From an uncultured Syntrophobacteraceae bacterium (GTDB lineage: Bacteria > Desulfobacterota > Binatia > UBA9968): a stretch of DNA of 64,000 bases. Location of the stretch: assembly GCA_964572145.1 (NCBI GenBank), contig CAZNES010000004.1, positions 13,443 through 77,442 of the forward strand, written 5' to 3'. Below the pieces are notes generated by a model. The model saw only the letters and a program-made list of their open reading frames with translations, searched no databases and was not told the origin of the DNA. The translations under genes and the position numbers were made by a program. Positions 1 through 64,000 of this stretch are shown here, one piece after another (positions within the stretch are counted from its first letter, which is position 1; every line of letters begins with the position of its first letter).

Positions 1-416
1 TCCGGCGGGCCTAGATAGGCGAACAAGAGCCCGGCTAATTTTTCCACGGGGTAGGCCGGCTGCGAGATTTTGTCCTTGAAGTCGGCCTCCGGACTTTCGA
101 ACGGCTGCTCCAGACAATTGCCGCAGGCGTCGTACTTCCAGCCGTGATAGGCACAGCGGATGCCGTCGTCTTCGACAAATCCGTAGTAGAGCGACGCGCC
201 GCGGTGCGCGCAGTGCTCCGCGACGAGACCGTAGGTCCCGCTGCGATCTCGATACAGCACTAAATCCTCGCCTAGCACTCTGACTTTCTTTTTTGGTTTT
301 TCTTCCGTGATCTCCGCCGCCGCCGCGACGACGTGCCAGTAGCGCCTGAGGAGTTCGCCGCCCGGAGTTCCGCGGCCGACGCGCGTGAGCAGCTCATTTT
401 CTTCTTGGGTGAGCAT
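1..416 (-). CDS. Rieske [2Fe-2S] non-heme iron oxygenase alpha subunit, N-terminal part (runs off window start)
   Basis: Minus-strand ATG at 414-416; translation MLTQEENELLTRVGRGTPGGGELLRRYWHVV...EHCAHRGASL...CAYHGWKYD contains the CxH...CxxH Rieske motif; clear paralog of the 2531-3757 gene. Confidence 0.8.
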   Translation of the reverse strand, partial: MLTQEENELLTRVGRGTPGGELLRRYWHVVAAAAEITEEKPKKKVRVLGEDLVLYRDRSGTYGLVAEHCAHRGASLYYGFVEDDGIRCAYHGWKYDACGNCLEQPFESPEADFKDKISQPAYPVEKLAGLLFAYLGPP

Positions 417-1111
417 GGGACAGTCCTTTTCTTAATCGATGCCGTTTGCGATCGGCGCTTTCTCGACCTGGCGGGGATGCTAGTAAAAACTCCAGCAGAG
501 TGTCAACCGTAGAACCCCCCACCGGAGCGAAAACATCCCTAAAGGAATGACCGCATAGGTCGATCTATATATTTATGTTTCGGCTACAGACAGATTTGGC
601 GAAACGAACCGGGGACGGGCTCGAGCATGCCGTCGCGCTCCGCGCGATCGGGCAGAACCTGACCGGCCTGTTGATCGAATCTCTGGAGATTACGGTCCTG
701 GACGGCGTTTTTTACGCCCGAGGTATTGGTTTCGGCGCAGGCAAAGAATCTTCACGGCAGACCTTTGCGTGCCGTTACCCCCGTTGGATATCACCCGGTT
801 GGATGAACTGGGCGCGGCCCGCCAAACAGGGGTCTCGGGAACTCCCGACGCTTCCTCTCTGCCGGAATCGCTGCGGACGGTCGGCAGGGTGGTGGACGAA
901 AAGAAAGGGCGCCTGGTCAAGCTTTTCAAAGACGAGCGCAAGATCGCATTCGAATACGAGGACGAGAACGGGCAGCTTCACAAAAAAGAGCTTTACAGCC
1001 TCTCGCGCTACCAGAATCAGCAGGAGGGGTTGTCGCTCAGAGGCACGAAAAAGAAAGAGGATGTGTGGAAAGACAGTCAGGGGTGAGCAAGAAGAATCGC
1101 CGATACTTTTT

Positions 1112-1283
1112 TCACCTCAGCTTCTCAACGAAACCGCTCTTCCTGACTTCCTCCACGAAGCGCAATTCGACAAAATCCTCCGCCTTGGCCTTGGCGGCTC
1201 TCGGGTCGGTCAAGGCTTGAATCTCCAGCGTCTGCTTCAACCCTTCCAGCGTCAGGTAACCGTCGTCGACGAGCAGTTCGGCG
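1112..1283 (-). pseudogene. Orphan 3' fragment (last ~57 codons) of an NMT1/SsuA-like solute-binding protein gene
   Basis: Minus-strand translation AELLVDDGYLTLEGLKQTLEIQALTDPRAAKAKAEDFVELRFVEEVRKSGFVEKLR* is ~85% identical to the C-terminal region and post-stop continuation of the 3914-4792 gene; DNA similarity ends abruptly at ~1283. Confidence 0.6.
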
Positions 1284-1374
1284 ATTTTTCCCGTGTCTGT
1301 TGCCTCACATCAATCGTAATTGCTATATATTGTCGCAGAAATTCCCGCACTCAAATACCGCGCGGAGCAGCGCA

Positions 1375-2519
1375 ATGTTTTGTTCGAGGGCAAAGCAACT
1401 CTTTTTTTTCGGCTTGAGTCTCGCACTGCTCTGCTCGTGGGTGGGCCGTGGAATTGCGCGAGCGGAAGAGTCCAAGGCGGCCTGGCAAGTCGAATGGGGA
1501 AAAACCTTGAAGGCGGCCGAGACCGAGGGCGAGGTTGCGGTCTACGTGGTCGACTATCCCAGGTTTACGGTCGAGCATTTTCGCAAAGCCTATCCCAAAA
1601 TCAAGCTGTCTTTGGTGGACGGTCCGAGCGGCCCCGATCTTTCCTCGCGGCTCATGGCGGAGCGGCGAGCCGGAAAATATCAAGCGGATCTCTATATCGC
1701 CGGACAGGGGACTCACGTTTCCGTTTTATATCCGGCAAGAGCTCTCGCGCCGATGCCGGGCGCTTTCATACTGCCGGAGGTTAAAGACGAGTCGAAATGG
1801 TTCAAGGGGAAGCACCGTTTTATCGATCCCGAGACCCATCACTCATTCGTCTTCCAGGGTCATCGAGGGCTTTACGTCTCCTATAATACGCAGAGGGCGA
1901 AAGCGGACGACATCAAATCATGGTGGGACCTCACGCAACCGAAATGGAAGGGCCAGATTCTAGGCTACGATCCCTCCATTGCGGGCACCGCACGCAATGC
2001 CCTCTGGTACATGTACAAGAATTCATCCCTGGGTCCTGAGTTCATGAACAAGCTCTTCGGCGAAATGGAGATTACGCTTAGCCGCAATCATCGGCAGGTG
2101 GTCGATTGGCTGGCAGGCAAGGCCGCTCTCTGCATTGCCTGCAATGACACTGAGAGCGCGGTAGGGACCAGGGCCTACCCGTAGAGATGATCAAGCATAC
2201 GCTCAAGGAAGGCGATTACGTCGCCGGAGGACAGGGTGTCGTCAGCCTGATCGCCCCGGCGCCGCATCCCAATGCCGCGCGCATCTTTCTCAACTGGTTT
2301 CTCTCCCGGGAAGGACAGACACTTTTTCAGGAGTACTCCGTCAAGTCCGGACAGCAAAACGCGAACTCGAGGAGAATGGATATTCCTAAAGACGTCATCA
2401 AGCCCGAGTACCGCTTGAAGGAAGACGCAATCTATTGGGAAAACGGACCGGCGGTGGATCAAGAGACGGCGGAGGCCACCAAGTTGCTCAAGGAAATTTT
2501 GTCCCGGAAATCGAGATAG
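1375..2519 (+). pseudogene. Family-1 extracellular solute-binding protein (Fe3+/thiamine/polyamine type), apparently disrupted by a frameshift near 2154-2186
   Basis: ORF 1375-2184 begins with a signal peptide (MFCSRAKQLFFFGLSLALLCSWVGRGIARA) and carries the N-terminal SBP fold; the adjacent ORF 2187-2519 in another frame encodes the typical SBP C-terminal region (SLIAPAPHPNAARIFLNWFLSREGQ); together they make one ~380-aa protein. Confidence 0.5.
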
Positions 2520-2530
2520 GGAGGAGAACG

Positions 2531-3757
2531 ATGCTCTCCAGAGAAGAAAACGAACTGCTGACGCGAGTCGATCCCGGCAGCCCGATGGGAAATCTACTCA
2601 GGCGATACTGGACTCCCGCTCTGCTGGCGGAAGAAATTCCCGCGCCCGATTGCCCTCCCGTGCGGGTGAGACTTCTCGGCGAGGACCTGGTCGCCTTTCG
2701 CGACACGCAGGGAAGGATCGGCCTCTTGGACGAGCACTGCTCGCATCGAGGCACGTCGCTGTTTTACGGGCGCAACGAAGAGTGCGGTTTGAGGTGCGTC
2801 TATCACGGCTGGAAATACGACGTCGAGGGCAATGTGCTGGATACACCCGCCGAGCCTCCCGACAGCACGCTGAAAAACAAGGTCCATCATACCGCTTACC
2901 CGTGTGTCGAGGCGGGGGGCATGGTGTTCGCTTATATGGGACCGAAAGACAAGATGCCCATATTCCCGACTTACGCCTGGCTCGGCGTGCCGCAGAATCA
3001 GATCTACATAGCGAAGAGTCTCTTGGAGTGTAATTATCTCCAAGCCTTGGATGGCGACTGCGATTCTTCCCATCTGAATTTTCTCCATCGGATATTCAAG
3101 CCGGACGAGCGCAGAGATTTTCTCGCGTACGAAGATCAGTCGCCCGAATTCGAGATCGACGAGATGGAGTTCGGCTTCCGGGTCGCCGCCATCAGGAAGA
3201 TGGGCGCCGACAAGAATTACGTCCGCATCTCGCAATTCGTCATGCCGTTTATCGGCTGCGTTCCGGTCGGCCGCCTGATCGACGGGAAACTCGACGGTTT
3301 CAAAGCCGTTTACCAGGTTCCATCCGACGACCGGAATACCTGGAGATACGATTTCTTTTTCAAATGGTCGCGGCCGATTACGAAAGAAGATTCGTCGAAG
3401 CGCGATTTCGTCGGCCCCGATTACAAAAAGATTCGCAACCTCCGCAACAACTATCTCCAGGACCGGGAGGCTCAGAGGACGGTCAATTTTACCGGGATGG
3501 AAGAGTTCCTAAACCAGGACGCGTGCGCGACCGAGAGCATGGGGCCGATCGTGGACCGTACCAGAGAGCACCTCGGAGTGAGCGACTCGTACATTATCCA
3601 GGTGCGCCGGTTCTTGCTGAAGGCGGTGAAAGACGTCGAAGCGGGCAAACCGCCGCCGGGTCTCGTCTACGACCCCGGTAAGGCCGACTTTTCCCGCATT
3701 CGCTGCGACGTCGCCCATTTGCCTTCGAGCGTCTCCTGGAGAACGCTTTTCGCTTAG
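2531..3757 (+). CDS. Rieske [2Fe-2S] non-heme iron oxygenase alpha subunit (ring-hydroxylating / demethylase type)
   Basis: ATG at 2531 preceded by GGGAGGAG; CSHRGTSL...CVYHGWKYD Rieske motif; ~408 aa; N-terminus paralogous to the gene at 1-416. Confidence 0.85.
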   Translation: MLSREENELLTRVDPGSPMGNLLRRYWTPALLAEEIPAPDCPPVRVRLLGEDLVAFRDTQGRIGLLDEHCSHRGTSLFYGRNEECGLRCVYHGWKYDVEGNVLDTPAEPPDSTLKNKVHHTAYPCVEAGGMVFAYMGPKDKMPIFPTYAWLGVPQNQIYIAKSLLECNYLQALDGDCDSSHLNFLHRIFKPDERRDFLAYEDQSPEFEIDEMEFGFRVAAIRKMGADKNYVRISQFVMPFIGCVPVGRLIDGKLDGFKAVYQVPSDDRNTWRYDFFFKWSRPITKEDSSKRDFVGPDYKKIRNLRNNYLQDREAQRTVNFTGMEEFLNQDACATESMGPIVDRTREHLGVSDSYIIQVRRFLLKAVKDVEAGKPPPGLVYDPGKADFSRIRCDVAHLPSSVSWRTLFA

Positions 3758-3913
3758 TCGAGACCTGTCCCAGAATTGAAATCAACGAAGAGGCTGCGCC
3801 GGAATTTTTTATCTGAGCTTCTCCACAAATCCGCTCTTTCTGACTTCGTCCACAAAACGCAGCTCGACGAAATCCTCGACCTTGGCTTTGGCCGCCCTCG
3901 GGTCGGTCAAGGC

Positions 3914-4792
3914 TTAAATCTCCAGCGTCTGCTTCAATCCTTCCAGCGTCGGGTAACCGTCGTCGACCAGCAGCTCGGCGTTGGCCGCGTACGCGCCGTC
4001 CAACACGTCGCGGCTGAGCCCGCGGGTATATTTCTGCATCACTTTGATCGACTGTTCTTTGTGCGTTTTGAAGAAATGCGTCGATTCGGTCATGGCCAGG
4101 ACCACGCGCCGCGCCTCGTCGGGATTTTCCCGGATTTTTTTTCGCGTCGTCACGCTGCAGTTGAACTGAAACGGGACTTTCATTTTGGTCATGTCGATGA
4201 TCGTTCTGAGCCCGGCTTTTTCAGCCTGGATCTTCTCTCCCTCGGTGACGACGGTAAAGTCCAATTGCCCGGTCATCGTCGCGGCAAGCCGCGCGGGGCC
4301 GCCGCCCACCGTGACCGCTTTGATGTCTTTGTAAGCGACTCCGACTTTGGTCAGCGCCAGCCGCAGAGCGAAATCCGCCGAGGTCCCCGGAATATGCACC
4401 GCCGCGGACCTGCCTCTCAGTTGCTCGGGCGATTTGATGTTGGGATTTCCCACGATGAAATAGGGCAGCGTGTTCATCTGGCTCTGGATGATCGCGACGT
4501 CGCCGCCGGCGAGCTTGGCGTTGATGACCGCGGTGCCGACGGCGCCGCTGTAGCCGAGATCGCCGGCGATCATGCTCTGGATGCCGCGCACGCTGCCGTT
4601 GATGAAGATCAACTCCAGGTCGAGCCCGTGCTTTTTATAGAGGCCTATATCCTTGGCCAGCCAGTAGATCACCGACGAGCTGGTCGAGTCGGAGATATAG
4701 GCGATGTACGTGGCGGCCCCGGCGCTTCTGAACGGCAGGACGGTCAAGCAGAGCAGCAAGACCGAAACGCCGGCGAGGATTCTGGTCTTCAT
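3914..4792 (-). CDS. NMT1/SsuA-like ABC transporter periplasmic substrate-binding protein
   Basis: ATG at 4790-4792 with GGAGG 8 nt upstream; signal peptide MKTRILAGVSVLLLCLTVLPFRSAGA; stop TAA at 3914-3916 is in-frame relative to a conserved 35-codon continuation (see findings). Confidence 0.8.
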   Translation of the reverse strand: MKTRILAGVSVLLLCLTVLPFRSAGAATYIAYISDSTSSSVIYWLAKDIGLYKKHGLDLELIFINGSVRGIQSMIAGDLGYSGAVGTAVINAKLAGGDVAIIQSQMNTLPYFIVGNPNIKSPEQLRGRSAAVHIPGTSADFALRLALTKVGVAYKDIKAVTVGGGPARLAATMTGQLDFTVVTEGEKIQAEKAGLRTIIDMTKMKVPFQFNCSVTTRKKIRENPDEARRVVLAMTESTHFFKTHKEQSIKVMQKYTRGLSRDVLDGAYAANAELLVDDGYPTLEGLKQTLEI

Positions 4793-4946
4793 GGCGGTAA
4801 CCTCCGCGACGACGACTTCGCAGACTCGAGATAAGCCCATTCTTAACGCACCGGGAATCGCCGGGCAAGAGATCCCTTTTCTTCCGATCAACACGGCCTT
4901 TTTGTTTTTGGCCGGAGCGGCTGCTATATAGGGTGAACTTCGGCTC

Positions 4947-5675
4947 ATGGAAACCGTCAAAGCCACGTTGTGGATTTACCGCGTCGCGTTGCGCCGGGGC
5001 GTCGAGCTGCTCGCGGCGAACTGGGGCATCATCTTTGCGCCGCTGGCGTATAGCTTGATCTTGTCCGCCGCCGCGGCGCTCGTTGCGCCGTTGGGCTTGA
5101 TCGGCGGATTTATTATGACGGCGGTGACGGCGGCCTGCGGCAGCTCGGGGTTGTTTCTCATCGAGAACGTCGTTCGGATGGGCAAGTTCGATTTCAACGA
5201 TTTTTTCAAAGGTTTTTCCGCCTATCTATGGGAGATTCTCGGCATCGCGTTCATCCTGTGGATTCCCATGACGCTCTTCCGCCAAGTTGCCTACACCACG
5301 GAGGAAGGGCCGCTCATCGTTTTACTCATTCAGCTCCTTCTCTATGTCATCCTGAACCCGGTACCGGAGCTGATCTATCAAAGCCGTGTTTCGGGACTCG
5401 CGCTGCTGTCGGCGAGCTATGAGTTCATCGTCGAGAACTGGATCGAATGGTTCGCGCCCAACGTGTCGATCACCGCGGCGGCGTATGTGTTGTTGGGTTG
5501 GCTGGACGTTCCGGCGGCGTACCTGCCGTCTTTCTTCCGCTTCTTTTTTCTCTTTGCTATTTTCGGCCTTCTTCTAACGTTCCTGATGATCTTTCGCGGC
5601 CTGCTGTTTTCCGAGCTCGCCGGCTCGACGCGGCGGAGCCGGGCGTACCGTTACCACGCTGGGGCGTCGAAGTGA
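4947..5675 (+). CDS. Hypothetical polytopic membrane protein
   Basis: 242-aa ORF with ~6 hydrophobic segments; no recognisable family. Confidence 0.4.
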   Translation: METVKATLWIYRVALRRGVELLAANWGIIFAPLAYSLILSAAAALVAPLGLIGGFIMTAVTAACGSSGLFLIENVVRMGKFDFNDFFKGFSAYLWEILGIAFILWIPMTLFRQVAYTTEEGPLIVLLIQLLLYVILNPVPELIYQSRVSGLALLSASYEFIVENWIEWFAPNVSITAAAYVLLGWLDVPAAYLPSFFRFFFLFAIFGLLLTFLMIFRGLLFSELAGSTRRSRAYRYHAGASK

Positions 5676-6068
5676 GACCGATCCTCGACTTCCACCGCTG
5701 TTTGCACCAATGGTATCCTCGCCGGCCGGCGAGAAAGATTCCGGCGCTGAAAGCCGCCCAGCTTACGATCGAGGCGGCTGCCACGGCGGCGACTTTCATC
5801 TGCGCCGACAACGGCAAAAATAGAATCACGATAAAAGCCGGATAGACCAGAAAGCTCAAGATGATCAAGGCGATCCCTGCGAAGAAACGCATCGGTCTGC
5901 CGGCAGGTATGGGAGGCCTGGTCGCGTCCGGAATCTCCATGTTTCTGAAAATACCACGTTTTCCGCTTTGCGTCGCTACCGCGCTGCCGGCCGATAATTC
6001 ATCTTCCGTTGCTTGACACCGCCGCCGCCTTCGTGGTGAGCTACAGCGCGAAAAGTAAAGGAGGTCCT

Positions 6069-7388
6069 ATGAGACGATGGTCGTTGTACCTGTTGATGTT
6101 CGCGCTGTGTCTGACGGCGAGTTCGCTCCACGCCAAAGAGGTCGTGATCGTCACTTCGTTTCCCAAGGAGCTGTTTGAAAATTATAAAAAGGCTTTCGAG
6201 GCGAGATATCCCGGCACCACCGTCGTCATCAACAGCAAGCAGACCAACGCCGGCGTCACGTATTTGCGCGAGACCAAGGCGAAGCCCGAGGCGGACATCT
6301 TCTGGGTCAGCGCGCCGGACGCGTTTCAGACGCTGAAAAACGACGGCCTGCTGGAAAAGTACGCGCCGCCGAAGGAGATCATGGCGAAGATTCCGGCCAA
6401 GATCGGCAATTTCCCCATCCACGACGCCGACGGGACTTATTTCGGATTTGCGATCAGCGGCTACGGCCTCATGTGGAATAAAAATTATCTCTCGGCCAAC
6501 AAGCTCGCCGCGCCCAGGGAATGGACCGATCTCGCGAGCGCGAAGTATTACGGCCATCTCGTCATCAGCGCCCCGTCGCGCAGCGGCACCACGCATCTCA
6601 CGATCGAGACGATTCTCCAGGCGTACGGCTGGGAAAAAGGGTGGAATCTTCTCTTGAACGCCGGCGGCAACATGGGCGCGATCACCGAGCGCAGCTTCGG
6701 CGTGCCGGAGGCGGTGATCAGCGGGCAGTACGGCATCGGCGTCGTGATCGACTTCTTCGGCCTCTCGGCCATCGCCAGCGGACAGCCGGTCGATTTCGTC
6801 TATCCCTCGCTCACGTCCGTCGTGCCCGCGAGCGTCGCGATCGTCAAGGGCGCGCCCAACATGGAGGGCGCAAAAACTTTCGTCAACTATCTATTAAGCG
6901 AGCCGGGGCAGATGCTCCTCTTCTCGCCCGACATCGCGCGCCTTCCCGTCATGCCCGATCTCTACGCCAAGGGGCCGGCGAACTATCCGAATCCGTTCAA
7001 GACGAAAATGGGCGGCGTGGACTTCAACGACCAGCTCTCCTCCGGCCGGCGCGACATCGTCAACTCGCTCTACGACCACGTCATCACCTTTCGCCACAAA
7101 GAATTAAAAGACGCCTGGGCGGCGATTTACAAGGCGGAAGAAGCGGCGGCGAAAAGTAAAGCGCCGAAAATCAATGATGAGGCGCGCAGCCTGATTGCCG
7201 AGGCGCGAAAGCTCGCCGCGCAGGCGCCGATGGACGAAAAAAAGGCGAGCGATAAAGAGATCGTGAAAGGCTTCCAGGGGAAATCGGGACTCAAGGCCCA
7301 GATGGAGACCGAGTGGGAAAACGCCGCCCGGGCGAACTACGCCAAGGCCAAAGAGCTGGCGGACAAGGCGGCTGGGCTGGCGCGCTAG
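6069..7388 (+). CDS. ABC transporter substrate-binding protein, family 1 (Fe3+/thiamine/polyamine type) with an Ala/Lys/Glu-rich C-terminal tail
   Basis: ATG at 6069 after AAAGGAGG; signal peptide MRRWSLYLLMFALCLTASSLHA; VKGAPNMEGAKTFVNYLLSEPGQ motif; heads an SBP-permease-ATPase operon. Confidence 0.8.
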   Translation: MRRWSLYLLMFALCLTASSLHAKEVVIVTSFPKELFENYKKAFEARYPGTTVVINSKQTNAGVTYLRETKAKPEADIFWVSAPDAFQTLKNDGLLEKYAPPKEIMAKIPAKIGNFPIHDADGTYFGFAISGYGLMWNKNYLSANKLAAPREWTDLASAKYYGHLVISAPSRSGTTHLTIETILQAYGWEKGWNLLLNAGGNMGAITERSFGVPEAVISGQYGIGVVIDFFGLSAIASGQPVDFVYPSLTSVVPASVAIVKGAPNMEGAKTFVNYLLSEPGQMLLFSPDIARLPVMPDLYAKGPANYPNPFKTKMGGVDFNDQLSSGRRDIVNSLYDHVITFRHKELKDAWAAIYKAEEAAAKSKAPKINDEARSLIAEARKLAAQAPMDEKKASDKEIVKGFQGKSGLKAQMETEWENAARANYAKAKELADKAAGLAR

Positions 7389-7504
7389 GAGGCGTCGGTC
7401 AGCCGGCAGCGACAAGACTCGGAGAGATCCTTCGTTTCACTCAGGATGACACTCTAAGAATGTCACTCTGAGCGATAGCGAAGAGTCTCTGCAAGATCTA
7501 TCCA

Positions 7505-9214
7505 ATGACTGCCAAGAGTGAAGCAGCTCCATCCCTTCGCCTGACCGTTCGCGTTGACTGGCTCCAGGGCGCGCTCATGGCGGCGCTGCTGGTACTGCTG
7601 TTCGCTTTCGTCCTGTATCCGGTAGCGCGCGTCCTGTGGGTCGCGCTCGCCGACGAGAACAGCCGCTTTACGTTGATCCACTTCCAAAACTTTTTTCTCC
7701 GGCCGCTGTTCCGCGAGGCGCTGTGGAACAGCCTCTGGAGCGGCTTTCTCGTCGTTATCTTCGGCAGCTTTCTTGCCGTGCCGCTCGCCTACGTGATCGC
7801 GCGCTACGATTTTCGCGGCAAAGTCCTCTTGCAGACGCTGGCCACGCTGCCGCTGGTCGTGCCGCCGTTCGTCGGCGCGGTCGCTTTCCAGCAAATCCTC
7901 GGCCGCAGCGGCGCGGTCAATCTTCTGCTCATGCGCTGGTTCGACTTCACGATTCCTTTCATGGACGGCCTGACCGGTGTCGTTCTCGTTCAGACGCTGC
8001 ATTTTTTTCCCTTCATCATGCTCAACACCGCCGTCTCGCTCTCCAACATCGACGCCTCGCTGGAGGAGATGGCCCAGAGCATGGGCTGCCACGGTCTCAG
8101 GCTCTTTCGCCGCGTCACGCTGCCGCTCATGCTGCCCGGCTTCATCGCCGGCGCGCTGCTCACTTTTATCCGCGCGATCGACGACCTCGGCACGCCGCTG
8201 ATGTTGAATTACAAGAACCTCCTCGCGCCCCAGGCCTATCTCCGCATCACGACGATCGGCATCGACGACGCGGACGGCTACGTCATCTGCGTCGTCCTGG
8301 TCGTTCTCTCGCTCGCCTCGCTCTTCGCGGCGCGGAAATATCTCGGCCTGGCGGAATACGCCACGGTCCAGGGCGGCAGGGACGCGAGCCGCCGGATCGC
8401 TGGAAAGAAACTCTTCTTCGTCCTTCTCTTCAGCGCGCTGGCTCTCGCCGCGGCGTTGCTGCCGCATGCGGGAATTTTTCTGCTCTCGTTGTCGAAAGTG
8501 TGGAGCTATTCGGTTCTTCCCACCCGGTTTACTCTGGATAATTACACCGAGATTCTTTTCCGCGTGCCGCACTTCATAAAAAACACGCTGCTCTACAGCG
8601 GGCTCGCCGCCGGCTTCGACGTGATTCTCGGCGCGGCGATCGCGTTTCTTCTTTTGCGCAGCCGGTTGTGGGGAAGAAATCTGCTCGACGCGCTTGCCAC
8701 GCTGCCGCTGGCCGTTCCCGGCGTCGTGCTCGCGGTCGGTTACATCCGAGTTTTTCACGGCTGGGATTTTCCCGGCGTCGGCAAGCCGCTGACTTCCACC
8801 TGGTTCGTTCTCGTCATCGTTTACGCCGCGCGCCGGCTGCCGTACACCGTCCGCGCCTGTTACGCCGCGCTGCAACAGGTCCACGTCAGCCTGGAGGAGT
8901 CGGCGCAGAATCTCGGCGCGAACCGCCTGAGAACTTTTCTCCGCGTGACGCTGCCGCTCATCGGCGGCGGGCTGGTGGCCGGAGGGCTGATCGCCTTCGT
9001 CACTTCCTGCGTCGAGCTTTCATCTACAATCATGCTCGTGCCGCGAATCGAGTACGGGCCGATCTCATACGGCATCTACATCTATATGCAAAGCCCGCTC
9101 GGACGGGCCGCGGGCGCGGCGCTCGGAGTCGGCGCCATCGTAATGGTCGGGATCGGAACTTATCTCACGCACCGTATTTTCGGCGCGCGCGCCGGGAGCG
9201 CCTTTAGGGTGTAA
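7505..9214 (+). CDS. ABC transporter permease with two fused transmembrane domains (FbpB/ThiP-like)
   Basis: 569 aa, two repeated 6-TM halves each with the EAA-like loop; follows the SBP gene. Confidence 0.85.
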   Translation: MTAKSEAAPSLRLTVRVDWLQGALMAALLVLLFAFVLYPVARVLWVALADENSRFTLIHFQNFFLRPLFREALWNSLWSGFLVVIFGSFLAVPLAYVIARYDFRGKVLLQTLATLPLVVPPFVGAVAFQQILGRSGAVNLLLMRWFDFTIPFMDGLTGVVLVQTLHFFPFIMLNTAVSLSNIDASLEEMAQSMGCHGLRLFRRVTLPLMLPGFIAGALLTFIRAIDDLGTPLMLNYKNLLAPQAYLRITTIGIDDADGYVICVVLVVLSLASLFAARKYLGLAEYATVQGGRDASRRIAGKKLFFVLLFSALALAAALLPHAGIFLLSLSKVWSYSVLPTRFTLDNYTEILFRVPHFIKNTLLYSGLAAGFDVILGAAIAFLLLRSRLWGRNLLDALATLPLAVPGVVLAVGYIRVFHGWDFPGVGKPLTSTWFVLVIVYAARRLPYTVRACYAALQQVHVSLEESAQNLGANRLRTFLRVTLPLIGGGLVAGGLIAFVTSCVELSSTIMLVPRIEYGPISYGIYIYMQSPLGRAAGAALGVGAIVMVGIGTYLTHRIFGARAGSAFRV

Positions 9215-9216
9215 CG

Positions 9217-10293
9217 ATGAACGCGGCTCAAGTCCGGCTGGAAAAAATCGGCAAGAGGTACGGCGAGCTGTGGGCGGCGCGCGACGTCGACGTCAATATA
9301 CAAAGCGGAGAATTTTACACACTGCTCGGCCCGAGCGGTTGCGGCAAGACCACGCTGTTAAGAATCATTGCGGGATTTCTCGCGCCTGATGAAGGAACGG
9401 TGTGGTTCGACGACAAAGCGGTCAATCACGTCCCGCCGTGGCAGCGCGATGTCGGCATGGTGTTTCAGAATTACGCCCTCTGGCCGCACATGACGGTTTT
9501 CGAAAACGTCGCCTTCGGCCTGCGCGAGCGAAAGGTCCCGCGCTCCGAGATCACGAAGAGAGTTGCCGAGGCCCTCGCGCGCGTCGGCCTATCCGCTACC
9601 GAGAAGCGCCGCCCCTCGCAGCTATCCGGCGGGCAGCAGCAGCGCGTCGCTCTGGCGCGGACGCTGGTCGTGCAGCCCCGAGCGCTCTTGCTCGACGAGC
9701 CGCTGAGCAACCTCGACGCCAAGCTGCGCGCCGAGATGCGCATCGAGCTGCTGAAAATCCAGCGCGATCTCGGCATCACGACCGTCTACGTCACGCACGA
9801 TCAAGAGGAGGCGCTCGCGCTCTCGACGCGCATCGCGGTAATGGATGCGGGAAAAGTCGTGCAGGAAGGCAGCCCGCGTGAGATCTACGAGCGGCCTCGG
9901 TCGCGCTTCGTCGCCGAGTTCGTCGGCCAATCGAATCTATTTTTCGGGACGATCAAACAGTCCGGCGGCGGATTCGTGGAGATTCAAACCGGCGAGGGGT
10001 TCACGATCAAGGCCGCTCGGAACGAGGCTAAGGCCGGAAAAATTACGCTGTACATCCGGCCCGAAGCGATCGAGTTGGTGCCCGTCGGCGACGCTTCCCC
10101 GGCGAGCAACCGGCTCATCGGCAAGGTCGCCGCCTCGGCCTACCAGGGCTCGTCCGTAGCGTATGAAGTCGATGTCCAGGGTAGATCGCTCCGCGCCCAC
10201 GTGGCTCATCCGAAAATTCTTTTCCAGCGCGGCGACGTGGTCGCGGTGGTATTCGACCCGAAAGATGTAGGATGGGTGGTGGAAGAGGGTTGA
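9217..10293 (+). CDS. ABC transporter ATP-binding protein (FbpC/PotA-like) with C-terminal TOBE-like domain
   Basis: Walker A GPSGCGKTT, signature LSGGQQQRVALAR, Walker B LLLDEPLS. Confidence 0.9.
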   Translation: MNAAQVRLEKIGKRYGELWAARDVDVNIQSGEFYTLLGPSGCGKTTLLRIIAGFLAPDEGTVWFDDKAVNHVPPWQRDVGMVFQNYALWPHMTVFENVAFGLRERKVPRSEITKRVAEALARVGLSATEKRRPSQLSGGQQQRVALARTLVVQPRALLLDEPLSNLDAKLRAEMRIELLKIQRDLGITTVYVTHDQEEALALSTRIAVMDAGKVVQEGSPREIYERPRSRFVAEFVGQSNLFFGTIKQSGGGFVEIQTGEGFTIKAARNEAKAGKITLYIRPEAIELVPVGDASPASNRLIGKVAASAYQGSSVAYEVDVQGRSLRAHVAHPKILFQRGDVVAVVFDPKDVGWVVEEG

Positions 10294-10322
10294 GGTGTTT
10301 TTCTTTTTGGAGGTATTGAAAC

Positions 10323-10967
10323 ATGAAGCTTTACACTTTTTTTCGCAGCTCGGCGTCGTACCGGGTGCGGATCGCGCTCAACTTGAAAGGGTTGGAGTAC
10401 GAGCACGTGCCGATCCACTTGCGGCGCAGCGGCGGCGAACAGTTTTCGCCGGAGTATAAAGCGAAGAATCCGCAGGCGCTCGTGCCCACGTTGGAAGACG
10501 GCGGGCGGCTTCTCACCCAGTCGCTGGCGATCATCGAGTATCTCGAAGAGCTCTACCCCGAGCCGCCGCTGTTGCCGAAAGAGCCGGCCGACCGGGCGCT
10601 CGTGCGCGCGATGGCGCTCGCTATCGCGTGCGAAGTCCATCCGATCCAGAATCTCAGAGTGCTGAACTATCTCAAAAGCGAGTTCAAGCTGGGCGATCTT
10701 GAGGCGAACCGTTGGGCGCAACATTGGATCGGGCTCGGCTTCTCGGCGCTCGAAGAGATGGTGCGGGCCGCGCCGAAGCGCGGCAAATTTTGTTTCGGCG
10801 ATGCGCCGACGCTGGCCGATCTCTGCCTCGTGCCGCAGCTTTCCAACGCCAGAAGATTCGGCTGCGATTTGTCCGCGTATCCAACGCTGGTCCAGATCGA
10901 CGCGCACGGCGCGACGTTGCCGGCTTTCACCAAGGCCGCGCCGGAAAATCAGCCGGACGCGGAATAA
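10323..10967 (+). CDS. maiA: Maleylacetoacetate isomerase (glutathione S-transferase, zeta class)
   Basis: MKLYTFFRSSASYRVRIALNLKG N-terminal zeta-GST signature; ~214 aa. Confidence 0.75.
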   Translation: MKLYTFFRSSASYRVRIALNLKGLEYEHVPIHLRRSGGEQFSPEYKAKNPQALVPTLEDGGRLLTQSLAIIEYLEELYPEPPLLPKEPADRALVRAMALAIACEVHPIQNLRVLNYLKSEFKLGDLEANRWAQHWIGLGFSALEEMVRAAPKRGKFCFGDAPTLADLCLVPQLSNARRFGCDLSAYPTLVQIDAHGATLPAFTKAAPENQPDAE

Positions 10968-10977
10968 GGCGTAGAGG

Positions 10978-11088
10978 CGATGAGAGCCAACACCCACTCT
11001 CCGAGCCCGCGCAATGGGTCGGTGATTAATCCAACCCCCAGTGTCGGATGCGCGGGCTCTCCACGCGGGCATCGGCTCTCATTCGAAG
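10978..11088 (+). promoter_or_regulatory. Nested inverted-repeat (long imperfect hairpin) element in the maiA / dapA-like intergenic region
   Basis: Outer arms GATGAGAGCC ... GGCTCTCAT and inner 11-bp arms GAGCCCGCGCA ... TGCGCGGGCTC enclosing a ~35-nt loop. Confidence 0.3.
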
Positions 11089-11120
11089 AGAAGAGGGGAA
11101 GAGTAAGATAGGAGTTGAAC

Positions 11121-12053
11121 ATGGAATTTAAAGGCATCTACTGCGCCAATATCACGCCGTTCGAGCCGGACGGCAGAGCGATTCGCATGGACGAGCTGGA
11201 GCGGCTTTTCCTGGAGCTGAAGCAAGCCGGTGTCGCCGGCATGGTTTGCAACGGCCACGCTGGAGAAGGCGAGCTGCTTACGCGGAAGGAAAAAGCTGAT
11301 GTCTTGAGATTGGCGCGGCGCGCGCTCGGCGCGAATTATCCCGTCGTTGCGGGCGTTCACGCGCTGCCGACGTGGGAGTTGCTCGAGCAGGTCGCGGATG
11401 CGCAAGAGACTGGCGCGAGCGCGGTGATGCTCTGCGCGCCGCCGCTGTTCGCCTGGCACGCAGACCGTCACCCGGATTTCGGCATCGCGCAGATCCGCGC
11501 GGTGGCCGAGGCGTTTCCGCAAATGCCGATCGTGCTCTTCCAGTATTCGCCGAACAATCCCTTTTATTATCGGCCGGAGACGCTGGCGCTGATCTGCCGC
11601 GAGATTCCGCAGGTGCAGGCGATCAAGATGGCGACCAACGTGGACGTGGGCCAATTCGAAGAGGAAGTGCGCGCCGTGCTCACGGTTCCCCGCAAAGTCT
11701 ATCTGTTGCCGGCGAACGGCCGGACTTTTTATTACGCGTTTCAGCTTCAGCCGGACGGCGCTCTATCCGGCTCGGCGAACTTCTGCCCGGCGCACGACGT
11801 CGAGCTGTTCGAAGCCGCGACGCGCGGAGACTTGAAGCGCGCGAAAGAATTGCACGATCAAATCTTTCCGATCTTTCGCCGAGTCTACTGCGATCCTTAC
11901 GTCTACCTCCACATCCGTTATAAGTATTGCGCCTGGCTGCTGGGCAAGATATCGAGCCCGGCCTTGAGATCGCCGTTGGTGCCGCTCCCGGAAGATGAAG
12001 TGAAAGGATTAAAAGAAGGCCTACGCGCCGCGGGGTTGGAGCCGGTGCGCTAG
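11121..12053 (+). CDS. Dihydrodipicolinate synthase / N-acetylneuraminate lyase family (DapA-like) class I aldolase
   Basis: ATG at 11121 after TAGGAG; the ORF track begins at a TTG six nt upstream; typical DapA-family N-terminus (GIYCANITPF...). Confidence 0.75.
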   Translation: MEFKGIYCANITPFEPDGRAIRMDELERLFLELKQAGVAGMVCNGHAGEGELLTRKEKADVLRLARRALGANYPVVAGVHALPTWELLEQVADAQETGASAVMLCAPPLFAWHADRHPDFGIAQIRAVAEAFPQMPIVLFQYSPNNPFYYRPETLALICREIPQVQAIKMATNVDVGQFEEEVRAVLTVPRKVYLLPANGRTFYYAFQLQPDGALSGSANFCPAHDVELFEAATRGDLKRAKELHDQIFPIFRRVYCDPYVYLHIRYKYCAWLLGKISSPALRSPLVPLPEDEVKGLKEGLRAAGLEPVR

Positions 12054-12114
12054 CTGAGAATCTGTGGACTCCGTCGAAGATTTGATCGTGCTTCAGTATC
12101 ACGTAAATTTGTAG

Positions 12115-12165
12115 GGGCGACCCTGTGTGGTCGCCCAAAACCGGGCAGGCACACAGGCCTGTCCC
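12115..12165. terminator. Two adjacent GC-rich hairpins between convergent genes (bidirectional terminator candidates)
   Basis: GGGCGAC-loop-GTCGCCC at 12115-12136 and GGGCAGGC-ACACA-GCCTGTCCC at 12143-12165. Confidence 0.45.
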
Positions 12166-12174
12166 TAAATGAGA

Positions 12175-13809
12175 TTACGGGCTTCTTCTCAGAATCGTCA
12201 GGGTCGCCTTCTTTGTCACGCCGCCGTAAGAACCGGAGATCGTCAAGGAGGTCTTTGCTCCCGCAGTTGTATTGACGGTGAAGGTGGCGGAGCTGGTTCC
12301 CGCCGCTACCGTGACGGTTGCCGGGACACTTGCTCTAGTCGGTCTGCTGCTTGAGAGCGAGACCAAGGTGCCGCCGAGCGGAGCTGCCCCGTTAAGACTC
12401 ACGGTTCCCGTCGAGCTCGAACCGCCGCCGACCGTAGTTGGATTTAGCGAGAGAGAGGTCAACACGGGTGGCTTTACTGCGAGCGCTGTAGTCTGTGTGA
12501 TGCCGTTGTAATTCCCCGTGATCGTCGCGGTGGTCGTTGTCCCTACCGGCGATGTATTCAGCGTGAAATTCACTGAGGTCGAGCCGGCTGCGACTGTGAC
12601 GGTCGCCGGCAGCGTAACCGCGGCGTCGCCGGTGGAAAGATCGACGACGATGCCCTCGGCCGGCGCGGCGGCCGTCAGAATCACAGTGCCGCTCGCCGTC
12701 TGCCCGCCCGTAACGCTCGACGGGCTTACACTCACGGCCCTCAGCGCCGCCGCCGATTGCGCCGGGGTATTGTAGCCCAGTTGGATCACTTCGAAATCGC
12801 TTGCCGTGAGCGCGGCGAAGGCTGGATTCAAAATCCCGTTGTCCCAGCGCGTGTCGTAAGTTCCGGTGATGTACATGTCCGAGCCGTTGTCCACTACGAT
12901 GAGCCCGTACTTCTGCATTGCGCGAAAGATTTTCCGCGCGTTGGGATCGGCGGTGCGCTGGTTTACGTCCACGCTCGCGTTGAGTCTCAGCCGCGCTCCC
13001 ATGGGCAGCGCTCCCGAAGTTGTGCCCGCGCGATGGGAGGCGGGATACACGTAGCCGTTGGTAGAGCGCACGGTGACGCGGAACGCGTGGCCGATGTCGG
13101 CGACATTCGGATCGTAAACTTCGTCGTGGCGGATCAAGCCGGGAAGGATTGCCAGCCCGGCGGCGTCCGCCGAAGTCCACGTCTCCGGCCTGCGGTCGTT
13201 GGTATTCATGTCGAAGAACGCGCCCGAGCCGGCATACCATTTTATTTGCGTCGGATTGTAATAGACGTTGTAAAGCTCGTAGAGGTAGTTGCGGTCGGCG
13301 TCTACGATGAGCATGTGGCGGTCCTGGCTGCTGCGCAGATCGACGTCGCCCGGATCGCCGCCTTCGATCCAGTAAGGCTGTGTCGCCGCCGCGGGCGGGA
13401 TCGGATAGAAGGGAAAACTCTTGCCCGTTATAAGGTCGACGCCGTCACTCTCGTCCCAATATAAAAAATCCACCGCGACCAGGTCGGACGGCGTGACGCC
13501 CGACACGACGGCGTAGGGCATGCCGTAGGTGGCGTAAGTGTCCTGCGGTGTGGACGCGTCGCCGCCGAGGTCGGGATGGAGCCGCCGCGCGCTGCCGTTA
13601 TTGATAAAGGCGATGTAATTGGCCGAACGCGGATCGACCGGCCAACTGCGGATGTCGAGGTTCCACCAGTTATCGGCCAGGCAAAGCGGGAGCGCGTCAG
13701 GCAGCGCGCCGCCGGCGATGCTATCCAGAGCTTGCGCGGGTTTACATGTCCCGAACCAGAGCGCGATGGCTGCGAGCAGTAGCGAAAGACGAAAGAAACT
13801 GTGAACCAT
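12175..13809 (-). CDS. Secreted hypothetical protein with two C-terminal Ig-like (Big-type) repeats
   Basis: ATG at 13807-13809 gives signal peptide MVHSFFRLSLLLAAIALWFGTCKPAQA; the C-terminus has two repeats ...ATVTVAAG(S/T)SS..F(T)(L/V)NT... Confidence 0.6.
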   Translation of the reverse strand: MVHSFFRLSLLLAAIALWFGTCKPAQALDSIAGGALPDALPLCLADNWWNLDIRSWPVDPRSANYIAFINNGSARRLHPDLGGDASTPQDTYATYGMPYAVVSGVTPSDLVAVDFLYWDESDGVDLITGKSFPFYPIPPAAATQPYWIEGGDPGDVDLRSSQDRHMLIVDADRNYLYELYNVYYNPTQIKWYAGSGAFFDMNTNDRRPETWTSADAAGLAILPGLIRHDEVYDPNVADIGHAFRVTVRSTNGYVYPASHRAGTTSGALPMGARLRLNASVDVNQRTADPNARKIFRAMQKYGLIVVDNGSDMYITGTYDTRWDNGILNPAFAALTASDFEVIQLGYNTPAQSAAALRAVSVSPSSVTGGQTASGTVILTAAAPAEGIVVDLSTGDAAVTLPATVTVAAGSTSVNFTLNTSPVGTTTTATITGNYNGITQTTALAVKPPVLTSLSLNPTTVGGGSSSTGTVSLNGAAPLGGTLVSLSSSRPTRASVPATVTVAAGTSSATFTVNTTAGAKTSLTISGSYGGVTKKATLTILRRSP

Positions 13810-14001
13810 GTCTGCCTCCCTCGCCAACGCTACAGCAAGCCCCATGCCGGGGCGCCGCCGCCGGCAACTCCGGGAAAAGCTGGGATTGTGCTGGAAAGAA
13901 AAGACAGATTGAGAAATCGCGCGATATCCAACTTTCGTCACTCCGCGCGCCTCTGTTCATCTTTTCCTCCATCCGTCCCTTTTTATCCTTCATCTTTGTT
14001 C

Positions 14002-14031
14002 TTGACGCTGGTCGGAGAGTTGCCCTATTTT
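14002..14031 (+). promoter_or_regulatory. Sigma-70-like promoter candidate for the 14054 gene
   Basis: TTGACG (14002-14007), 17-18 nt spacer, TATTTT; ~20 nt upstream of the RBS and ATG. Confidence 0.25.
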
Positions 14032-14053
14032 GCAAAAGAGGGAGGATGAGAAG

Positions 14054-15049
14054 ATGAGATTAATATCGCTATTGATCGCCTGCATGCTCTGGTGCGCCAC
14101 TACACTCACGGCCGAAGCCGCCACGGTGTCGGTCCTCGTCGATCTCGATCCGAACAGCGCGGACCAAACCGTAATCGTCGAGACCGTCACCGCCGATCAG
14201 CAGGGTCGGCTCTATGTCTGCGACCGCGTGACGGGCAATGTCATCCGGATCGATCCCAAAGATCCCAAGCTCGTCGTGGTCGGCCGGCTTGAAGCGCGCG
14301 AAATCGACGGCAAGAAGGTCAGGGCCGACAGCTCAGGTCTCGTCTTCAACCGGCAGGGAGATCTCTATCTTACCAGCGGCGCGTTCCGCGAGATCCTCCG
14401 CATCAATAAAGCCGATCTCAATCCGGAAAAGCCGGGCGTGGCTGAGACGTTTGCGACCGGCACCGAAGGCGCCAACGGCATCGCCTTCGACAAAAACGGA
14501 ATGCTCTATGTCTCAGGCGGCCGAAACGGAAAAATATATCGCATCGGGCTTGCGGGCGGCGCCGCTGAGGATTGGGCGCAGATCGAGCTTTACACGCGCA
14601 CCCTTCCCGATGGGAAGACGCAGCAGGCGATTCCGGCCAACGGGCACGTATTCGACGCCAAAGGAGAGGTTCTTTATATAGCGGACACCGCACGGGGCGC
14701 GATCTGGAAAGTGGCGGTCGGCGCCGACGGAAAATCCGGCAAGCCTGCGCTCGTTGCGCAGAGCCCGCTGCTGGAAGGAGCGGACGGGCCGGCGTTCGAT
14801 CCGAAGGGAAATCTTTGGGTCGCGGCCAACGAGCGCAACGCGATCGTCATGGTCACGCTCGACGGCAAAGTGGAAGACATCGCGAAGAATGACAGCAAAG
14901 GGCCGCTGGAATTTCCCACTTCGGTCGTTTTTGTCGGCAACACGGCGTACGTCAACAACTTCGATACGCCGCGGCGCGACAATCTCGCCGCCGACGGCAA
15001 GACTTCGCTGGACGGCATCGGCGCGTCGATCGTGCAGATTACGCCGTAG
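14054..15049 (+). CDS. Secreted SMP-30/gluconolactonase/LRE-like beta-propeller protein
   Basis: ATG at 14054 after AGGGAGGATGAG; signal peptide MRLISLLIACMLWCATTLTAEA; repeated ...GxLYxxD / ...GNLWVA propeller motifs. Confidence 0.6.
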   Translation: MRLISLLIACMLWCATTLTAEAATVSVLVDLDPNSADQTVIVETVTADQQGRLYVCDRVTGNVIRIDPKDPKLVVVGRLEAREIDGKKVRADSSGLVFNRQGDLYLTSGAFREILRINKADLNPEKPGVAETFATGTEGANGIAFDKNGMLYVSGGRNGKIYRIGLAGGAAEDWAQIELYTRTLPDGKTQQAIPANGHVFDAKGEVLYIADTARGAIWKVAVGADGKSGKPALVAQSPLLEGADGPAFDPKGNLWVAANERNAIVMVTLDGKVEDIAKNDSKGPLEFPTSVVFVGNTAYVNNFDTPRRDNLAADGKTSLDGIGASIVQITP

Positions 15050-15060
15050 GAGGAAGAGGA

Positions 15061-15500
15061 TGAGCGCGATCGACATTAAATTCCGCATCCGACACACGAT
15101 GCTGCCGGTTGTGGACATGGACCGGACGATCGATTTTTACACCCGGCTTCTCGGCATGGACATCATGCGCATCCGCGAAGAGCCGGAGAAAAAGCTGCGC
15201 ACGTTTTATCTGGGCTACGGCAGCGAGGACGACGGCCCGGCGCTGGAATTGATCCAGACCGGCGCCGCGGATGCGAACGCCAAGATGGCCCTATGGTCGG
15301 GCCACGTCGCGCTGTACGTCTCGGACCTCTACAAGCTCGCCGAGACTTTGAAAGCGGAAGGCGTGAAATTTACCATGGAGCCACGGCCGAATAGACCCGG
15401 CAGCAAAGATTCGGATGCGTTCATTCAAGTTCCGGATGGATATACGCTGGAATTGACCGAACGGCATTCGACTACGGGGCCGCCCCTCAAGCGGTCATGA
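15061..15500 (+). CDS. VOC-family protein (glyoxalase I / lactoylglutathione lyase-like)
   Basis: ATG at 15061 after AGGAAGAGG; RHTMLPVVDMDRTIDFYTRLLGM...ELIQ... typical glyoxalase fold signature. Confidence 0.7.
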
Positions 15501-15576
15501 ACGTAGCCTAGCCGGAAGTATCTCTCCGGTCCGATGCGATACGTCTGTGTGGCGCTCACTTAATGTGCTTAAGGTA

Positions 15577-15598
15577 GGGGCGGTTCGCGAACCGCCCC
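15577..15598. terminator. Perfect 22-bp palindrome GGGGCGGTTCGCGAACCGCCCC between convergent genes
   Basis: Lies between the stop of the + gene (15500) and the stop of the - gene (15616). Confidence 0.55.
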
Positions 15599-15615
15599 TG
15601 CGACTCGGTCGACCA

Positions 15616-16287
15616 TCATATGCCCGTCGTCAGCAAATGGATCAGCGCCCCCACCGCCCCCGAAATAATCGCCAGATAAATTCCGAAGAGCGCCAGTGTA
15701 ATGAGGAGATTTTTTCCCCAATGCGCACTCAACGCGATGCCGAATGGAATCCCGGCGACGAAGCCGATGATGTGGGCGACGTAGGCCACGTTGTGATCGT
15801 AGCCCTGAATACGGCTGGGGTCGTAGACTACCGCCACGTTGTACACAAAGTATATGATCGCAACGAGTCCCTGCGGCGCGAGGAAGAGCCAGGAAAATTT
15901 GAGCGGGCTCACCAGCGTCACGCAAGCGGCGACGGTGAAAATAGCGGCGGAAGCGCCGAGCATGCCGGCGCCGCGCGGCATGAACGGGATGCTCAGCAGG
16001 AAAGCCAAAACTCCGCCGGTGAAAAAGACCATGAGGTGTTTTGCCGCCCCGACGTTTTTCTCCAGCGTATTGCCGAAAACAAAAAGAAAAAGCATGTTGC
16101 CGAAGAGATGCAGCGGACTGGCGTGAACGAAGAGAGCGGGCAGTAGCGTCCAGGGCCTGCCGTGTAGGAGATTGTTCGAGCTGAAAACGAGATTGGGTTC
16201 GGCGAACGCCGGCGGTTGCTGCCAGGCCCAAAGGCTCGCCGTGATGCAAGCGAGGATCAGAAGATAATTGGCGCGCATCACACGCAA
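15616..16287 (-). CDS. Rhomboid-family intramembrane serine protease
   Basis: Six TM segments; GASAAIF serine motif and a TM6 His (AHIIGFVAG) in the rhomboid arrangement. Confidence 0.7.
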   Translation of the reverse strand: MRVMRANYLLILACITASLWAWQQPPAFAEPNLVFSSNNLLHGRPWTLLPALFVHASPLHLFGNMLFLFVFGNTLEKNVGAAKHLMVFFTGGVLAFLLSIPFMPRGAGMLGASAAIFTVAACVTLVSPLKFSWLFLAPQGLVAIIYFVYNVAVVYDPSRIQGYDHNVAYVAHIIGFVAGIPFGIALSAHWGKNLLITLALFGIYLAIISGAVGALIHLLTTGI

Positions 16288-17375
16288 CCGAGCGCGCGCG
16301 CCACATTCGTCAGCAGCTCTTCAAAATCATCGAGCGAGTTGAAGCGTGGCGAAGCGCCGAGGTGCGGCGTGATGATCACGTTCGGAAAGCCGAGCAAAGG
16401 ATCGTCGGTGCGGCCCGGCTCGTCGTAAGGCGGATCAAGCGCAAAGCCGCCCAATCGCCCCGCGGCAAGCGCTTCGATGAGCGCCTCGCGGTTTATGAGT
16501 TGAGGCTGCGACACATTAACGAGCAGGGCGCCCGGCCTTATAATAGCGAGCTCGCGCCGGCCGATGATGCCCCACGTACCGGCGCCGCCGGGGAGATGGA
16601 GGCTCACGCAATCGGAGGTCGCGAGCAATTCGTCGAGGGAGACATAGGTCGCGTGATAGCGCCGTTCTTCCTCCGGGGCGAGACGATTTCGCTGCGTGTA
16701 AACGACGCGCATGCCAAACGCCGCAGCGCGGAGCGCCAGCTCGCGGCCGATTTCGCCCAGGCCGAAGATGCCGAGCTGCCGACCGTGCAGCGTCCAGAGG
16801 CCGGGGACGCGCGCCCAGTTGCCGTTGGCGGTGTGTGCGCGATCGAAAGTCGTGGGATCGAAACCGGCGGCGCGAAGTTGCTCGACGCTGATGTGATTGG
16901 CGGTCCGGGTGAGTTTACGCGCAAGCGCAAGCATCAGCGCCAGCGCGTGCTCGGCCGTGGCAATATTGGCGAGCCGTCTCACCGTGAGCACGCGGACTCC
17001 TGCGCGCACGCAGGCGGCGTGATCGATGGATGAAGTGACGACGCCGTATTTCTGCACGATCTTGAGCGCGCCGCCTGCGGCCGCGATCTCTGTCTCGCCG
17101 ACGCGGAATCCTTCGACGACGAGGACATCCGCCCCCGGCAGGCTCGCCCCGAGCGCCGCTTCGTCCGCTACGAGCCGGACTTCCGCTGGATAGAGACGGC
17201 CGAGGCGCGCGCGGAGCCGCTCGCACCAACCGGTAAAGTCGGGCAAATCGTGAGCGACGAAGTGATCAAAAGCCGCCGTGCGCGCGGCAGGCGTCGCCGG
17301 ATCGAGAATGACCTGGATCAGACGCGGAAAGGGATCGTCTTCGACAACGATGATGGGTCGCGGCGGAATAGGCAT
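16278..17375 (-). CDS. D-isomer-specific 2-hydroxyacid dehydrogenase family, NAD-binding
   Basis: GIFGLGEIG Rossmann motif; overall 2-HADH pattern; 10-nt overlap with the downstream rhomboid gene suggests an operon. Confidence 0.8.
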   Translation of the reverse strand: MPIPPRPIIVVEDDPFPRLIQVILDPATPAARTAAFDHFVAHDLPDFTGWCERLRARLGRLYPAEVRLVADEAALGASLPGADVLVVEGFRVGETEIAAAGGALKIVQKYGVVTSSIDHAACVRAGVRVLTVRRLANIATAEHALALMLALARKLTRTANHISVEQLRAAGFDPTTFDRAHTANGNWARVPGLWTLHGRQLGIFGLGEIGRELALRAAAFGMRVVYTQRNRLAPEEERRYHATYVSLDELLATSDCVSLHLPGGAGTWGIIGRRELAIIRPGALLVNVSQPQLINREALIEALAAGRLGGFALDPPYDEPGRTDDPLLGFPNVIITPHLGASPRFNSLDDFEELLTNVARALGCV

Positions 17376-17384
17376 CGATGGATA

Positions 17385-17915
17385 TTAGCCGGGCTCGGGA
17401 TCGATCTTCAACGCCTGCAGCACCCGCGAGAGCATGTTATAAGCGCCGATCAACATCGTGAGCTCCACCGTCCGGCGCTCGTCGTAATGTTTTCTTAGCT
17501 CGGCGAACACCGCGTCGGGCACGTCGATGTCGCGCGTCATCGCATCGACGTAGGCGAGCAGGGCACGGTGTCGATCGCTGAACATCGGCGATTCGCGCCA
17601 GTTCGCCAGCGCATCGACCTGCGCTCGGGTGAGCCCTTCTTTTAGAGCATAGACGGGGCCATGGGCGCGGAGAATGTAATCGACGCGATTTAAAATCGCG
17701 ACGCGCATCACCGCCAGCTCGCGGCTTTGCCCATCGACTTTGGTTCCGTAACGCACGGCCTGATTGAGCTCGAACCAGCCGCCGGCCAGCGCCGGGCTGT
17801 GCAGCATCATGCGGTAGATGTTCAGGAGCCGGCCGCCGCGCGCGCCGCGAATCTTGGCAATGAGATCGGACAGCTCAGGATAATTCTGCTCGTCGATCAA
17901 CGAGACGCGGGCCAT
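17385..17915 (-). CDS. Carboxymuconolactone decarboxylase family (AhpD-like) protein
   Basis: 176 aa with the CMD-family pattern (HSPALAGGWFELNQAVR...LTMLIGAYNMLSR). Confidence 0.75.
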   Translation of the reverse strand: MARVSLIDEQNYPELSDLIAKIRGARGGRLLNIYRMMLHSPALAGGWFELNQAVRYGTKVDGQSRELAVMRVAILNRVDYILRAHGPVYALKEGLTRAQVDALANWRESPMFSDRHRALLAYVDAMTRDIDVPDAVFAELRKHYDERRTVELTMLIGAYNMLSRVLQALKIDPEPG

Positions 17916-18019
17916 AAATTTCCTTTTCGGCCGCGGTAGCGCACCGTGATGCCGGATCAGTTTATGAAAGCCGGCGGAAGTCCACCTTATAAGAGACCAG
18001 CTTGCGATTGCAATTCCTG

Positions 18020-18068
18020 GAAAGAAAACACGAAGAGGGTAGCCGTAAAAAAACGGCTACCCTCTTCG
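18020..18068 (-). terminator. Intrinsic terminator on the minus strand: 14-bp perfect stem with 8-nt loop, followed by a T-rich tract
   Basis: GAAGAGGGTAGCCG-TAAAAAAA-CGGCTACCCTCTTC at 18033-18068; the minus strand then reads TGTTTTCTTTCC (18020-18031). Confidence 0.45.
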
Positions 18069-18344
18069 TCGGCTACCTGAGCTGTGCGTGCCCAGGTTTA
18101 TAAATTGTGCTAATTTTTTTCTGAGGCTATCTCCTTCCTCGGACGAATTTGAAAATGATAGCGCAAGCAGCATGCCAACGAAAAGAACTGCCGATTCGGC
18201 GATTTTTGTGAACCGCCGATCATTTGCGCGCCTCTTGCTTGAAGGCTCCAGCCTACAATGAGCTGGCGTAACCTGCACATCTTCGACACGGTTCGACTTG
18301 CAGAATATCTCGAGCATTATCAAAATAGCGCTCCGAGAGTTTCC

Positions 18345-19475
18345 ATGAAGCGTTGGGCCATTATTATTTTCGTTGTGGCGGTGTTATTTGCGGCAGGGAC
18401 CGTCGTGGGCTTTCGTATCGCGGTCGGGATGCTCAAGGATAAAGTCGTAGCGGCGCTCGGGCCCGGCAGCGAGCTGCGCGAGCTCAAAGTCGGCTGGAAC
18501 TCGATCGAGCTGGCGGGGCTGAACATCAAGGCGCCCAAAGATTGGCCGGCGGCCAAGACGCTCGAAGCGGAGCGCGTGACGATCGTTCCTAGCCTTCGCA
18601 GTCTTCTCGTCGGCGAGATCCGGATCTCTTCCATTACCGTCGAGAAACCTTATCTCTCCATATTACGCACGCCGGGAAAGCTCGCCATCGTCCCGAGTCT
18701 TATCCACCCGGGCGAGAAAAAGCCGCGCGAGGGTGAAACTTCCGGGCGCTCGGTCACGATCTCCCGGATAGAATCGAAAGACGGCGTAATGGAAGTTTAC
18801 GACGCGACCGTGGGCCGGCCGCCGGTGAGGATCCGGCTGGAGGCAATCCACGCCGTCGTGCGCGACGTGGTCGCGTCGGTGTTACAAGAGAAATCGGAAT
18901 TTGAAATCGATGCCGTCGTCAAAGGCGCGCGGCGCGACGGACGGGCGAAGATTTCCGGCTGGATGGCCGAGACCGGCAAAAATTCTTCCTCGCATTTCAT
19001 CCTCGACGGCGTCGACCTCGTGGGCCTGCAACCTTATCTGGTCAAGAAAGGGGATGTGCGTGTCGAGAAGGGGAGTATCGACCTGAACCTCAAGTCCGAG
19101 GTCAGGAACAACCAGCTCGACGGCAAAGGCAAGCTCATCATCCGCGACCTCCAGCTCGGGCAGTCGAGCGGTTTCATGAGCACGTTCATGGGCATGCCGC
19201 GCAACGCCGTGGTCAACTCCTTGAAGGACAAGCAGGGCGTGATCGATATCGATTTCGCTCTCAAGGGCGACATCACCCATCCGAACTTTTCGCTCAACGA
19301 GGCGCTCTCGACGCGCATCGCCGCCGGCATGGCAGGACAACTCGGCGTCTCGATCAAGGGGTTGGCCGAGGGAGTCGGGGCGCTCGGCGGCAAGGGCGTC
19401 GAAGGCGTCGGCAAAGCCGCCGGCGGCATCGGCTCCGCGGTGAGAGACCTGTTCGGCGGCGGCGAAAAACGCTGA
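18345..19475 (+). CDS. Membrane-anchored DUF748/AsmA-like protein
   Basis: ATG at 18345; N-terminal TM anchor MKRWAIIIFVVAVLFAAGTVVGF; weak resemblance to DUF748/AsmA-family beta-rich proteins. Confidence 0.45.
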   Translation: MKRWAIIIFVVAVLFAAGTVVGFRIAVGMLKDKVVAALGPGSELRELKVGWNSIELAGLNIKAPKDWPAAKTLEAERVTIVPSLRSLLVGEIRISSITVEKPYLSILRTPGKLAIVPSLIHPGEKKPREGETSGRSVTISRIESKDGVMEVYDATVGRPPVRIRLEAIHAVVRDVVASVLQEKSEFEIDAVVKGARRDGRAKISGWMAETGKNSSSHFILDGVDLVGLQPYLVKKGDVRVEKGSIDLNLKSEVRNNQLDGKGKLIIRDLQLGQSSGFMSTFMGMPRNAVVNSLKDKQGVIDIDFALKGDITHPNFSLNEALSTRIAAGMAGQLGVSIKGLAEGVGALGGKGVEGVGKAAGGIGSAVRDLFGGGEKR

Positions 19476-19628
19476 TACTTGTTTGCGGGCCGGGATGATT
19501 TTTCTTCGTCCGCTCAAAAGGGAAGGTCGGAAGATGCGCCGGGCCGTAAAGCGCGTGAGCGCAAAATTCTCCCTCCGCTTCGCGGAGCTGCCGTTGAGAT
19601 TGCAATCCCCGATGCTTCCTCGGTTTTT

Positions 19629-20984
19629 CTACGGATTTGCCGAGACCGGTTTCTTCGGAGGCTGCACCAACATGATCAAGACCGCCGATAGCAGAAGCGC
19701 GCCGGCAAATAGAGTAAACGAAACGAAATAACTGCCGGTCGCGTCAAACAAGAATCCGAAAAACGGCGCGCCGCTGGCCGAGAAAATTTGCGTCAGCAAC
19801 ATGCCCATGCCTCGGACCGTGCCGAGAGACAGCCGCCCGAAATAGTTCGCCCAGACCACTTCTCGCAGCACAAAGCTTCCTCCCAACCCGATGCCGTACA
19901 GAAAAAATCCTGTATAGACAAATCGAAGTTGCGTGGACGTAATGGCTATTGTGAGCCCTAAAGTCAGGGTCAGGAATTGCCCCATGGCTGCCTTTCTTAT
20001 ATCGATGCGCTCGGCGAGCAGACCCCAAAAAAGCGTGGAACCCAGTTGGGTGAACGCGATCGTGCTCATAATGGTGGCGGCCGTTATCGGCGGATAGCCG
20101 AGATCTGTGACGAATGCGAAGACGTGAAGATTGAGTCCCGCTATTCCCACGCTGGCGACGCCGAAGGTAATGACCAGAAGCCAAAATGCCCGAGTGCGAA
20201 GCGCTTCCGCTCGGGTCCACGGCACGTCGGCTGCCAGCGCCTGGCGTTGGGTTGCGGAAAGCTCGGTCTCTCTGTTCCTGGACGAGTCCGTTGGCTGTGG
20301 GACCGGTTCGCCGTCGGGATGAAGCCCCATCTCCTCGGGGCTGCTTCGAAGGAATGCGAGAGTCGGCCATACCACCAGTGCCAGTGCGAGAATTCCGAAG
20401 ACGGTCCAGGTTTGGCGCCAACCCACCCAGACAAAAAGTGACGCGGCGAGGAGCGGCATGCTTACTTTGGCAATGCCGGTTCCCAGGTTGGCAATAGCGA
20501 TCGCTCTGCCACGCTTGCGAATGAACCAGCGCGAGATGATCACCATGACGACCATGGAGCCCATTAGCGTGTCGCCGACGACCACCAACGTGCAGCGCAA
20601 CAGAAAAAATTGCCAGAACTCCTGAACCTGGCTCAAGAGAATGTAGCCTACACTGGCGACTATGGCGCCGATAACTATCAGCAACCGGCCGCCATGGCGA
20701 TCTATGAGAGGACCGACGAGAGGGGCCAACGCAGCGCTGACGAGCACTTCGCCCGTTCGGACGAGCGAGAACGCTCCCCGCGAGACGCCTAAGTCGTCCG
20801 TAATTGGCTTGAGGAAAACGCTCAGAGTGCTGGAGAGTGAAAACACGCCGGCAATTTGGGTAAGAGCTCCAATGCCGACGATCCACCAGCCATAGAAAAT
20901 GCGGCGACTTTTTTGCTCATAGCGAGACTGATTCTGGAAATTCACGATGCAACCGCCGTGTTCTGTGCATGCCTTGCTTATCAA
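19629..20984 (-). CDS. MFS transporter
   Basis: 12 predicted TM segments with a central cytoplasmic loop; MFS-like motifs. Confidence 0.8.
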   Translation of the reverse strand: MISKACTEHGGCIVNFQNQSRYEQKSRRIFYGWWIVGIGALTQIAGVFSLSSTLSVFLKPITDDLGVSRGAFSLVRTGEVLVSAALAPLVGPLIDRHGGRLLIVIGAIVASVGYILLSQVQEFWQFFLLRCTLVVVGDTLMGSMVVMVIISRWFIRKRGRAIAIANLGTGIAKVSMPLLAASLFVWVGWRQTWTVFGILALALVVWPTLAFLRSSPEEMGLHPDGEPVPQPTDSSRNRETELSATQRQALAADVPWTRAEALRTRAFWLLVITFGVASVGIAGLNLHVFAFVTDLGYPPITAATIMSTIAFTQLGSTLFWGLLAERIDIRKAAMGQFLTLTLGLTIAITSTQLRFVYTGFFLYGIGLGGSFVLREVVWANYFGRLSLGTVRGMGMLLTQIFSASGAPFFGFLFDATGSYFVSFTLFAGALLLSAVLIMLVQPPKKPVSANP

Positions 20985-21083
20985 GGATTTGTAGTGAAGT
21001 AAAAAGCGCTTGACTGCCGGTCGAAAGCCCGGCTAGTGTTAATGTGAGCCAAAAGATGACGGCATAGGGAAAGGAGCGCGGCC

Positions 21084-22175
21084 ATGTTGATCTGTTTATC
21101 GCCAGGAGGTCAGACGACTACGGTCGGTGAGTCGCCTAGGGACAAGCTTCTCGTCGGCACGGTCGAGGGAGTTTTTGCTTTCATTCGGAGCGGCGGTTCA
21201 TGGACATTTCAAGAAACGTTTCTCACCGGCGAACACATAAGCGCGCTCCTCTTTGAGCCGTCGAGTCGCACGCTCTTTGCGGGCGTTTATGGCGAGGCGC
21301 TATATGCCAGCAAGGATTTGGGACGAAATTGGGAAAGACGAGATCGGGGGCTTCAAGGATTGGAAATCTATACGCTGGCGTGTCAGGAGATTTCGGGGAA
21401 GCCTCGCATGTATGCCGGAACCCAGCCGGCACATCTCTTCTCCAGCGACGACCTGGGACAAAGCTGGATCGAGCTTTCCGCGCTACGCGAAGTACCGGGC
21501 GTCGAGAAATGGACCTTTCCAGGTCCGCCGCATCAAGCGCACGTGAAAAGCCTGGCTTTCGATCCGCGGCGTTCCGAGACGTTGTATGCCGCAGTCGAAG
21601 TCGGAGGATTTCTAAAGAGCGAAGATGGCGGCAAGAGGTGGAAAACGGTTTCAGGTTTGAACCCAGATGCGCATCGTGTTTTAGTCTCACCTTCCGATCC
21701 CGATAAAGTTTATCTGGTTATGCCGACTACCAACTGCGGACCGGCCGACATCGCCGGCGTGTGCGTAAGTCTAAACGGCGGTGAAAGCTGGGTGAGTCTG
21801 ACGCCAAGAGATTTCCGAATTGGATATGTCGATCCGCTTCTGGTCCATCCTTTTAACCGGAACCTAATGTTTGCTGCCGGCGCCAAGACGGGTCCAGGCA
21901 GTTGGAGAAAGTTGCACACGGCCGATGCGCGCATCGCCCGCAGCAGGGACGGCGGCGAGAGCTGGGAAATCTTACATAAAGGATTGCCGGAGCACATCCG
22001 AGGAAATATCGAAGCTCTTTCGATGGATGTCTGGAACGGCGGGGCGGCGCTTTTCGCCGGAACCACGGACGGAGAGGTTTTTTATAGCACAGACGAAGGA
22101 GAGAGCTGGGAGAAGATCATTCAAGGGATCGGTCCCGTTTCAAAGGCTCATCATCATCAGAACCTGCAAGCATAG
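21084..22175 (+). CDS. BNR/Ycf48-like beta-propeller repeat protein
   Basis: Repeated S-x-D-x-G-x-S/T-W BNR-like motifs (SDDLGQSW, SEDGGKRW, SLNGGESW, SRDGGESW, STDEGESW). Confidence 0.6.
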   Translation: MLICLSPGGQTTTVGESPRDKLLVGTVEGVFAFIRSGGSWTFQETFLTGEHISALLFEPSSRTLFAGVYGEALYASKDLGRNWERRDRGLQGLEIYTLACQEISGKPRMYAGTQPAHLFSSDDLGQSWIELSALREVPGVEKWTFPGPPHQAHVKSLAFDPRRSETLYAAVEVGGFLKSEDGGKRWKTVSGLNPDAHRVLVSPSDPDKVYLVMPTTNCGPADIAGVCVSLNGGESWVSLTPRDFRIGYVDPLLVHPFNRNLMFAAGAKTGPGSWRKLHTADARIARSRDGGESWEILHKGLPEHIRGNIEALSMDVWNGGAALFAGTTDGEVFYSTDEGESWEKIIQGIGPVSKAHHHQNLQA

Positions 22176-22462
22176 GCTGCCTGGTAGCCTAATTATTGCG
22201 CCTTCCAGTGCGGAATATATTACCCGATCAGGTGCAAATGCCCTAAATCCGCCTACTCGAATTAATACGGACCACCAAGGGATTTAGGCCAACTTTGACG
22301 CTATTGCCCGATTCTTGTCCAGTCCACAATGAAGAGGGAAATTTTGACGGGTGAAATCCCCTGCTTTTTTAATACCTTGCTTTTAAAAGACATATCAATT
22401 TACTGGCATATATATTGCGTTGCTGATCGGCAATCCTCCTACGGGTGTAGGTTTAACCGCTC

Positions 22463-23032
22463 ATGTCAATTCTCGAGGCAAAAAAATGGTATGTGGTGTA
22501 CTCCAAACCGCAGAAGGAGGAATTCGCCGAATTTTGCCTAAAGCTTAGAGGCATCGAGGTTTTTCTTCCCAAGCTTCTTTTTCCCGAATCGTCGAAAAAA
22601 CGCAAGCGGATCGTTCCTCTGTTCCCTAGCTATCTTTTTACTCGGATTTATACCCCGGAACAATATCACTGCATACTTTGGACGCCGGGTGTGAAGCGTA
22701 TCGTGAGCTTCAATGGAGCGCCCGCTCCGCTTGACGAAAGCGTCATTGAGTTTCTTAGGCAAGAGGGAACTCCGGAAGGAATCATCGCGGCCCGCTCTGA
22801 TATAAGGATGGGGCAAGAAGTGCAGATAACCGGCGGCCCTTTCGAAGGACTCGTCGGAATTATCCAGGAACCCCCTGATGCCAAAGGTAGGGTCAAGATT
22901 CTCATGAAATTGTTGAGCCGCCAGGTTAAAGTAGAGGTGCCTCTGCAATTTGTAAATTGTGGCTGGGTTGCGCAACCTTCCAAATCGATGCATTTTGATT
23001 TGGAATCGTCCGTTCCTCAGGCGAACGCCTGA
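22463..23032 (+). CDS. Specialised NusG paralog (RfaH/UpxY-like transcription antiterminator) at the 5' edge of the polysaccharide island
   Basis: NGN domain (KKWYVVYSKPQKE, PLFPSYLFTRIY) plus KOW domain (GQEVQITGGPFEGLVGIIQE...); 189 aa; this is the first gene of the low-GC island. Confidence 0.85.
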   Translation: MSILEAKKWYVVYSKPQKEEFAEFCLKLRGIEVFLPKLLFPESSKKRKRIVPLFPSYLFTRIYTPEQYHCILWTPGVKRIVSFNGAPAPLDESVIEFLRQEGTPEGIIAARSDIRMGQEVQITGGPFEGLVGIIQEPPDAKGRVKILMKLLSRQVKVEVPLQFVNCGWVAQPSKSMHFDLESSVPQANA

Positions 23033-23189
23033 GGGATCAGTTTTCCCGCAGAATTTTAAAGTAGGGCCGACGGCCCTAGATGGCGGAGCTATATCCTCCG
23101 CACGATAAACGGTACTTTCCCACCTAAAAATCCTTATTCCTTTGAAGTCAGCTGTCTGACCTCGGTTTTACATAATCGGAAGTAACCAT

Positions 23190-24911
23190 ATGTATAATTC
23201 ATATTTTGAATTTCGGGAAAAACCCTTTAACGTTACCCCGGATCCTCGGTATTTCTACACCAATCCAATTTACCAGGAGGCTTATGCCAGTCTCCTATAT
23301 GGAATCCGAGAACGTAAGGGGTTTATCGTTATGACGGGCGAGGTTGGGACAGGCAAAACGACACTTCTCAGAAAGTTGATGAACAATCCCGAGGAAAATA
23401 TTCGCCTCGTGTTTTTTTACAATACAACGCTGAGTTTTGAAGAGTTGGTAACTTTCGCTTGTGATGAACTAGGCTTACCGGTGAAAGGCAGTGGACGGCT
23501 CCAAAAAATCCAGGCGCTTAATGAATTTCTAGTGGAACAATCCAAGAGGGGTGGCACGGTGGTGCTGTTAGTGGACGAGGCGCAAAACTTAACGGACGAT
23601 GTATTGGAAAATTTACGGCTTCTTTCAAATCTCGAAACTGCGAACGAAAAGCTGCTGCAAATAGTCCTCGTAGGTCAAACAGAACTCGAAGCAAAGCTCA
23701 GTCAACCTCAACTGAGACAGATCAAGCAGCGGGTCGCTCTCCAGTGCAGATTGGATCGACTGAAAGATCGTGAAATCGGTCCTTTTATCAATTATAGATT
23801 GCGTGTGGCCGGTTATGAACGGGAAGGACTGTTTACTCCGGATGCCATCCGAGAGATTGCTGTCCAGTCGAGGGGCATTCCCCGGTTGATCAATATCATA
23901 TGTGACAATGCCCTGCTCATCGCATATGCTACGACTGCCAAAAAAATCACCATCGAGATAATCAAAGAGGTCGCAAACGATCTCCGTCTCGATTCGGAAG
24001 GGCTGGTCGTAGGGGCAGATCCTTCGACCGCTAAAACCTTGCCAAGGAGTGGAAGAAAAGAAACCCGCGCCAACGTAGGAGTGGGAGAACTCGCTTCCCC
24101 TACACGAAATCGGACGACAATTTTTGTTGGAACTCTTACGGTATCAATTCTCGTTCTTTTGGTCGGTGGAGCAGTTTTTTACCAATCACAGGATGACACG
24201 TGGCTTTCTAAATTAGTTTTCAGCCGATTTGGACTGGTAAGCCCGCGCCCAATCGTCTCGCAGCAGATTACAAACGCGGGGAGCGATGCCTCCTTAAGCG
24301 CAAAGGTTTCTCGTGAGGAGACCCAGCCGGTAGCGGTAAAGCAAATTGAGGTCTCATCAACTCCTTCGGCTACCTGGAAGGAAGCGCAACCAGACCTTCC
24401 GACGGTCCCTATACCACATCAAATAGCTGAAAGCTCCGCGAAATCGTTACCTGCTCAAAAGGAGCAATCCGTTATCATTCCATGGGGGAGCACGATTAGC
24501 CGCATCGCTTCCGAGTACTATGGGTCCGATAAGGTGCTGCTTGCGATGGATATTCTAAAGGAGTTCAATCCCCGCATCAAGGATCTGAACTGGGTTCTAG
24601 CGGGGCAGAATATCTCGGTTCCTCCTCTGAAACGGGAGACTCTGCTACGCAAGCAATCCGACGATACCTATTATCTTGTCCTCGACTCGTTCTTTAACGC
24701 GCAGGAAGCGGCTAAATTGGGCAAGGCGGTACGATCAAAAGGATATGAAGCCGCCATAACAGCGCGGAAAATTTCCGAAAATCTGGGGCTCCATCGCGTC
24801 GAGATTCGCGGTCTGAGCAATCTGGATGCAGCTAATCAAGCCTGGGAAGTTGCCATGGCAAATCGGTGGGTTTCATCGGGCGGCGGCCCTCCGTCGAAGG
24901 AAAATCGCTGA
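23190..24911 (+). CDS. ExeA/GspA-like AAA ATPase (PEP-CTERM-locus secretion-ATPase subfamily) with C-terminal LysM/SPOR-like peptidoglycan-binding region
   Basis: Walker A GEVGTGKTT, Walker B VVLLVDEAQ; a TM segment; the C-terminus has LysM-like (ISRIASEYYGSD...) and SPOR-like (YYLVLDSFFNAQEAAKLGKAVRSKGYEA) segments. Confidence 0.75.
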   Translation: MYNSYFEFREKPFNVTPDPRYFYTNPIYQEAYASLLYGIRERKGFIVMTGEVGTGKTTLLRKLMNNPEENIRLVFFYNTTLSFEELVTFACDELGLPVKGSGRLQKIQALNEFLVEQSKRGGTVVLLVDEAQNLTDDVLENLRLLSNLETANEKLLQIVLVGQTELEAKLSQPQLRQIKQRVALQCRLDRLKDREIGPFINYRLRVAGYEREGLFTPDAIREIAVQSRGIPRLINIICDNALLIAYATTAKKITIEIIKEVANDLRLDSEGLVVGADPSTAKTLPRSGRKETRANVGVGELASPTRNRTTIFVGTLTVSILVLLVGGAVFYQSQDDTWLSKLVFSRFGLVSPRPIVSQQITNAGSDASLSAKVSREETQPVAVKQIEVSSTPSATWKEAQPDLPTVPIPHQIAESSAKSLPAQKEQSVIIPWGSTISRIASEYYGSDKVLLAMDILKEFNPRIKDLNWVLAGQNISVPPLKRETLLRKQSDDTYYLVLDSFFNAQEAAKLGKAVRSKGYEAAITARKISENLGLHRVEIRGLSNLDAANQAWEVAMANRWVSSGGGPPSKENR

Positions 24912-24974
24912 TTTAGGGTCGCAACTGCAGGTTATGGGTTGCAAATGAATCTTAAATTATGCTAATTTGCGCAA

Positions 24975-26531
24975 ATGACTGGCGGAAGATATGCGCAATC
25001 GAGAACCTTAACGCTCGATCGCGGGGGAGACGCTCAGCCAGTAGACAAGCGCTTCCCTCGGTTCTCGCCACACGCATTTTATGGCGCAACGCTTTTTGCT
25101 AAACTTCTAGTTGCATTCCTAATTTTCACTATTTTATTTGGAGCGAGTGAAGCGAAAGCTGGATTCGCCAGCGGTTTTTCTTTTTCCCTCGGAGAGGAAT
25201 ACAACGACAATATTTTCTTTTCAAACGAAAAAAACAAAAAAAATGAGCGTGACTTTGTAACTCATCTAGTTCCGACCTTTACGCTTCTCTATGCGCTTCC
25301 TTCAGAAACCATTCCGATACTTACCGCGAGCCTAAGTCCCGAGGGACAGATTTTTGCGCATCATGGGGACCTCAGCAATTTTGGCCAAAATATATCCTTT
25401 AATGTTGGCTACACCTATCGGTATTCTCCGAGGCTGACTTTCCACGCGGCGGATAACTGGAGCCGTGGGGGCAGCACCCGAACAGTAGGCCTGGAGGCGT
25501 TAGGTCCGCCTCCTCAGTTACCAGGCACGCCGACTGCGTTCCCCGCTACCGGCGCGTTCGTACCTCTCCCGCTATACCAGGATATAGGATCGTTGGTAAC
25601 CGAGGGGAATACCGCTGCGAACTATTTTTCGCTTTACGGGTCGTACCTATACTCCCCCAATTTCACTATGTCCGGAGGATATGCTACCGGATATTCGAAT
25701 TTCAATGGGGGAAGCGAGATCTCTCAATCGATAGGTATTAGGGGTAGCTATAACTGGGCCCAACTGCACAACCTCCACGCTGGCTTTACGGTTAGCTTTA
25801 TAAACGGCAATGGCAATGGCAACGGAGGCGGGAAACACAACGGAGGATCAAACGTCGTTTATAACCTTGATATCGGGGACGATTATTTTAGTCTCCTCAA
25901 AATTCAGTTGACCCCGACCTTAACGCTGTCCGGATCAGCCGGTATTGGCCTCAATGCTTCAGGCGACGGTCCAGGGATTGTGACTAACGGGAGCCTGACC
26001 TTGATAAAAATTTGGGAGACCGCCACGTTTAACATAGCGGCTCGGAGGGGATTAACCCCCAGTTTTGGAATTTCCGGACTTTCCCTAACAACAACTGTTT
26101 CGAGTGGTTTTGGCATTCGTTTGACAGAGCGTCTCGCTGGCATTCTGGGCGTTGACTACTCTCTTTTCAATACGCAGGACGATGACGTTAAGGTTTTTCG
26201 GGCTGGCGGCGGGCTTCAGTATTGGATCACAAACTGGCTTTCTTCGAACCTCTTGTATAGCTACCGCTGGCGCGATTCCGGAACCCTCGACACCGGGGGG
26301 GGCGGATGTAATAAGACCACGAATTGCTTGCTGACTGCTGGCCAGGTGGCAGGGAATAGCATCTTTCTAGGCTTGTCGGTTCACTTCGATGTTGGGCCTA
26401 ATGTTGGATTGGCCCGAGGGCCCATACGCCCATTGTATGCTCCGATGGGAGCTCCACTGTATGCGCCGCCGGAATTTCAGCAACCTCTAAGACCGGCACC
26501 TGTGCCCTCGCAATCGCCCATATCCCAGTAA
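24975..26531 (+). CDS. Outer-membrane beta-barrel protein (PEP-CTERM-system-associated OMP-like)
   Basis: Signal peptide; alternating hydrophobic beta-strand pattern; Gly/Asn-rich loops; C-terminal aromatic-rich strands. Confidence 0.55.
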   Translation: MTGGRYAQSRTLTLDRGGDAQPVDKRFPRFSPHAFYGATLFAKLLVAFLIFTILFGASEAKAGFASGFSFSLGEEYNDNIFFSNEKNKKNERDFVTHLVPTFTLLYALPSETIPILTASLSPEGQIFAHHGDLSNFGQNISFNVGYTYRYSPRLTFHAADNWSRGGSTRTVGLEALGPPPQLPGTPTAFPATGAFVPLPLYQDIGSLVTEGNTAANYFSLYGSYLYSPNFTMSGGYATGYSNFNGGSEISQSIGIRGSYNWAQLHNLHAGFTVSFINGNGNGNGGGKHNGGSNVVYNLDIGDDYFSLLKIQLTPTLTLSGSAGIGLNASGDGPGIVTNGSLTLIKIWETATFNIAARRGLTPSFGISGLSLTTTVSSGFGIRLTERLAGILGVDYSLFNTQDDDVKVFRAGGGLQYWITNWLSSNLLYSYRWRDSGTLDTGGGGCNKTTNCLLTAGQVAGNSIFLGLSVHFDVGPNVGLARGPIRPLYAPMGAPLYAPPEFQQPLRPAPVPSQSPISQ

Positions 26532-26674
26532 TCCGCTTTTTTGGGCGTTTCCCGGTTATTCTTCAAAAGTGTAAAAGAATCTCCGCTTTTGTTTGGCGTC
26601 ATTGCACGACGCCGTGCGTGCAGCGATTCTAGGTTCCGATAAATACATCTCAGGAAAAGGAGACAGGAGCGACT

Positions 26675-27283
26675 ATGAAAATTACAAGACTTCTCTTCTG
26701 CTTGTTGATTTTGCTTCCAGCGGTATCTTGCGGAATGAAGGAGCTTCGAGTGCAGGAATATCAGTTAGCCGGCGATGTCCCCAATCCGGCAAAGCCCCCG
26801 GACGAATTCTATACCATAGGTCCCGGCGATGCGCTGGATATTGTCGTTTGGAAAGAGCCGACTATTTCTGGACCGGCCAAGGTTCGGCCGGACGGATTTA
26901 TCACTCTTCCTCTCATCAATGAGATTCAAGCTGTGGGAATGACCACGGGTCAGTTGAGGAAGGTTCTTGAGGAAAAATATCGAGAATTTGTCGCCAGTCC
27001 CTTCGTAACCATCCGAGTGACTGGAATAACTTCCAACGAGATCTTTTTGATCGGGCAGGTGGCCAAGGCGGGAGCTTATCCTGTGGTTGGGAACGATACC
27101 ATCCTGCAACTTCTCACTCGGGCAGGCGGACTCACTATATTTGCCGATCGGCATAACATCAGAGTCGTGCGCCGGCTAGAGGGAAAGGTCACAGAATATT
27201 TCGTGGATTACGAGGCGATCGTGAAGGGAGATCTCAAGCAGGATATTGTGCTTAGACCGGGAGATCGTATCATCGTGGAGTAG
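26675..27283 (+). CDS. Short Wza-type polysaccharide export lipoprotein (EpsE-like; Poly_export + one SLBB domain)
   Basis: Lipobox LLPAVSCG; PGDALDIVVW polysaccharide-export motif; 202 aa. Confidence 0.8.
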   Translation: MKITRLLFCLLILLPAVSCGMKELRVQEYQLAGDVPNPAKPPDEFYTIGPGDALDIVVWKEPTISGPAKVRPDGFITLPLINEIQAVGMTTGQLRKVLEEKYREFVASPFVTIRVTGITSNEIFLIGQVAKAGAYPVVGNDTILQLLTRAGGLTIFADRHNIRVVRRLEGKVTEYFVDYEAIVKGDLKQDIVLRPGDRIIVE

Positions 27284-27329
27284 TGGTCTATTGGCAACGT
27301 AACCAAAAGTCAAACAAAAATCTTCGGAG

Positions 27330-28841
27330 GTGCTTATGCAATCATATGGTTTGGATGCAAGAAGAGTAGTCAATGTGTTTTACGTGCAGAAAGGGTTTAT
27401 TATTACCGTATTTTTAGTCATTTTTGGCTTGGCGGTTTATCTGTCAGCGAGCCTGCCCGATATCTACAAATCGAGCACTCTGATCCTTATCACGCCGCAA
27501 AAGCTTCCGCCTTCCTATGTCAATTCAACTGTGACAACGTCCCTCGATCAACGAATCCGTTCGATAACCGAGGGCATCTTCAGTCGCACCCGGCTCGAGA
27601 GAATCGTCCAGGAGTTTAACCTATACCCGATGCTCGGTAAGATGGATGGGCGTGTAGAGAGATTGCGCAAAAGCATTCAAATCGACGTGCGTAGGACCGA
27701 TGCCTTTGCGCTTTCCTATGAACATAGAAACCCTGAGAAAGCGATGCAAGTCACGGCTCGGCTTGGAGGGCTTTTCATCGATGAGAATTTGCAGATAAGA
27801 GAGCAGCAGGCAACCGGAACGACGATTTTCATCAATGCAGAGGCCGATAGATTGCGCAAGGATTTGGAAGAGCAGGAACAAGAAGTCAATCTCTATAAAG
27901 CACAACACCGTTTCGAGCTTCCGGAACAACTCGAGGCGAATCTCAGGACGCTTGAGCAGATTCGCGCGGAACTCCAGGGCAATATGCTGCGCCTGACGTC
28001 TCTACAGGAACGGAAAGGGAATCTGGAAAAGCAACTGGTGGAAACCAAATTTGTCGTCGCCGAAGGACAAGGCGGCTCCGGCTGGCAGTCGATTGACGAC
28101 CGGAAGCTGCAGTTGGAAGACCTTCGTACCCGCTATAGTGACAGACATCCCGACGTCCTTCGTTTGAAGAGCCAGATTCAATTGTTGGAGGCGGAAGCAA
28201 AGAAACAAGCTACGCAGACTAAAGGATCTCCAGCAACGGAGGTGCCTGTGCTGCAAAATCCCCTTCAGCAAACGCTTTTCAAGCAGATCTCAGAGTTAAA
28301 TTTGGAAATCAACGCCCTCCGATCACGCAACGAGATTTTGCGAAACCAGATCGCATCGTATCAGGCCCGCGTTGACAATACTCCGGTGCGGGCCATTGAG
28401 CTTTCGAAGATCAGTCGGGTTTATGACATTACCCTCAAGAAATACAACGACCTTCAGGGTAAGGCACTTGATTCACTATTGTCGGAAAACATGGAGAAAA
28501 AACAGAAGGGCGAGCAATTCCAGGTCACCGATCCCGCCAATTTGCCGCAACAACCCGTGGCGCCGGACCGAATGCGTATTGTGTTGGTCGGCCTGGTGTT
28601 AGCGTTGACCGCCGGGTTTGGGTTGGCATTTATGAGAGAAAATTTAGACACCTCTTTCAACCGGGGCGAAGAACTGAGAGAGCACATCAATCTGCCGCTC
28701 CTAGCCACGCTGCCCGCCATCATCACGCGTGGGAGTATTCTGGAGCATCGGCGTTCTCAAATGAAACTGTTGTTGGCTTCGGTAATGGTGTTTGTGGTCG
28801 GGGCGGTTTCTATTCATCTGTACGGAAGCCTATTCTATTAG
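27330..28841 (+). CDS. Polysaccharide co-polymerase / chain-length determinant (GumC/EpsF-like, Wzz domain with long coiled coil)
   Basis: N- and C-terminal TM segments flanking a long coiled-coil periplasmic region; Wzz-like N-terminal segment. Confidence 0.75.
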   Translation: MLMQSYGLDARRVVNVFYVQKGFIITVFLVIFGLAVYLSASLPDIYKSSTLILITPQKLPPSYVNSTVTTSLDQRIRSITEGIFSRTRLERIVQEFNLYPMLGKMDGRVERLRKSIQIDVRRTDAFALSYEHRNPEKAMQVTARLGGLFIDENLQIREQQATGTTIFINAEADRLRKDLEEQEQEVNLYKAQHRFELPEQLEANLRTLEQIRAELQGNMLRLTSLQERKGNLEKQLVETKFVVAEGQGGSGWQSIDDRKLQLEDLRTRYSDRHPDVLRLKSQIQLLEAEAKKQATQTKGSPATEVPVLQNPLQQTLFKQISELNLEINALRSRNEILRNQIASYQARVDNTPVRAIELSKISRVYDITLKKYNDLQGKALDSLLSENMEKKQKGEQFQVTDPANLPQQPVAPDRMRIVLVGLVLALTAGFGLAFMRENLDTSFNRGEELREHINLPLLATLPAIITRGSILEHRRSQMKLLLASVMVFVVGAVSIHLYGSLFY

Positions 28842-28906
28842 AGGCGTCGGGACTTTCTCAGTATCACATCTCAACATATCGGTGAAAAATTTGACTGGAG
28901 GTTTCT

Positions 28907-29794
28907 ATGAGCAGAGTTTTTGAAGCACTAGAGAAGGCGAGCAAAGAAAGGACGGAGGTTGTGATCGAGCCTGCGAATGGGCAGACGCAGGCGTGGAAAG
29001 AAACGGTCGCCCCTAAAGTAGCGGACGTCAAGCCTAAGTCCAACGGCGGGCATCCTTCCATCTTAGCTCCAGGGAAATCCTGGCGCGAGAGGGCCGAGGA
29101 GCTTCTCTTTGGGCGAGACCTCAGGAGCTATGACAACTTTCCCCTTGTTGCCGTCGATAAAGGTTCTCCCGCGGCAGAGCAGTATAAGATCCTCCGTGAG
29201 CAGGTGAGGAAGCTCCGCGGACCGGCGGGAACACGGATTATCTCGGTTACCAGTCCTATCAAACGCGACGGCAAGTCAACCGTATCAGCGAACCTCGCCG
29301 TGGCCTTGGCGCTGGATTACGGCGAGCAAGTCCTTCTCATCGATTGCGATCTCCGCAACCCGCAAATGCATCAATACTTCGGTCTCCCGCGCAATCCGGG
29401 ACTAACCGATTATCTAACTTCAAGCTCCAACGGGAATGTTCTGAATTACGTCCAACAGACTTCGCTGCCCGGTCTCAAGCTTCTTCCGGCTGGGAAGTCT
29501 GCCGGTATCTCGTCAGAGCTCTTGGCGATGGACAAGATGCGAACTATTTTCGCGGAGATCCGAGAAAAGTTTCCTAACCATCAGATTATCGTCGATAGCC
29601 CGCCCGTTCTCTCGACCCCGGAACCGTTGATCTTGAGCGCCCAAGTTGACGGAATCATCATGGTCGTCCGCGCCGGCAAAACTCCGCGGGACTGCTTGGT
29701 CGAAGCGATTGAAAGCCTCAAGACCGACAAAATCATGGGCATTGTGTTAAATGGAGCCGAGCTTGGGATCACCTCCAAGTATTATTACTATTGA
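28907..29794 (+). CDS. BY-kinase (CpsD/EpsG-like tyrosine autokinase ATPase)
   Basis: Walker A SPIKRDGKST, Walker B LLIDCDLR; C-terminal Tyr cluster SKYYYY. Confidence 0.8.
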   Translation: MSRVFEALEKASKERTEVVIEPANGQTQAWKETVAPKVADVKPKSNGGHPSILAPGKSWRERAEELLFGRDLRSYDNFPLVAVDKGSPAAEQYKILREQVRKLRGPAGTRIISVTSPIKRDGKSTVSANLAVALALDYGEQVLLIDCDLRNPQMHQYFGLPRNPGLTDYLTSSSNGNVLNYVQQTSLPGLKLLPAGKSAGISSELLAMDKMRTIFAEIREKFPNHQIIVDSPPVLSTPEPLILSAQVDGIIMVVRAGKTPRDCLVEAIESLKTDKIMGIVLNGAELGITSKYYYY

Positions 29795-29821
29795 TAGAAC
29801 GGCGAGGAATCCTAACTGCCC

Positions 29822-31222
29822 ATGAGGCTGTTAAAACGCTACTATTCCGGCTTCCATTTGCTCTTGCCTTCGGTGGATCTCACCATGGCGGTGCTGATCG
29901 CCGCGATAAGCTGGTGGGTGGTGGATTTTCGTGACATTCGAGCCGGAGTCTACTGGGTCCGATACCTGTTGCAAGGAGGGTTCGTTGGAATCCTGGTTGT
30001 TATCGTTTTTTACTATTCAGACCTTTACTCGCTCGATTCGACCTTGCCTGGAAGGGAATGGTCGCTTCGTCTGGTCACTGCGTTCGGGATTGCTTGTCTC
30101 ATTTTGGGTACGTTGAGTCACTTTATACCCAGACCCGGATTGCGAGATATCTCTCTCACCACGATGCTCCTGATAGGGCTCGGGATTTTTGCGTGGCATA
30201 TCGAATTTACACGGCGGCTGAAGAAGCGCAGGATCTGCGGCAAGATTCTGATTGTCGGGACCCAGACGATCGGAAAAATCCTGGCCGAAGAATTATACCG
30301 CTGGAAACATTTGGGAATGGAGGTCGTCGGCTTTATCGCCCCCCAACCCGGGCGAATCGTGCTTTCTTACGGAAATCCGACGCCAGTCAGTTTGCCGGTG
30401 TTTCCTCGTCACGCCACGATTCAAGTGGTGGAGAGCAATGGTGTCAACCGAATCCTCGTCGAGGGCCCGGAGAGCTGCGCGGATTTTCCCGCCCAGGATC
30501 TGGTTATGCTCCGTATGCGCGGTACGCCGATCGAGGACTGCCACCGGTTCTACGAGCGCGTCATGGGCAAAATCCCCATCACGGATCTTCAACCCGGATG
30601 GCTCGTTCTTTCAGAGGGGTTTCACCGGAATCGTTGGATATTGTCCAGTAAAAGAATTGTCGACATTGCGGTGTCAATCATGGGCCTGATACTATCCGCT
30701 CCCATCACCTTGCTGGCGGTGATCGCCATCAAGTTGGATTCCAAAGGACCGATTATTTATAGTCAGGAACGAGTGGGGCAGTACGAGCGTCTTTTCAAGC
30801 TGTACAAGTTCCGCTCGATGTGTAACGACGCTGAGAGTGGCAGTGGCCCGGTTTGGGCGGTAAAAAGTGATCCACGGGTCACCCGCGTCGGGAAAATACT
30901 TCGTAAACTCAGAATCGATGAGATCCCTCAGATGGTCAACGTCCTCAAAGGCGAGATGAGCTTTGTGGGGCCAAGGCCGGAGAGACCGTTTTTCATTTCG
31001 AAGCTCAAAGAAAAGATACACTACTATCACCTTCGCTTTTCCGTTAAGCCGGGGCTTACGGGTTGGGCGCAAATCTGCTATCCCTACGGCGACAGCGAAG
31101 AGGCCGCGATCGAAAAATTGCACTACGATCTCTATTATTTGAAAAATATTTCCGCGTTGTTCGACCTCCAGATCATCTTCGAGACTCTTAAAACCGTTCT
31201 TCTTAGGCGCGGCGCCCAGTAA
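29822..31222 (+). CDS. Undecaprenyl-phosphate hexose-1-phosphate transferase (WbaP/ExoY-like priming sugar transferase)
   Basis: Four N-terminal TM segments, a central Rossmann-like region, and the C-terminal bacterial sugar transferase domain (KLYKFRSM...PRVTRVGKILRKLRIDEIPQMVNVLKGEMSFVGPRPE). Confidence 0.9.
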   Translation: MRLLKRYYSGFHLLLPSVDLTMAVLIAAISWWVVDFRDIRAGVYWVRYLLQGGFVGILVVIVFYYSDLYSLDSTLPGREWSLRLVTAFGIACLILGTLSHFIPRPGLRDISLTTMLLIGLGIFAWHIEFTRRLKKRRICGKILIVGTQTIGKILAEELYRWKHLGMEVVGFIAPQPGRIVLSYGNPTPVSLPVFPRHATIQVVESNGVNRILVEGPESCADFPAQDLVMLRMRGTPIEDCHRFYERVMGKIPITDLQPGWLVLSEGFHRNRWILSSKRIVDIAVSIMGLILSAPITLLAVIAIKLDSKGPIIYSQERVGQYERLFKLYKFRSMCNDAESGSGPVWAVKSDPRVTRVGKILRKLRIDEIPQMVNVLKGEMSFVGPRPERPFFISKLKEKIHYYHLRFSVKPGLTGWAQICYPYGDSEEAAIEKLHYDLYYLKNISALFDLQIIFETLKTVLLRRGAQ

Positions 31223-31463
31223 TGACCGTCGACTTTGCCGGTCATCTTTGTCCCACCTCAGACTGCCGAAGCTCTCTTTCCCCAATCTGGAACTCTTCGA
31301 AAGTTCTTTAGCCGTCGCCTTTTTGGCCGGTAAGGGCAGAGCCGTGCGCCGGATTCGATGTGGCGCGAAAACGCGTGAGCAGCCGCAACCCGCGGCTTGG
31401 GCTTCTGACGCAATTGAAAGGCTCCCAGCGCGCGATCTGGAAAAACTTGCCGTTGAGGGCTCT

Positions 31464-32336
31464 ATGTTAAATGCGTTAAGCGTTGATGTAGAAGACTACT
31501 ATCAAGTCTCGGCCTTTGAGTCGGTGGTTCGGTTCGAGGAGTGGGGCCGTCGTGAGAGTCGAGTGGAGTGGAATACCCATCGCGTCTTGGATCTTCTCGA
31601 TGAATATGACGTAAAGGCCACTTTTTTTGTTTTGGGCTGGGTTGCCGAAAGAAACCCCACGCTGGTGCGGATTATCTCGAAGCGCGGTCATGAAGTCGCC
31701 TCTCACGGATATGCCCATCAACTTGTTTATACTCAGACGCCCGAGGCGTTCCGAGAAGAAACCCGGCGCGCTAAGAAAATCACCGAAGATATCATCGGCC
31801 AGGCCATTATCGGCTACCGCGCGGCCAGTTATTCGATCACCGCGCGTAGCCTGTGGGCGCTGGACATTTTGGCCGAAGAGGGATTTCAGTACGATTCCAG
31901 CATTTTTCCAGTACGGCACGATCGGTATGGGATACCGGGCCACGAGCGATTTTTTCATATTCTCAACGGCAATGGACATCTCTCCATCGCCGAGATTCCT
32001 CTCTCGACCGTCCGAATTGCGGCATTAAATATTCCCATCGCCGGCGGCGGGTATTTGAGGCTATTGCCATACTCGATGACTCATCTCGCTTTGCTTTACT
32101 TGAACCGGCTGGAAGGCCAGCCGGCTATCGTTTATTTTCACCCCTGGGAGATTGATCCGGACCAGCCGCGGATCGATGCCAGTAGGACCAGCCGGTTTCG
32201 GCACTATACGAACTTAGGCGGCATGGAGCGTAAACTGCGCAAGCTCTTGGCTAACTTCTCTTTTGCCCCGATACGCGAGGTTTACCAGGGTAGCTTCAGC
32301 ATGCCCGTGAACGCTGTGCGGAGTGATGCAGCCTGA
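31464..32336 (+). CDS. Polysaccharide deacetylase family protein (PEP-CTERM-locus subfamily)
   Basis: ATG at 31464; NodB-homology motifs (LSVDVEDYY, TFFVLGW, HGYAH). Confidence 0.8.
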   Translation: MLNALSVDVEDYYQVSAFESVVRFEEWGRRESRVEWNTHRVLDLLDEYDVKATFFVLGWVAERNPTLVRIISKRGHEVASHGYAHQLVYTQTPEAFREETRRAKKITEDIIGQAIIGYRAASYSITARSLWALDILAEEGFQYDSSIFPVRHDRYGIPGHERFFHILNGNGHLSIAEIPLSTVRIAALNIPIAGGGYLRLLPYSMTHLALLYLNRLEGQPAIVYFHPWEIDPDQPRIDASRTSRFRHYTNLGGMERKLRKLLANFSFAPIREVYQGSFSMPVNAVRSDAA

Positions 32337-33366
32337 GATGCAGGTCGAAGAGGTCTCGCTGGGCGAAGCAACGTGGGACCCTTATGTTATTGGTCATGCA
32401 CGGGCAAGCGGTTACCACTTGATGGCATGGCGGCGGGTCATCGAGAGAGTCTTCGGACACCGCACGTTTTACTTGGCAGCGAGGGATGAGCAAGGACAAA
32501 TTCGCGGGGTCTTACCGTTGGTTTGTCTTTCGAGCCGGATCTTCGGTAGCTTCCTGGTGTCTCTTCCCTTTGTCAATTATGGTGGGGTGCTGGCGGACAA
32601 TGCCGTTTCCCAAGACGTGCTGTTGAGGCGCGCGGTAGATCTGGCGAAGAAGCTCGGCGCCGGCCACATCGAACTTCGGCACGAGCAACTGCCCGGTCTG
32701 GAATGGCCGAACAAACAGCACAAGGTCTCTATGCGGCTGGAGTTGCCCGATGAGTTCGACATCCTCTGGAAGAAGTTCCCCGCGAAGCTGCGCAGTCAGA
32801 TACGGCGGGCCGAGAAGGAAGGGATGACTTTCCGAGTCGGAAGAGACGACGCACTGGAGGATTTCTACGCTGTTTTTTCAAGGAACATGCGGGATCTCGG
32901 AACCCCGGTGTACAGAAAGACTTTTTTTGCCGAGATTCTGAGCAGCTTCCCAGACACTTCTCGTATCGGCATCGTCTATCTGAAGCATCGACCCATAGCT
33001 GCGGCATTCTTGTACAGCTTTCGTCGTGTTTTGGAAATTCCGTGGGCCTCTTCGGACCGGCGATACAACCGCCTCGCCCCGAACATGTTGCTGTACAAGT
33101 CGGTGCTTGAGCACGCCTGCCAAGCTGGGTTTCAGGTATTCGACCTCGGGCGTTCAACTCCCGGTGGCGGCACGTACCGCTTCAAGGAACAATGGGGAGC
33201 CCGGCCGGTTCAGCTTCATTGGCATTACTGGCTATCCAGCGGCGGTCCGCTTCCAGACTTGAGCCCATCGAACGAGAAGTTTCGGTGGGCCATTTTTTTG
33301 TGGCAGCGGCTCCCCTTGTTCGTGAGCGAGCGCCTGGGGCCGAGCATCAGCAGATCGATACCCTAG
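32323..33366 (+). CDS. FemAB-related / GNAT-fold protein (PEP-CTERM-system-associated type)
   Basis: ~345 aa with the FemAB-like acyl-transferase fold pattern; its position after the deacetylase matches known EPS loci. Confidence 0.65.
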   Translation: MMQPEMQVEEVSLGEATWDPYVIGHARASGYHLMAWRRVIERVFGHRTFYLAARDEQGQIRGVLPLVCLSSRIFGSFLVSLPFVNYGGVLADNAVSQDVLLRRAVDLAKKLGAGHIELRHEQLPGLEWPNKQHKVSMRLELPDEFDILWKKFPAKLRSQIRRAEKEGMTFRVGRDDALEDFYAVFSRNMRDLGTPVYRKTFFAEILSSFPDTSRIGIVYLKHRPIAAAFLYSFRRVLEIPWASSDRRYNRLAPNMLLYKSVLEHACQAGFQVFDLGRSTPGGGTYRFKEQWGARPVQLHWHYWLSSGGPLPDLSPSNEKFRWAIFLWQRLPLFVSERLGPSISRSIP

Positions 33367-33382
33367 AGGCTCTATTTAAGAT

Positions 33383-34234
33383 ATGGAAGTCACGGAACCA
33401 CACCCGGCCATTGATATCCCGGTTGTTCGGATCGACGCCTTGGACAACCGGTTTTTATGGGAACTGCGGGAAATGTGGCAGCACCGGGAACTGCTGTATT
33501 TTCTCATTTGGCGTGAGGTCAAGGTACGGTATAAACAAACCGCCATCGGCATTTGGTGGGCGGTCCTTCAACCCTTCATGATGATGGTGATCTTCGCGGT
33601 CATCTTCGGTAAATTTGCGAACATTCCCTCCGACGGTTTTCCGTATCCGCTTTTTGCCTACACCGCGCTCCTCCCGTGGATATATTTTTCTCAGGCAGTC
33701 ACTCGCAGCGCCTATAGTCTCGTGGGCGACGCGAGTTTGCTCCAGAAAGTTTACTTTCCCCGCTTGATTCTCCCCTTAGCGGCGGTAATTGTGCCGCTGA
33801 TAGATTTTTTGTGTAGTGTTTTGGTGCTGCTAGGCATGCTCTTCTGGTACGGTGTAACACCGACCGCCGCCTGGCTGACCTTGCCGATTTTTTTATTCAT
33901 GGCTTTTTTGACTGCGCTTGCGGTAGGACTTTGGCTGGCGCCGCTGAATGTCCGATATCGGGACGTCAACGTCGCTATCCCCGTTTTAATTCAGTTATGG
34001 ATGTACGCTTCACCGATTGTGTATCCGACGAGCATGGTGCCGGAAAAATGGCGCTTGCTCTACAGTCTCAATCCCATGGTCGGCGTCATCAACGGGTTCC
34101 GGTGGGCTCTGCTGGGGGACGCAACGGTGAATTGGTGGCCGGTCTTAGTCAGCGTCTTGATGATCGCGCTCGTTTCGTTCGTTGGAATCATTATCTTCAG
34201 GCGCGCCGAGCCGTTTTTGGCGGATATTATCTAA
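33383..34234 (+). CDS. ABC-2 type polysaccharide export permease (Wzm), copy 1
   Basis: 6 TM; YRDVNVAIPVLIQLWMYASPIVYP ABC-2 signature. Confidence 0.85.
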   Translation: MEVTEPHPAIDIPVVRIDALDNRFLWELREMWQHRELLYFLIWREVKVRYKQTAIGIWWAVLQPFMMMVIFAVIFGKFANIPSDGFPYPLFAYTALLPWIYFSQAVTRSAYSLVGDASLLQKVYFPRLILPLAAVIVPLIDFLCSVLVLLGMLFWYGVTPTAAWLTLPIFLFMAFLTALAVGLWLAPLNVRYRDVNVAIPVLIQLWMYASPIVYPTSMVPEKWRLLYSLNPMVGVINGFRWALLGDATVNWWPVLVSVLMIALVSFVGIIIFRRAEPFLADII

Positions 34235-34253
34235 CAAAGCGCGGTCAGCTTTT

Positions 34254-35507
34254 ATGAGCGATATCGCTATTAGCGCAGAAAATCTGAGTAAGCGATACTT
34301 TATCAATGTGCCGAGGTTTCGCCACGATACCTTGCGTGATCGTATCATCGATGTGGCGAGCGGGTTGTTTTCCCGCAACGGTTATTCCTCGCCGTCCGAG
34401 GGAAGCGTCTGGGCATTGAGCCAAGTCTCCTTTGAAATAACGAAGGGACAAGTCGTCGCGGTCATCGGTCGCAACGGCGCCGGAAAAAGCACTCTGTTGA
34501 AGATACTGTCTCGTGTGACCAAGCCGACGAGCGGTTCTGCGGTGATCCACGGCCGAGTCGGATCTCTCCTGGAGGTCGGCACGGGGTTTCACCCGGAGCT
34601 GACCGGCAGAGAGAACATCTATCTAAGCGGCGCCGTCTTGGGCATGCGCAAGGCTGCTATAGAGCGACATTTCGATGAGATCGTCGATTTTTCCGGTGTG
34701 GATAAGTTCATCGACACTCCCGTAAAGCGCTACTCGAGCGGTATGTTTGTCCGGCTGGCTTTTGCCGTGGCGGCGCATCTCGATTCCGAAATCCTCATCG
34801 TCGATGAAGCGCTGGCGGTGGGCGACGCGGCGTTTCAAAAAAAATGTTTGGGAAAGATGGGGGATATAGCGAAGGGTGGAAGAACCATCTTGCTCGTCAG
34901 CCATAACATGGGATTTGTTTCCAGCCTGACTCAATCTGCCATGGTCTTGGAAAACGGCAGGCAAAAGTTCTTCGGTGATACCGCCCGAGCCGTTCCCGTG
35001 TACCTGGCGAACGTCTCAAAAAAGGAGCGGGAAAATCTATTGGAGCATGCAAACCGCGCGCCGGGCATGAGACCGGCCTTCATCTCAGCCGGTCTCAGTG
35101 ACAGCGATGGACTAGCGCGGGACATCTTCTCCACGGGCGAAGAGTGGTCTCTGGAAATGGAATATGCTTGCGTGGACGAGGTAAAACTAGCCGGCGCCGG
35201 ATTCACGATCTCGACATCCGATGGCATTCTTGTGGGCGAGTTGAATTCCTTCATGTGTTTGCCGCCCCCTCATCGAATCGCGCCAAAAGGCAAAATACGA
35301 TTTTGCATCCCCGAGCTGCCGCTGTGTCCGGGGTCTTATACCGTAAGCCTCTTTTTGGTGAAGGACGATACTTTCCGCTACGATAGTATAGATTGCGCCC
35401 TCGATTTTTCGGTCGAGAAGAACGATCCGACCGGCACGGGATTCGTCCTTACACGAGCGCATGGCCTGTGCGCGTTAAAAGGCTCCTTCCAAGATACGGA
35501 TGGATAG
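34254..35507 (+). CDS. Polysaccharide ABC exporter ATP-binding protein (Wzt) with C-terminal carbohydrate-binding-like domain, copy 1
   Basis: ATG at 34254; Walker A GRNGAGKST, signature YSSGMFVRLAF, Walker B ILIVDEALAVGD; ~150-aa C-terminal extension. Confidence 0.9.
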   Translation: MSDIAISAENLSKRYFINVPRFRHDTLRDRIIDVASGLFSRNGYSSPSEGSVWALSQVSFEITKGQVVAVIGRNGAGKSTLLKILSRVTKPTSGSAVIHGRVGSLLEVGTGFHPELTGRENIYLSGAVLGMRKAAIERHFDEIVDFSGVDKFIDTPVKRYSSGMFVRLAFAVAAHLDSEILIVDEALAVGDAAFQKKCLGKMGDIAKGGRTILLVSHNMGFVSSLTQSAMVLENGRQKFFGDTARAVPVYLANVSKKERENLLEHANRAPGMRPAFISAGLSDSDGLARDIFSTGEEWSLEMEYACVDEVKLAGAGFTISTSDGILVGELNSFMCLPPPHRIAPKGKIRFCIPELPLCPGSYTVSLFLVKDDTFRYDSIDCALDFSVEKNDPTGTGFVLTRAHGLCALKGSFQDTDG

Positions 35508-35590
35508 CGCGTTGGCGACTTAAACCCATCCACAGCCGAGCATTGCCCTAGCGGGAGATTTGAGGCAGTTCAAGTATTACGGGAGATCTG

Positions 35591-36514
35591 ATGGAAGTTA
35601 CGACTCAATCTGATGATGCTTCCAGCCGCGTGCCCGGTGAAAAGGAAACGATGTCTAGGTTCGACGTGCGCGACGAAAAACAAGAAAAGCCGGATCTGCC
35701 GAGCATTCGTATCGAGCATTCCCGCGGTTGGGTTTCGCTTCGACTCCGGGAGCTATGGGATCATCGAGAGCTTCTTTATTTCCTGGTCTGGCGTGACGTG
35801 AAAGTACGCTACAAGCAGGCGGCCCTTGGCGCCACCTGGACAGTAATCCAACCGCTGATCACGATGATGATCTTTACCGTGATCTTCAGCTATTTTGCGA
35901 AAATATCTACGGCGGGGGTGCCTTACCCGCTTTTTGTTTTCAGCGCTCTGTTGCCTTGGTACTATTTTGCGTCGGCGTTCGCCCGCGGCGGCAACAGCCT
36001 TTTGGGCGACGCCCATCTAATCGAGAAGGTTTACTTTCCGCGCTTGATTCTTCCGCTTTGCGCTGTGACCACCCCGCTGATGGATTTCTTGTTCAGTTTT
36101 GTAGTTCTGATTGGCCTGATGTTCTGGTTCGGAATCACGCCTACGTGGAACGTAATGGTCTTACCTTTTTTCGTTTGTCTAGCGTTGCTGACCGCTCTTG
36201 CAACGTGTCTTTGGCTCGCGCCTCTCAATGTCAGATACCGCGACATCGGCCACACCATCCCGTTTCTGATTCAGGTATGGATGTATGCTTCTCCGGTGGT
36301 TTATCCGGTGAGCATGATTCCGGAGCGATGGCGCTTGCTCTACAGCCTGAACCCGATGGTAGGCGTGATCGAGGGCTTCCGCTGGGCACTATTCGGCAAC
36401 AAGAGACCGGCTTTCGACTTGATGGCGGTGAGCGTCGCGATGGTGTTGCTGCTGCTTTGGGGCGGAGCGATGTTCTTTCGGCGGATGGAACGGACGTTTG
36501 CGGATATCGTATGA
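35591..36514 (+). CDS. ABC-2 type polysaccharide export permease (Wzm), copy 2
   Basis: ~65% identical to the 33383-34234 product over the core; the start may be an internal Met. Confidence 0.85.
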   Translation: MEVTTQSDDASSRVPGEKETMSRFDVRDEKQEKPDLPSIRIEHSRGWVSLRLRELWDHRELLYFLVWRDVKVRYKQAALGATWTVIQPLITMMIFTVIFSYFAKISTAGVPYPLFVFSALLPWYYFASAFARGGNSLLGDAHLIEKVYFPRLILPLCAVTTPLMDFLFSFVVLIGLMFWFGITPTWNVMVLPFFVCLALLTALATCLWLAPLNVRYRDIGHTIPFLIQVWMYASPVVYPVSMIPERWRLLYSLNPMVGVIEGFRWALFGNKRPAFDLMAVSVAMVLLLLWGGAMFFRRMERTFADIV

Positions 36515-37138
36515 TGACAGCCGACGGTCGACCGCCGACGGTAGACGGACGACGGCCGGTGAGAGACCGCCGACAGTAGACGGTCCATGGCCCTTGGTCC
36601 ATCGTCCACGGTCCGCCATCGTCAGTCCCTCGTCAACCGTCTGCGGTCAGCGGTCGGTATTTTGTTAAATGTACAAATTTGAGAAATTAGAAGTTTACCA
36701 GTTGGCTCTCCAATACACGGATATGATTTACAGCCTCACGGAAAAGCTTCCGAAGAACGAGGAACACAATCTGAAGTCTCAAATAATACGGGCCGCCACT
36801 TCGGTCGTGCTCAATATTGCCGAAGGCTCGACCGGTCAGAGTGATGCGGAGCAAAGACGGTTCCTGGGTATGGCAATTCGTTCGCTTTTGGAAACTGTAG
36901 CCTGCCAACAACTCATTGAACGTCGTCGATATGTTAACAAGGAAGAACTATCTAAGGATTACGAGTTTAGCCAGATGCTTTACGCGAAGCTCCAAGCCAT
37001 GCGTCGCTCGCTCCAAAAAAGCAGGAATGAAAAGTGAAGACCCTTATTGGCTGTCCGCCGTCGCCCATCAATGGTCAGCGATCTTCTTCATCAGTCTACC
37101 GTCCTCTGTCTACCGTCAATCGTCGTTAATTTAATACC
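36515..37138. mobile_element. Inverted-repeat-flanked cassette carrying a four-helix-bundle (23S rRNA IVS family) gene, inserted between wzm2 and wzt2
   Basis: Upstream CGACGGTAGACGG / CGACAGTAGACGG plus GACCGCCGACGG; downstream the reverse complements GTCTACCGTC (x2) and CCGCCGTCGCC; lower local GC. Confidence 0.35.
36669..37037 (+). CDS. Four-helix-bundle protein (23S rRNA intervening-sequence protein family)
   Basis: MYKFEKLEVYQLALQYTDMIYSLTEKLPKNEEHNLKSQIIRAATSVVLNIAEGS... matches the family consensus (FExLxVWQ.A..L...IY..T..FP..E.Y.L.SQ..RAA.S...NIAEG). Confidence 0.75.
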   Translation: MYKFEKLEVYQLALQYTDMIYSLTEKLPKNEEHNLKSQIIRAATSVVLNIAEGSTGQSDAEQRRFLGMAIRSLLETVACQQLIERRRYVNKEELSKDYEFSQMLYAKLQAMRRSLQKSRNEK

Positions 37139-38479
37139 ATGAGCGACATTGCCATCAGAGTCGAGAATCTCTCCAAGCAGTATAAAATCGGAGTGGCCCA
37201 GTACCGTCACGATTCCATACGGGATCATCTGACGGAGTGGGTTAAGTCGCTGTTCGTTCGCAATGGCACTCCCTCTCCCTCAACTCTCGTCACTGAACCC
37301 TCCGCTCTTGGCCCTCAGGCCTCAGCGCCCAGCGGTCATCCGTCTTCGGTCGACGGTCGTTCAGATACCATTTGGGCCCTCAAGGATGTCTCGTTCGAAG
37401 TCAAGCAGGGCGAAGTAATCGGCATCATCGGTCGCAACGGCTCAGGAAAAAGCACGCTGCTCAAGATTCTCTCCCGCATCACCGAACCGACCAGCGGTTT
37501 TGTCGACATTCACGGGCGGGCAGGCTCCCTGCTGGAAGTCGGCACAGGCTTTCACCGCGATCTTACCGGGAGGGAAAATATCTATCTCAACGGCGCTATT
37601 CTGGGAATGAAGAAGGCGGAGATTGAGCGTAAATTCGACGAGATCGTTGATTTCTCGGGGGTGGAGAAGTTCATTGACACGCCGGTCAAGCGATATTCGA
37701 GCGGCATGAACGTACGCCTGGCTTTCGCGGTTGCGGCTCATTTGGACCCGGAGATTCTAATCTTGGACGAGGTGCTGGCCGTCGGCGACGCCGATTTTCA
37801 GAAGAAGTGCCTGGGCAAGATGGGCGATGTAGCCAAGGAAGGTCGAACGGTCTTGTTCGTCAGTCATAATGCTGTGGCAATAAAGAATCTGTGTCACAAA
37901 GGTATCATGCTCGAAGGGGGCACAATTGCATTCAATGGCCAAGCGGAAGACGCCGTGGATTTTTATCTTGAGAGCGTAGAGAAAAAAGAGCAGATTTGCA
38001 GATCCCCTGTGGTTGATCTGAGCAAGGCTCCGGGAAGGCGCGCCGGCTTCGCTCCGTTACTACAACGGCTCGAGCTTGTCACGGAAGGCGACCGGCCCGT
38101 AACAGACGGTCTGCCGGTCGGCGCTTCGTTAACGGCGCGGATACATTTTCGGTTAGAAAAACCCGCCTCGAACGTTCACACGAACATCGCGTTCGACAAC
38201 CTCTTTGGACAACGAATCTTTCATGCCCACAGCGGTTATGATGCCGATTACCAACAAGTGACGCGGGTAGGTGACCAAAGATGTATATGTGAGATCCCCT
38301 GTCTTAATCTGATTCCTGGGGAGTACAAGATTAAAGTAGGGCTCGATATCGACGGTGCTCCTGGGGACGGTGTAGAAGATGCCGTCCGTCTTAGGATTTT
38401 TGAGTCTGATTTTTACGGCACTGGAAAAATTCCACGGAGCGGTACGTTCGTTATGAAGCATTACTGGCGCTTCATCTAA
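37139..38479 (+). CDS. Polysaccharide ABC exporter ATP-binding protein (Wzt) with C-terminal carbohydrate-binding-like domain, copy 2
   Basis: Walker A GRNGSGKST, signature YSSGMNVRLAF, Walker B ILILDEVLAVGD; C-terminal domain divergent from copy 1. Confidence 0.9.
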   Translation: MSDIAIRVENLSKQYKIGVAQYRHDSIRDHLTEWVKSLFVRNGTPSPSTLVTEPSALGPQASAPSGHPSSVDGRSDTIWALKDVSFEVKQGEVIGIIGRNGSGKSTLLKILSRITEPTSGFVDIHGRAGSLLEVGTGFHRDLTGRENIYLNGAILGMKKAEIERKFDEIVDFSGVEKFIDTPVKRYSSGMNVRLAFAVAAHLDPEILILDEVLAVGDADFQKKCLGKMGDVAKEGRTVLFVSHNAVAIKNLCHKGIMLEGGTIAFNGQAEDAVDFYLESVEKKEQICRSPVVDLSKAPGRRAGFAPLLQRLELVTEGDRPVTDGLPVGASLTARIHFRLEKPASNVHTNIAFDNLFGQRIFHAHSGYDADYQQVTRVGDQRCICEIPCLNLIPGEYKIKVGLDIDGAPGDGVEDAVRLRIFESDFYGTGKIPRSGTFVMKHYWRFI

Positions 38480-38519
38480 AGTAAATCCTTGCTCCTCAAT
38501 CAGGAATCGGAGCTCTATT

Positions 38520-39572
38520 GTGAACCAAAAAATATTACTCATTGGTCTCGGCGGGTTTGGCCGAAATCATCTTCGCGCATGGCACGAAATGGGTATGGGA
38601 GACAATCTCTTTGTGGCCGAGCTCAATTCAGAGCGGCACCGAGAGTGTCGATTGGTTGGGATGCCCGAAGAGAGAATCACCACAGATTATCGCACCGTGC
38701 TGGATCGAGTGGACGTGGTGGATGTAGTGACTCCCTCCACCAGCCATTTTGAAATCTGCAAGGCGGCACTGTTGGCGGGAAAAGATGTTTTCGTAGAAAA
38801 GCCCATGACGATGACTTCGAAAGAAGCCGTCGATTTGGCCAATCTCGTTGTAGAGACGCGACGTATCCTTCAAGTGGGCTATTATTACCGCTTCCATCCT
38901 ATCTCTCAGTATTTGAAGGAGAGGATCCGTGCCGGAGCGTTGGGAGACCTGAGATACCTGTCTGGCAATTTCATGGGGTTTAAACGAGCGCGAACGGATG
39001 TAGGCGTTACTCACACGGATGGTATTCACTTTCTCGATCTATTCAACTGGTTCGCGGGCGGACTTCCAGAGCAAGTTTATGCTGAAACGCGGGACCATTT
39101 CGGGCGTGGAATGGAGGACTGGTCTCTGGTCGTGCTGCGTTATCGGGACGGAACGGTTGCAAAGGTTGAATGCGGTTATATTCAGCCCGGCAGATGGCAC
39201 GATAAAGTAGTGCCGAATGCTATGACGACAAAAGAAATTTTTGTCTGTGGAACTAAGGCCACCGTCGAGGCCGATTTCGAAACCGAGAATTTCGTGGTCC
39301 ACGATGTACGTCACGAATTTCAGCAAAACACTTGGGTTCCTGTAGGAAGCGGAAGCCAACTGCCCCAGGTAGGCACGGCAACACCCATTCAAATGATTTG
39401 TGCCGAGCTGCGCGCGTTCCTGGAATGCGTGGCTTCCAGAGGACGTCCTGGCAGTAACGTGATCGGCAGCGGCGTCGTACTGGCGAAGGTGATGGAAGCC
39501 ATTTATGAGTCGGCCCGGCAAAACAGGCCGATCACGCTGCAATGGACAGCCGAGGAAGCGAAAAGCCTTTAA
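38520..39572 (+). CDS. Gfo/Idh/MocA-family NAD(P)-dependent oxidoreductase
   Basis: GTG start; N-terminal LLIGLGGFGRNHL Rossmann motif; EKP motif (VFVEKPMT). Confidence 0.8.
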   Translation: MNQKILLIGLGGFGRNHLRAWHEMGMGDNLFVAELNSERHRECRLVGMPEERITTDYRTVLDRVDVVDVVTPSTSHFEICKAALLAGKDVFVEKPMTMTSKEAVDLANLVVETRRILQVGYYYRFHPISQYLKERIRAGALGDLRYLSGNFMGFKRARTDVGVTHTDGIHFLDLFNWFAGGLPEQVYAETRDHFGRGMEDWSLVVLRYRDGTVAKVECGYIQPGRWHDKVVPNAMTTKEIFVCGTKATVEADFETENFVVHDVRHEFQQNTWVPVGSGSQLPQVGTATPIQMICAELRAFLECVASRGRPGSNVIGSGVVLAKVMEAIYESARQNRPITLQWTAEEAKSL

Positions 39573-39584
39573 GGAAAGCAGACG

Positions 39585-40448
39585 ATGAAAGATATCACGG
39601 ACGGCGATCTTAAAGACCGCATTCCACTAGCTGCAAAAAAAAACGAGAGCCATCGCTCAACCATCAAGGTAGGTGGAGTGGTTATCGGAGGGGAGCGGGT
39701 CGTGGTCATGGCGGGACCGTGCGCGGTGGAAAGCCAGGAGCAGGTGCTTGAGATCGCTCATCGTGTTAAAGCTGCTGGCGCAGCGGTTCTTCGGGGTGGC
39801 GCGTACAAGCCTCTAACTTTCCCGTATCGCACGGATAGCTCTTTCGAGCTGCGGGAGCTTGGGCTCAAGTACCTTGCTGAGGCCGGCAAAGCCGCCGGTT
39901 TGCCCGTGGTCACCGAGGTTATGGACCTACGCCTAGTGGAGACCGTAGCAGAATTCGCAGATATCCTCCAGATTGGCGCACGCAACATGCAGAACTTCCC
40001 TCTATTGGAGGAAGTAGCCAAAACCAGGAAGCCGGTGATGCTCAAGCGTCACTTTGGGTGCAGCTTGCGGGACTGGCTAGGAGCAGCCGAGTATATCCTC
40101 TATGGCGGAAATCCTAATGTGATCCTCTGTGAGCGCGGTGTGGTCGCGCCCCATACCCACGCCGTCGCCTCGAGGTTCATTGTGGACATTCAGGCGGTAC
40201 CCGCGGTTAAAGAGTATTCGCACCTTCCGGTCATCGTCGATCCCAGTCACTCCACCTTCAAACGCAGCTATGTTGCTCCCGTCGCCCGTGCTGCGATAGC
40301 TGCCGGCGCAGACGGAATCATCATAGACGTACATCCCGTTCCCGAAAAGGCGGCGGTCGATCCGCTTCAGGCGCTCTCCTACGAAAGCTTCTCCGGCTTG
40401 ATGCAGGAGCTTCGCGGCATAGCTCGTGTGATGGGTCGGAATATCTGA
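39585..40448 (+). CDS. 3-deoxy-7-phosphoheptulonate (DAHP) synthase class I-beta-like PEP aldolase with altered phosphate-binding motif
   Basis: [58 protein letters not shown] all match DAHPS-I-beta/KDO8PS-superfamily motifs; the canonical KPRTS is replaced by KPLTF (39807-39821). Confidence 0.8.
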
Positions 40449-40457
40449 GCGCAAGAG

Positions 40458-41567
40458 ATGCTGGATGAACTTCAATCATACTTGAGTAATCGCCTTGATC
40501 CTTTAACCGGTACGCACAAGTGGGTCGCGGGTATTATCGGCGATCACCCGTCCCAATACGCCAAGAGCCCATCGTTGTGGAACCAAGCTTTTACGACGTT
40601 AGGGCTCGACGGGATTTTCCTTCCGTTCGATGTGGATGCCCCGAATCTCCGCTCCTTGCTGGAGATCTTGCGCCAGAGCGAACACGTCGTCGGTTTCAGT
40701 GTGACGGTTCCTTACAAGGTAGAAGTAATTAAGTTCCTCGACGATCTGGACCAGAAGGCGCGTCAGATCGGCGCCGTCAACACGGTGGCGCGAACTCAGG
40801 ACGGAAAACTTGTAGGCTACAACACCGATGGTCAAGGGTTTCTGGACATGCTGACCAAGCCGCTGCCCCGTCAGCAATGTCCATTCTTTGAAAAATTAGA
40901 GGGACGGCATGCATTGTTGATTGGAGCAGGCGGCGCCGCCAGAGCCGTAGCTTTCTTCCTGGCCGAAGCCCTCGGAGATAAGGGTCGTCTTACGATTGCC
41001 AATCGCGATTCCAATAAGGCCCGAGAGCTGGTCAACGCCGTGAAGGATACGAATTCTTCTAATGTGGACTACATCGCCGAGACGGATATCCACGGAACGG
41101 TCTCAACCTTAGACCTGATTATCAATGCCACTACCAAGGGCCAGAGTGGAGTCCGAAGGCTGGTTGGGAATCGAGCGACGTGCCTGGAGCCCTATTCTGC
41201 CTTGGCGCCTGCGAACCCCGTCGAGCTTGATGGGGAATCATTTTCCAGCGAGTCTGCGTTCTACCGTTCCTGGTATCAGCAGTCCTACCCAGACATAGAG
41301 ACCAACGTTCGTCTAGCCAATAAGATTTTGACGGCGACACCGATGAATACTGCCTTTGTCGATCTTATTTATTCACCCCTGGAGACGCGGACACTCGCGA
41401 TGGCTCGTTGGAGTGGTCACCGAGTCTTGAACGGGAGAGAGATGAATGTCCGTCAGGCAGCCGACGCCTTTGTCAACCGTGTCATGAGTCCCTACTTAAC
41501 CGCGATGGGATGGGATCTGCGGAGTACTTATCGACGCGTCTCTGAGATTATGGGCCAAGTTTGGTAA
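40458..41567 (+). CDS. Shikimate dehydrogenase (AroE)-family NAD(P)-dependent dehydrogenase with ~100-aa C-terminal extension
   Basis: AKSPSLWN, SVTVPYK (catalytic Lys), GYNTDGQG (catalytic Asp), LLIGAGGAARAV, DLIINATTKG motifs. Confidence 0.8.
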   Translation: MLDELQSYLSNRLDPLTGTHKWVAGIIGDHPSQYAKSPSLWNQAFTTLGLDGIFLPFDVDAPNLRSLLEILRQSEHVVGFSVTVPYKVEVIKFLDDLDQKARQIGAVNTVARTQDGKLVGYNTDGQGFLDMLTKPLPRQQCPFFEKLEGRHALLIGAGGAARAVAFFLAEALGDKGRLTIANRDSNKARELVNAVKDTNSSNVDYIAETDIHGTVSTLDLIINATTKGQSGVRRLVGNRATCLEPYSALAPANPVELDGESFSSESAFYRSWYQQSYPDIETNVRLANKILTATPMNTAFVDLIYSPLETRTLAMARWSGHRVLNGREMNVRQAADAFVNRVMSPYLTAMGWDLRSTYRRVSEIMGQVW

Positions 41568-42607
41568 GGGAATTCATAACCCACATGCAAAGTCTCGACA
41601 GGATCCATAAGAAACCCACTGTCGTGGCGGCTTTGGAAAGCAACCACAACGGAGACCTATCTCTAGCCAAGCGGATGGTGGATATAGCAGTTGACTGCGG
41701 ATGCGACGCAATTAAGATCCCGGTGCGGCGGGTCAAAGAATGCTACACGGAAGAAACGCTTCAACAGCCCAACTACAAGCATCCCGAGCTCGGCGCTACC
41801 TACGGCGATGCCTTAGAGAGATTGGAACTAAAAGCGGACGCTTTGCGCTCCGTTCGCGATCATTGCAGAGGACGCATCTCCTTCATCGGCGCTCCGTATG
41901 ACTTGTCTTCGATGGACTTGCTCGGAGATCTAGACGTGGATGGCTACCAGATTGATCCGCCGTTGCTTTGCCACCAACCGTTAGTTCAAGCGATAGCCGA
42001 TCGGCAAAAAAAAGTTCTGGTGTGTGTCGGCATGTGCTCGGAGCAAGAACTCGCGGCGGCACTACAGATTCTGAAGAACGTGCCCGTTATCCTGCTCCAC
42101 TGCGTTATGGCCAAATCTCTTCGCCTGGAGGATACCGCGCTCGACTATATTCCTTACCTGCGTCGGCGTTTTGGATGCGAGATAGGATACCTGGGATTTG
42201 AGGACGGCATTCATGCCGCGCTAACGGCCTACACGATCGGCGCGACGACTATTGAGAAGATATTCACAATCGATCGCCATCTGCCCGGCCCTGGACGCGC
42301 CAATAGCCTCGACCGAGAAGAACTCAGGGCTCTGGTTCAGGGTTTAGTGGCATTGGAATCCTCGCTCAAGCCCTCCGGTCCCCGCCAGCTCCTTCCCGTG
42401 GAGTTGGAGACATTCACCGATGAACGGTGCTCAGTCGTAGCCGCTCGTCCTCTAAAGGCGGGCACTACCATTCAAGCTGATATGCTTACGGTTAAGGCGG
42501 CGCTCAATGGAGTCAGTCCCCAGTTGCTCTCTTGGCTGGAGGGCAAGCGGTTGCTTTTCGACTTGCCGTTAGACGCGCCGATTACCTTCGGGGTCGTGGA
42601 TCTGTGA
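41561..42607 (+). CDS. NeuB-family nonulosonic/ulosonic acid synthase (PEP-dependent) with C-terminal SAF domain
   Basis: NHNGDLSLAKRMVDIAVDCGCDAIK NeuB signature; C-terminal SAF/antifreeze-like domain. Confidence 0.8.
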   Translation: MVREFITHMQSLDRIHKKPTVVAALESNHNGDLSLAKRMVDIAVDCGCDAIKIPVRRVKECYTEETLQQPNYKHPELGATYGDALERLELKADALRSVRDHCRGRISFIGAPYDLSSMDLLGDLDVDGYQIDPPLLCHQPLVQAIADRQKKVLVCVGMCSEQELAAALQILKNVPVILLHCVMAKSLRLEDTALDYIPYLRRRFGCEIGYLGFEDGIHAALTAYTIGATTIEKIFTIDRHLPGPGRANSLDREELRALVQGLVALESSLKPSGPRQLLPVELETFTDERCSVVAARPLKAGTTIQADMLTVKAALNGVSPQLLSWLEGKRLLFDLPLDAPITFGVVDL

Positions 42608-43281
42608 TTTCTGTAGTTATCCGCACCAAGAATGAGGAACGGTGGCTCCGGCGATGTCTCACGGCCGTGGCGCTTCAGACATATCGTCCTCTGGAAGTTA
42701 TCGTGGTGGATAATGCCTCTACCGACGGCACCGTCGGTATCGCCAAGGAGTTCGGATGTCGCATCCTTTCAATCGATGACTGCGATTTCAGTTTCGGACG
42801 CGCCCTCAACCAAGGTATTGCAGTTGCAGAAGGAGAATTGATCGCTATTCTCTCCGGCCATTGCATTCCGTTGAATGAAAGATGGCTCTCCTGCCTCGCC
42901 GCGTCGTTCGCGGATGAGCTGGTGGCGGGTGTCTATGGGCGGCAGGAACCGTTGCCCGATAGCGATCCTTTCGACAAACGGGATCTATGGACGACCTTCG
43001 GCCTCGAGCGGCGCGTGCAAACCCGAGACATTTTTTTTCACAATGCAAATTCCAGCATCCTGCGGCGCGTGTGGAACGAGGTCCCTTTCGACGAAGAAAT
43101 TTCCGGCGTGGAGGACCGCGATTGGGCGAAAAAAGTCCTAGGAAGAGGTTACAAGATTATTTATGAGCCCAGCGCCAGCGTGTATCACCATCATGGTATT
43201 CACCAGGGCCGGAATGTGGAGCGGGCCGAACGTGTCGTACGGGTCATCGAACTGATCAACAATGGGGGAAGAAAAGAGTGA
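42604..43281 (+). CDS. Glycosyltransferase family 2
   Basis: GTG start overlapping the neuB-like stop; ISVVIRTKNE...VIVVDNASTDGT...DCD GT-A motifs. Confidence 0.7.
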   Translation: MISVVIRTKNEERWLRRCLTAVALQTYRPLEVIVVDNASTDGTVGIAKEFGCRILSIDDCDFSFGRALNQGIAVAEGELIAILSGHCIPLNERWLSCLAASFADELVAGVYGRQEPLPDSDPFDKRDLWTTFGLERRVQTRDIFFHNANSSILRRVWNEVPFDEEISGVEDRDWAKKVLGRGYKIIYEPSASVYHHHGIHQGRNVERAERVVRVIELINNGGRKE

Positions 43282-43985
43282 CTGAGAGATCTCATGTCGT
43301 ATGCATCATCCCAGCTCGGGGGGGATCAAAAGGGCTTCCGCGAAAGAATGTTTGCAGGCTCGCAGGGAAACCGCTGATCGCTTACTCCGTCGAGGCCGCT
43401 CGAAAGTGCCCGCTGATTGATCGAGTCATCGTTTCTACGGACGACGAGGAGATCGCTGATATTGCCAGATCCTATGGAGCTCAGGTGCCTTTCAAGCGGC
43501 CGGCTGAGTTGGCCGTCGATGACGCCACGACGGAAAGCGTCCTCCAGCACGCGGTGCGCTGGTTGGAAGAAAATGAAAAGTATTCGGTTGATATCGTGGT
43601 CTTTCTCCAGGCCACCGACATTTTTCGCAAGCAATGGATGCTGAACGAGGTGGTTCAACGAGTGTTGAGGGACTCTACCATTGACTCTGCCTTCGTCGCG
43701 TTCGAGACGCACAAAAACTTCTGGCGCATTGTCGACAAGCAGCCAGTTCGGTTGGCGGACATACCTTATGGAGCACGTCAAAAGCGCGAGCACGTGTACC
43801 GGGAGGATACGGGCATAGCTTGTGCCACCAGGGCAGAGTTTATCAAGCAGGGAAAAAGATTGGGTCCGCGGGTTTCTATTGTGGCTAATACCGATGCCGC
43901 CTCCTTTATCGATATTGAGGATGAATTTACGTTCTGGCTTGCGGAGCAGGTGCTGTTGAGCGGGAAGCGGACGGTGAATGACTAA
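43278..43985 (+). CDS. Acylneuraminate/ulosonate cytidylyltransferase (NeuA/KdsB family), copy 1
   Basis: IIPARGGSKGLPRKN signature; 4-nt overlap with the upstream gene. Confidence 0.8.
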   Translation: MTERSHVVCIIPARGGSKGLPRKNVCRLAGKPLIAYSVEAARKCPLIDRVIVSTDDEEIADIARSYGAQVPFKRPAELAVDDATTESVLQHAVRWLEENEKYSVDIVVFLQATDIFRKQWMLNEVVQRVLRDSTIDSAFVAFETHKNFWRIVDKQPVRLADIPYGARQKREHVYREDTGIACATRAEFIKQGKRLGPRVSIVANTDAASFIDIEDEFTFWLAEQVLLSGKRTVND

Positions 43986-44719
43986 TGAGTGAGAGAATTA
44001 TCGCTATCATTCCCATCCGGGGCTCGGACGATGAATTCAAAGAGAGTCCCAGCCCTATGCTGGGGGAAAGGCCTCTCGTAGAGTACACCCTTTTAGCGGC
44101 GAAGGAGGCTCGGCTTCTGGACCGGGTGATTGTGTCCACCGACAGCGAGGCGGTAGCTGACTTCTGCCGGCGATATGGGGTTGAAGTTCCCTTCATCAGG
44201 CCAGCTTCGCTAGCCGAACCGACCGCTACCGTTACGGATGTTTTACTTCACTGCGTTGAATGGCTGGAGAGCAATGAGCACGATCACCCCGACTGGGTCA
44301 TCAAGTTGGAAATCACTCATCCTTTCAGGCCGACGGGCATCATCGATACCCTGATCAAGACCGCGCTGATGCAGAATGTGGATTCGGCTTTCCTCGCCTA
44401 TGAGGAAGTTCATGGCTTTTGGACTCTGGATCATGACGGCAGTCCCCGACTGGTAGGCGAGGAGGGGAATCTTCCCAGAAAAACCCGCAAGCCTTTTTAT
44501 AGAGACTCAAGCGGGCTAGTCGCGATGACTCGCGTGGCCAATCTCAAAGCAGGCAAGCTCTATGGTAACAATCTTGGACTGATTCCGTTTCGGGACCTCT
44601 TTGCCATCGTCGATACGCACGAAGGCGCCGGTTCATCCTATCGGGAACGAATGGGATTTCGGCTCGGCGAAATCCTTGCAGCTGAATTTAACAAAACTGT
44701 TTCCTGGAAGGGAAAATGA
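43985..44719 (+). CDS. NeuA/KdsB-family cytidylyltransferase paralog with divergent N-terminal nucleotide-binding loop, copy 2
   Basis: IAIIPIRGSDDEFKESPSPMLGERPL replaces the PARGGSKG loop; the rest aligns with copy 1 (DRVIVSTD..., VDSAFLAYE). Confidence 0.6.
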   Translation: MSERIIAIIPIRGSDDEFKESPSPMLGERPLVEYTLLAAKEARLLDRVIVSTDSEAVADFCRRYGVEVPFIRPASLAEPTATVTDVLLHCVEWLESNEHDHPDWVIKLEITHPFRPTGIIDTLIKTALMQNVDSAFLAYEEVHGFWTLDHDGSPRLVGEEGNLPRKTRKPFYRDSSGLVAMTRVANLKAGKLYGNNLGLIPFRDLFAIVDTHEGAGSSYRERMGFRLGEILAAEFNKTVSWKGK

Positions 44720-44923
44720 ATAAAGAGCCTAAAGTCGACGAAAGGGGGCAAGCGAGATCTTTGCCAAGCGCGCTGTTTAGCGCGGTTCGGACCCCGTTTC
44801 TTCTCATCGTTGGGCTGATCCTGGTGCTGTTCAGCGAAACATTTATTCCGAACTTGGTCGCGTTGTTCAACTACTGCGCCACGCCACAATTGGCGGGGTG
44901 AACCATCTTCGAGGAGGAGAGGT

Positions 44924-45790
44924 ATGTATGCGCAGACGAACATTCAGCTTTTCAATCAACTCCAGCTCGAAGGCTATTCGAATGCTGAGCTGAGTTTAAT
45001 CCGCGACGCCTATGAGCTGGCCATGCATCTGTTCACTGGGGTCTATCGAGCGTGTGGCAAGACGTTTATTGCCCATGTTGTTGGTACAGCGAGTGTTCTC
45101 GGTACCCTCCACACATCTGCGAAATTAGTCGCTGCGGGTCTTCTCCATGCCGCCTACGTGTTCGGCGACTTTGGTGAGGCGATAAATGGGATCTCGCCCA
45201 GGAAACGCCAAAAGGTCAGGGAAGCTGTGGGGGGGGATGTGGAGGAATACATTGCTAGATATACAGCCTTCAAGTGGGGACCGAAGGACATTGGCGCTGT
45301 CTATGAAGGCTTTCATGAGCTTGGGCCGACTGATCGCGACGTTCTTTTGATACGCCTGGCAAATCAAGTGGATGACTTAATGGATCTCGGTGCCTTGTAT
45401 CGCCTTGCTGGAGAGCAGAAGCGTCAGCACTACGTTGGGATTGGTCCCATGACGGTAGAAATGGCCGAGAAACTGGGATTTCCTACCTTAGCTGCTGAAC
45501 TGACAAGAGTGGTGAGAGAAACGGCTTCGACGGAAATTCCCGCCGAACTCCGTCGTCGGTATACGAATGAGATCCTGATCGCACCAAAGTCTTATTACCG
45601 ACGGCCGGCAATAATGTTTCGACAAAAACTGAGTCGAGCTCTTGATATCTTACATCGTAGTCTGGGTCTCTTAGCTAATGAACTGAAGCGGCTAAGTTGG
45701 CAGGTCGTGGAATTCACTAGCCCCATACGGGTTCGATTAGGTATCACTCGGGCGAATCTAGAACGGCTCAAAATATTTTTAACCCGCTAG
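44924..45790 (+). CDS. Hypothetical protein (weak HD-like helical domain)
   Basis: 288-aa ORF with island-like codon usage; FIAHVVGTASVL...LLHAAYVFGDFGE resembles an HD-like fold without the canonical HD dyad. Confidence 0.35.
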   Translation: MYAQTNIQLFNQLQLEGYSNAELSLIRDAYELAMHLFTGVYRACGKTFIAHVVGTASVLGTLHTSAKLVAAGLLHAAYVFGDFGEAINGISPRKRQKVREAVGGDVEEYIARYTAFKWGPKDIGAVYEGFHELGPTDRDVLLIRLANQVDDLMDLGALYRLAGEQKRQHYVGIGPMTVEMAEKLGFPTLAAELTRVVRETASTEIPAELRRRYTNEILIAPKSYYRRPAIMFRQKLSRALDILHRSLGLLANELKRLSWQVVEFTSPIRVRLGITRANLERLKIFLTR

Positions 45791-45813
45791 GCCGGACGCC
45801 TGATTGGATCGTC

Positions 45814-46587
45814 ATGGCCTCGGTCGAGAATAGTTATACGATGAGATTCAATGCAAAGTCGCTTTTGCTGAGCAACAGGGTGACAGAGATTGTTTATGAT
45901 CCGTTCTGCCTTTTTGAAGTGAACGACTATTTGCCTGTGGAAATGTATCAGGCTCTACTGGAGAGTTTTCCTCAAGCGCCGTGGTTTGTGGAACAAACCG
46001 AGGGCGACAAACGCCGGCTCAACTCTTCATACAGTCCAGAGGTTCTTAAAGATTTTTGTCGCGAGCATCCGCTCTGGGAACAATTCTTCCAATTTCTGGG
46101 CTCAGCGGCTTTCCTTCGCGACCTGAACGCCGTGGTGCGCCTTCCATTATACAAATCTCGCGGCCTTTCAGGCTTGAGGCGCTGGTCGCAGACGGCGAAT
46201 CACGGTTCCTTGACGGCGATTATAAAGACGCCGGTGACAATGCAATTCGAGTTTTCCAGGTTGGGGAGAGGAAGCTTTGTCCCGCCGCATACCGACGATC
46301 AAAAAAAACTCGTAAGCTTGCTGCTCTATTTTCCCGATCAAAAGTGGCAGGCGAATTACGGTGGAGCCACGGAGTTCTATCGCGCCAGGACCCTCGCCAA
46401 GGGAAATAATTGGAACAATCAAAGGGTCTCGTTCGAGGATTTGGTCCCGTTCGCCAGCGCGCCGTTTGTGGCGAATCGGCTCGTAGCCTTCGTCAAATCG
46501 AGTAATTCTTATCATGGCGTCCGACCGATCGCTTGTCCCGAAGGAATGGCGCGCGCTTCTCTAAATATTAACGTGAATCGCATTTAA
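45814..46587 (+). CDS. 2OG-Fe(II) oxygenase superfamily protein (PhyH-like)
   Basis: HxD...H facial triad candidates (PPHTDDQ ... SYHGV). Confidence 0.45.
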   Translation: MASVENSYTMRFNAKSLLLSNRVTEIVYDPFCLFEVNDYLPVEMYQALLESFPQAPWFVEQTEGDKRRLNSSYSPEVLKDFCREHPLWEQFFQFLGSAAFLRDLNAVVRLPLYKSRGLSGLRRWSQTANHGSLTAIIKTPVTMQFEFSRLGRGSFVPPHTDDQKKLVSLLLYFPDQKWQANYGGATEFYRARTLAKGNNWNNQRVSFEDLVPFASAPFVANRLVAFVKSSNSYHGVRPIACPEGMARASLNINVNRI

Positions 46588-46603
46588 CTGCGGCGGATCG
46601 GGT

Positions 46604-47731
46604 ATGATGGAAGGGGCGAGGAATGTCACGGCGGACCTTTTGGCAAAGGGATTGTTTAGTCGTTATTTGGAGTGTCCGATTTGCGGTTCTACCGACCGAA
46701 TTCATACGGATACTCCCTTCCAATCCAATGGATACATCGCCGCAGCGGCCCGAGGGCTCGGACTTTCGGAAAAAGACTTGGTTGATTCCATGGAGGGGCA
46801 GAAGTGTCTTGCCTGCGGGGCTCTTTATTTTGATCCGTGGTTAAGCGGTTCGTTCCAAAGGGAGTTGTACGAAGAGCTTTCGCCTCAACACAACATGGGC
46901 TGGGAGATCTTCTGGTCAATCATCAAAAATCCGTTAGAGCGTCCGCGCGACGCGGTTTTATGCGAAATGATCCGGGAAAAAATTCCCACTCTTAACACGT
47001 ATGCCGAGGTGGGCTGTCCTTTTATTGGGCTCATTCCGTATATCAGCCTTCGGGAATATCAGTACGGATCAAGGACCTTCATGGATTACCCGGGAACCTA
47101 CACCATCAAAAGTTTCATCGGAGCGCATCCGAGAGTCGGAGGAGTGCTTAATCTTGAGCGTCTGGGCAGCTACCTGGCGCGATTTTTCAATCGGCTTCAG
47201 CTCCTGAGAGCGTTTTCATTCAAGCGGCTCATCAAGCGAAGTCTTATCCGATTCGGGCAGGCACGAGAGATTCGGCGTCACGGGCCCGATTGCTACTACA
47301 TCCGGCACAGCTCGAACCTCCTGTGGGGCAAGAACTGTAAATCTCTGGGCGTGGATTGTCCGACAGCGCTTAAGAATGTTTTTGGTGCCCGGATCATTAG
47401 CTTCGAGGACCTACAAACAGAGAACGTCCGCTTCGACCTTGTAGGGATCTTCAATTCTCTGGACCACTATAAAAATCCGATCGGACTTCTGCATCAACTC
47501 TTCCAGTTTACAGATTATATCTACCTCGAAGGGCACTGCGCTGGAGCGGATTGGGGAAAACAGCACCTCTACTTCTTTGAAAAAGAAACCTTCACCGCCT
47601 TGCCTCGGCTCCTTCCATTAGGGGAGGCAATGGGCGATTTCGAAGGACGACCCTCTCAACATTGCTACAGTATTTTGCTCAGAAAAAAGAACGGCCACCA
47701 AGCCAAAGAGCAATTGGTGGCGAGTTTGTGA
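46604..47731 (+). CDS. Putative methyltransferase with N-terminal Cys4 zinc-ribbon
   Basis: CPICGS...CLACG zinc ribbon followed by a Rossmann-like region (YAEVGCPFIG). Confidence 0.35.
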   Translation: MMEGARNVTADLLAKGLFSRYLECPICGSTDRIHTDTPFQSNGYIAAAARGLGLSEKDLVDSMEGQKCLACGALYFDPWLSGSFQRELYEELSPQHNMGWEIFWSIIKNPLERPRDAVLCEMIREKIPTLNTYAEVGCPFIGLIPYISLREYQYGSRTFMDYPGTYTIKSFIGAHPRVGGVLNLERLGSYLARFFNRLQLLRAFSFKRLIKRSLIRFGQAREIRRHGPDCYYIRHSSNLLWGKNCKSLGVDCPTALKNVFGARIISFEDLQTENVRFDLVGIFNSLDHYKNPIGLLHQLFQFTDYIYLEGHCAGADWGKQHLYFFEKETFTALPRLLPLGEAMGDFEGRPSQHCYSILLRKKNGHQAKEQLVASL

Positions 47732-47868
47732 CTTCGGTCTTGTCGTTCAGAGTGAGCGGCGTAAATTCCGCACGGCTTTCTTTTTTCCACAAGTTGCCTG
47801 CAAGGTTTAATTAGCTAGAACGAAGAGGCCATTTGCCTTCGCGCCAGCGCAGTCAGGAAGGAAGTAAA

Positions 47869-48801
47869 ATGAACCCCAAACGGCTTGCCAAGAGTTTTGC
47901 TCATTGGACTATCCCGCCGGGGTTTCAAGACATATTACGGTCTTGCCTTGTAAGAAACGGAGGTATGCCCGCCACTGACCCCCAAGAGGACGCCGCTATC
48001 CTGGAAAAGCAAGCAATCCCGAACCGCGAAAAGCAAGCAATCCTGAACCGCAATATGAAGTTTCTGAATAAACATAGAGGTCGGCGATGCTTTGTGTTGG
48101 CGACGGGTCCCTCGATTTATAAGCAAGATCTGAGGCCTCTTCAGAACGAGTGGTGCATCGCTGTCAATGAGTTTTACAAGCACGAGCATTATAGCCTCAT
48201 TAAGCCCGCTTATTATACATTGCCGCCTACTTGGACAACCCGCCTAGACATGGGAAAAAGATTGAGAAGATTAGGAGAATTGAAGCAACTTTCTCAAGAC
48301 GAGATATTCTTTTTTGACGTGACCGACAAAAAGTGGGTGGAGAGTTCGAACTTTGCCGACAATCTGGAGCGGGTGCACTACCTCGACCTTAGAGATGATT
48401 TTACCCCCTCAAGTATAGACCTTACGGGATGCATGCCAGGCCCGCAGTCTACGGCATTAATTGCGACGTGGATTGCCATGTATATGGGGTTTTCTGAGGT
48501 ATATCTGCTCGGATGTGACTACGATGTTTTGTGGAAATGGGATGGGTCCTCACGCTACCTTCGAAAGGACCTTTACAAGCATTTCTACCAAGGTGCGCCT
48601 ACTGTAGGCTACGAGCCGATGGACCTTGATGGCGAACTTCGCGGGCACCTACGGCTGAGAGAACAGTATCGGTGGACTGATGATATTGCGGCGCGCCAGA
48701 ACACAAGGCTTGTTAACGCTAATCCACAGAGCTACCTGGATATCCTCCCCAGAGTGCCGTTAGAGTCAGTTCTTCTACCAGAATCCCCCGGCGTACGATG
48801 A
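47869..48801 (+). CDS. Cst-II/GT42-like (DUF115-related) CMP-ulosonic acid transferase candidate
   Basis: FVLATGPSI / CIAVNEFY / YLLGCDYD align with the AGNGPSL / CNQFY / YLSGIDFY motifs of Campylobacter Cst-II-type sialyltransferases; ATG at 47869 after AGGAAGGAAG. Confidence 0.55.
   Translation: MNPKRLAKSFAHWTIPPGFQDILRSCLVRNGGMPATDPQEDAAILEKQAIPNREKQAILNRNMKFLNKHRGRRCFVLATGPSIYKQDLRPLQNEWCIAVNEFYKHEHYSLIKPAYYTLPPTWTTRLDMGKRLRRLGELKQLSQDEIFFFDVTDKKWVESSNFADNLERVHYLDLRDDFTPSSIDLTGCMPGPQSTALIATWIAMYMGFSEVYLLGCDYDVLWKWDGSSRYLRKDLYKHFYQGAPTVGYEPMDLDGELRGHLRLREQYRWTDDIAARQNTRLVNANPQSYLDILPRVPLESVLLPESPGVR
48004..48051 (+). repeat. Perfect-but-one 24-nt in-frame tandem duplication (2 copies) inside the GT42-like gene
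   Basis: GAAAAGCAAGCAATCC(C/T)GAACCGC x2 encoding EKQAIPNR-EKQAILNR. Confidence 0.7.
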
Positions 48802-48931
48802 GAGCGTTGAGAGGGTCCTCTACTAACGCCCCTGCTCTTGCCTATCTCAGCGTCGAGAATCCGAAACCGCTGATGAGTACGGGATCCAACGACAACGTGG
48901 GCAGTTCCCAAAAACAATCGGAGGCCCCGTC

Positions 48932-49915
48932 GTGCTGAGCATTTTTGCGTTTCCCAAGCCGTTCCGGGGGCACATCGGCGTTATCCAACGCAATGCCATC
49001 GGCAGTTGGAAGCAACTGCGACCGCAATGCGAGATTTTTCTTTTCGGCGATGAAGAGGGGACCGCCGAAGTCGCCAAAGAACTTGGTGTAGTTCACGTTC
49101 CCGACATTGCCCGCAACGAGTTCGGCACCCCTCTGCTAAACCATGTCTTTAGTAAAGGCGAGCAGTTGGCGACCGAGCGGATTCACTGTTACGTCAACTG
49201 CGACATCATTCTCGGCGAAAGCTTCATTCCAGTTATCCAGCAAGTGGCCCGGTGGCGTCCTCGCTTTCTCGTGGTGGGCCGATGCTGGGACATGGACATC
49301 AAAGAACCCATCACGTTCCAGAAGACAACTTGGGAGAATGAGCTGGCCGCAATTCTGGCCCAACGCCCGAGCATGCGGGGCGAGTGGGCGATCGACTATT
49401 TTGTATTCCCCCGAGGTCTCTACGGGCAGATGCCGCCATTTGCGCTGGGAAGGGCCAAGTTCGATAACTGGCTGGTTTGGAAAGCCGGCGATCTCAAAGT
49501 GCCCGTAGTGGATGCCACACCGGTTCTAAGAGCTGTTCATCAAAACCACGATTATTCGCATGTCGCTGGGGGAAAAGATTACACGCTCTACGGCGAGGAA
49601 GCCATGCGGAACCAAGAGTATGCCGGCGGCGAAGCACACTGCTATGGGATTCATCATGCGACGCACAAGTTTCAAACCCGCGGCATCCAGCGCAACTGGC
49701 ACAGATATCGTTTGCAGTTTGACCGGCGTATGGAGCGGATGAAAGAGCATATGCATCCGATGATCCGGCGTATGCAACGGATGAAAGTCCGGCTGACGCC
49801 GACTTTCTGGCGGGTCATGGAGCGGACCCGACCGATCCGCCATGCTCTCGGCCTGCACGGCACGAACTGGAACAAGCTCAGGAACGTGCACAGGAAGAAA
49901 GAACGGATTCAGTGA
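48932..49915 (+). CDS. Hypothetical protein (possible GT-A-like transferase) with Arg/Met-rich repetitive C-terminal tail
   Basis: 327-aa ORF; the C-terminus RRMERMKEHMHPMIRRMQRMKVR is encoded by an imperfect ~30-nt tandem repeat. Confidence 0.35.
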   Translation: MLSIFAFPKPFRGHIGVIQRNAIGSWKQLRPQCEIFLFGDEEGTAEVAKELGVVHVPDIARNEFGTPLLNHVFSKGEQLATERIHCYVNCDIILGESFIPVIQQVARWRPRFLVVGRCWDMDIKEPITFQKTTWENELAAILAQRPSMRGEWAIDYFVFPRGLYGQMPPFALGRAKFDNWLVWKAGDLKVPVVDATPVLRAVHQNHDYSHVAGGKDYTLYGEEAMRNQEYAGGEAHCYGIHHATHKFQTRGIQRNWHRYRLQFDRRMERMKEHMHPMIRRMQRMKVRLTPTFWRVMERTRPIRHALGLHGTNWNKLRNVHRKKERIQ

Positions 49916-50023
49916 GAGACCTGAGCATGGCGTTGCCACTTCTCCACGCGCCTACATGTAGGTACAGCGAGCGCGGAATCGCCGCTCACTTCTAGTAATC
50001 GACAGAACAGGGTTTATCCAACT

Positions 50024-51646
50024 GTGCGTGTGCCCGTCGCATTTCTGATATTTAATCGGCCTGATCTCACCCGACGTGTGTTCGCAGAGATCGCCAAGGC
50101 TAAACCGCCGAAACTGTTGATCGTGGCCGACGGCCCGCGCCAAACCGTGCCCGGCGAAGTGGAAAAATGCGCCGCCGCGCGGGCCATCGTCGAGCAGATC
50201 GAGTGGGATTGCGAAGTGCTCAGGAATTACTCGGATGAAAATCTTGGATGCAAGCGTCGCGTGGCCACAGGGATCAGCTGGGCGTTCGAGCAAGTGGAGG
50301 AAGCGATCGTTCTCGAAGACGATACTCTCCCGCATCCGACGTTTTTTTCTTTCTGCGAGGAGTTGCTGGAAAAGTATCGCTGCGACGAAAGAGTGATGCA
50401 TATCTCCGGCGGGAACTATCAGCTTGGGCGGCGCTCCGGCGCGCACAGCTACTACTTTTCCAAGTACGATCATATATGGGGATGGGCATCGTGGCGCAGG
50501 GCATGGCAACACTACAACGTTGACATGAAACTCTGGCCGAGCCTGCGCGACACGGACTGGTTATCGGATGTTCTTGGCGACGAGGTCGCCGCAAGATGGT
50601 GGCGGGATTGGTTCGATCAGGTCTGGATGGGGCAGGTGGACACTTGGGACAGCCAGTGGGTCTTTACCATCTGGCAGCAGAGCGGCCTCTCCATCACTCC
50701 GAACGTGAACCTCGTATCCAATATCGGCTTCGGTAGCGATTCGACGCACACCCGGGAGGCCCATCCTTTGGCGACTCTGGCGATTGAGAAAATGATCTTC
50801 CCACTGGAACACCCGTCCCGCATGCTGCCCGACGCAAACGCCGACCGGTTCGCGTTCGAGTTGGCTTGTCGACCGGAAACGTCTCAAGAACACCGCGCCG
50901 TTTCAGCGCGGTCCGACGGAAACTCTCCAGGCTATTCTTCTAGGGCGATGTCAAAGCTGCTCAAACCTCTCTATCGCCGCGTGCTGCGGCCCGGCGTCGC
51001 GGACGCCGTGAGATTTGCTTCGGCGTCTCCGAGGATCGCAAAGATTCTGTTGCTCAACTTCCTCCATCGATCCGATTACAAAAGATGGGGCGATTCCCGC
51101 AATCTCGAAACTTGGTGGGTCGCGCGGACTGAAAAAATAGCCCAGCTCGTTCCCCATCACAGCCGCGTGATCGAGTTCGGAGCGGGCCGAAGACAACTGG
51201 AGAAATTGCTGGATGGAAGCTGTGATTATATACCTTCCGACCTGGTGGATCGCGGTCCCGGCACCATTATCTGCGATCTCAATAAGCGGCCGCTCCTCGA
51301 GTTGAAATATTTGGCGGCCGACGTGGCGGTTTTTGCCGGCGTCTTGGAATACATAGGCGATCTGAATTCGCTCGTCGAATGGCTTTCCGAACAGGTTTCT
51401 TCTTGCGTTGCGTCTTATGAGTGCGTTGCGCCTGCGCCGGGCGGTCTCGTTGCGCTTCGTCGGAAACTCAGGCGTCTTTACTACGGTTATATGAACAGTT
51501 ACACCGAGGAGGAGTTTGTCAGATTGTTTAGCCGGCGCGGCCTGATGTGCGCCGAAAAGGTAACCTGGGATAATCAAGAAATATTCCGATTCGTCAATCA
51601 GGCGACAGCGTCGGCGTCCCGCGCCGCCGCCGGTGAGTCTCGATGA
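50024..51646 (+). CDS. Bifunctional glycosyltransferase (GT-A-like N-domain) / SAM-dependent methyltransferase (C-domain) fusion
   Basis: N-terminus AFLIFNRPDLTRRVF...DDT GT2-like; C-terminal VIEFGAGRRQLEKLL methyltransferase motif I. Confidence 0.55.
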   Translation: MRVPVAFLIFNRPDLTRRVFAEIAKAKPPKLLIVADGPRQTVPGEVEKCAAARAIVEQIEWDCEVLRNYSDENLGCKRRVATGISWAFEQVEEAIVLEDDTLPHPTFFSFCEELLEKYRCDERVMHISGGNYQLGRRSGAHSYYFSKYDHIWGWASWRRAWQHYNVDMKLWPSLRDTDWLSDVLGDEVAARWWRDWFDQVWMGQVDTWDSQWVFTIWQQSGLSITPNVNLVSNIGFGSDSTHTREAHPLATLAIEKMIFPLEHPSRMLPDANADRFAFELACRPETSQEHRAVSARSDGNSPGYSSRAMSKLLKPLYRRVLRPGVADAVRFASASPRIAKILLLNFLHRSDYKRWGDSRNLETWWVARTEKIAQLVPHHSRVIEFGAGRRQLEKLLDGSCDYIPSDLVDRGPGTIICDLNKRPLLELKYLAADVAVFAGVLEYIGDLNSLVEWLSEQVSSCVASYECVAPAPGGLVALRRKLRRLYYGYMNSYTEEEFVRLFSRRGLMCAEKVTWDNQEIFRFVNQATASASRAAAGESR

Positions 51647-52776
51647 AGCTGGCCGTTCCCTTTGGCTTCTACGGCGCGGGCAATATCGGCGATGAATCCA
51701 CGCTCCAAGGGTTTGCGCGATTGGTTTCTCGTGATCACGATGGCATGCGGGTCTGGGTAGCCTCTCGTAACCCGTCGCACACGGCGCGAGTCGAGCCTTC
51801 CTTCAAATACTACAAATCTGTCGGTCGTGATCCGCGTAAATGGTGGGCGCAATATCGGTCGGATGCATACGTATTTGCCGGCGGCACACCGATCATGGAT
51901 ATTTTAGGGAGTTGGCCGCTGAGCGAAGTGGTACCGTTGATCTCTGCGGCTCACAGTCAAGGAAAACCCATAGCCTTCGTCGGTGTCGGCACGGAGAGGC
52001 TCCAAAGCGAATCATCGAGGCGCACGGTGTCGGAGGTTCTCGCGCCGAAAGTCGCTCGCTGGAGCGTGCGGTCCGAACGCGACAAGGAGCGGTTGACGGA
52101 TTATGGAGTGCGTCCGCAATCGGTCACCGTGGCCGCGGACATGGCCTGGTTGCTCGACCCGGTAACGATTGATTTCGGCAAGCAGCATCTCAAGCGGCTG
52201 GGACTCGGTGAAAACGAGCCCTATGTGGGCGTAAACGTCAATAATGAGTCCTTTATGCTGAAGCAGGAACCCCGGCTCTTTGAAAAGCTTGGTCGTTGTT
52301 TAGACGAGATGATCGTGCGTTACGGGGTCCGCGTTTTGTTTTTGTGTAACGAGGTGCGCGAAGACGACATGTTCGATATGGCGGCGAGCCTTAGAATTCG
52401 CGCGTCCATGAGGCACAAAGAGAGCAGCGTTTTAGTGCCGAATGAATACTTCACGCCGCAACAGATGCTGTCGCTCATCGCCTGCTGCCGCGCAACCGTA
52501 AGCACGCGCTATCACTTTTGCCTTTTCTCGGCACTACAAAAGGTGCCTTTCCTGGCGCTCAAGCGCTCCGACAAAGTCGCGGACCTATGTTGGGACCTGC
52601 AATGGCAATACGGGGCGTCCTTATCAGACATCAATGTTGCCGATCTGAGTGACGCCTTCTCGGAAATCGAAGGGAGAAGAGCGGAACTGGTCGTCCAACT
52701 CGGAAACCGCGTACAGTGTATGAGAGAAAGGGCCTTGAGGAATAATATAGCCCTCGAGGTTTTGACGTTGCAATAG
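51643..52776 (+). CDS. Polysaccharide pyruvyl transferase (CsaB/WcaK family)
   Basis: FGFYGAGNIGDEST N-terminal signature of the pyruvyl transferase family. Confidence 0.7.
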   Translation: MKLAVPFGFYGAGNIGDESTLQGFARLVSRDHDGMRVWVASRNPSHTARVEPSFKYYKSVGRDPRKWWAQYRSDAYVFAGGTPIMDILGSWPLSEVVPLISAAHSQGKPIAFVGVGTERLQSESSRRTVSEVLAPKVARWSVRSERDKERLTDYGVRPQSVTVAADMAWLLDPVTIDFGKQHLKRLGLGENEPYVGVNVNNESFMLKQEPRLFEKLGRCLDEMIVRYGVRVLFLCNEVREDDMFDMAASLRIRASMRHKESSVLVPNEYFTPQQMLSLIACCRATVSTRYHFCLFSALQKVPFLALKRSDKVADLCWDLQWQYGASLSDINVADLSDAFSEIEGRRAELVVQLGNRVQCMRERALRNNIALEVLTLQ

Positions 52777-52799
52777 ATGCGGTTGATAGGAGCGAGGGA

Positions 52800-54131
52800 G
52801 TGAGTTCAAGGCAATCGTTGAAAGTGGCCATTGACGCGTGCGGAATCGGCCTGAGAGGGGGCAGCGGGGGTGTCGGACAGGCACTTATTAGTTTGGTTCA
52901 TGACCTTGGCACCCTTAATGACGGCTCTGAAGCTTACACGGTTGTGGTTAGCTCGCAGGAACAAGCGGAGTGGGTTAAGCCCTATCTTGGACCGGGTGAC
53001 AGAATCGTGTTTAAACCGATGCCGCCGCCGGCACAAAAAGAAAATTTACCGAAACGTCTGCTCAAACGCATACGCAAGCACCTCGTGGTGGACATCCGGC
53101 AATGGCCTGAGGTGCCGATTTCAAATGGGTTTTACGAAAGCCTTGGATGTCATGTGGTTCACTTCCTGAATCAACTTGATTTCGTGCTGTGCGCGCTGCC
53201 GACGGTCTACAATCCCCATGATCTGCAACATCTGCATTATCCCCAGTTTTGGACGCCATCCGTCATCGCTCTGCGGGAGACAATCTACCCGGCTGCGTGT
53301 CACTTTGCGCAGACTGTGGTGGTGGGATCGCAATGGGTAAAAGACGATGTCATCCGACAGTATCGAATCAACTCGGAAAAAATACAAGTTATTCCCGAGG
53401 GTCCGCCGACACAGTCATGCCCCGAGCCTTCCGAGACCGATGTTGCTCGGGTGAAAGACAAGTATGGGCTTACACAGCCCTTTGCAATTTATCCCGCTGT
53501 GACATGGGAACATAAAAACCATCTCAGACTGCTCGAGGCGCTCGCCTTTCTCCGAGACAAACAAGATCTGATCGTTCCACTTGTCTGTACCGGTTCTCAG
53601 TATGCGTTCTGGCCCCACATTGAAAGGCGCGTTGGCGAGCTAAACCTCTGGCCACAAGTTAAATTTCTGGGCTTTGTCCCTGATGAAGATTTGCGATGTC
53701 TTTACCGGCTCTCTCAGTTTCTCATCCTGCCCACGCTCTTCGAAGCCAGCAGCTTGCCTATTTTTGAAGCTTGGCTGGATGGCGTGCCGGTTGCATGCTC
53801 CAACGTGACCGCGCTTCCGGATCAGGTCTTGGATGCGGCGCTGTTGTTCGACCCTACCGATATTACCTCCATTGCAAATGCGGTCGCCGAGATAACTGCA
53901 AACACGAAGCTGCGGCAGGAACTGGCTGCGCGAGGCTATCGGCGTCTCCAGGACTTCGATTGCAAACGAACCGCCAGGGCTTATCGGGCCGTATATCGCC
54001 GCGCCGCCGGTTTTCCTCTCATGGATGAAGACCGCTCGCTTCTGAGTTGGGACTGGATGCGAAGTCCGGAAAGTGCCACGCGAGATCCGTTTACCGACGC
54101 GCAGAGGCCTGCTTTACGTTACGCTAGGTAA
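52800..54131 (+). CDS. Glycosyltransferase family 1 (GT4, GT-B fold)
   Basis: C-terminal [19 protein letters not shown]-x7-E-type motif. Confidence 0.8.
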
Positions 54132-54160
54132 GATTCTGTTGCGGGCCCAGAAGAGAGAAG

Positions 54161-55249
54161 ATGAAAAAAATCTTAGTCACGGGTTCATCGGGCTTGATTG
54201 GTTCCGAAGTGTGCGCTTACTTCGGGAACGAAGGTTGGGCTGTGCACGGCATTGATAACAATAGCCGCGCGGTCTTCTTTGGCGCCGAGGGAGACACGCG
54301 CTGGAACCAGCATCGTTTGCAGACCGAAACGTGCTTTACGCACCATGAACTGGACATTCGAGATCGCGGCGGGGTGCTCCGGTTGTTGGAGGATTTGCGG
54401 CCATGCGCGATCGTGCATACGGCGGCACAGCCGTCGCACGACCTGGCGGCGAAGATCCCGTTCGAGGATTTCGACACAAACGCAGTCGGGACGCTGAACC
54501 TTCTGGAAGCCGCGCGTCGCTGCTCTCCCGACGCTGTCTTCGTTCACATGTCAACCAACAAGGTTTACGGCGACGCGCCCAACGAGCTGCCGCTTACGGA
54601 ACTAGCCAAGCGTTGGGATTATAGCCGCCCCGAGGATTACAAGGGTATCAACGAAGAAATGCGGATCGACCGCAGCAAGCACTCGCTGTTTGGGGCTTCG
54701 AAGGTAGCGGCGGACATCATGGTGCAGGAGTACGGCCGCTACTTCGGCATGAAAAGTTGTTGTCTCCGCGGTGGGTGCCTCACGGGCCCAAACCATTCAG
54801 GCGTGGAACTGCACGGTTTCCTCAGCTACCTGGTGAAATGCAACTTAGAGGGCACAAAATATACGGTCTACGGCTATAAAGGAAAACAGGTTCGAGATAA
54901 CATCCACTCGTTAGATGTAGCGCGTTTCATCCACTCGTTCATCATGAACCCGCATTGCGGCGAGGTTTACAATCTCGGCGGTGGCCGGGCGAATAGTTGC
55001 TCGATCTTGGAAGCATTTGAACTCGCAGAAAGCGTATCGGGGAAAAAAATGGTCTACGACTATGTAGACCGAAGCCGTGAAGGGGACCACGTTTGCTATA
55101 TCAGCGATCTTTCCAAGATGGTCAGCCACTATCCTCACTGGGGCATTACCAAAAGCCTGAGCGACATTTTTGAGGAGATCTATCAGGCTTGGGTCTCTCG
55201 AAACGGCACTCAGTCGTTTCGGCAGTTGAATCCCTTAATTGATGAATAA
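54161..55249 (+). CDS. NAD-dependent sugar epimerase/dehydratase (CDP-paratose 2-epimerase-like SDR)
   Basis: [10 protein letters not shown] Rossmann motif, [20 protein letters not shown] (matches tyvelose/paratose epimerase GNGKQVRD). Confidence 0.8.
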
Positions 55250-56201
55250 TTTTTCAGTTTGGCCCTGGGTAGAGCCGGCCCATGACTTCGCCGGCGCCCG
55301 GCCTCCGGATAAAGCCTGGCCGAAAATCAGCATTGTAACGCCAAACTTTAATTATGGACACCTCATCGAGGCTACCATCAGATCCGTTTTGATGCAAAAT
55401 TATCCTAATCTTGAGTACATCGTTATCGACGACGGCAGCACGGATAACAGCGTCGAGCTCATCAAGAAGTACGAGCCGAAACTCGGCTATTTCGAACGCC
55501 ATGAGAATCAAGGCCAGTACTCGACGATTAACAAAGGTTTCTCAAAGGCGACCGGGGAAATTTTTGGTTGGCTCAATAGTGACGACACGTATTTCCCCTG
55601 GACGCTTCACATTGTTGGGAAAGTCTTCGCTGAATTTCCAGAAGTCGATTGGATTATCGGCAATCCATCTACGATTCAAGACGGGGTTGTTCACTATCTT
55701 CACCCCCTGAAGCCATTCCCGCGCGCGATGATCCGAGCCGGGTTGTTTCATGAGGGTGAGGGGGGCTTCGGCTATATCCAACAGGAGAGTTGCTTCTGGC
55801 GGCGGACTTTGTGGGATAAGGCAGGTGGTCTAAGAGTTGGGTTGCGATACGTAGCTGACTATGAACTGTGGACCAGGTTCGCTAAATTCGCGGAGCTTTA
55901 TTCGGTCTCTACTCTTCTAGGCGGATTCACTGATCGTGGCAGTGGGAACAGGAGCGTAGCCAATAAGAACGAATATGTCGCCGAAGTGAAGAAAGTGATT
56001 GCGGAAATTAGGGCAGACGGAAGCTCTCCTGAGGCAAAACTAGCTCGAAGGCTCGCGATGGTCCTTACCTTGGCCAAAGGGAGTTTATATATGACATCCA
56101 TTGTCAAAAGAATGCCTTTGTTGAGGAAGCTGCAGGGCCCGGTTTTGCATTGGGACTTTCGGGATCCTATTTATGGATTGACCCAGCGTAGTTTCTTTTG
56201 A
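55239..56201 (+). CDS. Glycosyltransferase family 2
   Basis: [42 protein letters not shown] ... DDT GT-A motifs. Confidence 0.8.
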
Positions 56202-56325
56202 GATGAGGCCAGTAGCGATATTTAAGTTCGCTCTTGAGGTTCGCTTCGCACCAAAGAGGCTTGTGTCTCCTACGCTCGGATTGAGTGCAAAAGTTCCAAT
56301 GAAGACTGGAGGGTCATAATAATAA

Positions 56326-57468
56326 ATGGTGCAACGATTCATCCCAGTGGCATCTCCGGTGCTTGGTGGTAGAGAAAAGGCATATGTGCTCGACTGCCTG
56401 GAGTCCACGTGGATTTCCTCGACGGGCGAATATATCGGGCGGTTTGAGGGCGCCTTCGCGGAGTTTTGCGGCGTAAAGCACGCCGTTTCCTGTTCCAATG
56501 GGACGACCGCGCTGCACCTTGCCATGTTGGCGCTCGGCGTAGGTCCCGGCGATGAGGTCATCGTTCCCACGTTGACCTTTGTGGCGACCGCCAATGCCGT
56601 CGCCTACTGCGGGGCCCGTCCTGTTTTCGTCGATTCGGAGCCGGACACCTGGAACATCGACCCGACTTTGATCGAAGTCAAGATCGGTCCCAGGACCAGA
56701 GGCATCATCGTGGTCCATTTATTCGGTCATCCGGTAGATATGGACCCCATTTTGTCGATGGCGCGCCGCCACGGTCTATTCGTGGTGGAGGACGCCGCGC
56801 AGGCGCACGGCGCCGAATATAAGGGAAGAAGGGTCGGGTCTATCGGCGACGTCGCTACCTTCAGTTTCTTCGGCAACAAGATCATTACGACGGGTGAAGG
56901 CGGCATGGTCACGACCAACGACGGCGCCATCGCCGACAAGGTCCGACTGCTAAAAAATCACGGCATGGACCCGGCTCGGCGTTATTGGCATCCCGTCATC
57001 GGCTATAACTATAGGATGACCAATATCGCCGCCGCGATCGGTCTTGCCCAGGTCGAGAAGGTCGAACGGGAATTGGAGCGGCGCCGCGAGGTCGCGGGAT
57101 GGTATCGTGAACATCTTCGCAGGGCCGATGGAGTGGTCTGGCAAAGCGAGAAAGAATGGGCTAGGCATGTATGGTGGATGTTTAGCGTCGTATTGGACGA
57201 CGATCTCGCCGTAAAGCGGGATCAAGTCATGGGAGATCTTCATGAGCGCGGGATCGAAACCCGCCCGTTTGTTCACCCACTGCACACTTTGCCGGCATAT
57301 CGCGACGCCATGAGGGAGGGTAGTTTCCCGGCGGCCGAGCGCATCGCGCGGCGCGGCATCAACCTGCCCACCTGGGTGGGCTTGACGCGTGAGGAGGTGG
57401 GTTATGTGTGTGAAAGCTTACAGCTGGGCCTGGCCGAAGCGAAACCCTCCCATGCCTCGTGGGTTTAG
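56326..57468 (+). CDS. DegT/DnrJ/EryC1/StrS-family PLP-dependent sugar aminotransferase
   Basis: Family-wide conserved blocks (SCSNGTTALHLA, DAAQAHGA, FSFFGNKIITTGEGG with the PLP lysine). Confidence 0.9.
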   Translation: MVQRFIPVASPVLGGREKAYVLDCLESTWISSTGEYIGRFEGAFAEFCGVKHAVSCSNGTTALHLAMLALGVGPGDEVIVPTLTFVATANAVAYCGARPVFVDSEPDTWNIDPTLIEVKIGPRTRGIIVVHLFGHPVDMDPILSMARRHGLFVVEDAAQAHGAEYKGRRVGSIGDVATFSFFGNKIITTGEGGMVTTNDGAIADKVRLLKNHGMDPARRYWHPVIGYNYRMTNIAAAIGLAQVEKVERELERRREVAGWYREHLRRADGVVWQSEKEWARHVWWMFSVVLDDDLAVKRDQVMGDLHERGIETRPFVHPLHTLPAYRDAMREGSFPAAERIARRGINLPTWVGLTREEVGYVCESLQLGLAEAKPSHASWV

Positions 57469-57597
57469 CCCCAGGATAAAGCTCAGACGATCGCAAGCAA
57501 TGCCAGATTAAATCATACAGAATTCAGGTAAATATTATCGAGTAGCAGCGTGAAGCGATCCTGATATCGAATCGAAGATAGGTTATTAAAGAAAATC

Positions 57598-57626
57598 TTG
57601 ACACCAACTCTCGCTTGGGCTATTGA
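57598..57626 (+). promoter_or_regulatory. Sigma-70-like promoter candidate upstream of the HAF-repeat gene
   Basis: TTGACA (57598-57603), 17-nt spacer, TATTGA (57621-57626). Confidence 0.25.
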
Positions 57627-57764
57627 AGCGCAAGCTGACTCTGAAGGAAGCAGAAGCAAAAGTAAGCTCTCTTTCTCCGGTTCGCCCAACCGCTGGAACG
57701 GCCCAGCCGTAATCTCGGCAGCAAGAGTAGCGAGTCGGTACTATCCTAACAATAGAGGACCAAC

Positions 57765-58832
57765 GTGAGAACATTTCCTGTTTGTATAGTCAGCCTTGCA
57801 GTGGCCGTGCTCTTTTTACTGGGCGGTGTCGCGCAGCCCGCTTCTGCTCCTGTTGCATATAAGGTTGTTGACATGGGCGCCGTCGACCAGACCATAGGTG
57901 AGGTCATCCGCGGTTCCAACACTACGGATGGAGTGATAGGTGGGTCGGCAAGTTTTGGTTCTGGGACGCGCGCCTTTCTCTTGACCAATAGCAAGTTCGA
58001 GAATCTTAAGGGTTTGCCTGGTACCGATCGGAGTGTAGCTCACGGCACCAACGAACAGAGCTCAGTGGTCGGCTCTTCAAACAGTGCCAGTTCGCTGCGG
58101 GCCTTTCTCTGGACGCGCAAAGGTGGGGTGAAGGATCTGGGCACGCTGCCGGGCGATAGTGGCAGTGAGGCGTTCGGGATCAACAAACACAACGAGGTCG
58201 TCGGCTATTCAAGCGGCCCCCGTGGAATCGAGGCCGTTCTTTGGACCTCCGATGGAAAGATCCGGGGTCTTGGCGCATTGTCGAGCGGCGATTACAGCCG
58301 AGCGTTTGCCATCAATGAACTCGGCGAAGTTGTCGGCAGTTCGGGAAACTCCAGCAGGACTCGCGCCTTTCTTTGGACTCCTCACGCTGGGATGGCAACC
58401 CTCGGTCCGTTGCCCGGCGATACCGATAGCGTGGCCGTCGGTATCAACAGACATACTCAAGTGGTCGGCTATTCAAGCGGGCCGAGTGGGACTCGGGCCT
58501 TTCTCTGGACGCGTGGCGGTGGGATGAAAAACCTGGGCACGCTGCCAGGGCACGATTACAGCCGCGCTCTTTCCATTAACGATCACGGAGATGTCGTGGG
58601 GTTTTCGGGGAGTCTCTTAAGGGCTCGTGCCTTTCTTTGGACAAGCGGCCACGGGATGGAGGATCTTAACTCGTTGATTGCTGCGGGCGCTGACTCCATG
58701 CTCGCAGAAGCGGTTGGTATCAATGATCGCGGCACGATACTGGCCATCGCTCGCGATGACGACGGCCATGGAGATGCACATGACAATCACGAGTTGCCAG
58801 CTCGTGTCTTTCTCTTAGTACCTGCCCGGTGA
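57765..58832 (+). CDS. Secreted HAF-family extracellular repeat protein (6-7 repeats of ~43 aa)
   Basis: Signal peptide; repeats RAFLWT..GGM.DLGTLPGD..S.A.GIN..G.VVGYS; short C-terminus ELPARVFLLVPAR. Confidence 0.7.
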   Translation: MRTFPVCIVSLAVAVLFLLGGVAQPASAPVAYKVVDMGAVDQTIGEVIRGSNTTDGVIGGSASFGSGTRAFLLTNSKFENLKGLPGTDRSVAHGTNEQSSVVGSSNSASSLRAFLWTRKGGVKDLGTLPGDSGSEAFGINKHNEVVGYSSGPRGIEAVLWTSDGKIRGLGALSSGDYSRAFAINELGEVVGSSGNSSRTRAFLWTPHAGMATLGPLPGDTDSVAVGINRHTQVVGYSSGPSGTRAFLWTRGGGMKNLGTLPGHDYSRALSINDHGDVVGFSGSLLRARAFLWTSGHGMEDLNSLIAAGADSMLAEAVGINDRGTILAIARDDDGHGDAHDNHELPARVFLLVPAR

Positions 58833-58835
58833 GCG

Positions 58836-61800
58836 ATGCTCGAACCGACAGGGAACACGGCCAAAATCTTATTGCTGTCTTTGGCTGTTCTCTGTCTCGG
58901 TATCAGCGCCGGCATGGCAGCCCAGACTGATCCTGCTGTGGTAGGGCGGTGGTCTTCCGTGCCGGATTTGCCCTTCTACCCCGTACACCTCCATGTGCTT
59001 CCCACGGGCGAGGTGATGATTTGGCCAGGGGATGGAGGGATTTCTGGTAACGACCCACGGCTCTGGGATCCGGTCACGCAGGCCACCACCCCTTTGGCCA
59101 AGCCTGGCTATGATGTTTTCTGTTCCGGCCATTCCTTCCTGGCAGACGGCCAATTATTCGTCGCAGGCGGACACATTATAAATAACGTTGGGCTTCCGAA
59201 GGCGAGCGCCTATAATCCATTCACGGATACCTGGACTGCTCTGCCTAACATGAACGCAGGACGTTGGTATCCTACAAGCACCACATTGGCGAACGGCGAC
59301 GCGTTGGTAGTCTCCGGGAGTATTGATACAACCGTGGGCGCTAATCCGCTGCCCCAGGTTTTCCAGGTAACGACCGGCACTTGGCGTGACCTCACGAATG
59401 CGCAACTGAGCATGGATCTATACCCGCGGATGCACGTGGCGCCAAACGGCAAGGTGTTCAATTCCAGCCCGACTACAGTCACACGCTACCTCGACACCTC
59501 TGGGACCGAAGCCTGGACGGCGGTGGCCAATCGCAGTCTCTTCCGGGACTTCGGATCGTCTGTGTTGTATGACGATGGGAAAATCTTGATCATGGGCGGC
59601 GGAGACCCACCCACTAAAACAGCCGAGGTCATCGATCTGAACGCGGCGTCTCCCGCCTGGAGGTCCGTGGCTTCGATGGCCAACGCCCGCCGACAACTGA
59701 ACGCTACGATCCTGCCGGACGGCAAGGTGCTGGTGACCGGCGGCACTAGCGGGCCGGGGTTCAACAACGCCAGCTTTCCCGTCTATGCCGCTGAAATGTG
59801 GGACCCGGCGACCGAGCTATGGACAACGATGACCAGTGCCCAGATTCCGCGGCTCTATCACTCGGCTGCTGCCCTGCTGCCTGACGGGCGCCTTATCAGC
59901 ACCGGAGGAAATGGCTACCCACAAACGGAGGTCTACGAGCCGCCGTATTTATTCAAGGGAGCTCGGCCCGGGATCACTTCGGCGCCCGCGGGCGTGGCCT
60001 ACGGGGACACGTTCTTCGTGCAGACGCCGGATGCCGCCGGCATCACGCAGGTTACCTGGATACGGCTCCCCTCGGTGACACATGCGTTCAATACGGAGCA
60101 ACGGATCAACCGTTTGAGTTTTTCGCAGACAGCGGGGGGGTTAAACGTAGTGGCGCCCTCTAACCCGAACCTGGCTCCGGTAGGGTATTACATGCTGTTC
60201 ATCCTCAACAGTGCCGGCGTGCCGTCGGTCGCTCAAATCGTACGAATCAATACCGCACCACCTGGACCGGCTCCCGTTCCCACGTTGAGTTCGCTGTCGC
60301 CGAACAGCGCGATCGCAGGCGCTTCAGCCTTTGCCCTAACGGTCAACGGGAGCAACTTCATTGTTGGGTCGATGGTGCAGTGGAATGGGACGGCGCGGCC
60401 CACCACGTTTGTGAGCGCCACGCAGTTGACCGCGGTAATCTCGGCCAATGACCTGGCGGTGGCGGGCGCAGCTTCGGTAGCGGTGGTGAATCCCGCGCCG
60501 GGAGGGGGCGCCTCGAATGCGCTCATCTTCGTAATCAATCAGGCCAGCGTCACGGCAGGGCTGGTGGCCGCCTACGGCTTCGATGAAGGATCGGGCACGA
60601 CGGTGGGAGACTCGTCGGGCAACGGCCACAGCGGCGTCATTTCCGGGACGACGTGGACGACGAGTGGAAAATATGGGAACGCCCTCTCGTTTAACGGCAC
60701 AAATAGTTATGTGAGCGTTGCAAATCCAAATCTTCCCACCGGCGACTACACCTGGTCAGCCTGGATCAATCCCAATCAGACCAGTACCTTTCGGGGAATC
60801 ATGGTCTCCCACGGTACCGGTCCCGGGCAACTAGAAATGGACATAGACTCTGGCCGTGTCGTCATTTACACCAACGACAGCCAACGAATCGTGAGCGCTA
60901 CGATAATTTCCACCGGTGTATGGACTCATCTCGCTCTTTCGCGTGCGGGGAGCACGATCAGGTTATACCTCAATGGAAATCAGGATCCGAATACCGGAAC
61001 AGACGCTGCGGCGCAAAATTTTCAAGGGTGTCCCTTGTTGATAGGCGTGGACAATGATTCCGGCTGCACTGGAAGCCTAAACGGATTTTTTGACGGCCGC
61101 ATTGATGAAGTGCGGATCTACAGCCGTGCGCTGAGTCAGGCAGAGATCCAGAGTTACATGAACACACCGATCACTCCGCCGGGGCCTGACACCACACCGC
61201 CGGACACAAACATCACGGCTACTCCCGCGAACCCGAGCAACAGCAGCAGCGCAAGCTTCAGCTTTACCTCCACCGAGGCAGGCAGCAGCTTTGAGTGTCA
61301 GTTGGACGGGGGAAGCTTTGGCGCCTGCACGAGTCCCAAGAGCTACACCAGTTTGGGCGACGGGAGTCATATCTTCTACGTGCGCGCTATTGACGTTGCC
61401 GGAAACGTTGATCCGACGCCGGCGAGCTACACGTGGACGAGCGATGTTAGCTCTCCTACCATCACCATTACCTCCCCAACTTTGAATCCGACGTATACGA
61501 CCGGCAGCAGCCCGCTGAGTCTTGGTGGGACCGCGAGCGACAACAATGGGGTGACACAGGTCACATGGGCTAACGATCGGGGTGGGAGCGGGACGGCCAG
61601 CGGGACGGCGAGCTGGAGCGCGAGCGGCATAATTCTTCAAAGCGGGACCAACGTTCTTACGGTGATGGCGCGCGATGCAGCCGGCAATACGGGAACGGAC
61701 GCTCTTACCGTGAGTTATACACCACCGCCCCCGCCGCCCGACACGACGCCGCCGGACACGAGCATAACATCTTCACCGAGCAATCCGAGCAGCAGCGCGA

Positions 61801-63599
61801 GCGCGAGCTTTAGTTTTACTTCCACCGAGGCGGGGAGTTTTGAATGTAAAATGGACGCCGGCAGTTTTGTGAGCTGCGCGAGCCCTCAGAGCTACAGTAA
61901 CTTGGGGAACGGAAGTCATACCTTCCAGGTGCGGGTTACTGACTTGGCCGGTAACGTCGATCCGACGCCGGCGAGCTACACATGGACGATTGATGTCACA
62001 GTAGTCACGACAGGGCTCGTGGCCGCCTTTGGCTTCGATGAAGGATCAGGCACGACGGTGGGAGACTCGTCGGGGAACGGATACACGGGCAACATTATCG
62101 GCGCGGCGTGGACGGCGAGCGGAAAGTTTGGCAACGCCCTCTCCTTTAACGGGACGAGCAGTTACGTGAGCGCTTCGATCCCTACCCTTCCCACCGGTGA
62201 CTATACCTGGTCGTCGTGGGTGAATCCCAATCAAACTGGCACCTTTCGGGGGATTATGGTCTCCCGCGGGAGCGGTCTCGGGGGAGTAGAACTGGATATA
62301 GACGCTGGTCGTATCAACGTTTGGTCCAACGGCAACCTAGGATTAATAAGCGGTACAATAATCCCTGTTGGCGTATGGACACACGTGGCTCTCACGCGTG
62401 CGGGGAGCACGATCAGGTTATATATCAACGGGAGTCAGGATCCGAATACCGGAGCGGATGGGCTTGCTAACGATTTCGCGGGCTGTCCACTGTTGATCGG
62501 TGTCGATAATGACAGCGGCTGCACTGGAAGCCTAAACGGAAATTTTGACGGCCTCATTGATGAAATTCGGGTCTACAATCGGGCGCTGAGTCAGGCAGAG
62601 ATTCAGAGTTACATGAACACACCGGTCACTCCGGTGGGGCCCGACACCACACCGCCGGAGACGAGCATCACAGCCGCTCCCGCCAATCCGAGCAACAGCA
62701 GCAGCGCAAGCTTCAGCTTTACCTCCACCGAGGCAGGGAGCAGTTTTGAATGTCAGTTGGACGGGGGAAGCTTTGGCGCCTGCACGAGTCCCAAGAGCTA
62801 CACCGGTCTGGGAGAGGGCAGCCACACCTTCCAGGTGCGGGCCATTGATTCGGTCAGTAACATCGACCCGACGCCAGCAAGTTATACGTGGACGATTGAT
62901 AGCACGCCACCGGACACGACCCTTACAGCGACCCCGCCGAATCCGAGCAACAACGGCAATGCCAGCTTCAGCTTTACGTCCCCGGAGTCGAGCGTCGGTT
63001 TTCAATGCCAGTTGGATGGCGCTGCCTTTGCTGCCTGCACAAGCCCGAAGAGCTATACCGCTCTGGCGAGCGGCAGCCACATTTTTCAGGTGCGAGCCGT
63101 CGATGCGGCGGGAAACGTCGACCCCATCCCGGCAAGCTATACTTGGACTTATACGCCAATCACTCGCTTCCCGGCTGCCACGACAATAGAAACTGGAACG
63201 CTGTTGGCAGGCACTGCCACTAGTCTCAACGCCGACGACAACAATTATTATCAGGTCAACTCCACCTCGTCGGGCACCCGCACCACATCATGGTACGGCA
63301 TTTTCACCAGCGTGCCGAGCAACCTCAGCAAACTGAAGGTGAGCTACAAGGGCAAGAACTCGCAAAGCTGCACTCAGACGATCGCCATATGGCGCTGGAC
63401 TGATAGCACGTGGGTGCAGCTCGACTCGCGCAGTGTGAGCACCACCGAGGTTTCGATTGCCAACCTTGTTCCGGCAGGCGCGGCCGGCCAATACGTCAAC
63501 GGCGCCACCGGGGAGCTTCGGGTAAGAATCCGCTGCACGCGCTCGGGTAACTTCACCACCAGCGGCGATCTGATGAATATAGTCTACGATACCCCGTAG
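58836..63599 (+). CDS. Secreted 1,587-aa multidomain protein: galactose-oxidase/glyoxal-oxidase-like Kelch propeller + E-set domain, IPT/TIG, 2x LamG-like lectin domains, 5x Cys-containing Ig-like domains, C-terminal beta-sandwich domain
   Basis: Signal peptide; Kelch-like propeller plus DUF1929-like region (residues ~30-470); LamG motifs ([23 protein letters not shown]...[20 protein letters not shown]) twice; repeated ...[56 protein letters not shown]. Confidence 0.8.
60560..62890 (+). repeat. Recent internal tandem duplication of a ~1.45-kb module (LamG + Ig-like domains) within the giant gene
   Basis: 60560-61140 vs 62010-62580 are about 80-85% identical; 61140-61350 vs 62580-62790 are about 90% identical by eye. 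Confidence 0.6.
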
Positions 63600-63646
63600 G
63601 CCGGCCTCTCGCGACCTTACTGCCATTCAATCTTTTTACCGTGAGT

Positions 63647-63700
63647 GTGACCGCGGATACGGGCCAGTATCCGGCGCGGTCGCGAACTTTTTGGAAAACA
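63647..63700 (+). terminator. Hairpin plus T-tract terminator candidate after the giant gene
   Basis: GACCGCGGATACGG-GCCA-GTATCCGGCGCGGTC (with a bulge), followed by GCGAACTTTTT. Confidence 0.4.
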
Positions 63701-63720
63701 ATTTGCACGACCTGGAGAAA

Positions 63721-64000
63721 GTGACGGCGGTTATCCTGGCCGGCGGCCTGGGAACTCGGCTGCGCCCGGCCGTAGCCGATCGGCCGAAGGTGTTGGCTGA
63801 GGTTGGAGGCCGGCCGTTTCTCGCTTATCTTTTGGATCAATTGATGGCCGCCGGTGTCCGATCCGTCGTGCTATGCACGGGGCACCTTGGACAGCAAGTG
63901 CAGGACAGGTTTGGCGATTCTTACGGAACTTTGCGCCTGCGCTATTCACGCGAGTCATTGCCTTTAGGGACGGCCGGCGCCTTGCGTTTGGCGCTACCGC
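63721..64000 (+). CDS. Sugar-phosphate nucleotidyltransferase (NTP_transferase family), N-terminal part; runs off window end
   Basis: GTG start; VTAVILAGGLGTRLRP...GTAGAL signature of G1P thymidylyl/guanylyltransferases. Confidence 0.7.
   Translation, partial: MTAVILAGGLGTRLRPAVADRPKVLAEVGGRPFLAYLLDQLMAAGVRSVVLCTGHLGQQVQDRFGDSYGTLRLRYSRESLPLGTAGALRLALP

Follow-up and report, generated by a model that had tools for sequence, protein, structure and literature searches.

The gene at 47869-48801 of the window (the whole 64-kb stretch of DNA analysed here) encodes a protein that can be solidly assigned, from sequence profiles and a predicted structure, to the sialyltransferase-like fold and superfamily (GT42 / Maf_flag10 = DUF115 = PF01973). 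It is probably a single-domain cytoplasmic glycosyltransferase, a sialyltransferase-like variant of GT-A, which would move a CMP-activated ulosonic acid to an exported polysaccharide, with a probably neutral 24-nt tandem duplication near the 5' end of its gene.

Gene call and predicted transcription

The open frame proposed in the first-pass annotation was confirmed (Table 1). The mechanically longest reading frame begins at a TTG at 47833, and the best-supported start codon is the ATG at 47869. This ATG is preceded by a Shine-Dalgarno-like stretch, and the N-terminal stretch of the resulting protein, MNPKRLAKSFAHWTIPPGFQD, matches the N-termini of homologs from residue 1 on. An NCBI/Logan gene call (P0038) gives the identical product, and a JGI call (P0001) gives a product of 278 aa that begins at the internal Met33. 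In the intervals between the flanking genes, no promoter-like or terminator-like site exceeded shuffle expectation. Therefore, the gene is probably co-transcribed within a long same-strand array.

Table 1. Features of the transferase gene and of its surroundings, in window coordinates.
Feature	Position	Strand	Basis or comment
Divergent NeuB-family ulosonic acid synthase, probable donor-sugar source	41561..42607	+	PF03102, 8e-47
Two tandem CTP_transf_3 cytidylyltransferases, probable CMP activation of donor(s)	43278..44719	+	PF02348
Shine-Dalgarno-like purine-rich stretch AGGAAGGAAG	47855..47864	+	4 nt 5' of the ATG; read directly
Putative transferase gene	47869..48801	+	310 aa, stop-free translation
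N-terminal extension, residues 1-45	47869..48003	+	AxWxxPPGxQD motif, then linker
GCTATCCTG (A-I-L)	47995..48003	+	Directly 5' of copy 1; codon-by-codon view
Repeat copy 1, EKQAIPNR, codons 46-53	48004..48027	+	Tandem Repeats Finder
Repeat copy 2, EKQAILNR, codons 54-61	48028..48051	+	DNA comparison, AlphaFold model
RCFVLATGPS, residues 73-82	48085..48114	+	First beta-strand and glycine-rich nucleotide-binding loop
CIAVNEFY, residues 96-103	48154..48177	+	Aligns to Cst-II FRCNQFY; N100 = Asn31
QSTALIATWIAMYMGFSEVYLLGCDYD, residues 193-219	48445..48525	+	S194 = Cst-II Ser132; YLLGCD = YLSGID
Lid-like segment with HFY motif, residues 220-250	48526..48618	+	pLDDT 56-66 for residues 221-250
GT-A-fold (GT2-like) NDP-sugar glycosyltransferase, downstream gene	48932..49915	+	Structure prediction, Foldseek

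Family and fold

With the single protein as query, Pfam PF01973 scored 22.1 bits (E 1.5e-4), below its gathering score of 34.6, and no NCBIfam model matched. The assignment is solid at the family level. Indeed, PF01973 was matched at E<=0.01 by all 27 relatives in one comparison (best 1.9e-12) and by 120 of 123 in another (best 5.2e-16), and long relatives reached 90-145 bits. PF06002, the CST-I model for GT42, gave no match to the protein even at E<=10 and was touched by only one of the 123 relatives (E 0.0092). The first-pass annotation had described a transferase of GT42/DUF115 type. The shared superfamily and fold hold, through PF01973 in the relatives and through the Cst-II fold described below; membership of GT42 does not, for want of a PF06002 match.

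The protein has 37 homologs, and the family comprises 10,863 representatives at 50% identity. Family lengths range from 229 to 392 aa (median approximately 291 aa), and the catalytic domain of the present protein covers approximately residues 71-300. In long relatives, the domain is joined to GT2, polysaccharide deacetylase, methyltransferase, sulfotransferase or epimerase domains. Within this very large family of short Maf/GT42-like catalytic domains, the protein is unremarkable. Its best relative in the genome collection is 35% identical.

A profile built from 123 family sequences was compared with all PDB sequences. It matched Cst-II (1.5e-4), Cst-I (2.5e-4), residues 275-433 of the Maf structure 5mu5 (9e-4) and the Pasteurella sialyltransferase 9c08 (1.9e-3). 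Alignment of the family with Cst-II by hhalign gave a probability of 94.6% (E 6.5e-8). The AlphaFold model had a pLDDT of 81 and a pTM of 0.79, with pLDDT above 90 across most of the core. In a Foldseek search of the PDB with this model, Cst-II ranked first (E 5.4e-6, prob 1.0), ahead of PmST, MptE and human ST6GALNAC2. TM-scores between Cst-II and the model were 0.41/0.51, at 14% sequence identity.

PF01973 is named for MptE, the archaeal 6-hydroxymethyl-7,8-dihydropterin pyrophosphokinase, and the model shares a Rossmann-like core with an enzyme of this type (M. jannaschii HPPK 8sd5; Foldseek E 5e-4). The present protein could thus act on a small molecule or sugar as a pyrophosphokinase or kinase like MptE, or as a nucleotide-dependent enzyme of some other kind outside the glycosyltransferases. 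However, the family profile matched 8sd5 non-significantly (E 0.037, over 25 residues), whereas the CMP-sugar transferases were matched at 1e-4 to 2e-3 over approximately 150 residues. No pterin or folate genes are present near the gene. The close genomic association with NeuB and CMP-synthetase reported below and the fusions to glycosyltransferases also argue against this reading, which we consider most improbable. The chemistry of MptE itself differs, being ATP pyrophosphoryl transfer.

Motifs and putative active site

The three motif blocks named in the first-pass annotation all align with Cst-II in HMMER and hhalign comparisons (the Cst-II sequence was checked against chain 1ro7_A). GPSI at residues 80-83 corresponds to GPSL at 10-13 of Cst-II, VNEFY at 99-103 to CNQFY at 30-34, and YLLGCDY at 212-218 to YLSGIDF at 149-155. 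The confident core of the hhalign alignment pairs residues 73-108 with Cst-II 3-39, and the first beta-strand with its glycine-rich loop aligns to Cst-II 3-12 (GNGPS). G80, P81 and S82 of this loop are invariant in the family, and N62 and R73 are nearly invariant in the homolog alignment. Ser or Asn occupies position 100 in 109 of 115 family members. D217 corresponds to Asp154 of Cst-II and is Asp in 114/115; it lies within residues 193-219, the sole stretch of the single protein that was matched by PF01973.

The general base of Cst-II, the catalytic His188 (His202 in Cst-I), follows a flexible lid (PMC4202792). In the family alignments, no invariant His mapped confidently onto this general base. 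The lid-like segment of the present protein carries an HFY motif in which H238 is His in 86 of 115 family members, with F239 conserved in 97 and Y240 in 92. By sequence, H238 is the leading, still unproven candidate for this role. In Maf 5mu5 the catalytic residues are E324 and D415; D217 lies only approximately opposite D415, by an offset arithmetic on which we do not rely.

The closest likeness is to the GT42 enzymes Cst-II and Cst-I of Campylobacter jejuni (1ro7, 2p2v), which give the best fold and profile matches and have a similar size and a single domain. Shared elements are the GPS nucleotide loop, the N-x-F-Y block, the Ser of the T-S-G loop and the YLxGxD strand, together with a CMP-activated nonulosonic donor, which for the present protein is suggested by context. 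The two differ in the low identity, in PF06002, in an extra N-terminal extension of 70 residues and in the general base, since His188 is not clearly conserved. They also differ in setting: Cst-II acts on lipooligosaccharide, and the present gene lies in an environmental EPS / ABC-exporter locus.

Genomic neighbourhood

Between 23 and 64 kb, the window holds genes for XrtA-EPS, Wzm/Wzt, sugar-acid synthesis, glycosyltransferases and a secreted kelch / laminin-G protein. The locus starts with the XrtA/PEP-CTERM system genes, and both of its Wzt proteins carry a Wzt_C domain. The transferase is the sole member of its family in the window. It is located after NeuB and the two CMP-sugar synthetases, flanked by polysaccharide glycosyltransferases and near the Wzm/Wzt exporters.

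The donor module is non-canonical. It includes DAHP-synthase-like and shikimate-dehydrogenase-like genes, and its NeuB and cytidylyltransferases fall below all equivalog cut-offs: NeuB scores below both the NeuB and PseI cut-offs (190 bits against 400 bits for NeuB), and both cytidylyltransferases score below the PseF cut-off. These data bear on whether the protein could be a true GT42 sialyltransferase that uses CMP-Neu5Ac. The top rank of Cst-II in fold and profile searches and the alignment of the GPS, NxFY and YLxGxD blocks speak for such an enzyme. Against it stand the PF06002 result, the distance to Cst-II and the low score of the local NeuB. In addition, no NeuC-type epimerase was identified, and Neu5Ac is therefore unlikely to be the local product. 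A true GT42 enzyme that uses CMP-Neu5Ac is thus highly improbable, and the donor is probably another sugar acid.

Linkage to ulosonic acid genes extends to the relatives. In 41 of 80 loci from different species, a NeuB homolog is found no more than 2 kb from the relative, and a NeuB-type synthase or CMP-sugar synthetase within 5 kb in 61/80; among loci with at least 8 kb on both sides the latter linkage amounts to 41/51. It is commoner than linkage to GT2 (25/81 loci), and about a quarter of the relatives have neither NeuB nor CMP-synthetase in reach. One locus (L086) has two paralogs, each directly 3' of its own NeuB. Because of this linkage, here and in relatives, and because it is the only such gene in the window, the protein is the foremost candidate to serve the adjacent module as its CMP-ulosonic-acid transferase, as had been proposed at first pass. 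The 61/80 linkage, together with the fusions to GT2, deacetylase and methyltransferase domains, leads us to name it a putative CMP-ulosonic-acid glycan transferase, a designation that is well supported by inference.

Other candidates for this role were examined and rejected. The downstream gene, which has no Pfam or NCBIfam match and 3,726 homologs, yielded an AlphaFold model of pLDDT 90 that matched K4CP, WrtF, SpsA and TarP in Foldseek (E approximately 1e-6); it is an NDP-sugar-type GT-A enzyme and bears no resemblance to the transferase. The upstream neighbour gave weak SAM-methyltransferase and zinc-ribbon signals only and is likewise dissimilar. As possible relatives of the protein, the Pse/Leg transferases of Tannerella forsythia were considered too; they are GT-B/TagB-like and hence unrelated.

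The acceptor might also be a protein. All characterised glycosyltransferases of PF01973 are Maf flagellin enzymes, which use CMP-Pse, CMP-Leg, CMP-Neu5Ac or CMP-Kdo as donors and need a conserved Ser and acidic residues (bioRxiv 10.1101/2020.06.03.131540). Together with the profile match to 5mu5 and the XrtA/PEP-CTERM genes, whose protein substrates could in principle carry glycans, this raises the possibility of a Maf-like O-glycosyltransferase that adds the sugar acid to Ser/Thr of a flagellin, S-layer or PEP-CTERM protein instead of a glycan. Such an activity appears unlikely. The Maf flagellin glycosyltransferases (M. magneticum Maf 5mu5, CbMaf, GkMaf) share the PF01973 superfamily, but they are approximately twice as long, with flanking domains, a flagellin substrate and flagellar loci. 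5mu5 has 666 aa, of which only the centre is the PF01973 domain, whereas the present protein consists of nothing but the catalytic domain and a short extension at its N-terminus, and is encoded among polysaccharide glycosyltransferases and adjoining the Wzm/Wzt exporters. No flagellar genes were seen within 23-64 kb of the window, and the fusion partners of the long relatives are polysaccharide enzymes. A glycan acceptor is thus preferred.

The 24-nt tandem duplication

Tandem Repeats Finder reported the repeat at 48004-48051 with period 24, 2.0 copies, 95% match, no indels and a score of 89, the top score of the entire window. The two copies, GAAAAGCAAGCAATCCCGAACCGC and GAAAAGCAAGCAATCCTGAACCGC, are identical at 23 of 24 positions, with a single mismatch, and are codon-aligned from codon 46, so that EKQAIPNR and EKQAILNR are read in frame. 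When the window was shuffled 200 times with its dinucleotides preserved, no shuffle contained a tandem pair with a period of 15-60 and at most one mismatch. Thus, the near-perfect in-frame repeat noticed at first pass is real.

Copy 1 is the extra, lineage-specific unit. Its eight residues are absent from all homologs in the alignment, and it carries a derived change of Leu to Pro (CTG to CCG), the single unit of relatives having CTG/Leu. The DNA of copy 2 is nearly identical to that of three related loci (L085, L084 and L002), and by this comparison copy 2 is the ortholog of their single unit. In the AlphaFold model, it forms the beginning of a conserved helix (residues 52-65) packing on the catalytic domain (pLDDT 92 for residues 51-60). 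The GCTATCCTG stretch upstream of copy 1 may be read as a degenerate partial third unit or as microhomology (compare GCAATCCTG within copy 2).

The AxWxxPPGxQD motif of the N-terminal extension is conserved (homolog alignment A1). The linker that follows it is variable in length, with positions 31-44 occupied in less than 12% of 115 family sequences, and the pLDDT is 44-65 for residues 1-50. The duplication sits where occupancy of the family alignment falls and model confidence is low. It added eight residues, a helix-breaking proline among them, where the variable N-terminal linker meets the first of the conserved helices.

Two copies are present in three of three assemblies of the lineage: the window, L001 and L083. 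L001 is 99.98% identical to the window, with 3 SNPs. L083 was not retained as an independent third sample, since its 100% identity to the window over 21 kb indicates that it probably derives from the same read set; the stability of the copy number therefore refers to three consensus assemblies, two of which probably share their reads. The 90%-identity protein cluster (from approximately 15 billion proteins) consists of the two-copy sequence only, and all other homologs have a single unit. A scan of metagenome contigs with an exact-flank pattern allowing 1-3 units gave no match. Since it also missed the JGI contig already known, while the window itself matches the pattern, this blank result does not count against other copy numbers. 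The same linker carries an independent 18-nt x2 duplication in L085 (DPKEQA/DPEKQA), and L002 shows an in-frame duplication or fusion of greater size at its N-terminus. This segment has thus repeatedly gained in-frame length.

It had been suggested that the repeat is slipped-strand variable and alters linker length within a population. If it were such a contingency locus, population copy number would tune the N-terminal linker, and hence the positioning or product of the enzyme. The tandem duplication is real and non-random, in-frame length gains recur in the linker over evolutionary time, and maf genes of Campylobacter are phase-variable, though through homopolymeric tracts. Contingency loci are built of many short units or of a homopolymer and change the frame or promoter spacing; here the unit is 24 nt long, a multiple of 3, is present in just 2.0 copies and is already broken by a mismatch. 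Since the array is in frame, on/off switching is impossible. Polymorphism of copy number among close genomes, another mark of such loci, was not seen in the three consensus assemblies or in the 90% protein cluster, and the differences between lineages are fixed. On these limited data, the repeat number is thus constant within the lineage, two copies against one elsewhere, and the suggestion of a variable repeat does not hold; we regard a contingency locus as very unlikely. Read from the alignments, the duplication arose recently as an in-frame insertion specific to this lineage. Most probably it is fixed and neutral, and no functional or population-level significance is demonstrated for it.

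Proposed function

In the mechanism that we favour, an adjacent divergent NeuB synthase and two cytidylyltransferases would supply the CMP-activated ulosonic acid, the CMP moiety of which would be bound by the invariant GPS loop, S194 and D217. The sugar acid would then be passed to a sugar acceptor of the lipid-linked polysaccharide made by the neighbouring GT2, GT4 and GT-A enzymes, and export of the product could fall to one of the locus's two Wzm/Wzt ABC transporters.

In Wzm/Wzt pathways, WbbB-type beta-Kdo transferases (GT99) cap O-polysaccharides. In these systems, an ulosonic acid from a CMP donor is added to an ABC-exported glycan, and Wzt has a C-terminal carbohydrate-binding domain. 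WbbB-type GT99 enzymes are a possible functional analogue of the present enzyme; fold and family are unrelated.

The nature of the donor can be narrowed only tentatively. Within the clade of at least 55% identity (window, L002, L084 and L085), the transferase is always paired with one unusual conserved module, which is kept entire in the three relatives. It comprises a bona fide-scoring DAHP (3-deoxy-heptulosonate-7-phosphate) synthase, a shikimate-dehydrogenase-like reductase, the divergent NeuB, two tandem cytidylyltransferases, an HD-domain protein and a 2OG-Fe(II) oxygenase. It is conceivable, though somewhat doubtful, that the transferase adds an undescribed CMP-activated ulosonic acid to an exosortase-associated, ABC-exported polysaccharide. 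Such an acid might be heptulosonic-acid-derived or hydroxylated, or two distinct acids might be involved.

Significance

Much less is known of the transferases for nonulosonic acids and related sugar acids of bacteria than of the enzymes that make these acids. The characterised PF01973 glycosyltransferases are so far the large Maf flagellin enzymes only, and our literature search found no biochemically characterised short stand-alone PF01973 protein in polysaccharide loci. The family described here brings together approximately 10,900 representatives (50% identity) of short stand-alone domains tied to NeuB/CMP-synthetase genes in bacterial and archaeal polysaccharide loci. It would be a reasonable target for annotation as "CMP-ulosonic-acid glycan transferase" and is a candidate toolbox for glyco-engineering. 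If an undescribed acid is indeed transferred in this locus, the present protein would be the founding example of a stand-alone PF01973 transferase that acts on a glycan and uses a new donor.

Gene start, family membership and fold

Translation confirmed that the 47869-48801 reading frame, flagged in the first pass as a Cst-II/GT42-like transferase candidate, encodes a 310-aa protein. Mechanically, the longest frame starts at TTG 47833, and the JGI gene call starts at Met33 (P0001, 278 aa). ATG 47869 was retained as the best start because three lines of evidence agree: the purine-rich AGGAAGGAAG preceding it, the NCBI/Logan gene call (P0038, exactly the same 310-aa product) and the N-termini of homologs, which align with residues 1-25 (MNPKRLAKSFAHWTIPPGFQD...). 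Between this gene and its neighbours, no promoter- or terminator-like signals above background were found.

Searched alone, the protein had no NCBIfam or PDB match and reached PF01973 (MptE-like; older names Maf_flag10/DUF115) below threshold, at 22.1 bits for a gathering score of 34.6 and over residues 193-219 only. PF01973 was matched by 27/27 close relatives (best E 1.9e-12) and by 120/123 diverse relatives (best E 5.2e-16). At the family level, sequence comparison is thus decisive for the predicted PF01973 link. When a profile was built from the 27 close relatives, Cst-II, a Campylobacter jejuni GT42 sialyltransferase, came first in the PDB, at a non-significant E of 0.28. With the 123-member profile, matches were obtained to Cst-II (E 1.5e-4, about 150 residues), Cst-I from the same species (2p2v; E 2.5e-4, about 150 residues), the PF01973 domain (residues 275-433) of the flagellin glycosyltransferase Maf from M. 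magneticum (5mu5; E 9.1e-4, about 160 residues), a Pasteurella sialyltransferase (9c08; E 1.9e-3, about 165 residues) and, over 25 residues, the archaeal pterin pyrophosphokinase MptE (8sd5; E 0.037). Aligning the 115-sequence family alignment with Cst-II (sequence checked against chain 1ro7_A) by hhalign gave a probability of 94.6% and an E of 6.5e-8. The AlphaFold2 model (mean pLDDT 81, pTM 0.79, pLDDT above 90 in most of residues 50-220) also had Cst-II as its best Foldseek match in the PDB (E 5.4e-6, prob 1.0, TM 0.41/0.51); next came the Pasteurella sialyltransferase, M. jannaschii HPPK/MptE and human ST6GALNAC2.

Two narrower assignments were rejected. Membership of GT42 by sequence was ruled out, since the protein had no PF06002 match at E<=10 and only 1/123 relatives touched this model (E 0.009). 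Size and architecture ruled out a Maf protein: Maf 5mu5 has 666 aa with a central PF01973 domain, whereas the candidate has 310 aa; its genome-encoded relatives span 229-392 aa. The initial reading is supported for fold, superfamily and pathway role, but not for GT42 itself. The family of stand-alone domains to which the protein belongs is very large, with 10,863 matches at E<=1e-3, 6,193 at E<=1e-10 and 1,229 at E<=1e-30 among 1.84 billion representatives; no characterised representative of this subfamily was found in the literature searched. Altogether, it is a PF01973/sialyltransferase-like transferase, new to an already known class, and a Cst-II/Maf-like mode of action is well supported.

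Conserved motifs

The three motif blocks proposed in the first pass aligned with Cst-II: G80-P81-S82 with G10-P11-S12 (invariant in the family), N100 with Asn31 (Ser or Asn in 109/115 members) and Y212-L-L-G-C-D217 with Y149-L-S-G-I-D154 (D in 114/115). S194 corresponds to Ser132 (Ser or Thr in 95/115). The general base of Cst-II, His188, comes after a flexible lid (PMC4202792), and no confidently aligned invariant counterpart was found in the family. H238, within a low-confidence lid-like segment, is His in 86/115 members; position 218 is Tyr here and His in 81/115. These two positions are only candidates for a His188-type general base.

The 24-nt repeat and the N-terminal linker

The near-perfect in-frame duplication is real, and is the strongest tandem repeat of the 64-kb window: Tandem Repeats Finder reported a period of 24, 2.0 copies, 95% match, no indels and a score of 89, and 0/200 dinucleotide-preserving shuffles of the window contained a tandem pair of period 15-60 with <=1 mismatch. 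The copies are codon-aligned from codon 46 and differ by a single base (CCG vs CTG). Codon-level comparison identified copy 2 (GAA AAG CAA GCA ATC CTG AAC CGC), which opens a conserved helix (residues 52-65, pLDDT 92), as orthologous to the one unit present in the related loci L085, L084 and L002. Copy 1 is the extra unit, with a derived Leu to Pro change. Directly upstream of it, GCT ATC CTG resembles part of a third unit in degenerate form. The 8 extra residues are absent from 26/26 aligned homologs and lie where the alignment no longer covers the whole family (occupancy <12% at positions 31-44, 41-74% at 45-50 and >=93% from 51 onwards) and model confidence is low.

The suggestion that slipped-strand variation of this repeat alters linker length in a population found no support. 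Two copies were present in the window and in both other assemblies of its lineage, L001 (99.978% identical, 0 gaps) and L083 (100% identical), and in the 90%-identity protein cluster the two-copy sequence, entered with two different starts, was the only one; within these assemblies and this cluster, no copy-number variation was found. Two long, imperfect, in-frame units are not the architecture of a contingency locus.

Changes were seen between lineages. L085 (P0004) carries, at about 10096-10131, an independent 18-nt x2 tandem duplication (TGACCCTAAAGAGCAAGC / TGACCCTGAAAAGCAAGC, encoding DPKEQA/DPEKQA) at the same linker position, and L084 a degenerate version of it (SQEQA/DPEKQS). In L002, 7301-7510 contains an in-frame N-terminal duplication or fusion, in which window-like first 25 codons (MNPKRLARSFAHWTIPPGVQDLLRS) precede another complete N-terminus (NWKPLAKRFAHWSIPPGVQGLLRS), divergent and of a different allele. 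L002 and the window share 89% DNA identity as far as window position 47930, exactly the fusion point, beyond which the identity breaks down. This N-terminus resembles a recombination scar, left by a swap of the transferase allele downstream of a sugar-synthesis block that is conserved. With in-frame changes in L085 and L002 besides that of the window, the linker is therefore evolutionarily plastic.

Genomic context

The gene sits within a long same-strand glycan super-locus.

Features of the glycan super-locus and tandem repeats of the window
Position	Strand	Feature	Remark
23190-33366		XrtA/PEP-CTERM (exosortase) exopolysaccharide genes	several above NCBIfam cut-offs
33383-38479		two tandem Wzm/Wzt ABC-exporter pairs	C-terminal Wzt_C carbohydrate-binding domain on each Wzt
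36516-36555		tandem repeat, 14 nt x2.9	just downstream of second Wzm gene (end 36514), upstream of its Wzt
		oxidoreductase	
39585-41567		DAHP synthase, then shikimate-dehydrogenase-like gene	synthase above cut-off
		divergent NeuB, then GT2	
		two tandem cytidylyltransferases	
		HD/DUF6817 protein, then 2OG-Fe(II) oxygenase	
46604-47731		375-aa protein	unassigned family
47869-48801	+	transferase candidate	310 aa
48004-48027		repeat copy 1	EKQAIPNR
48028-48051		repeat copy 2	EKQAILNR
48932-49915		327-aa protein	no Pfam or NCBIfam match
		540-aa methyltransferase-like protein, pyruvyl transferase, GT4, epimerase, GT2, DegT aminotransferase	
58836-63599		1,587-aa protein, end of glycan locus	galactose-oxidase/kelch, Laminin_G_3 (x2), Big_13 and sialidase-N-like domains
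61732-61761		tandem repeat, 15 nt x2.0	inside 1,587-aa gene

The XrtA/PEP-CTERM set, directly upstream of the exporters and the sugar-acid module, includes a chain-length determinant, an EpsB_2 priming transferase, a TIGR03006 deacetylase and a TIGR03019 FemAB-like protein above cut-offs. The paired Wzt_C-bearing exporters hint that two glycans are exported or that there are two terminal-cap specificities.

In a six-frame translation of the window, the family HMM matched only the transferase candidate. The downstream 327-aa protein belongs to an unannotated glycosyltransferase family of >3,700 bacterial and archaeal proteins. Its AlphaFold model (pLDDT 90) matched K4CP, WrtF, SpsA and TarP, all GT-A/GT2-type NDP-sugar transferases, at E about 1e-6, and a GT-A/GT2-like fold with a C-terminal helical extension is confidently predicted. 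The upstream 375-aa protein gave no significant family match; the signals it did give were weak, one for a SAM methyltransferase (residues 263-312) and a zinc-ribbon-like one at the N-terminus. The candidate is therefore the sole sialyltransferase-fold gene here. L002, L083 and L085 all keep the 375-aa protein directly before the transferase.

Association with ulosonic-acid genes and the inferred donor

Association was counted at 80 loci of bacteria and archaea, all from different species. A NeuB homolog lay <=2 kb from the family member in 41/80 and <=5 kb in 50/80; NeuB or a CTP_transf_3 synthetase lay <=5 kb away in 61/80, and was found in 41/51 loci with >=8 kb on both sides. For comparison, GT2 occurred anywhere in the locus in 25/81. 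In L086, a relative's Wzm/Wzt locus, two family paralogs (1158-2033 and 10001-10906) each lie directly downstream of their own NeuB; this locus also has a cytidylyltransferase fused to a HAD phosphatase. The entire ulosonic module recurs together with the transferase in L002 (62% identity), L084 (60%) and L085 (55-57%), and in long relatives the domain is fused to GT2, polysaccharide deacetylase, FkbM/SAM methyltransferase, sulfotransferase or epimerase domains. Together, these observations support a role as a glycan-directed transferase that would use a CMP-activated ulosonic acid as donor. Five giant representatives (P0130, P0134, P0143, P0175, P0176; 1,170-1,800 aa) combine 2-3 PF01973-type domains with GT2, sulfotransferase or epimerase, and are possible polymerases of ulosonic-acid-containing polysaccharides.

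The first-pass proposal that this gene supplies the CMP-ulosonic acid transferase of the module is thus supported for the role. The scores of NeuB and both cytidylyltransferases, far under all equivalog cut-offs, do not allow the donor sugar to be named. The first gene of the 39585-41567 pair scored 366 bits with NCBIfam NF006421 (DAHP, 3-deoxy-7-phosphoheptulonate synthase; cut-off 335), vs 112 bits with the Kdo8P synthase model (cut-off 314). This pair adjoins the divergent NeuB and the two cytidylyltransferases inside a polysaccharide locus, an arrangement retained by L083 and L085 and, in part, by L002 and L084, which suggests an unusual ulosonic-acid pathway. The more interesting biology is in the conserved, non-canonical sugar-acid module coupled to this clade of transferases.
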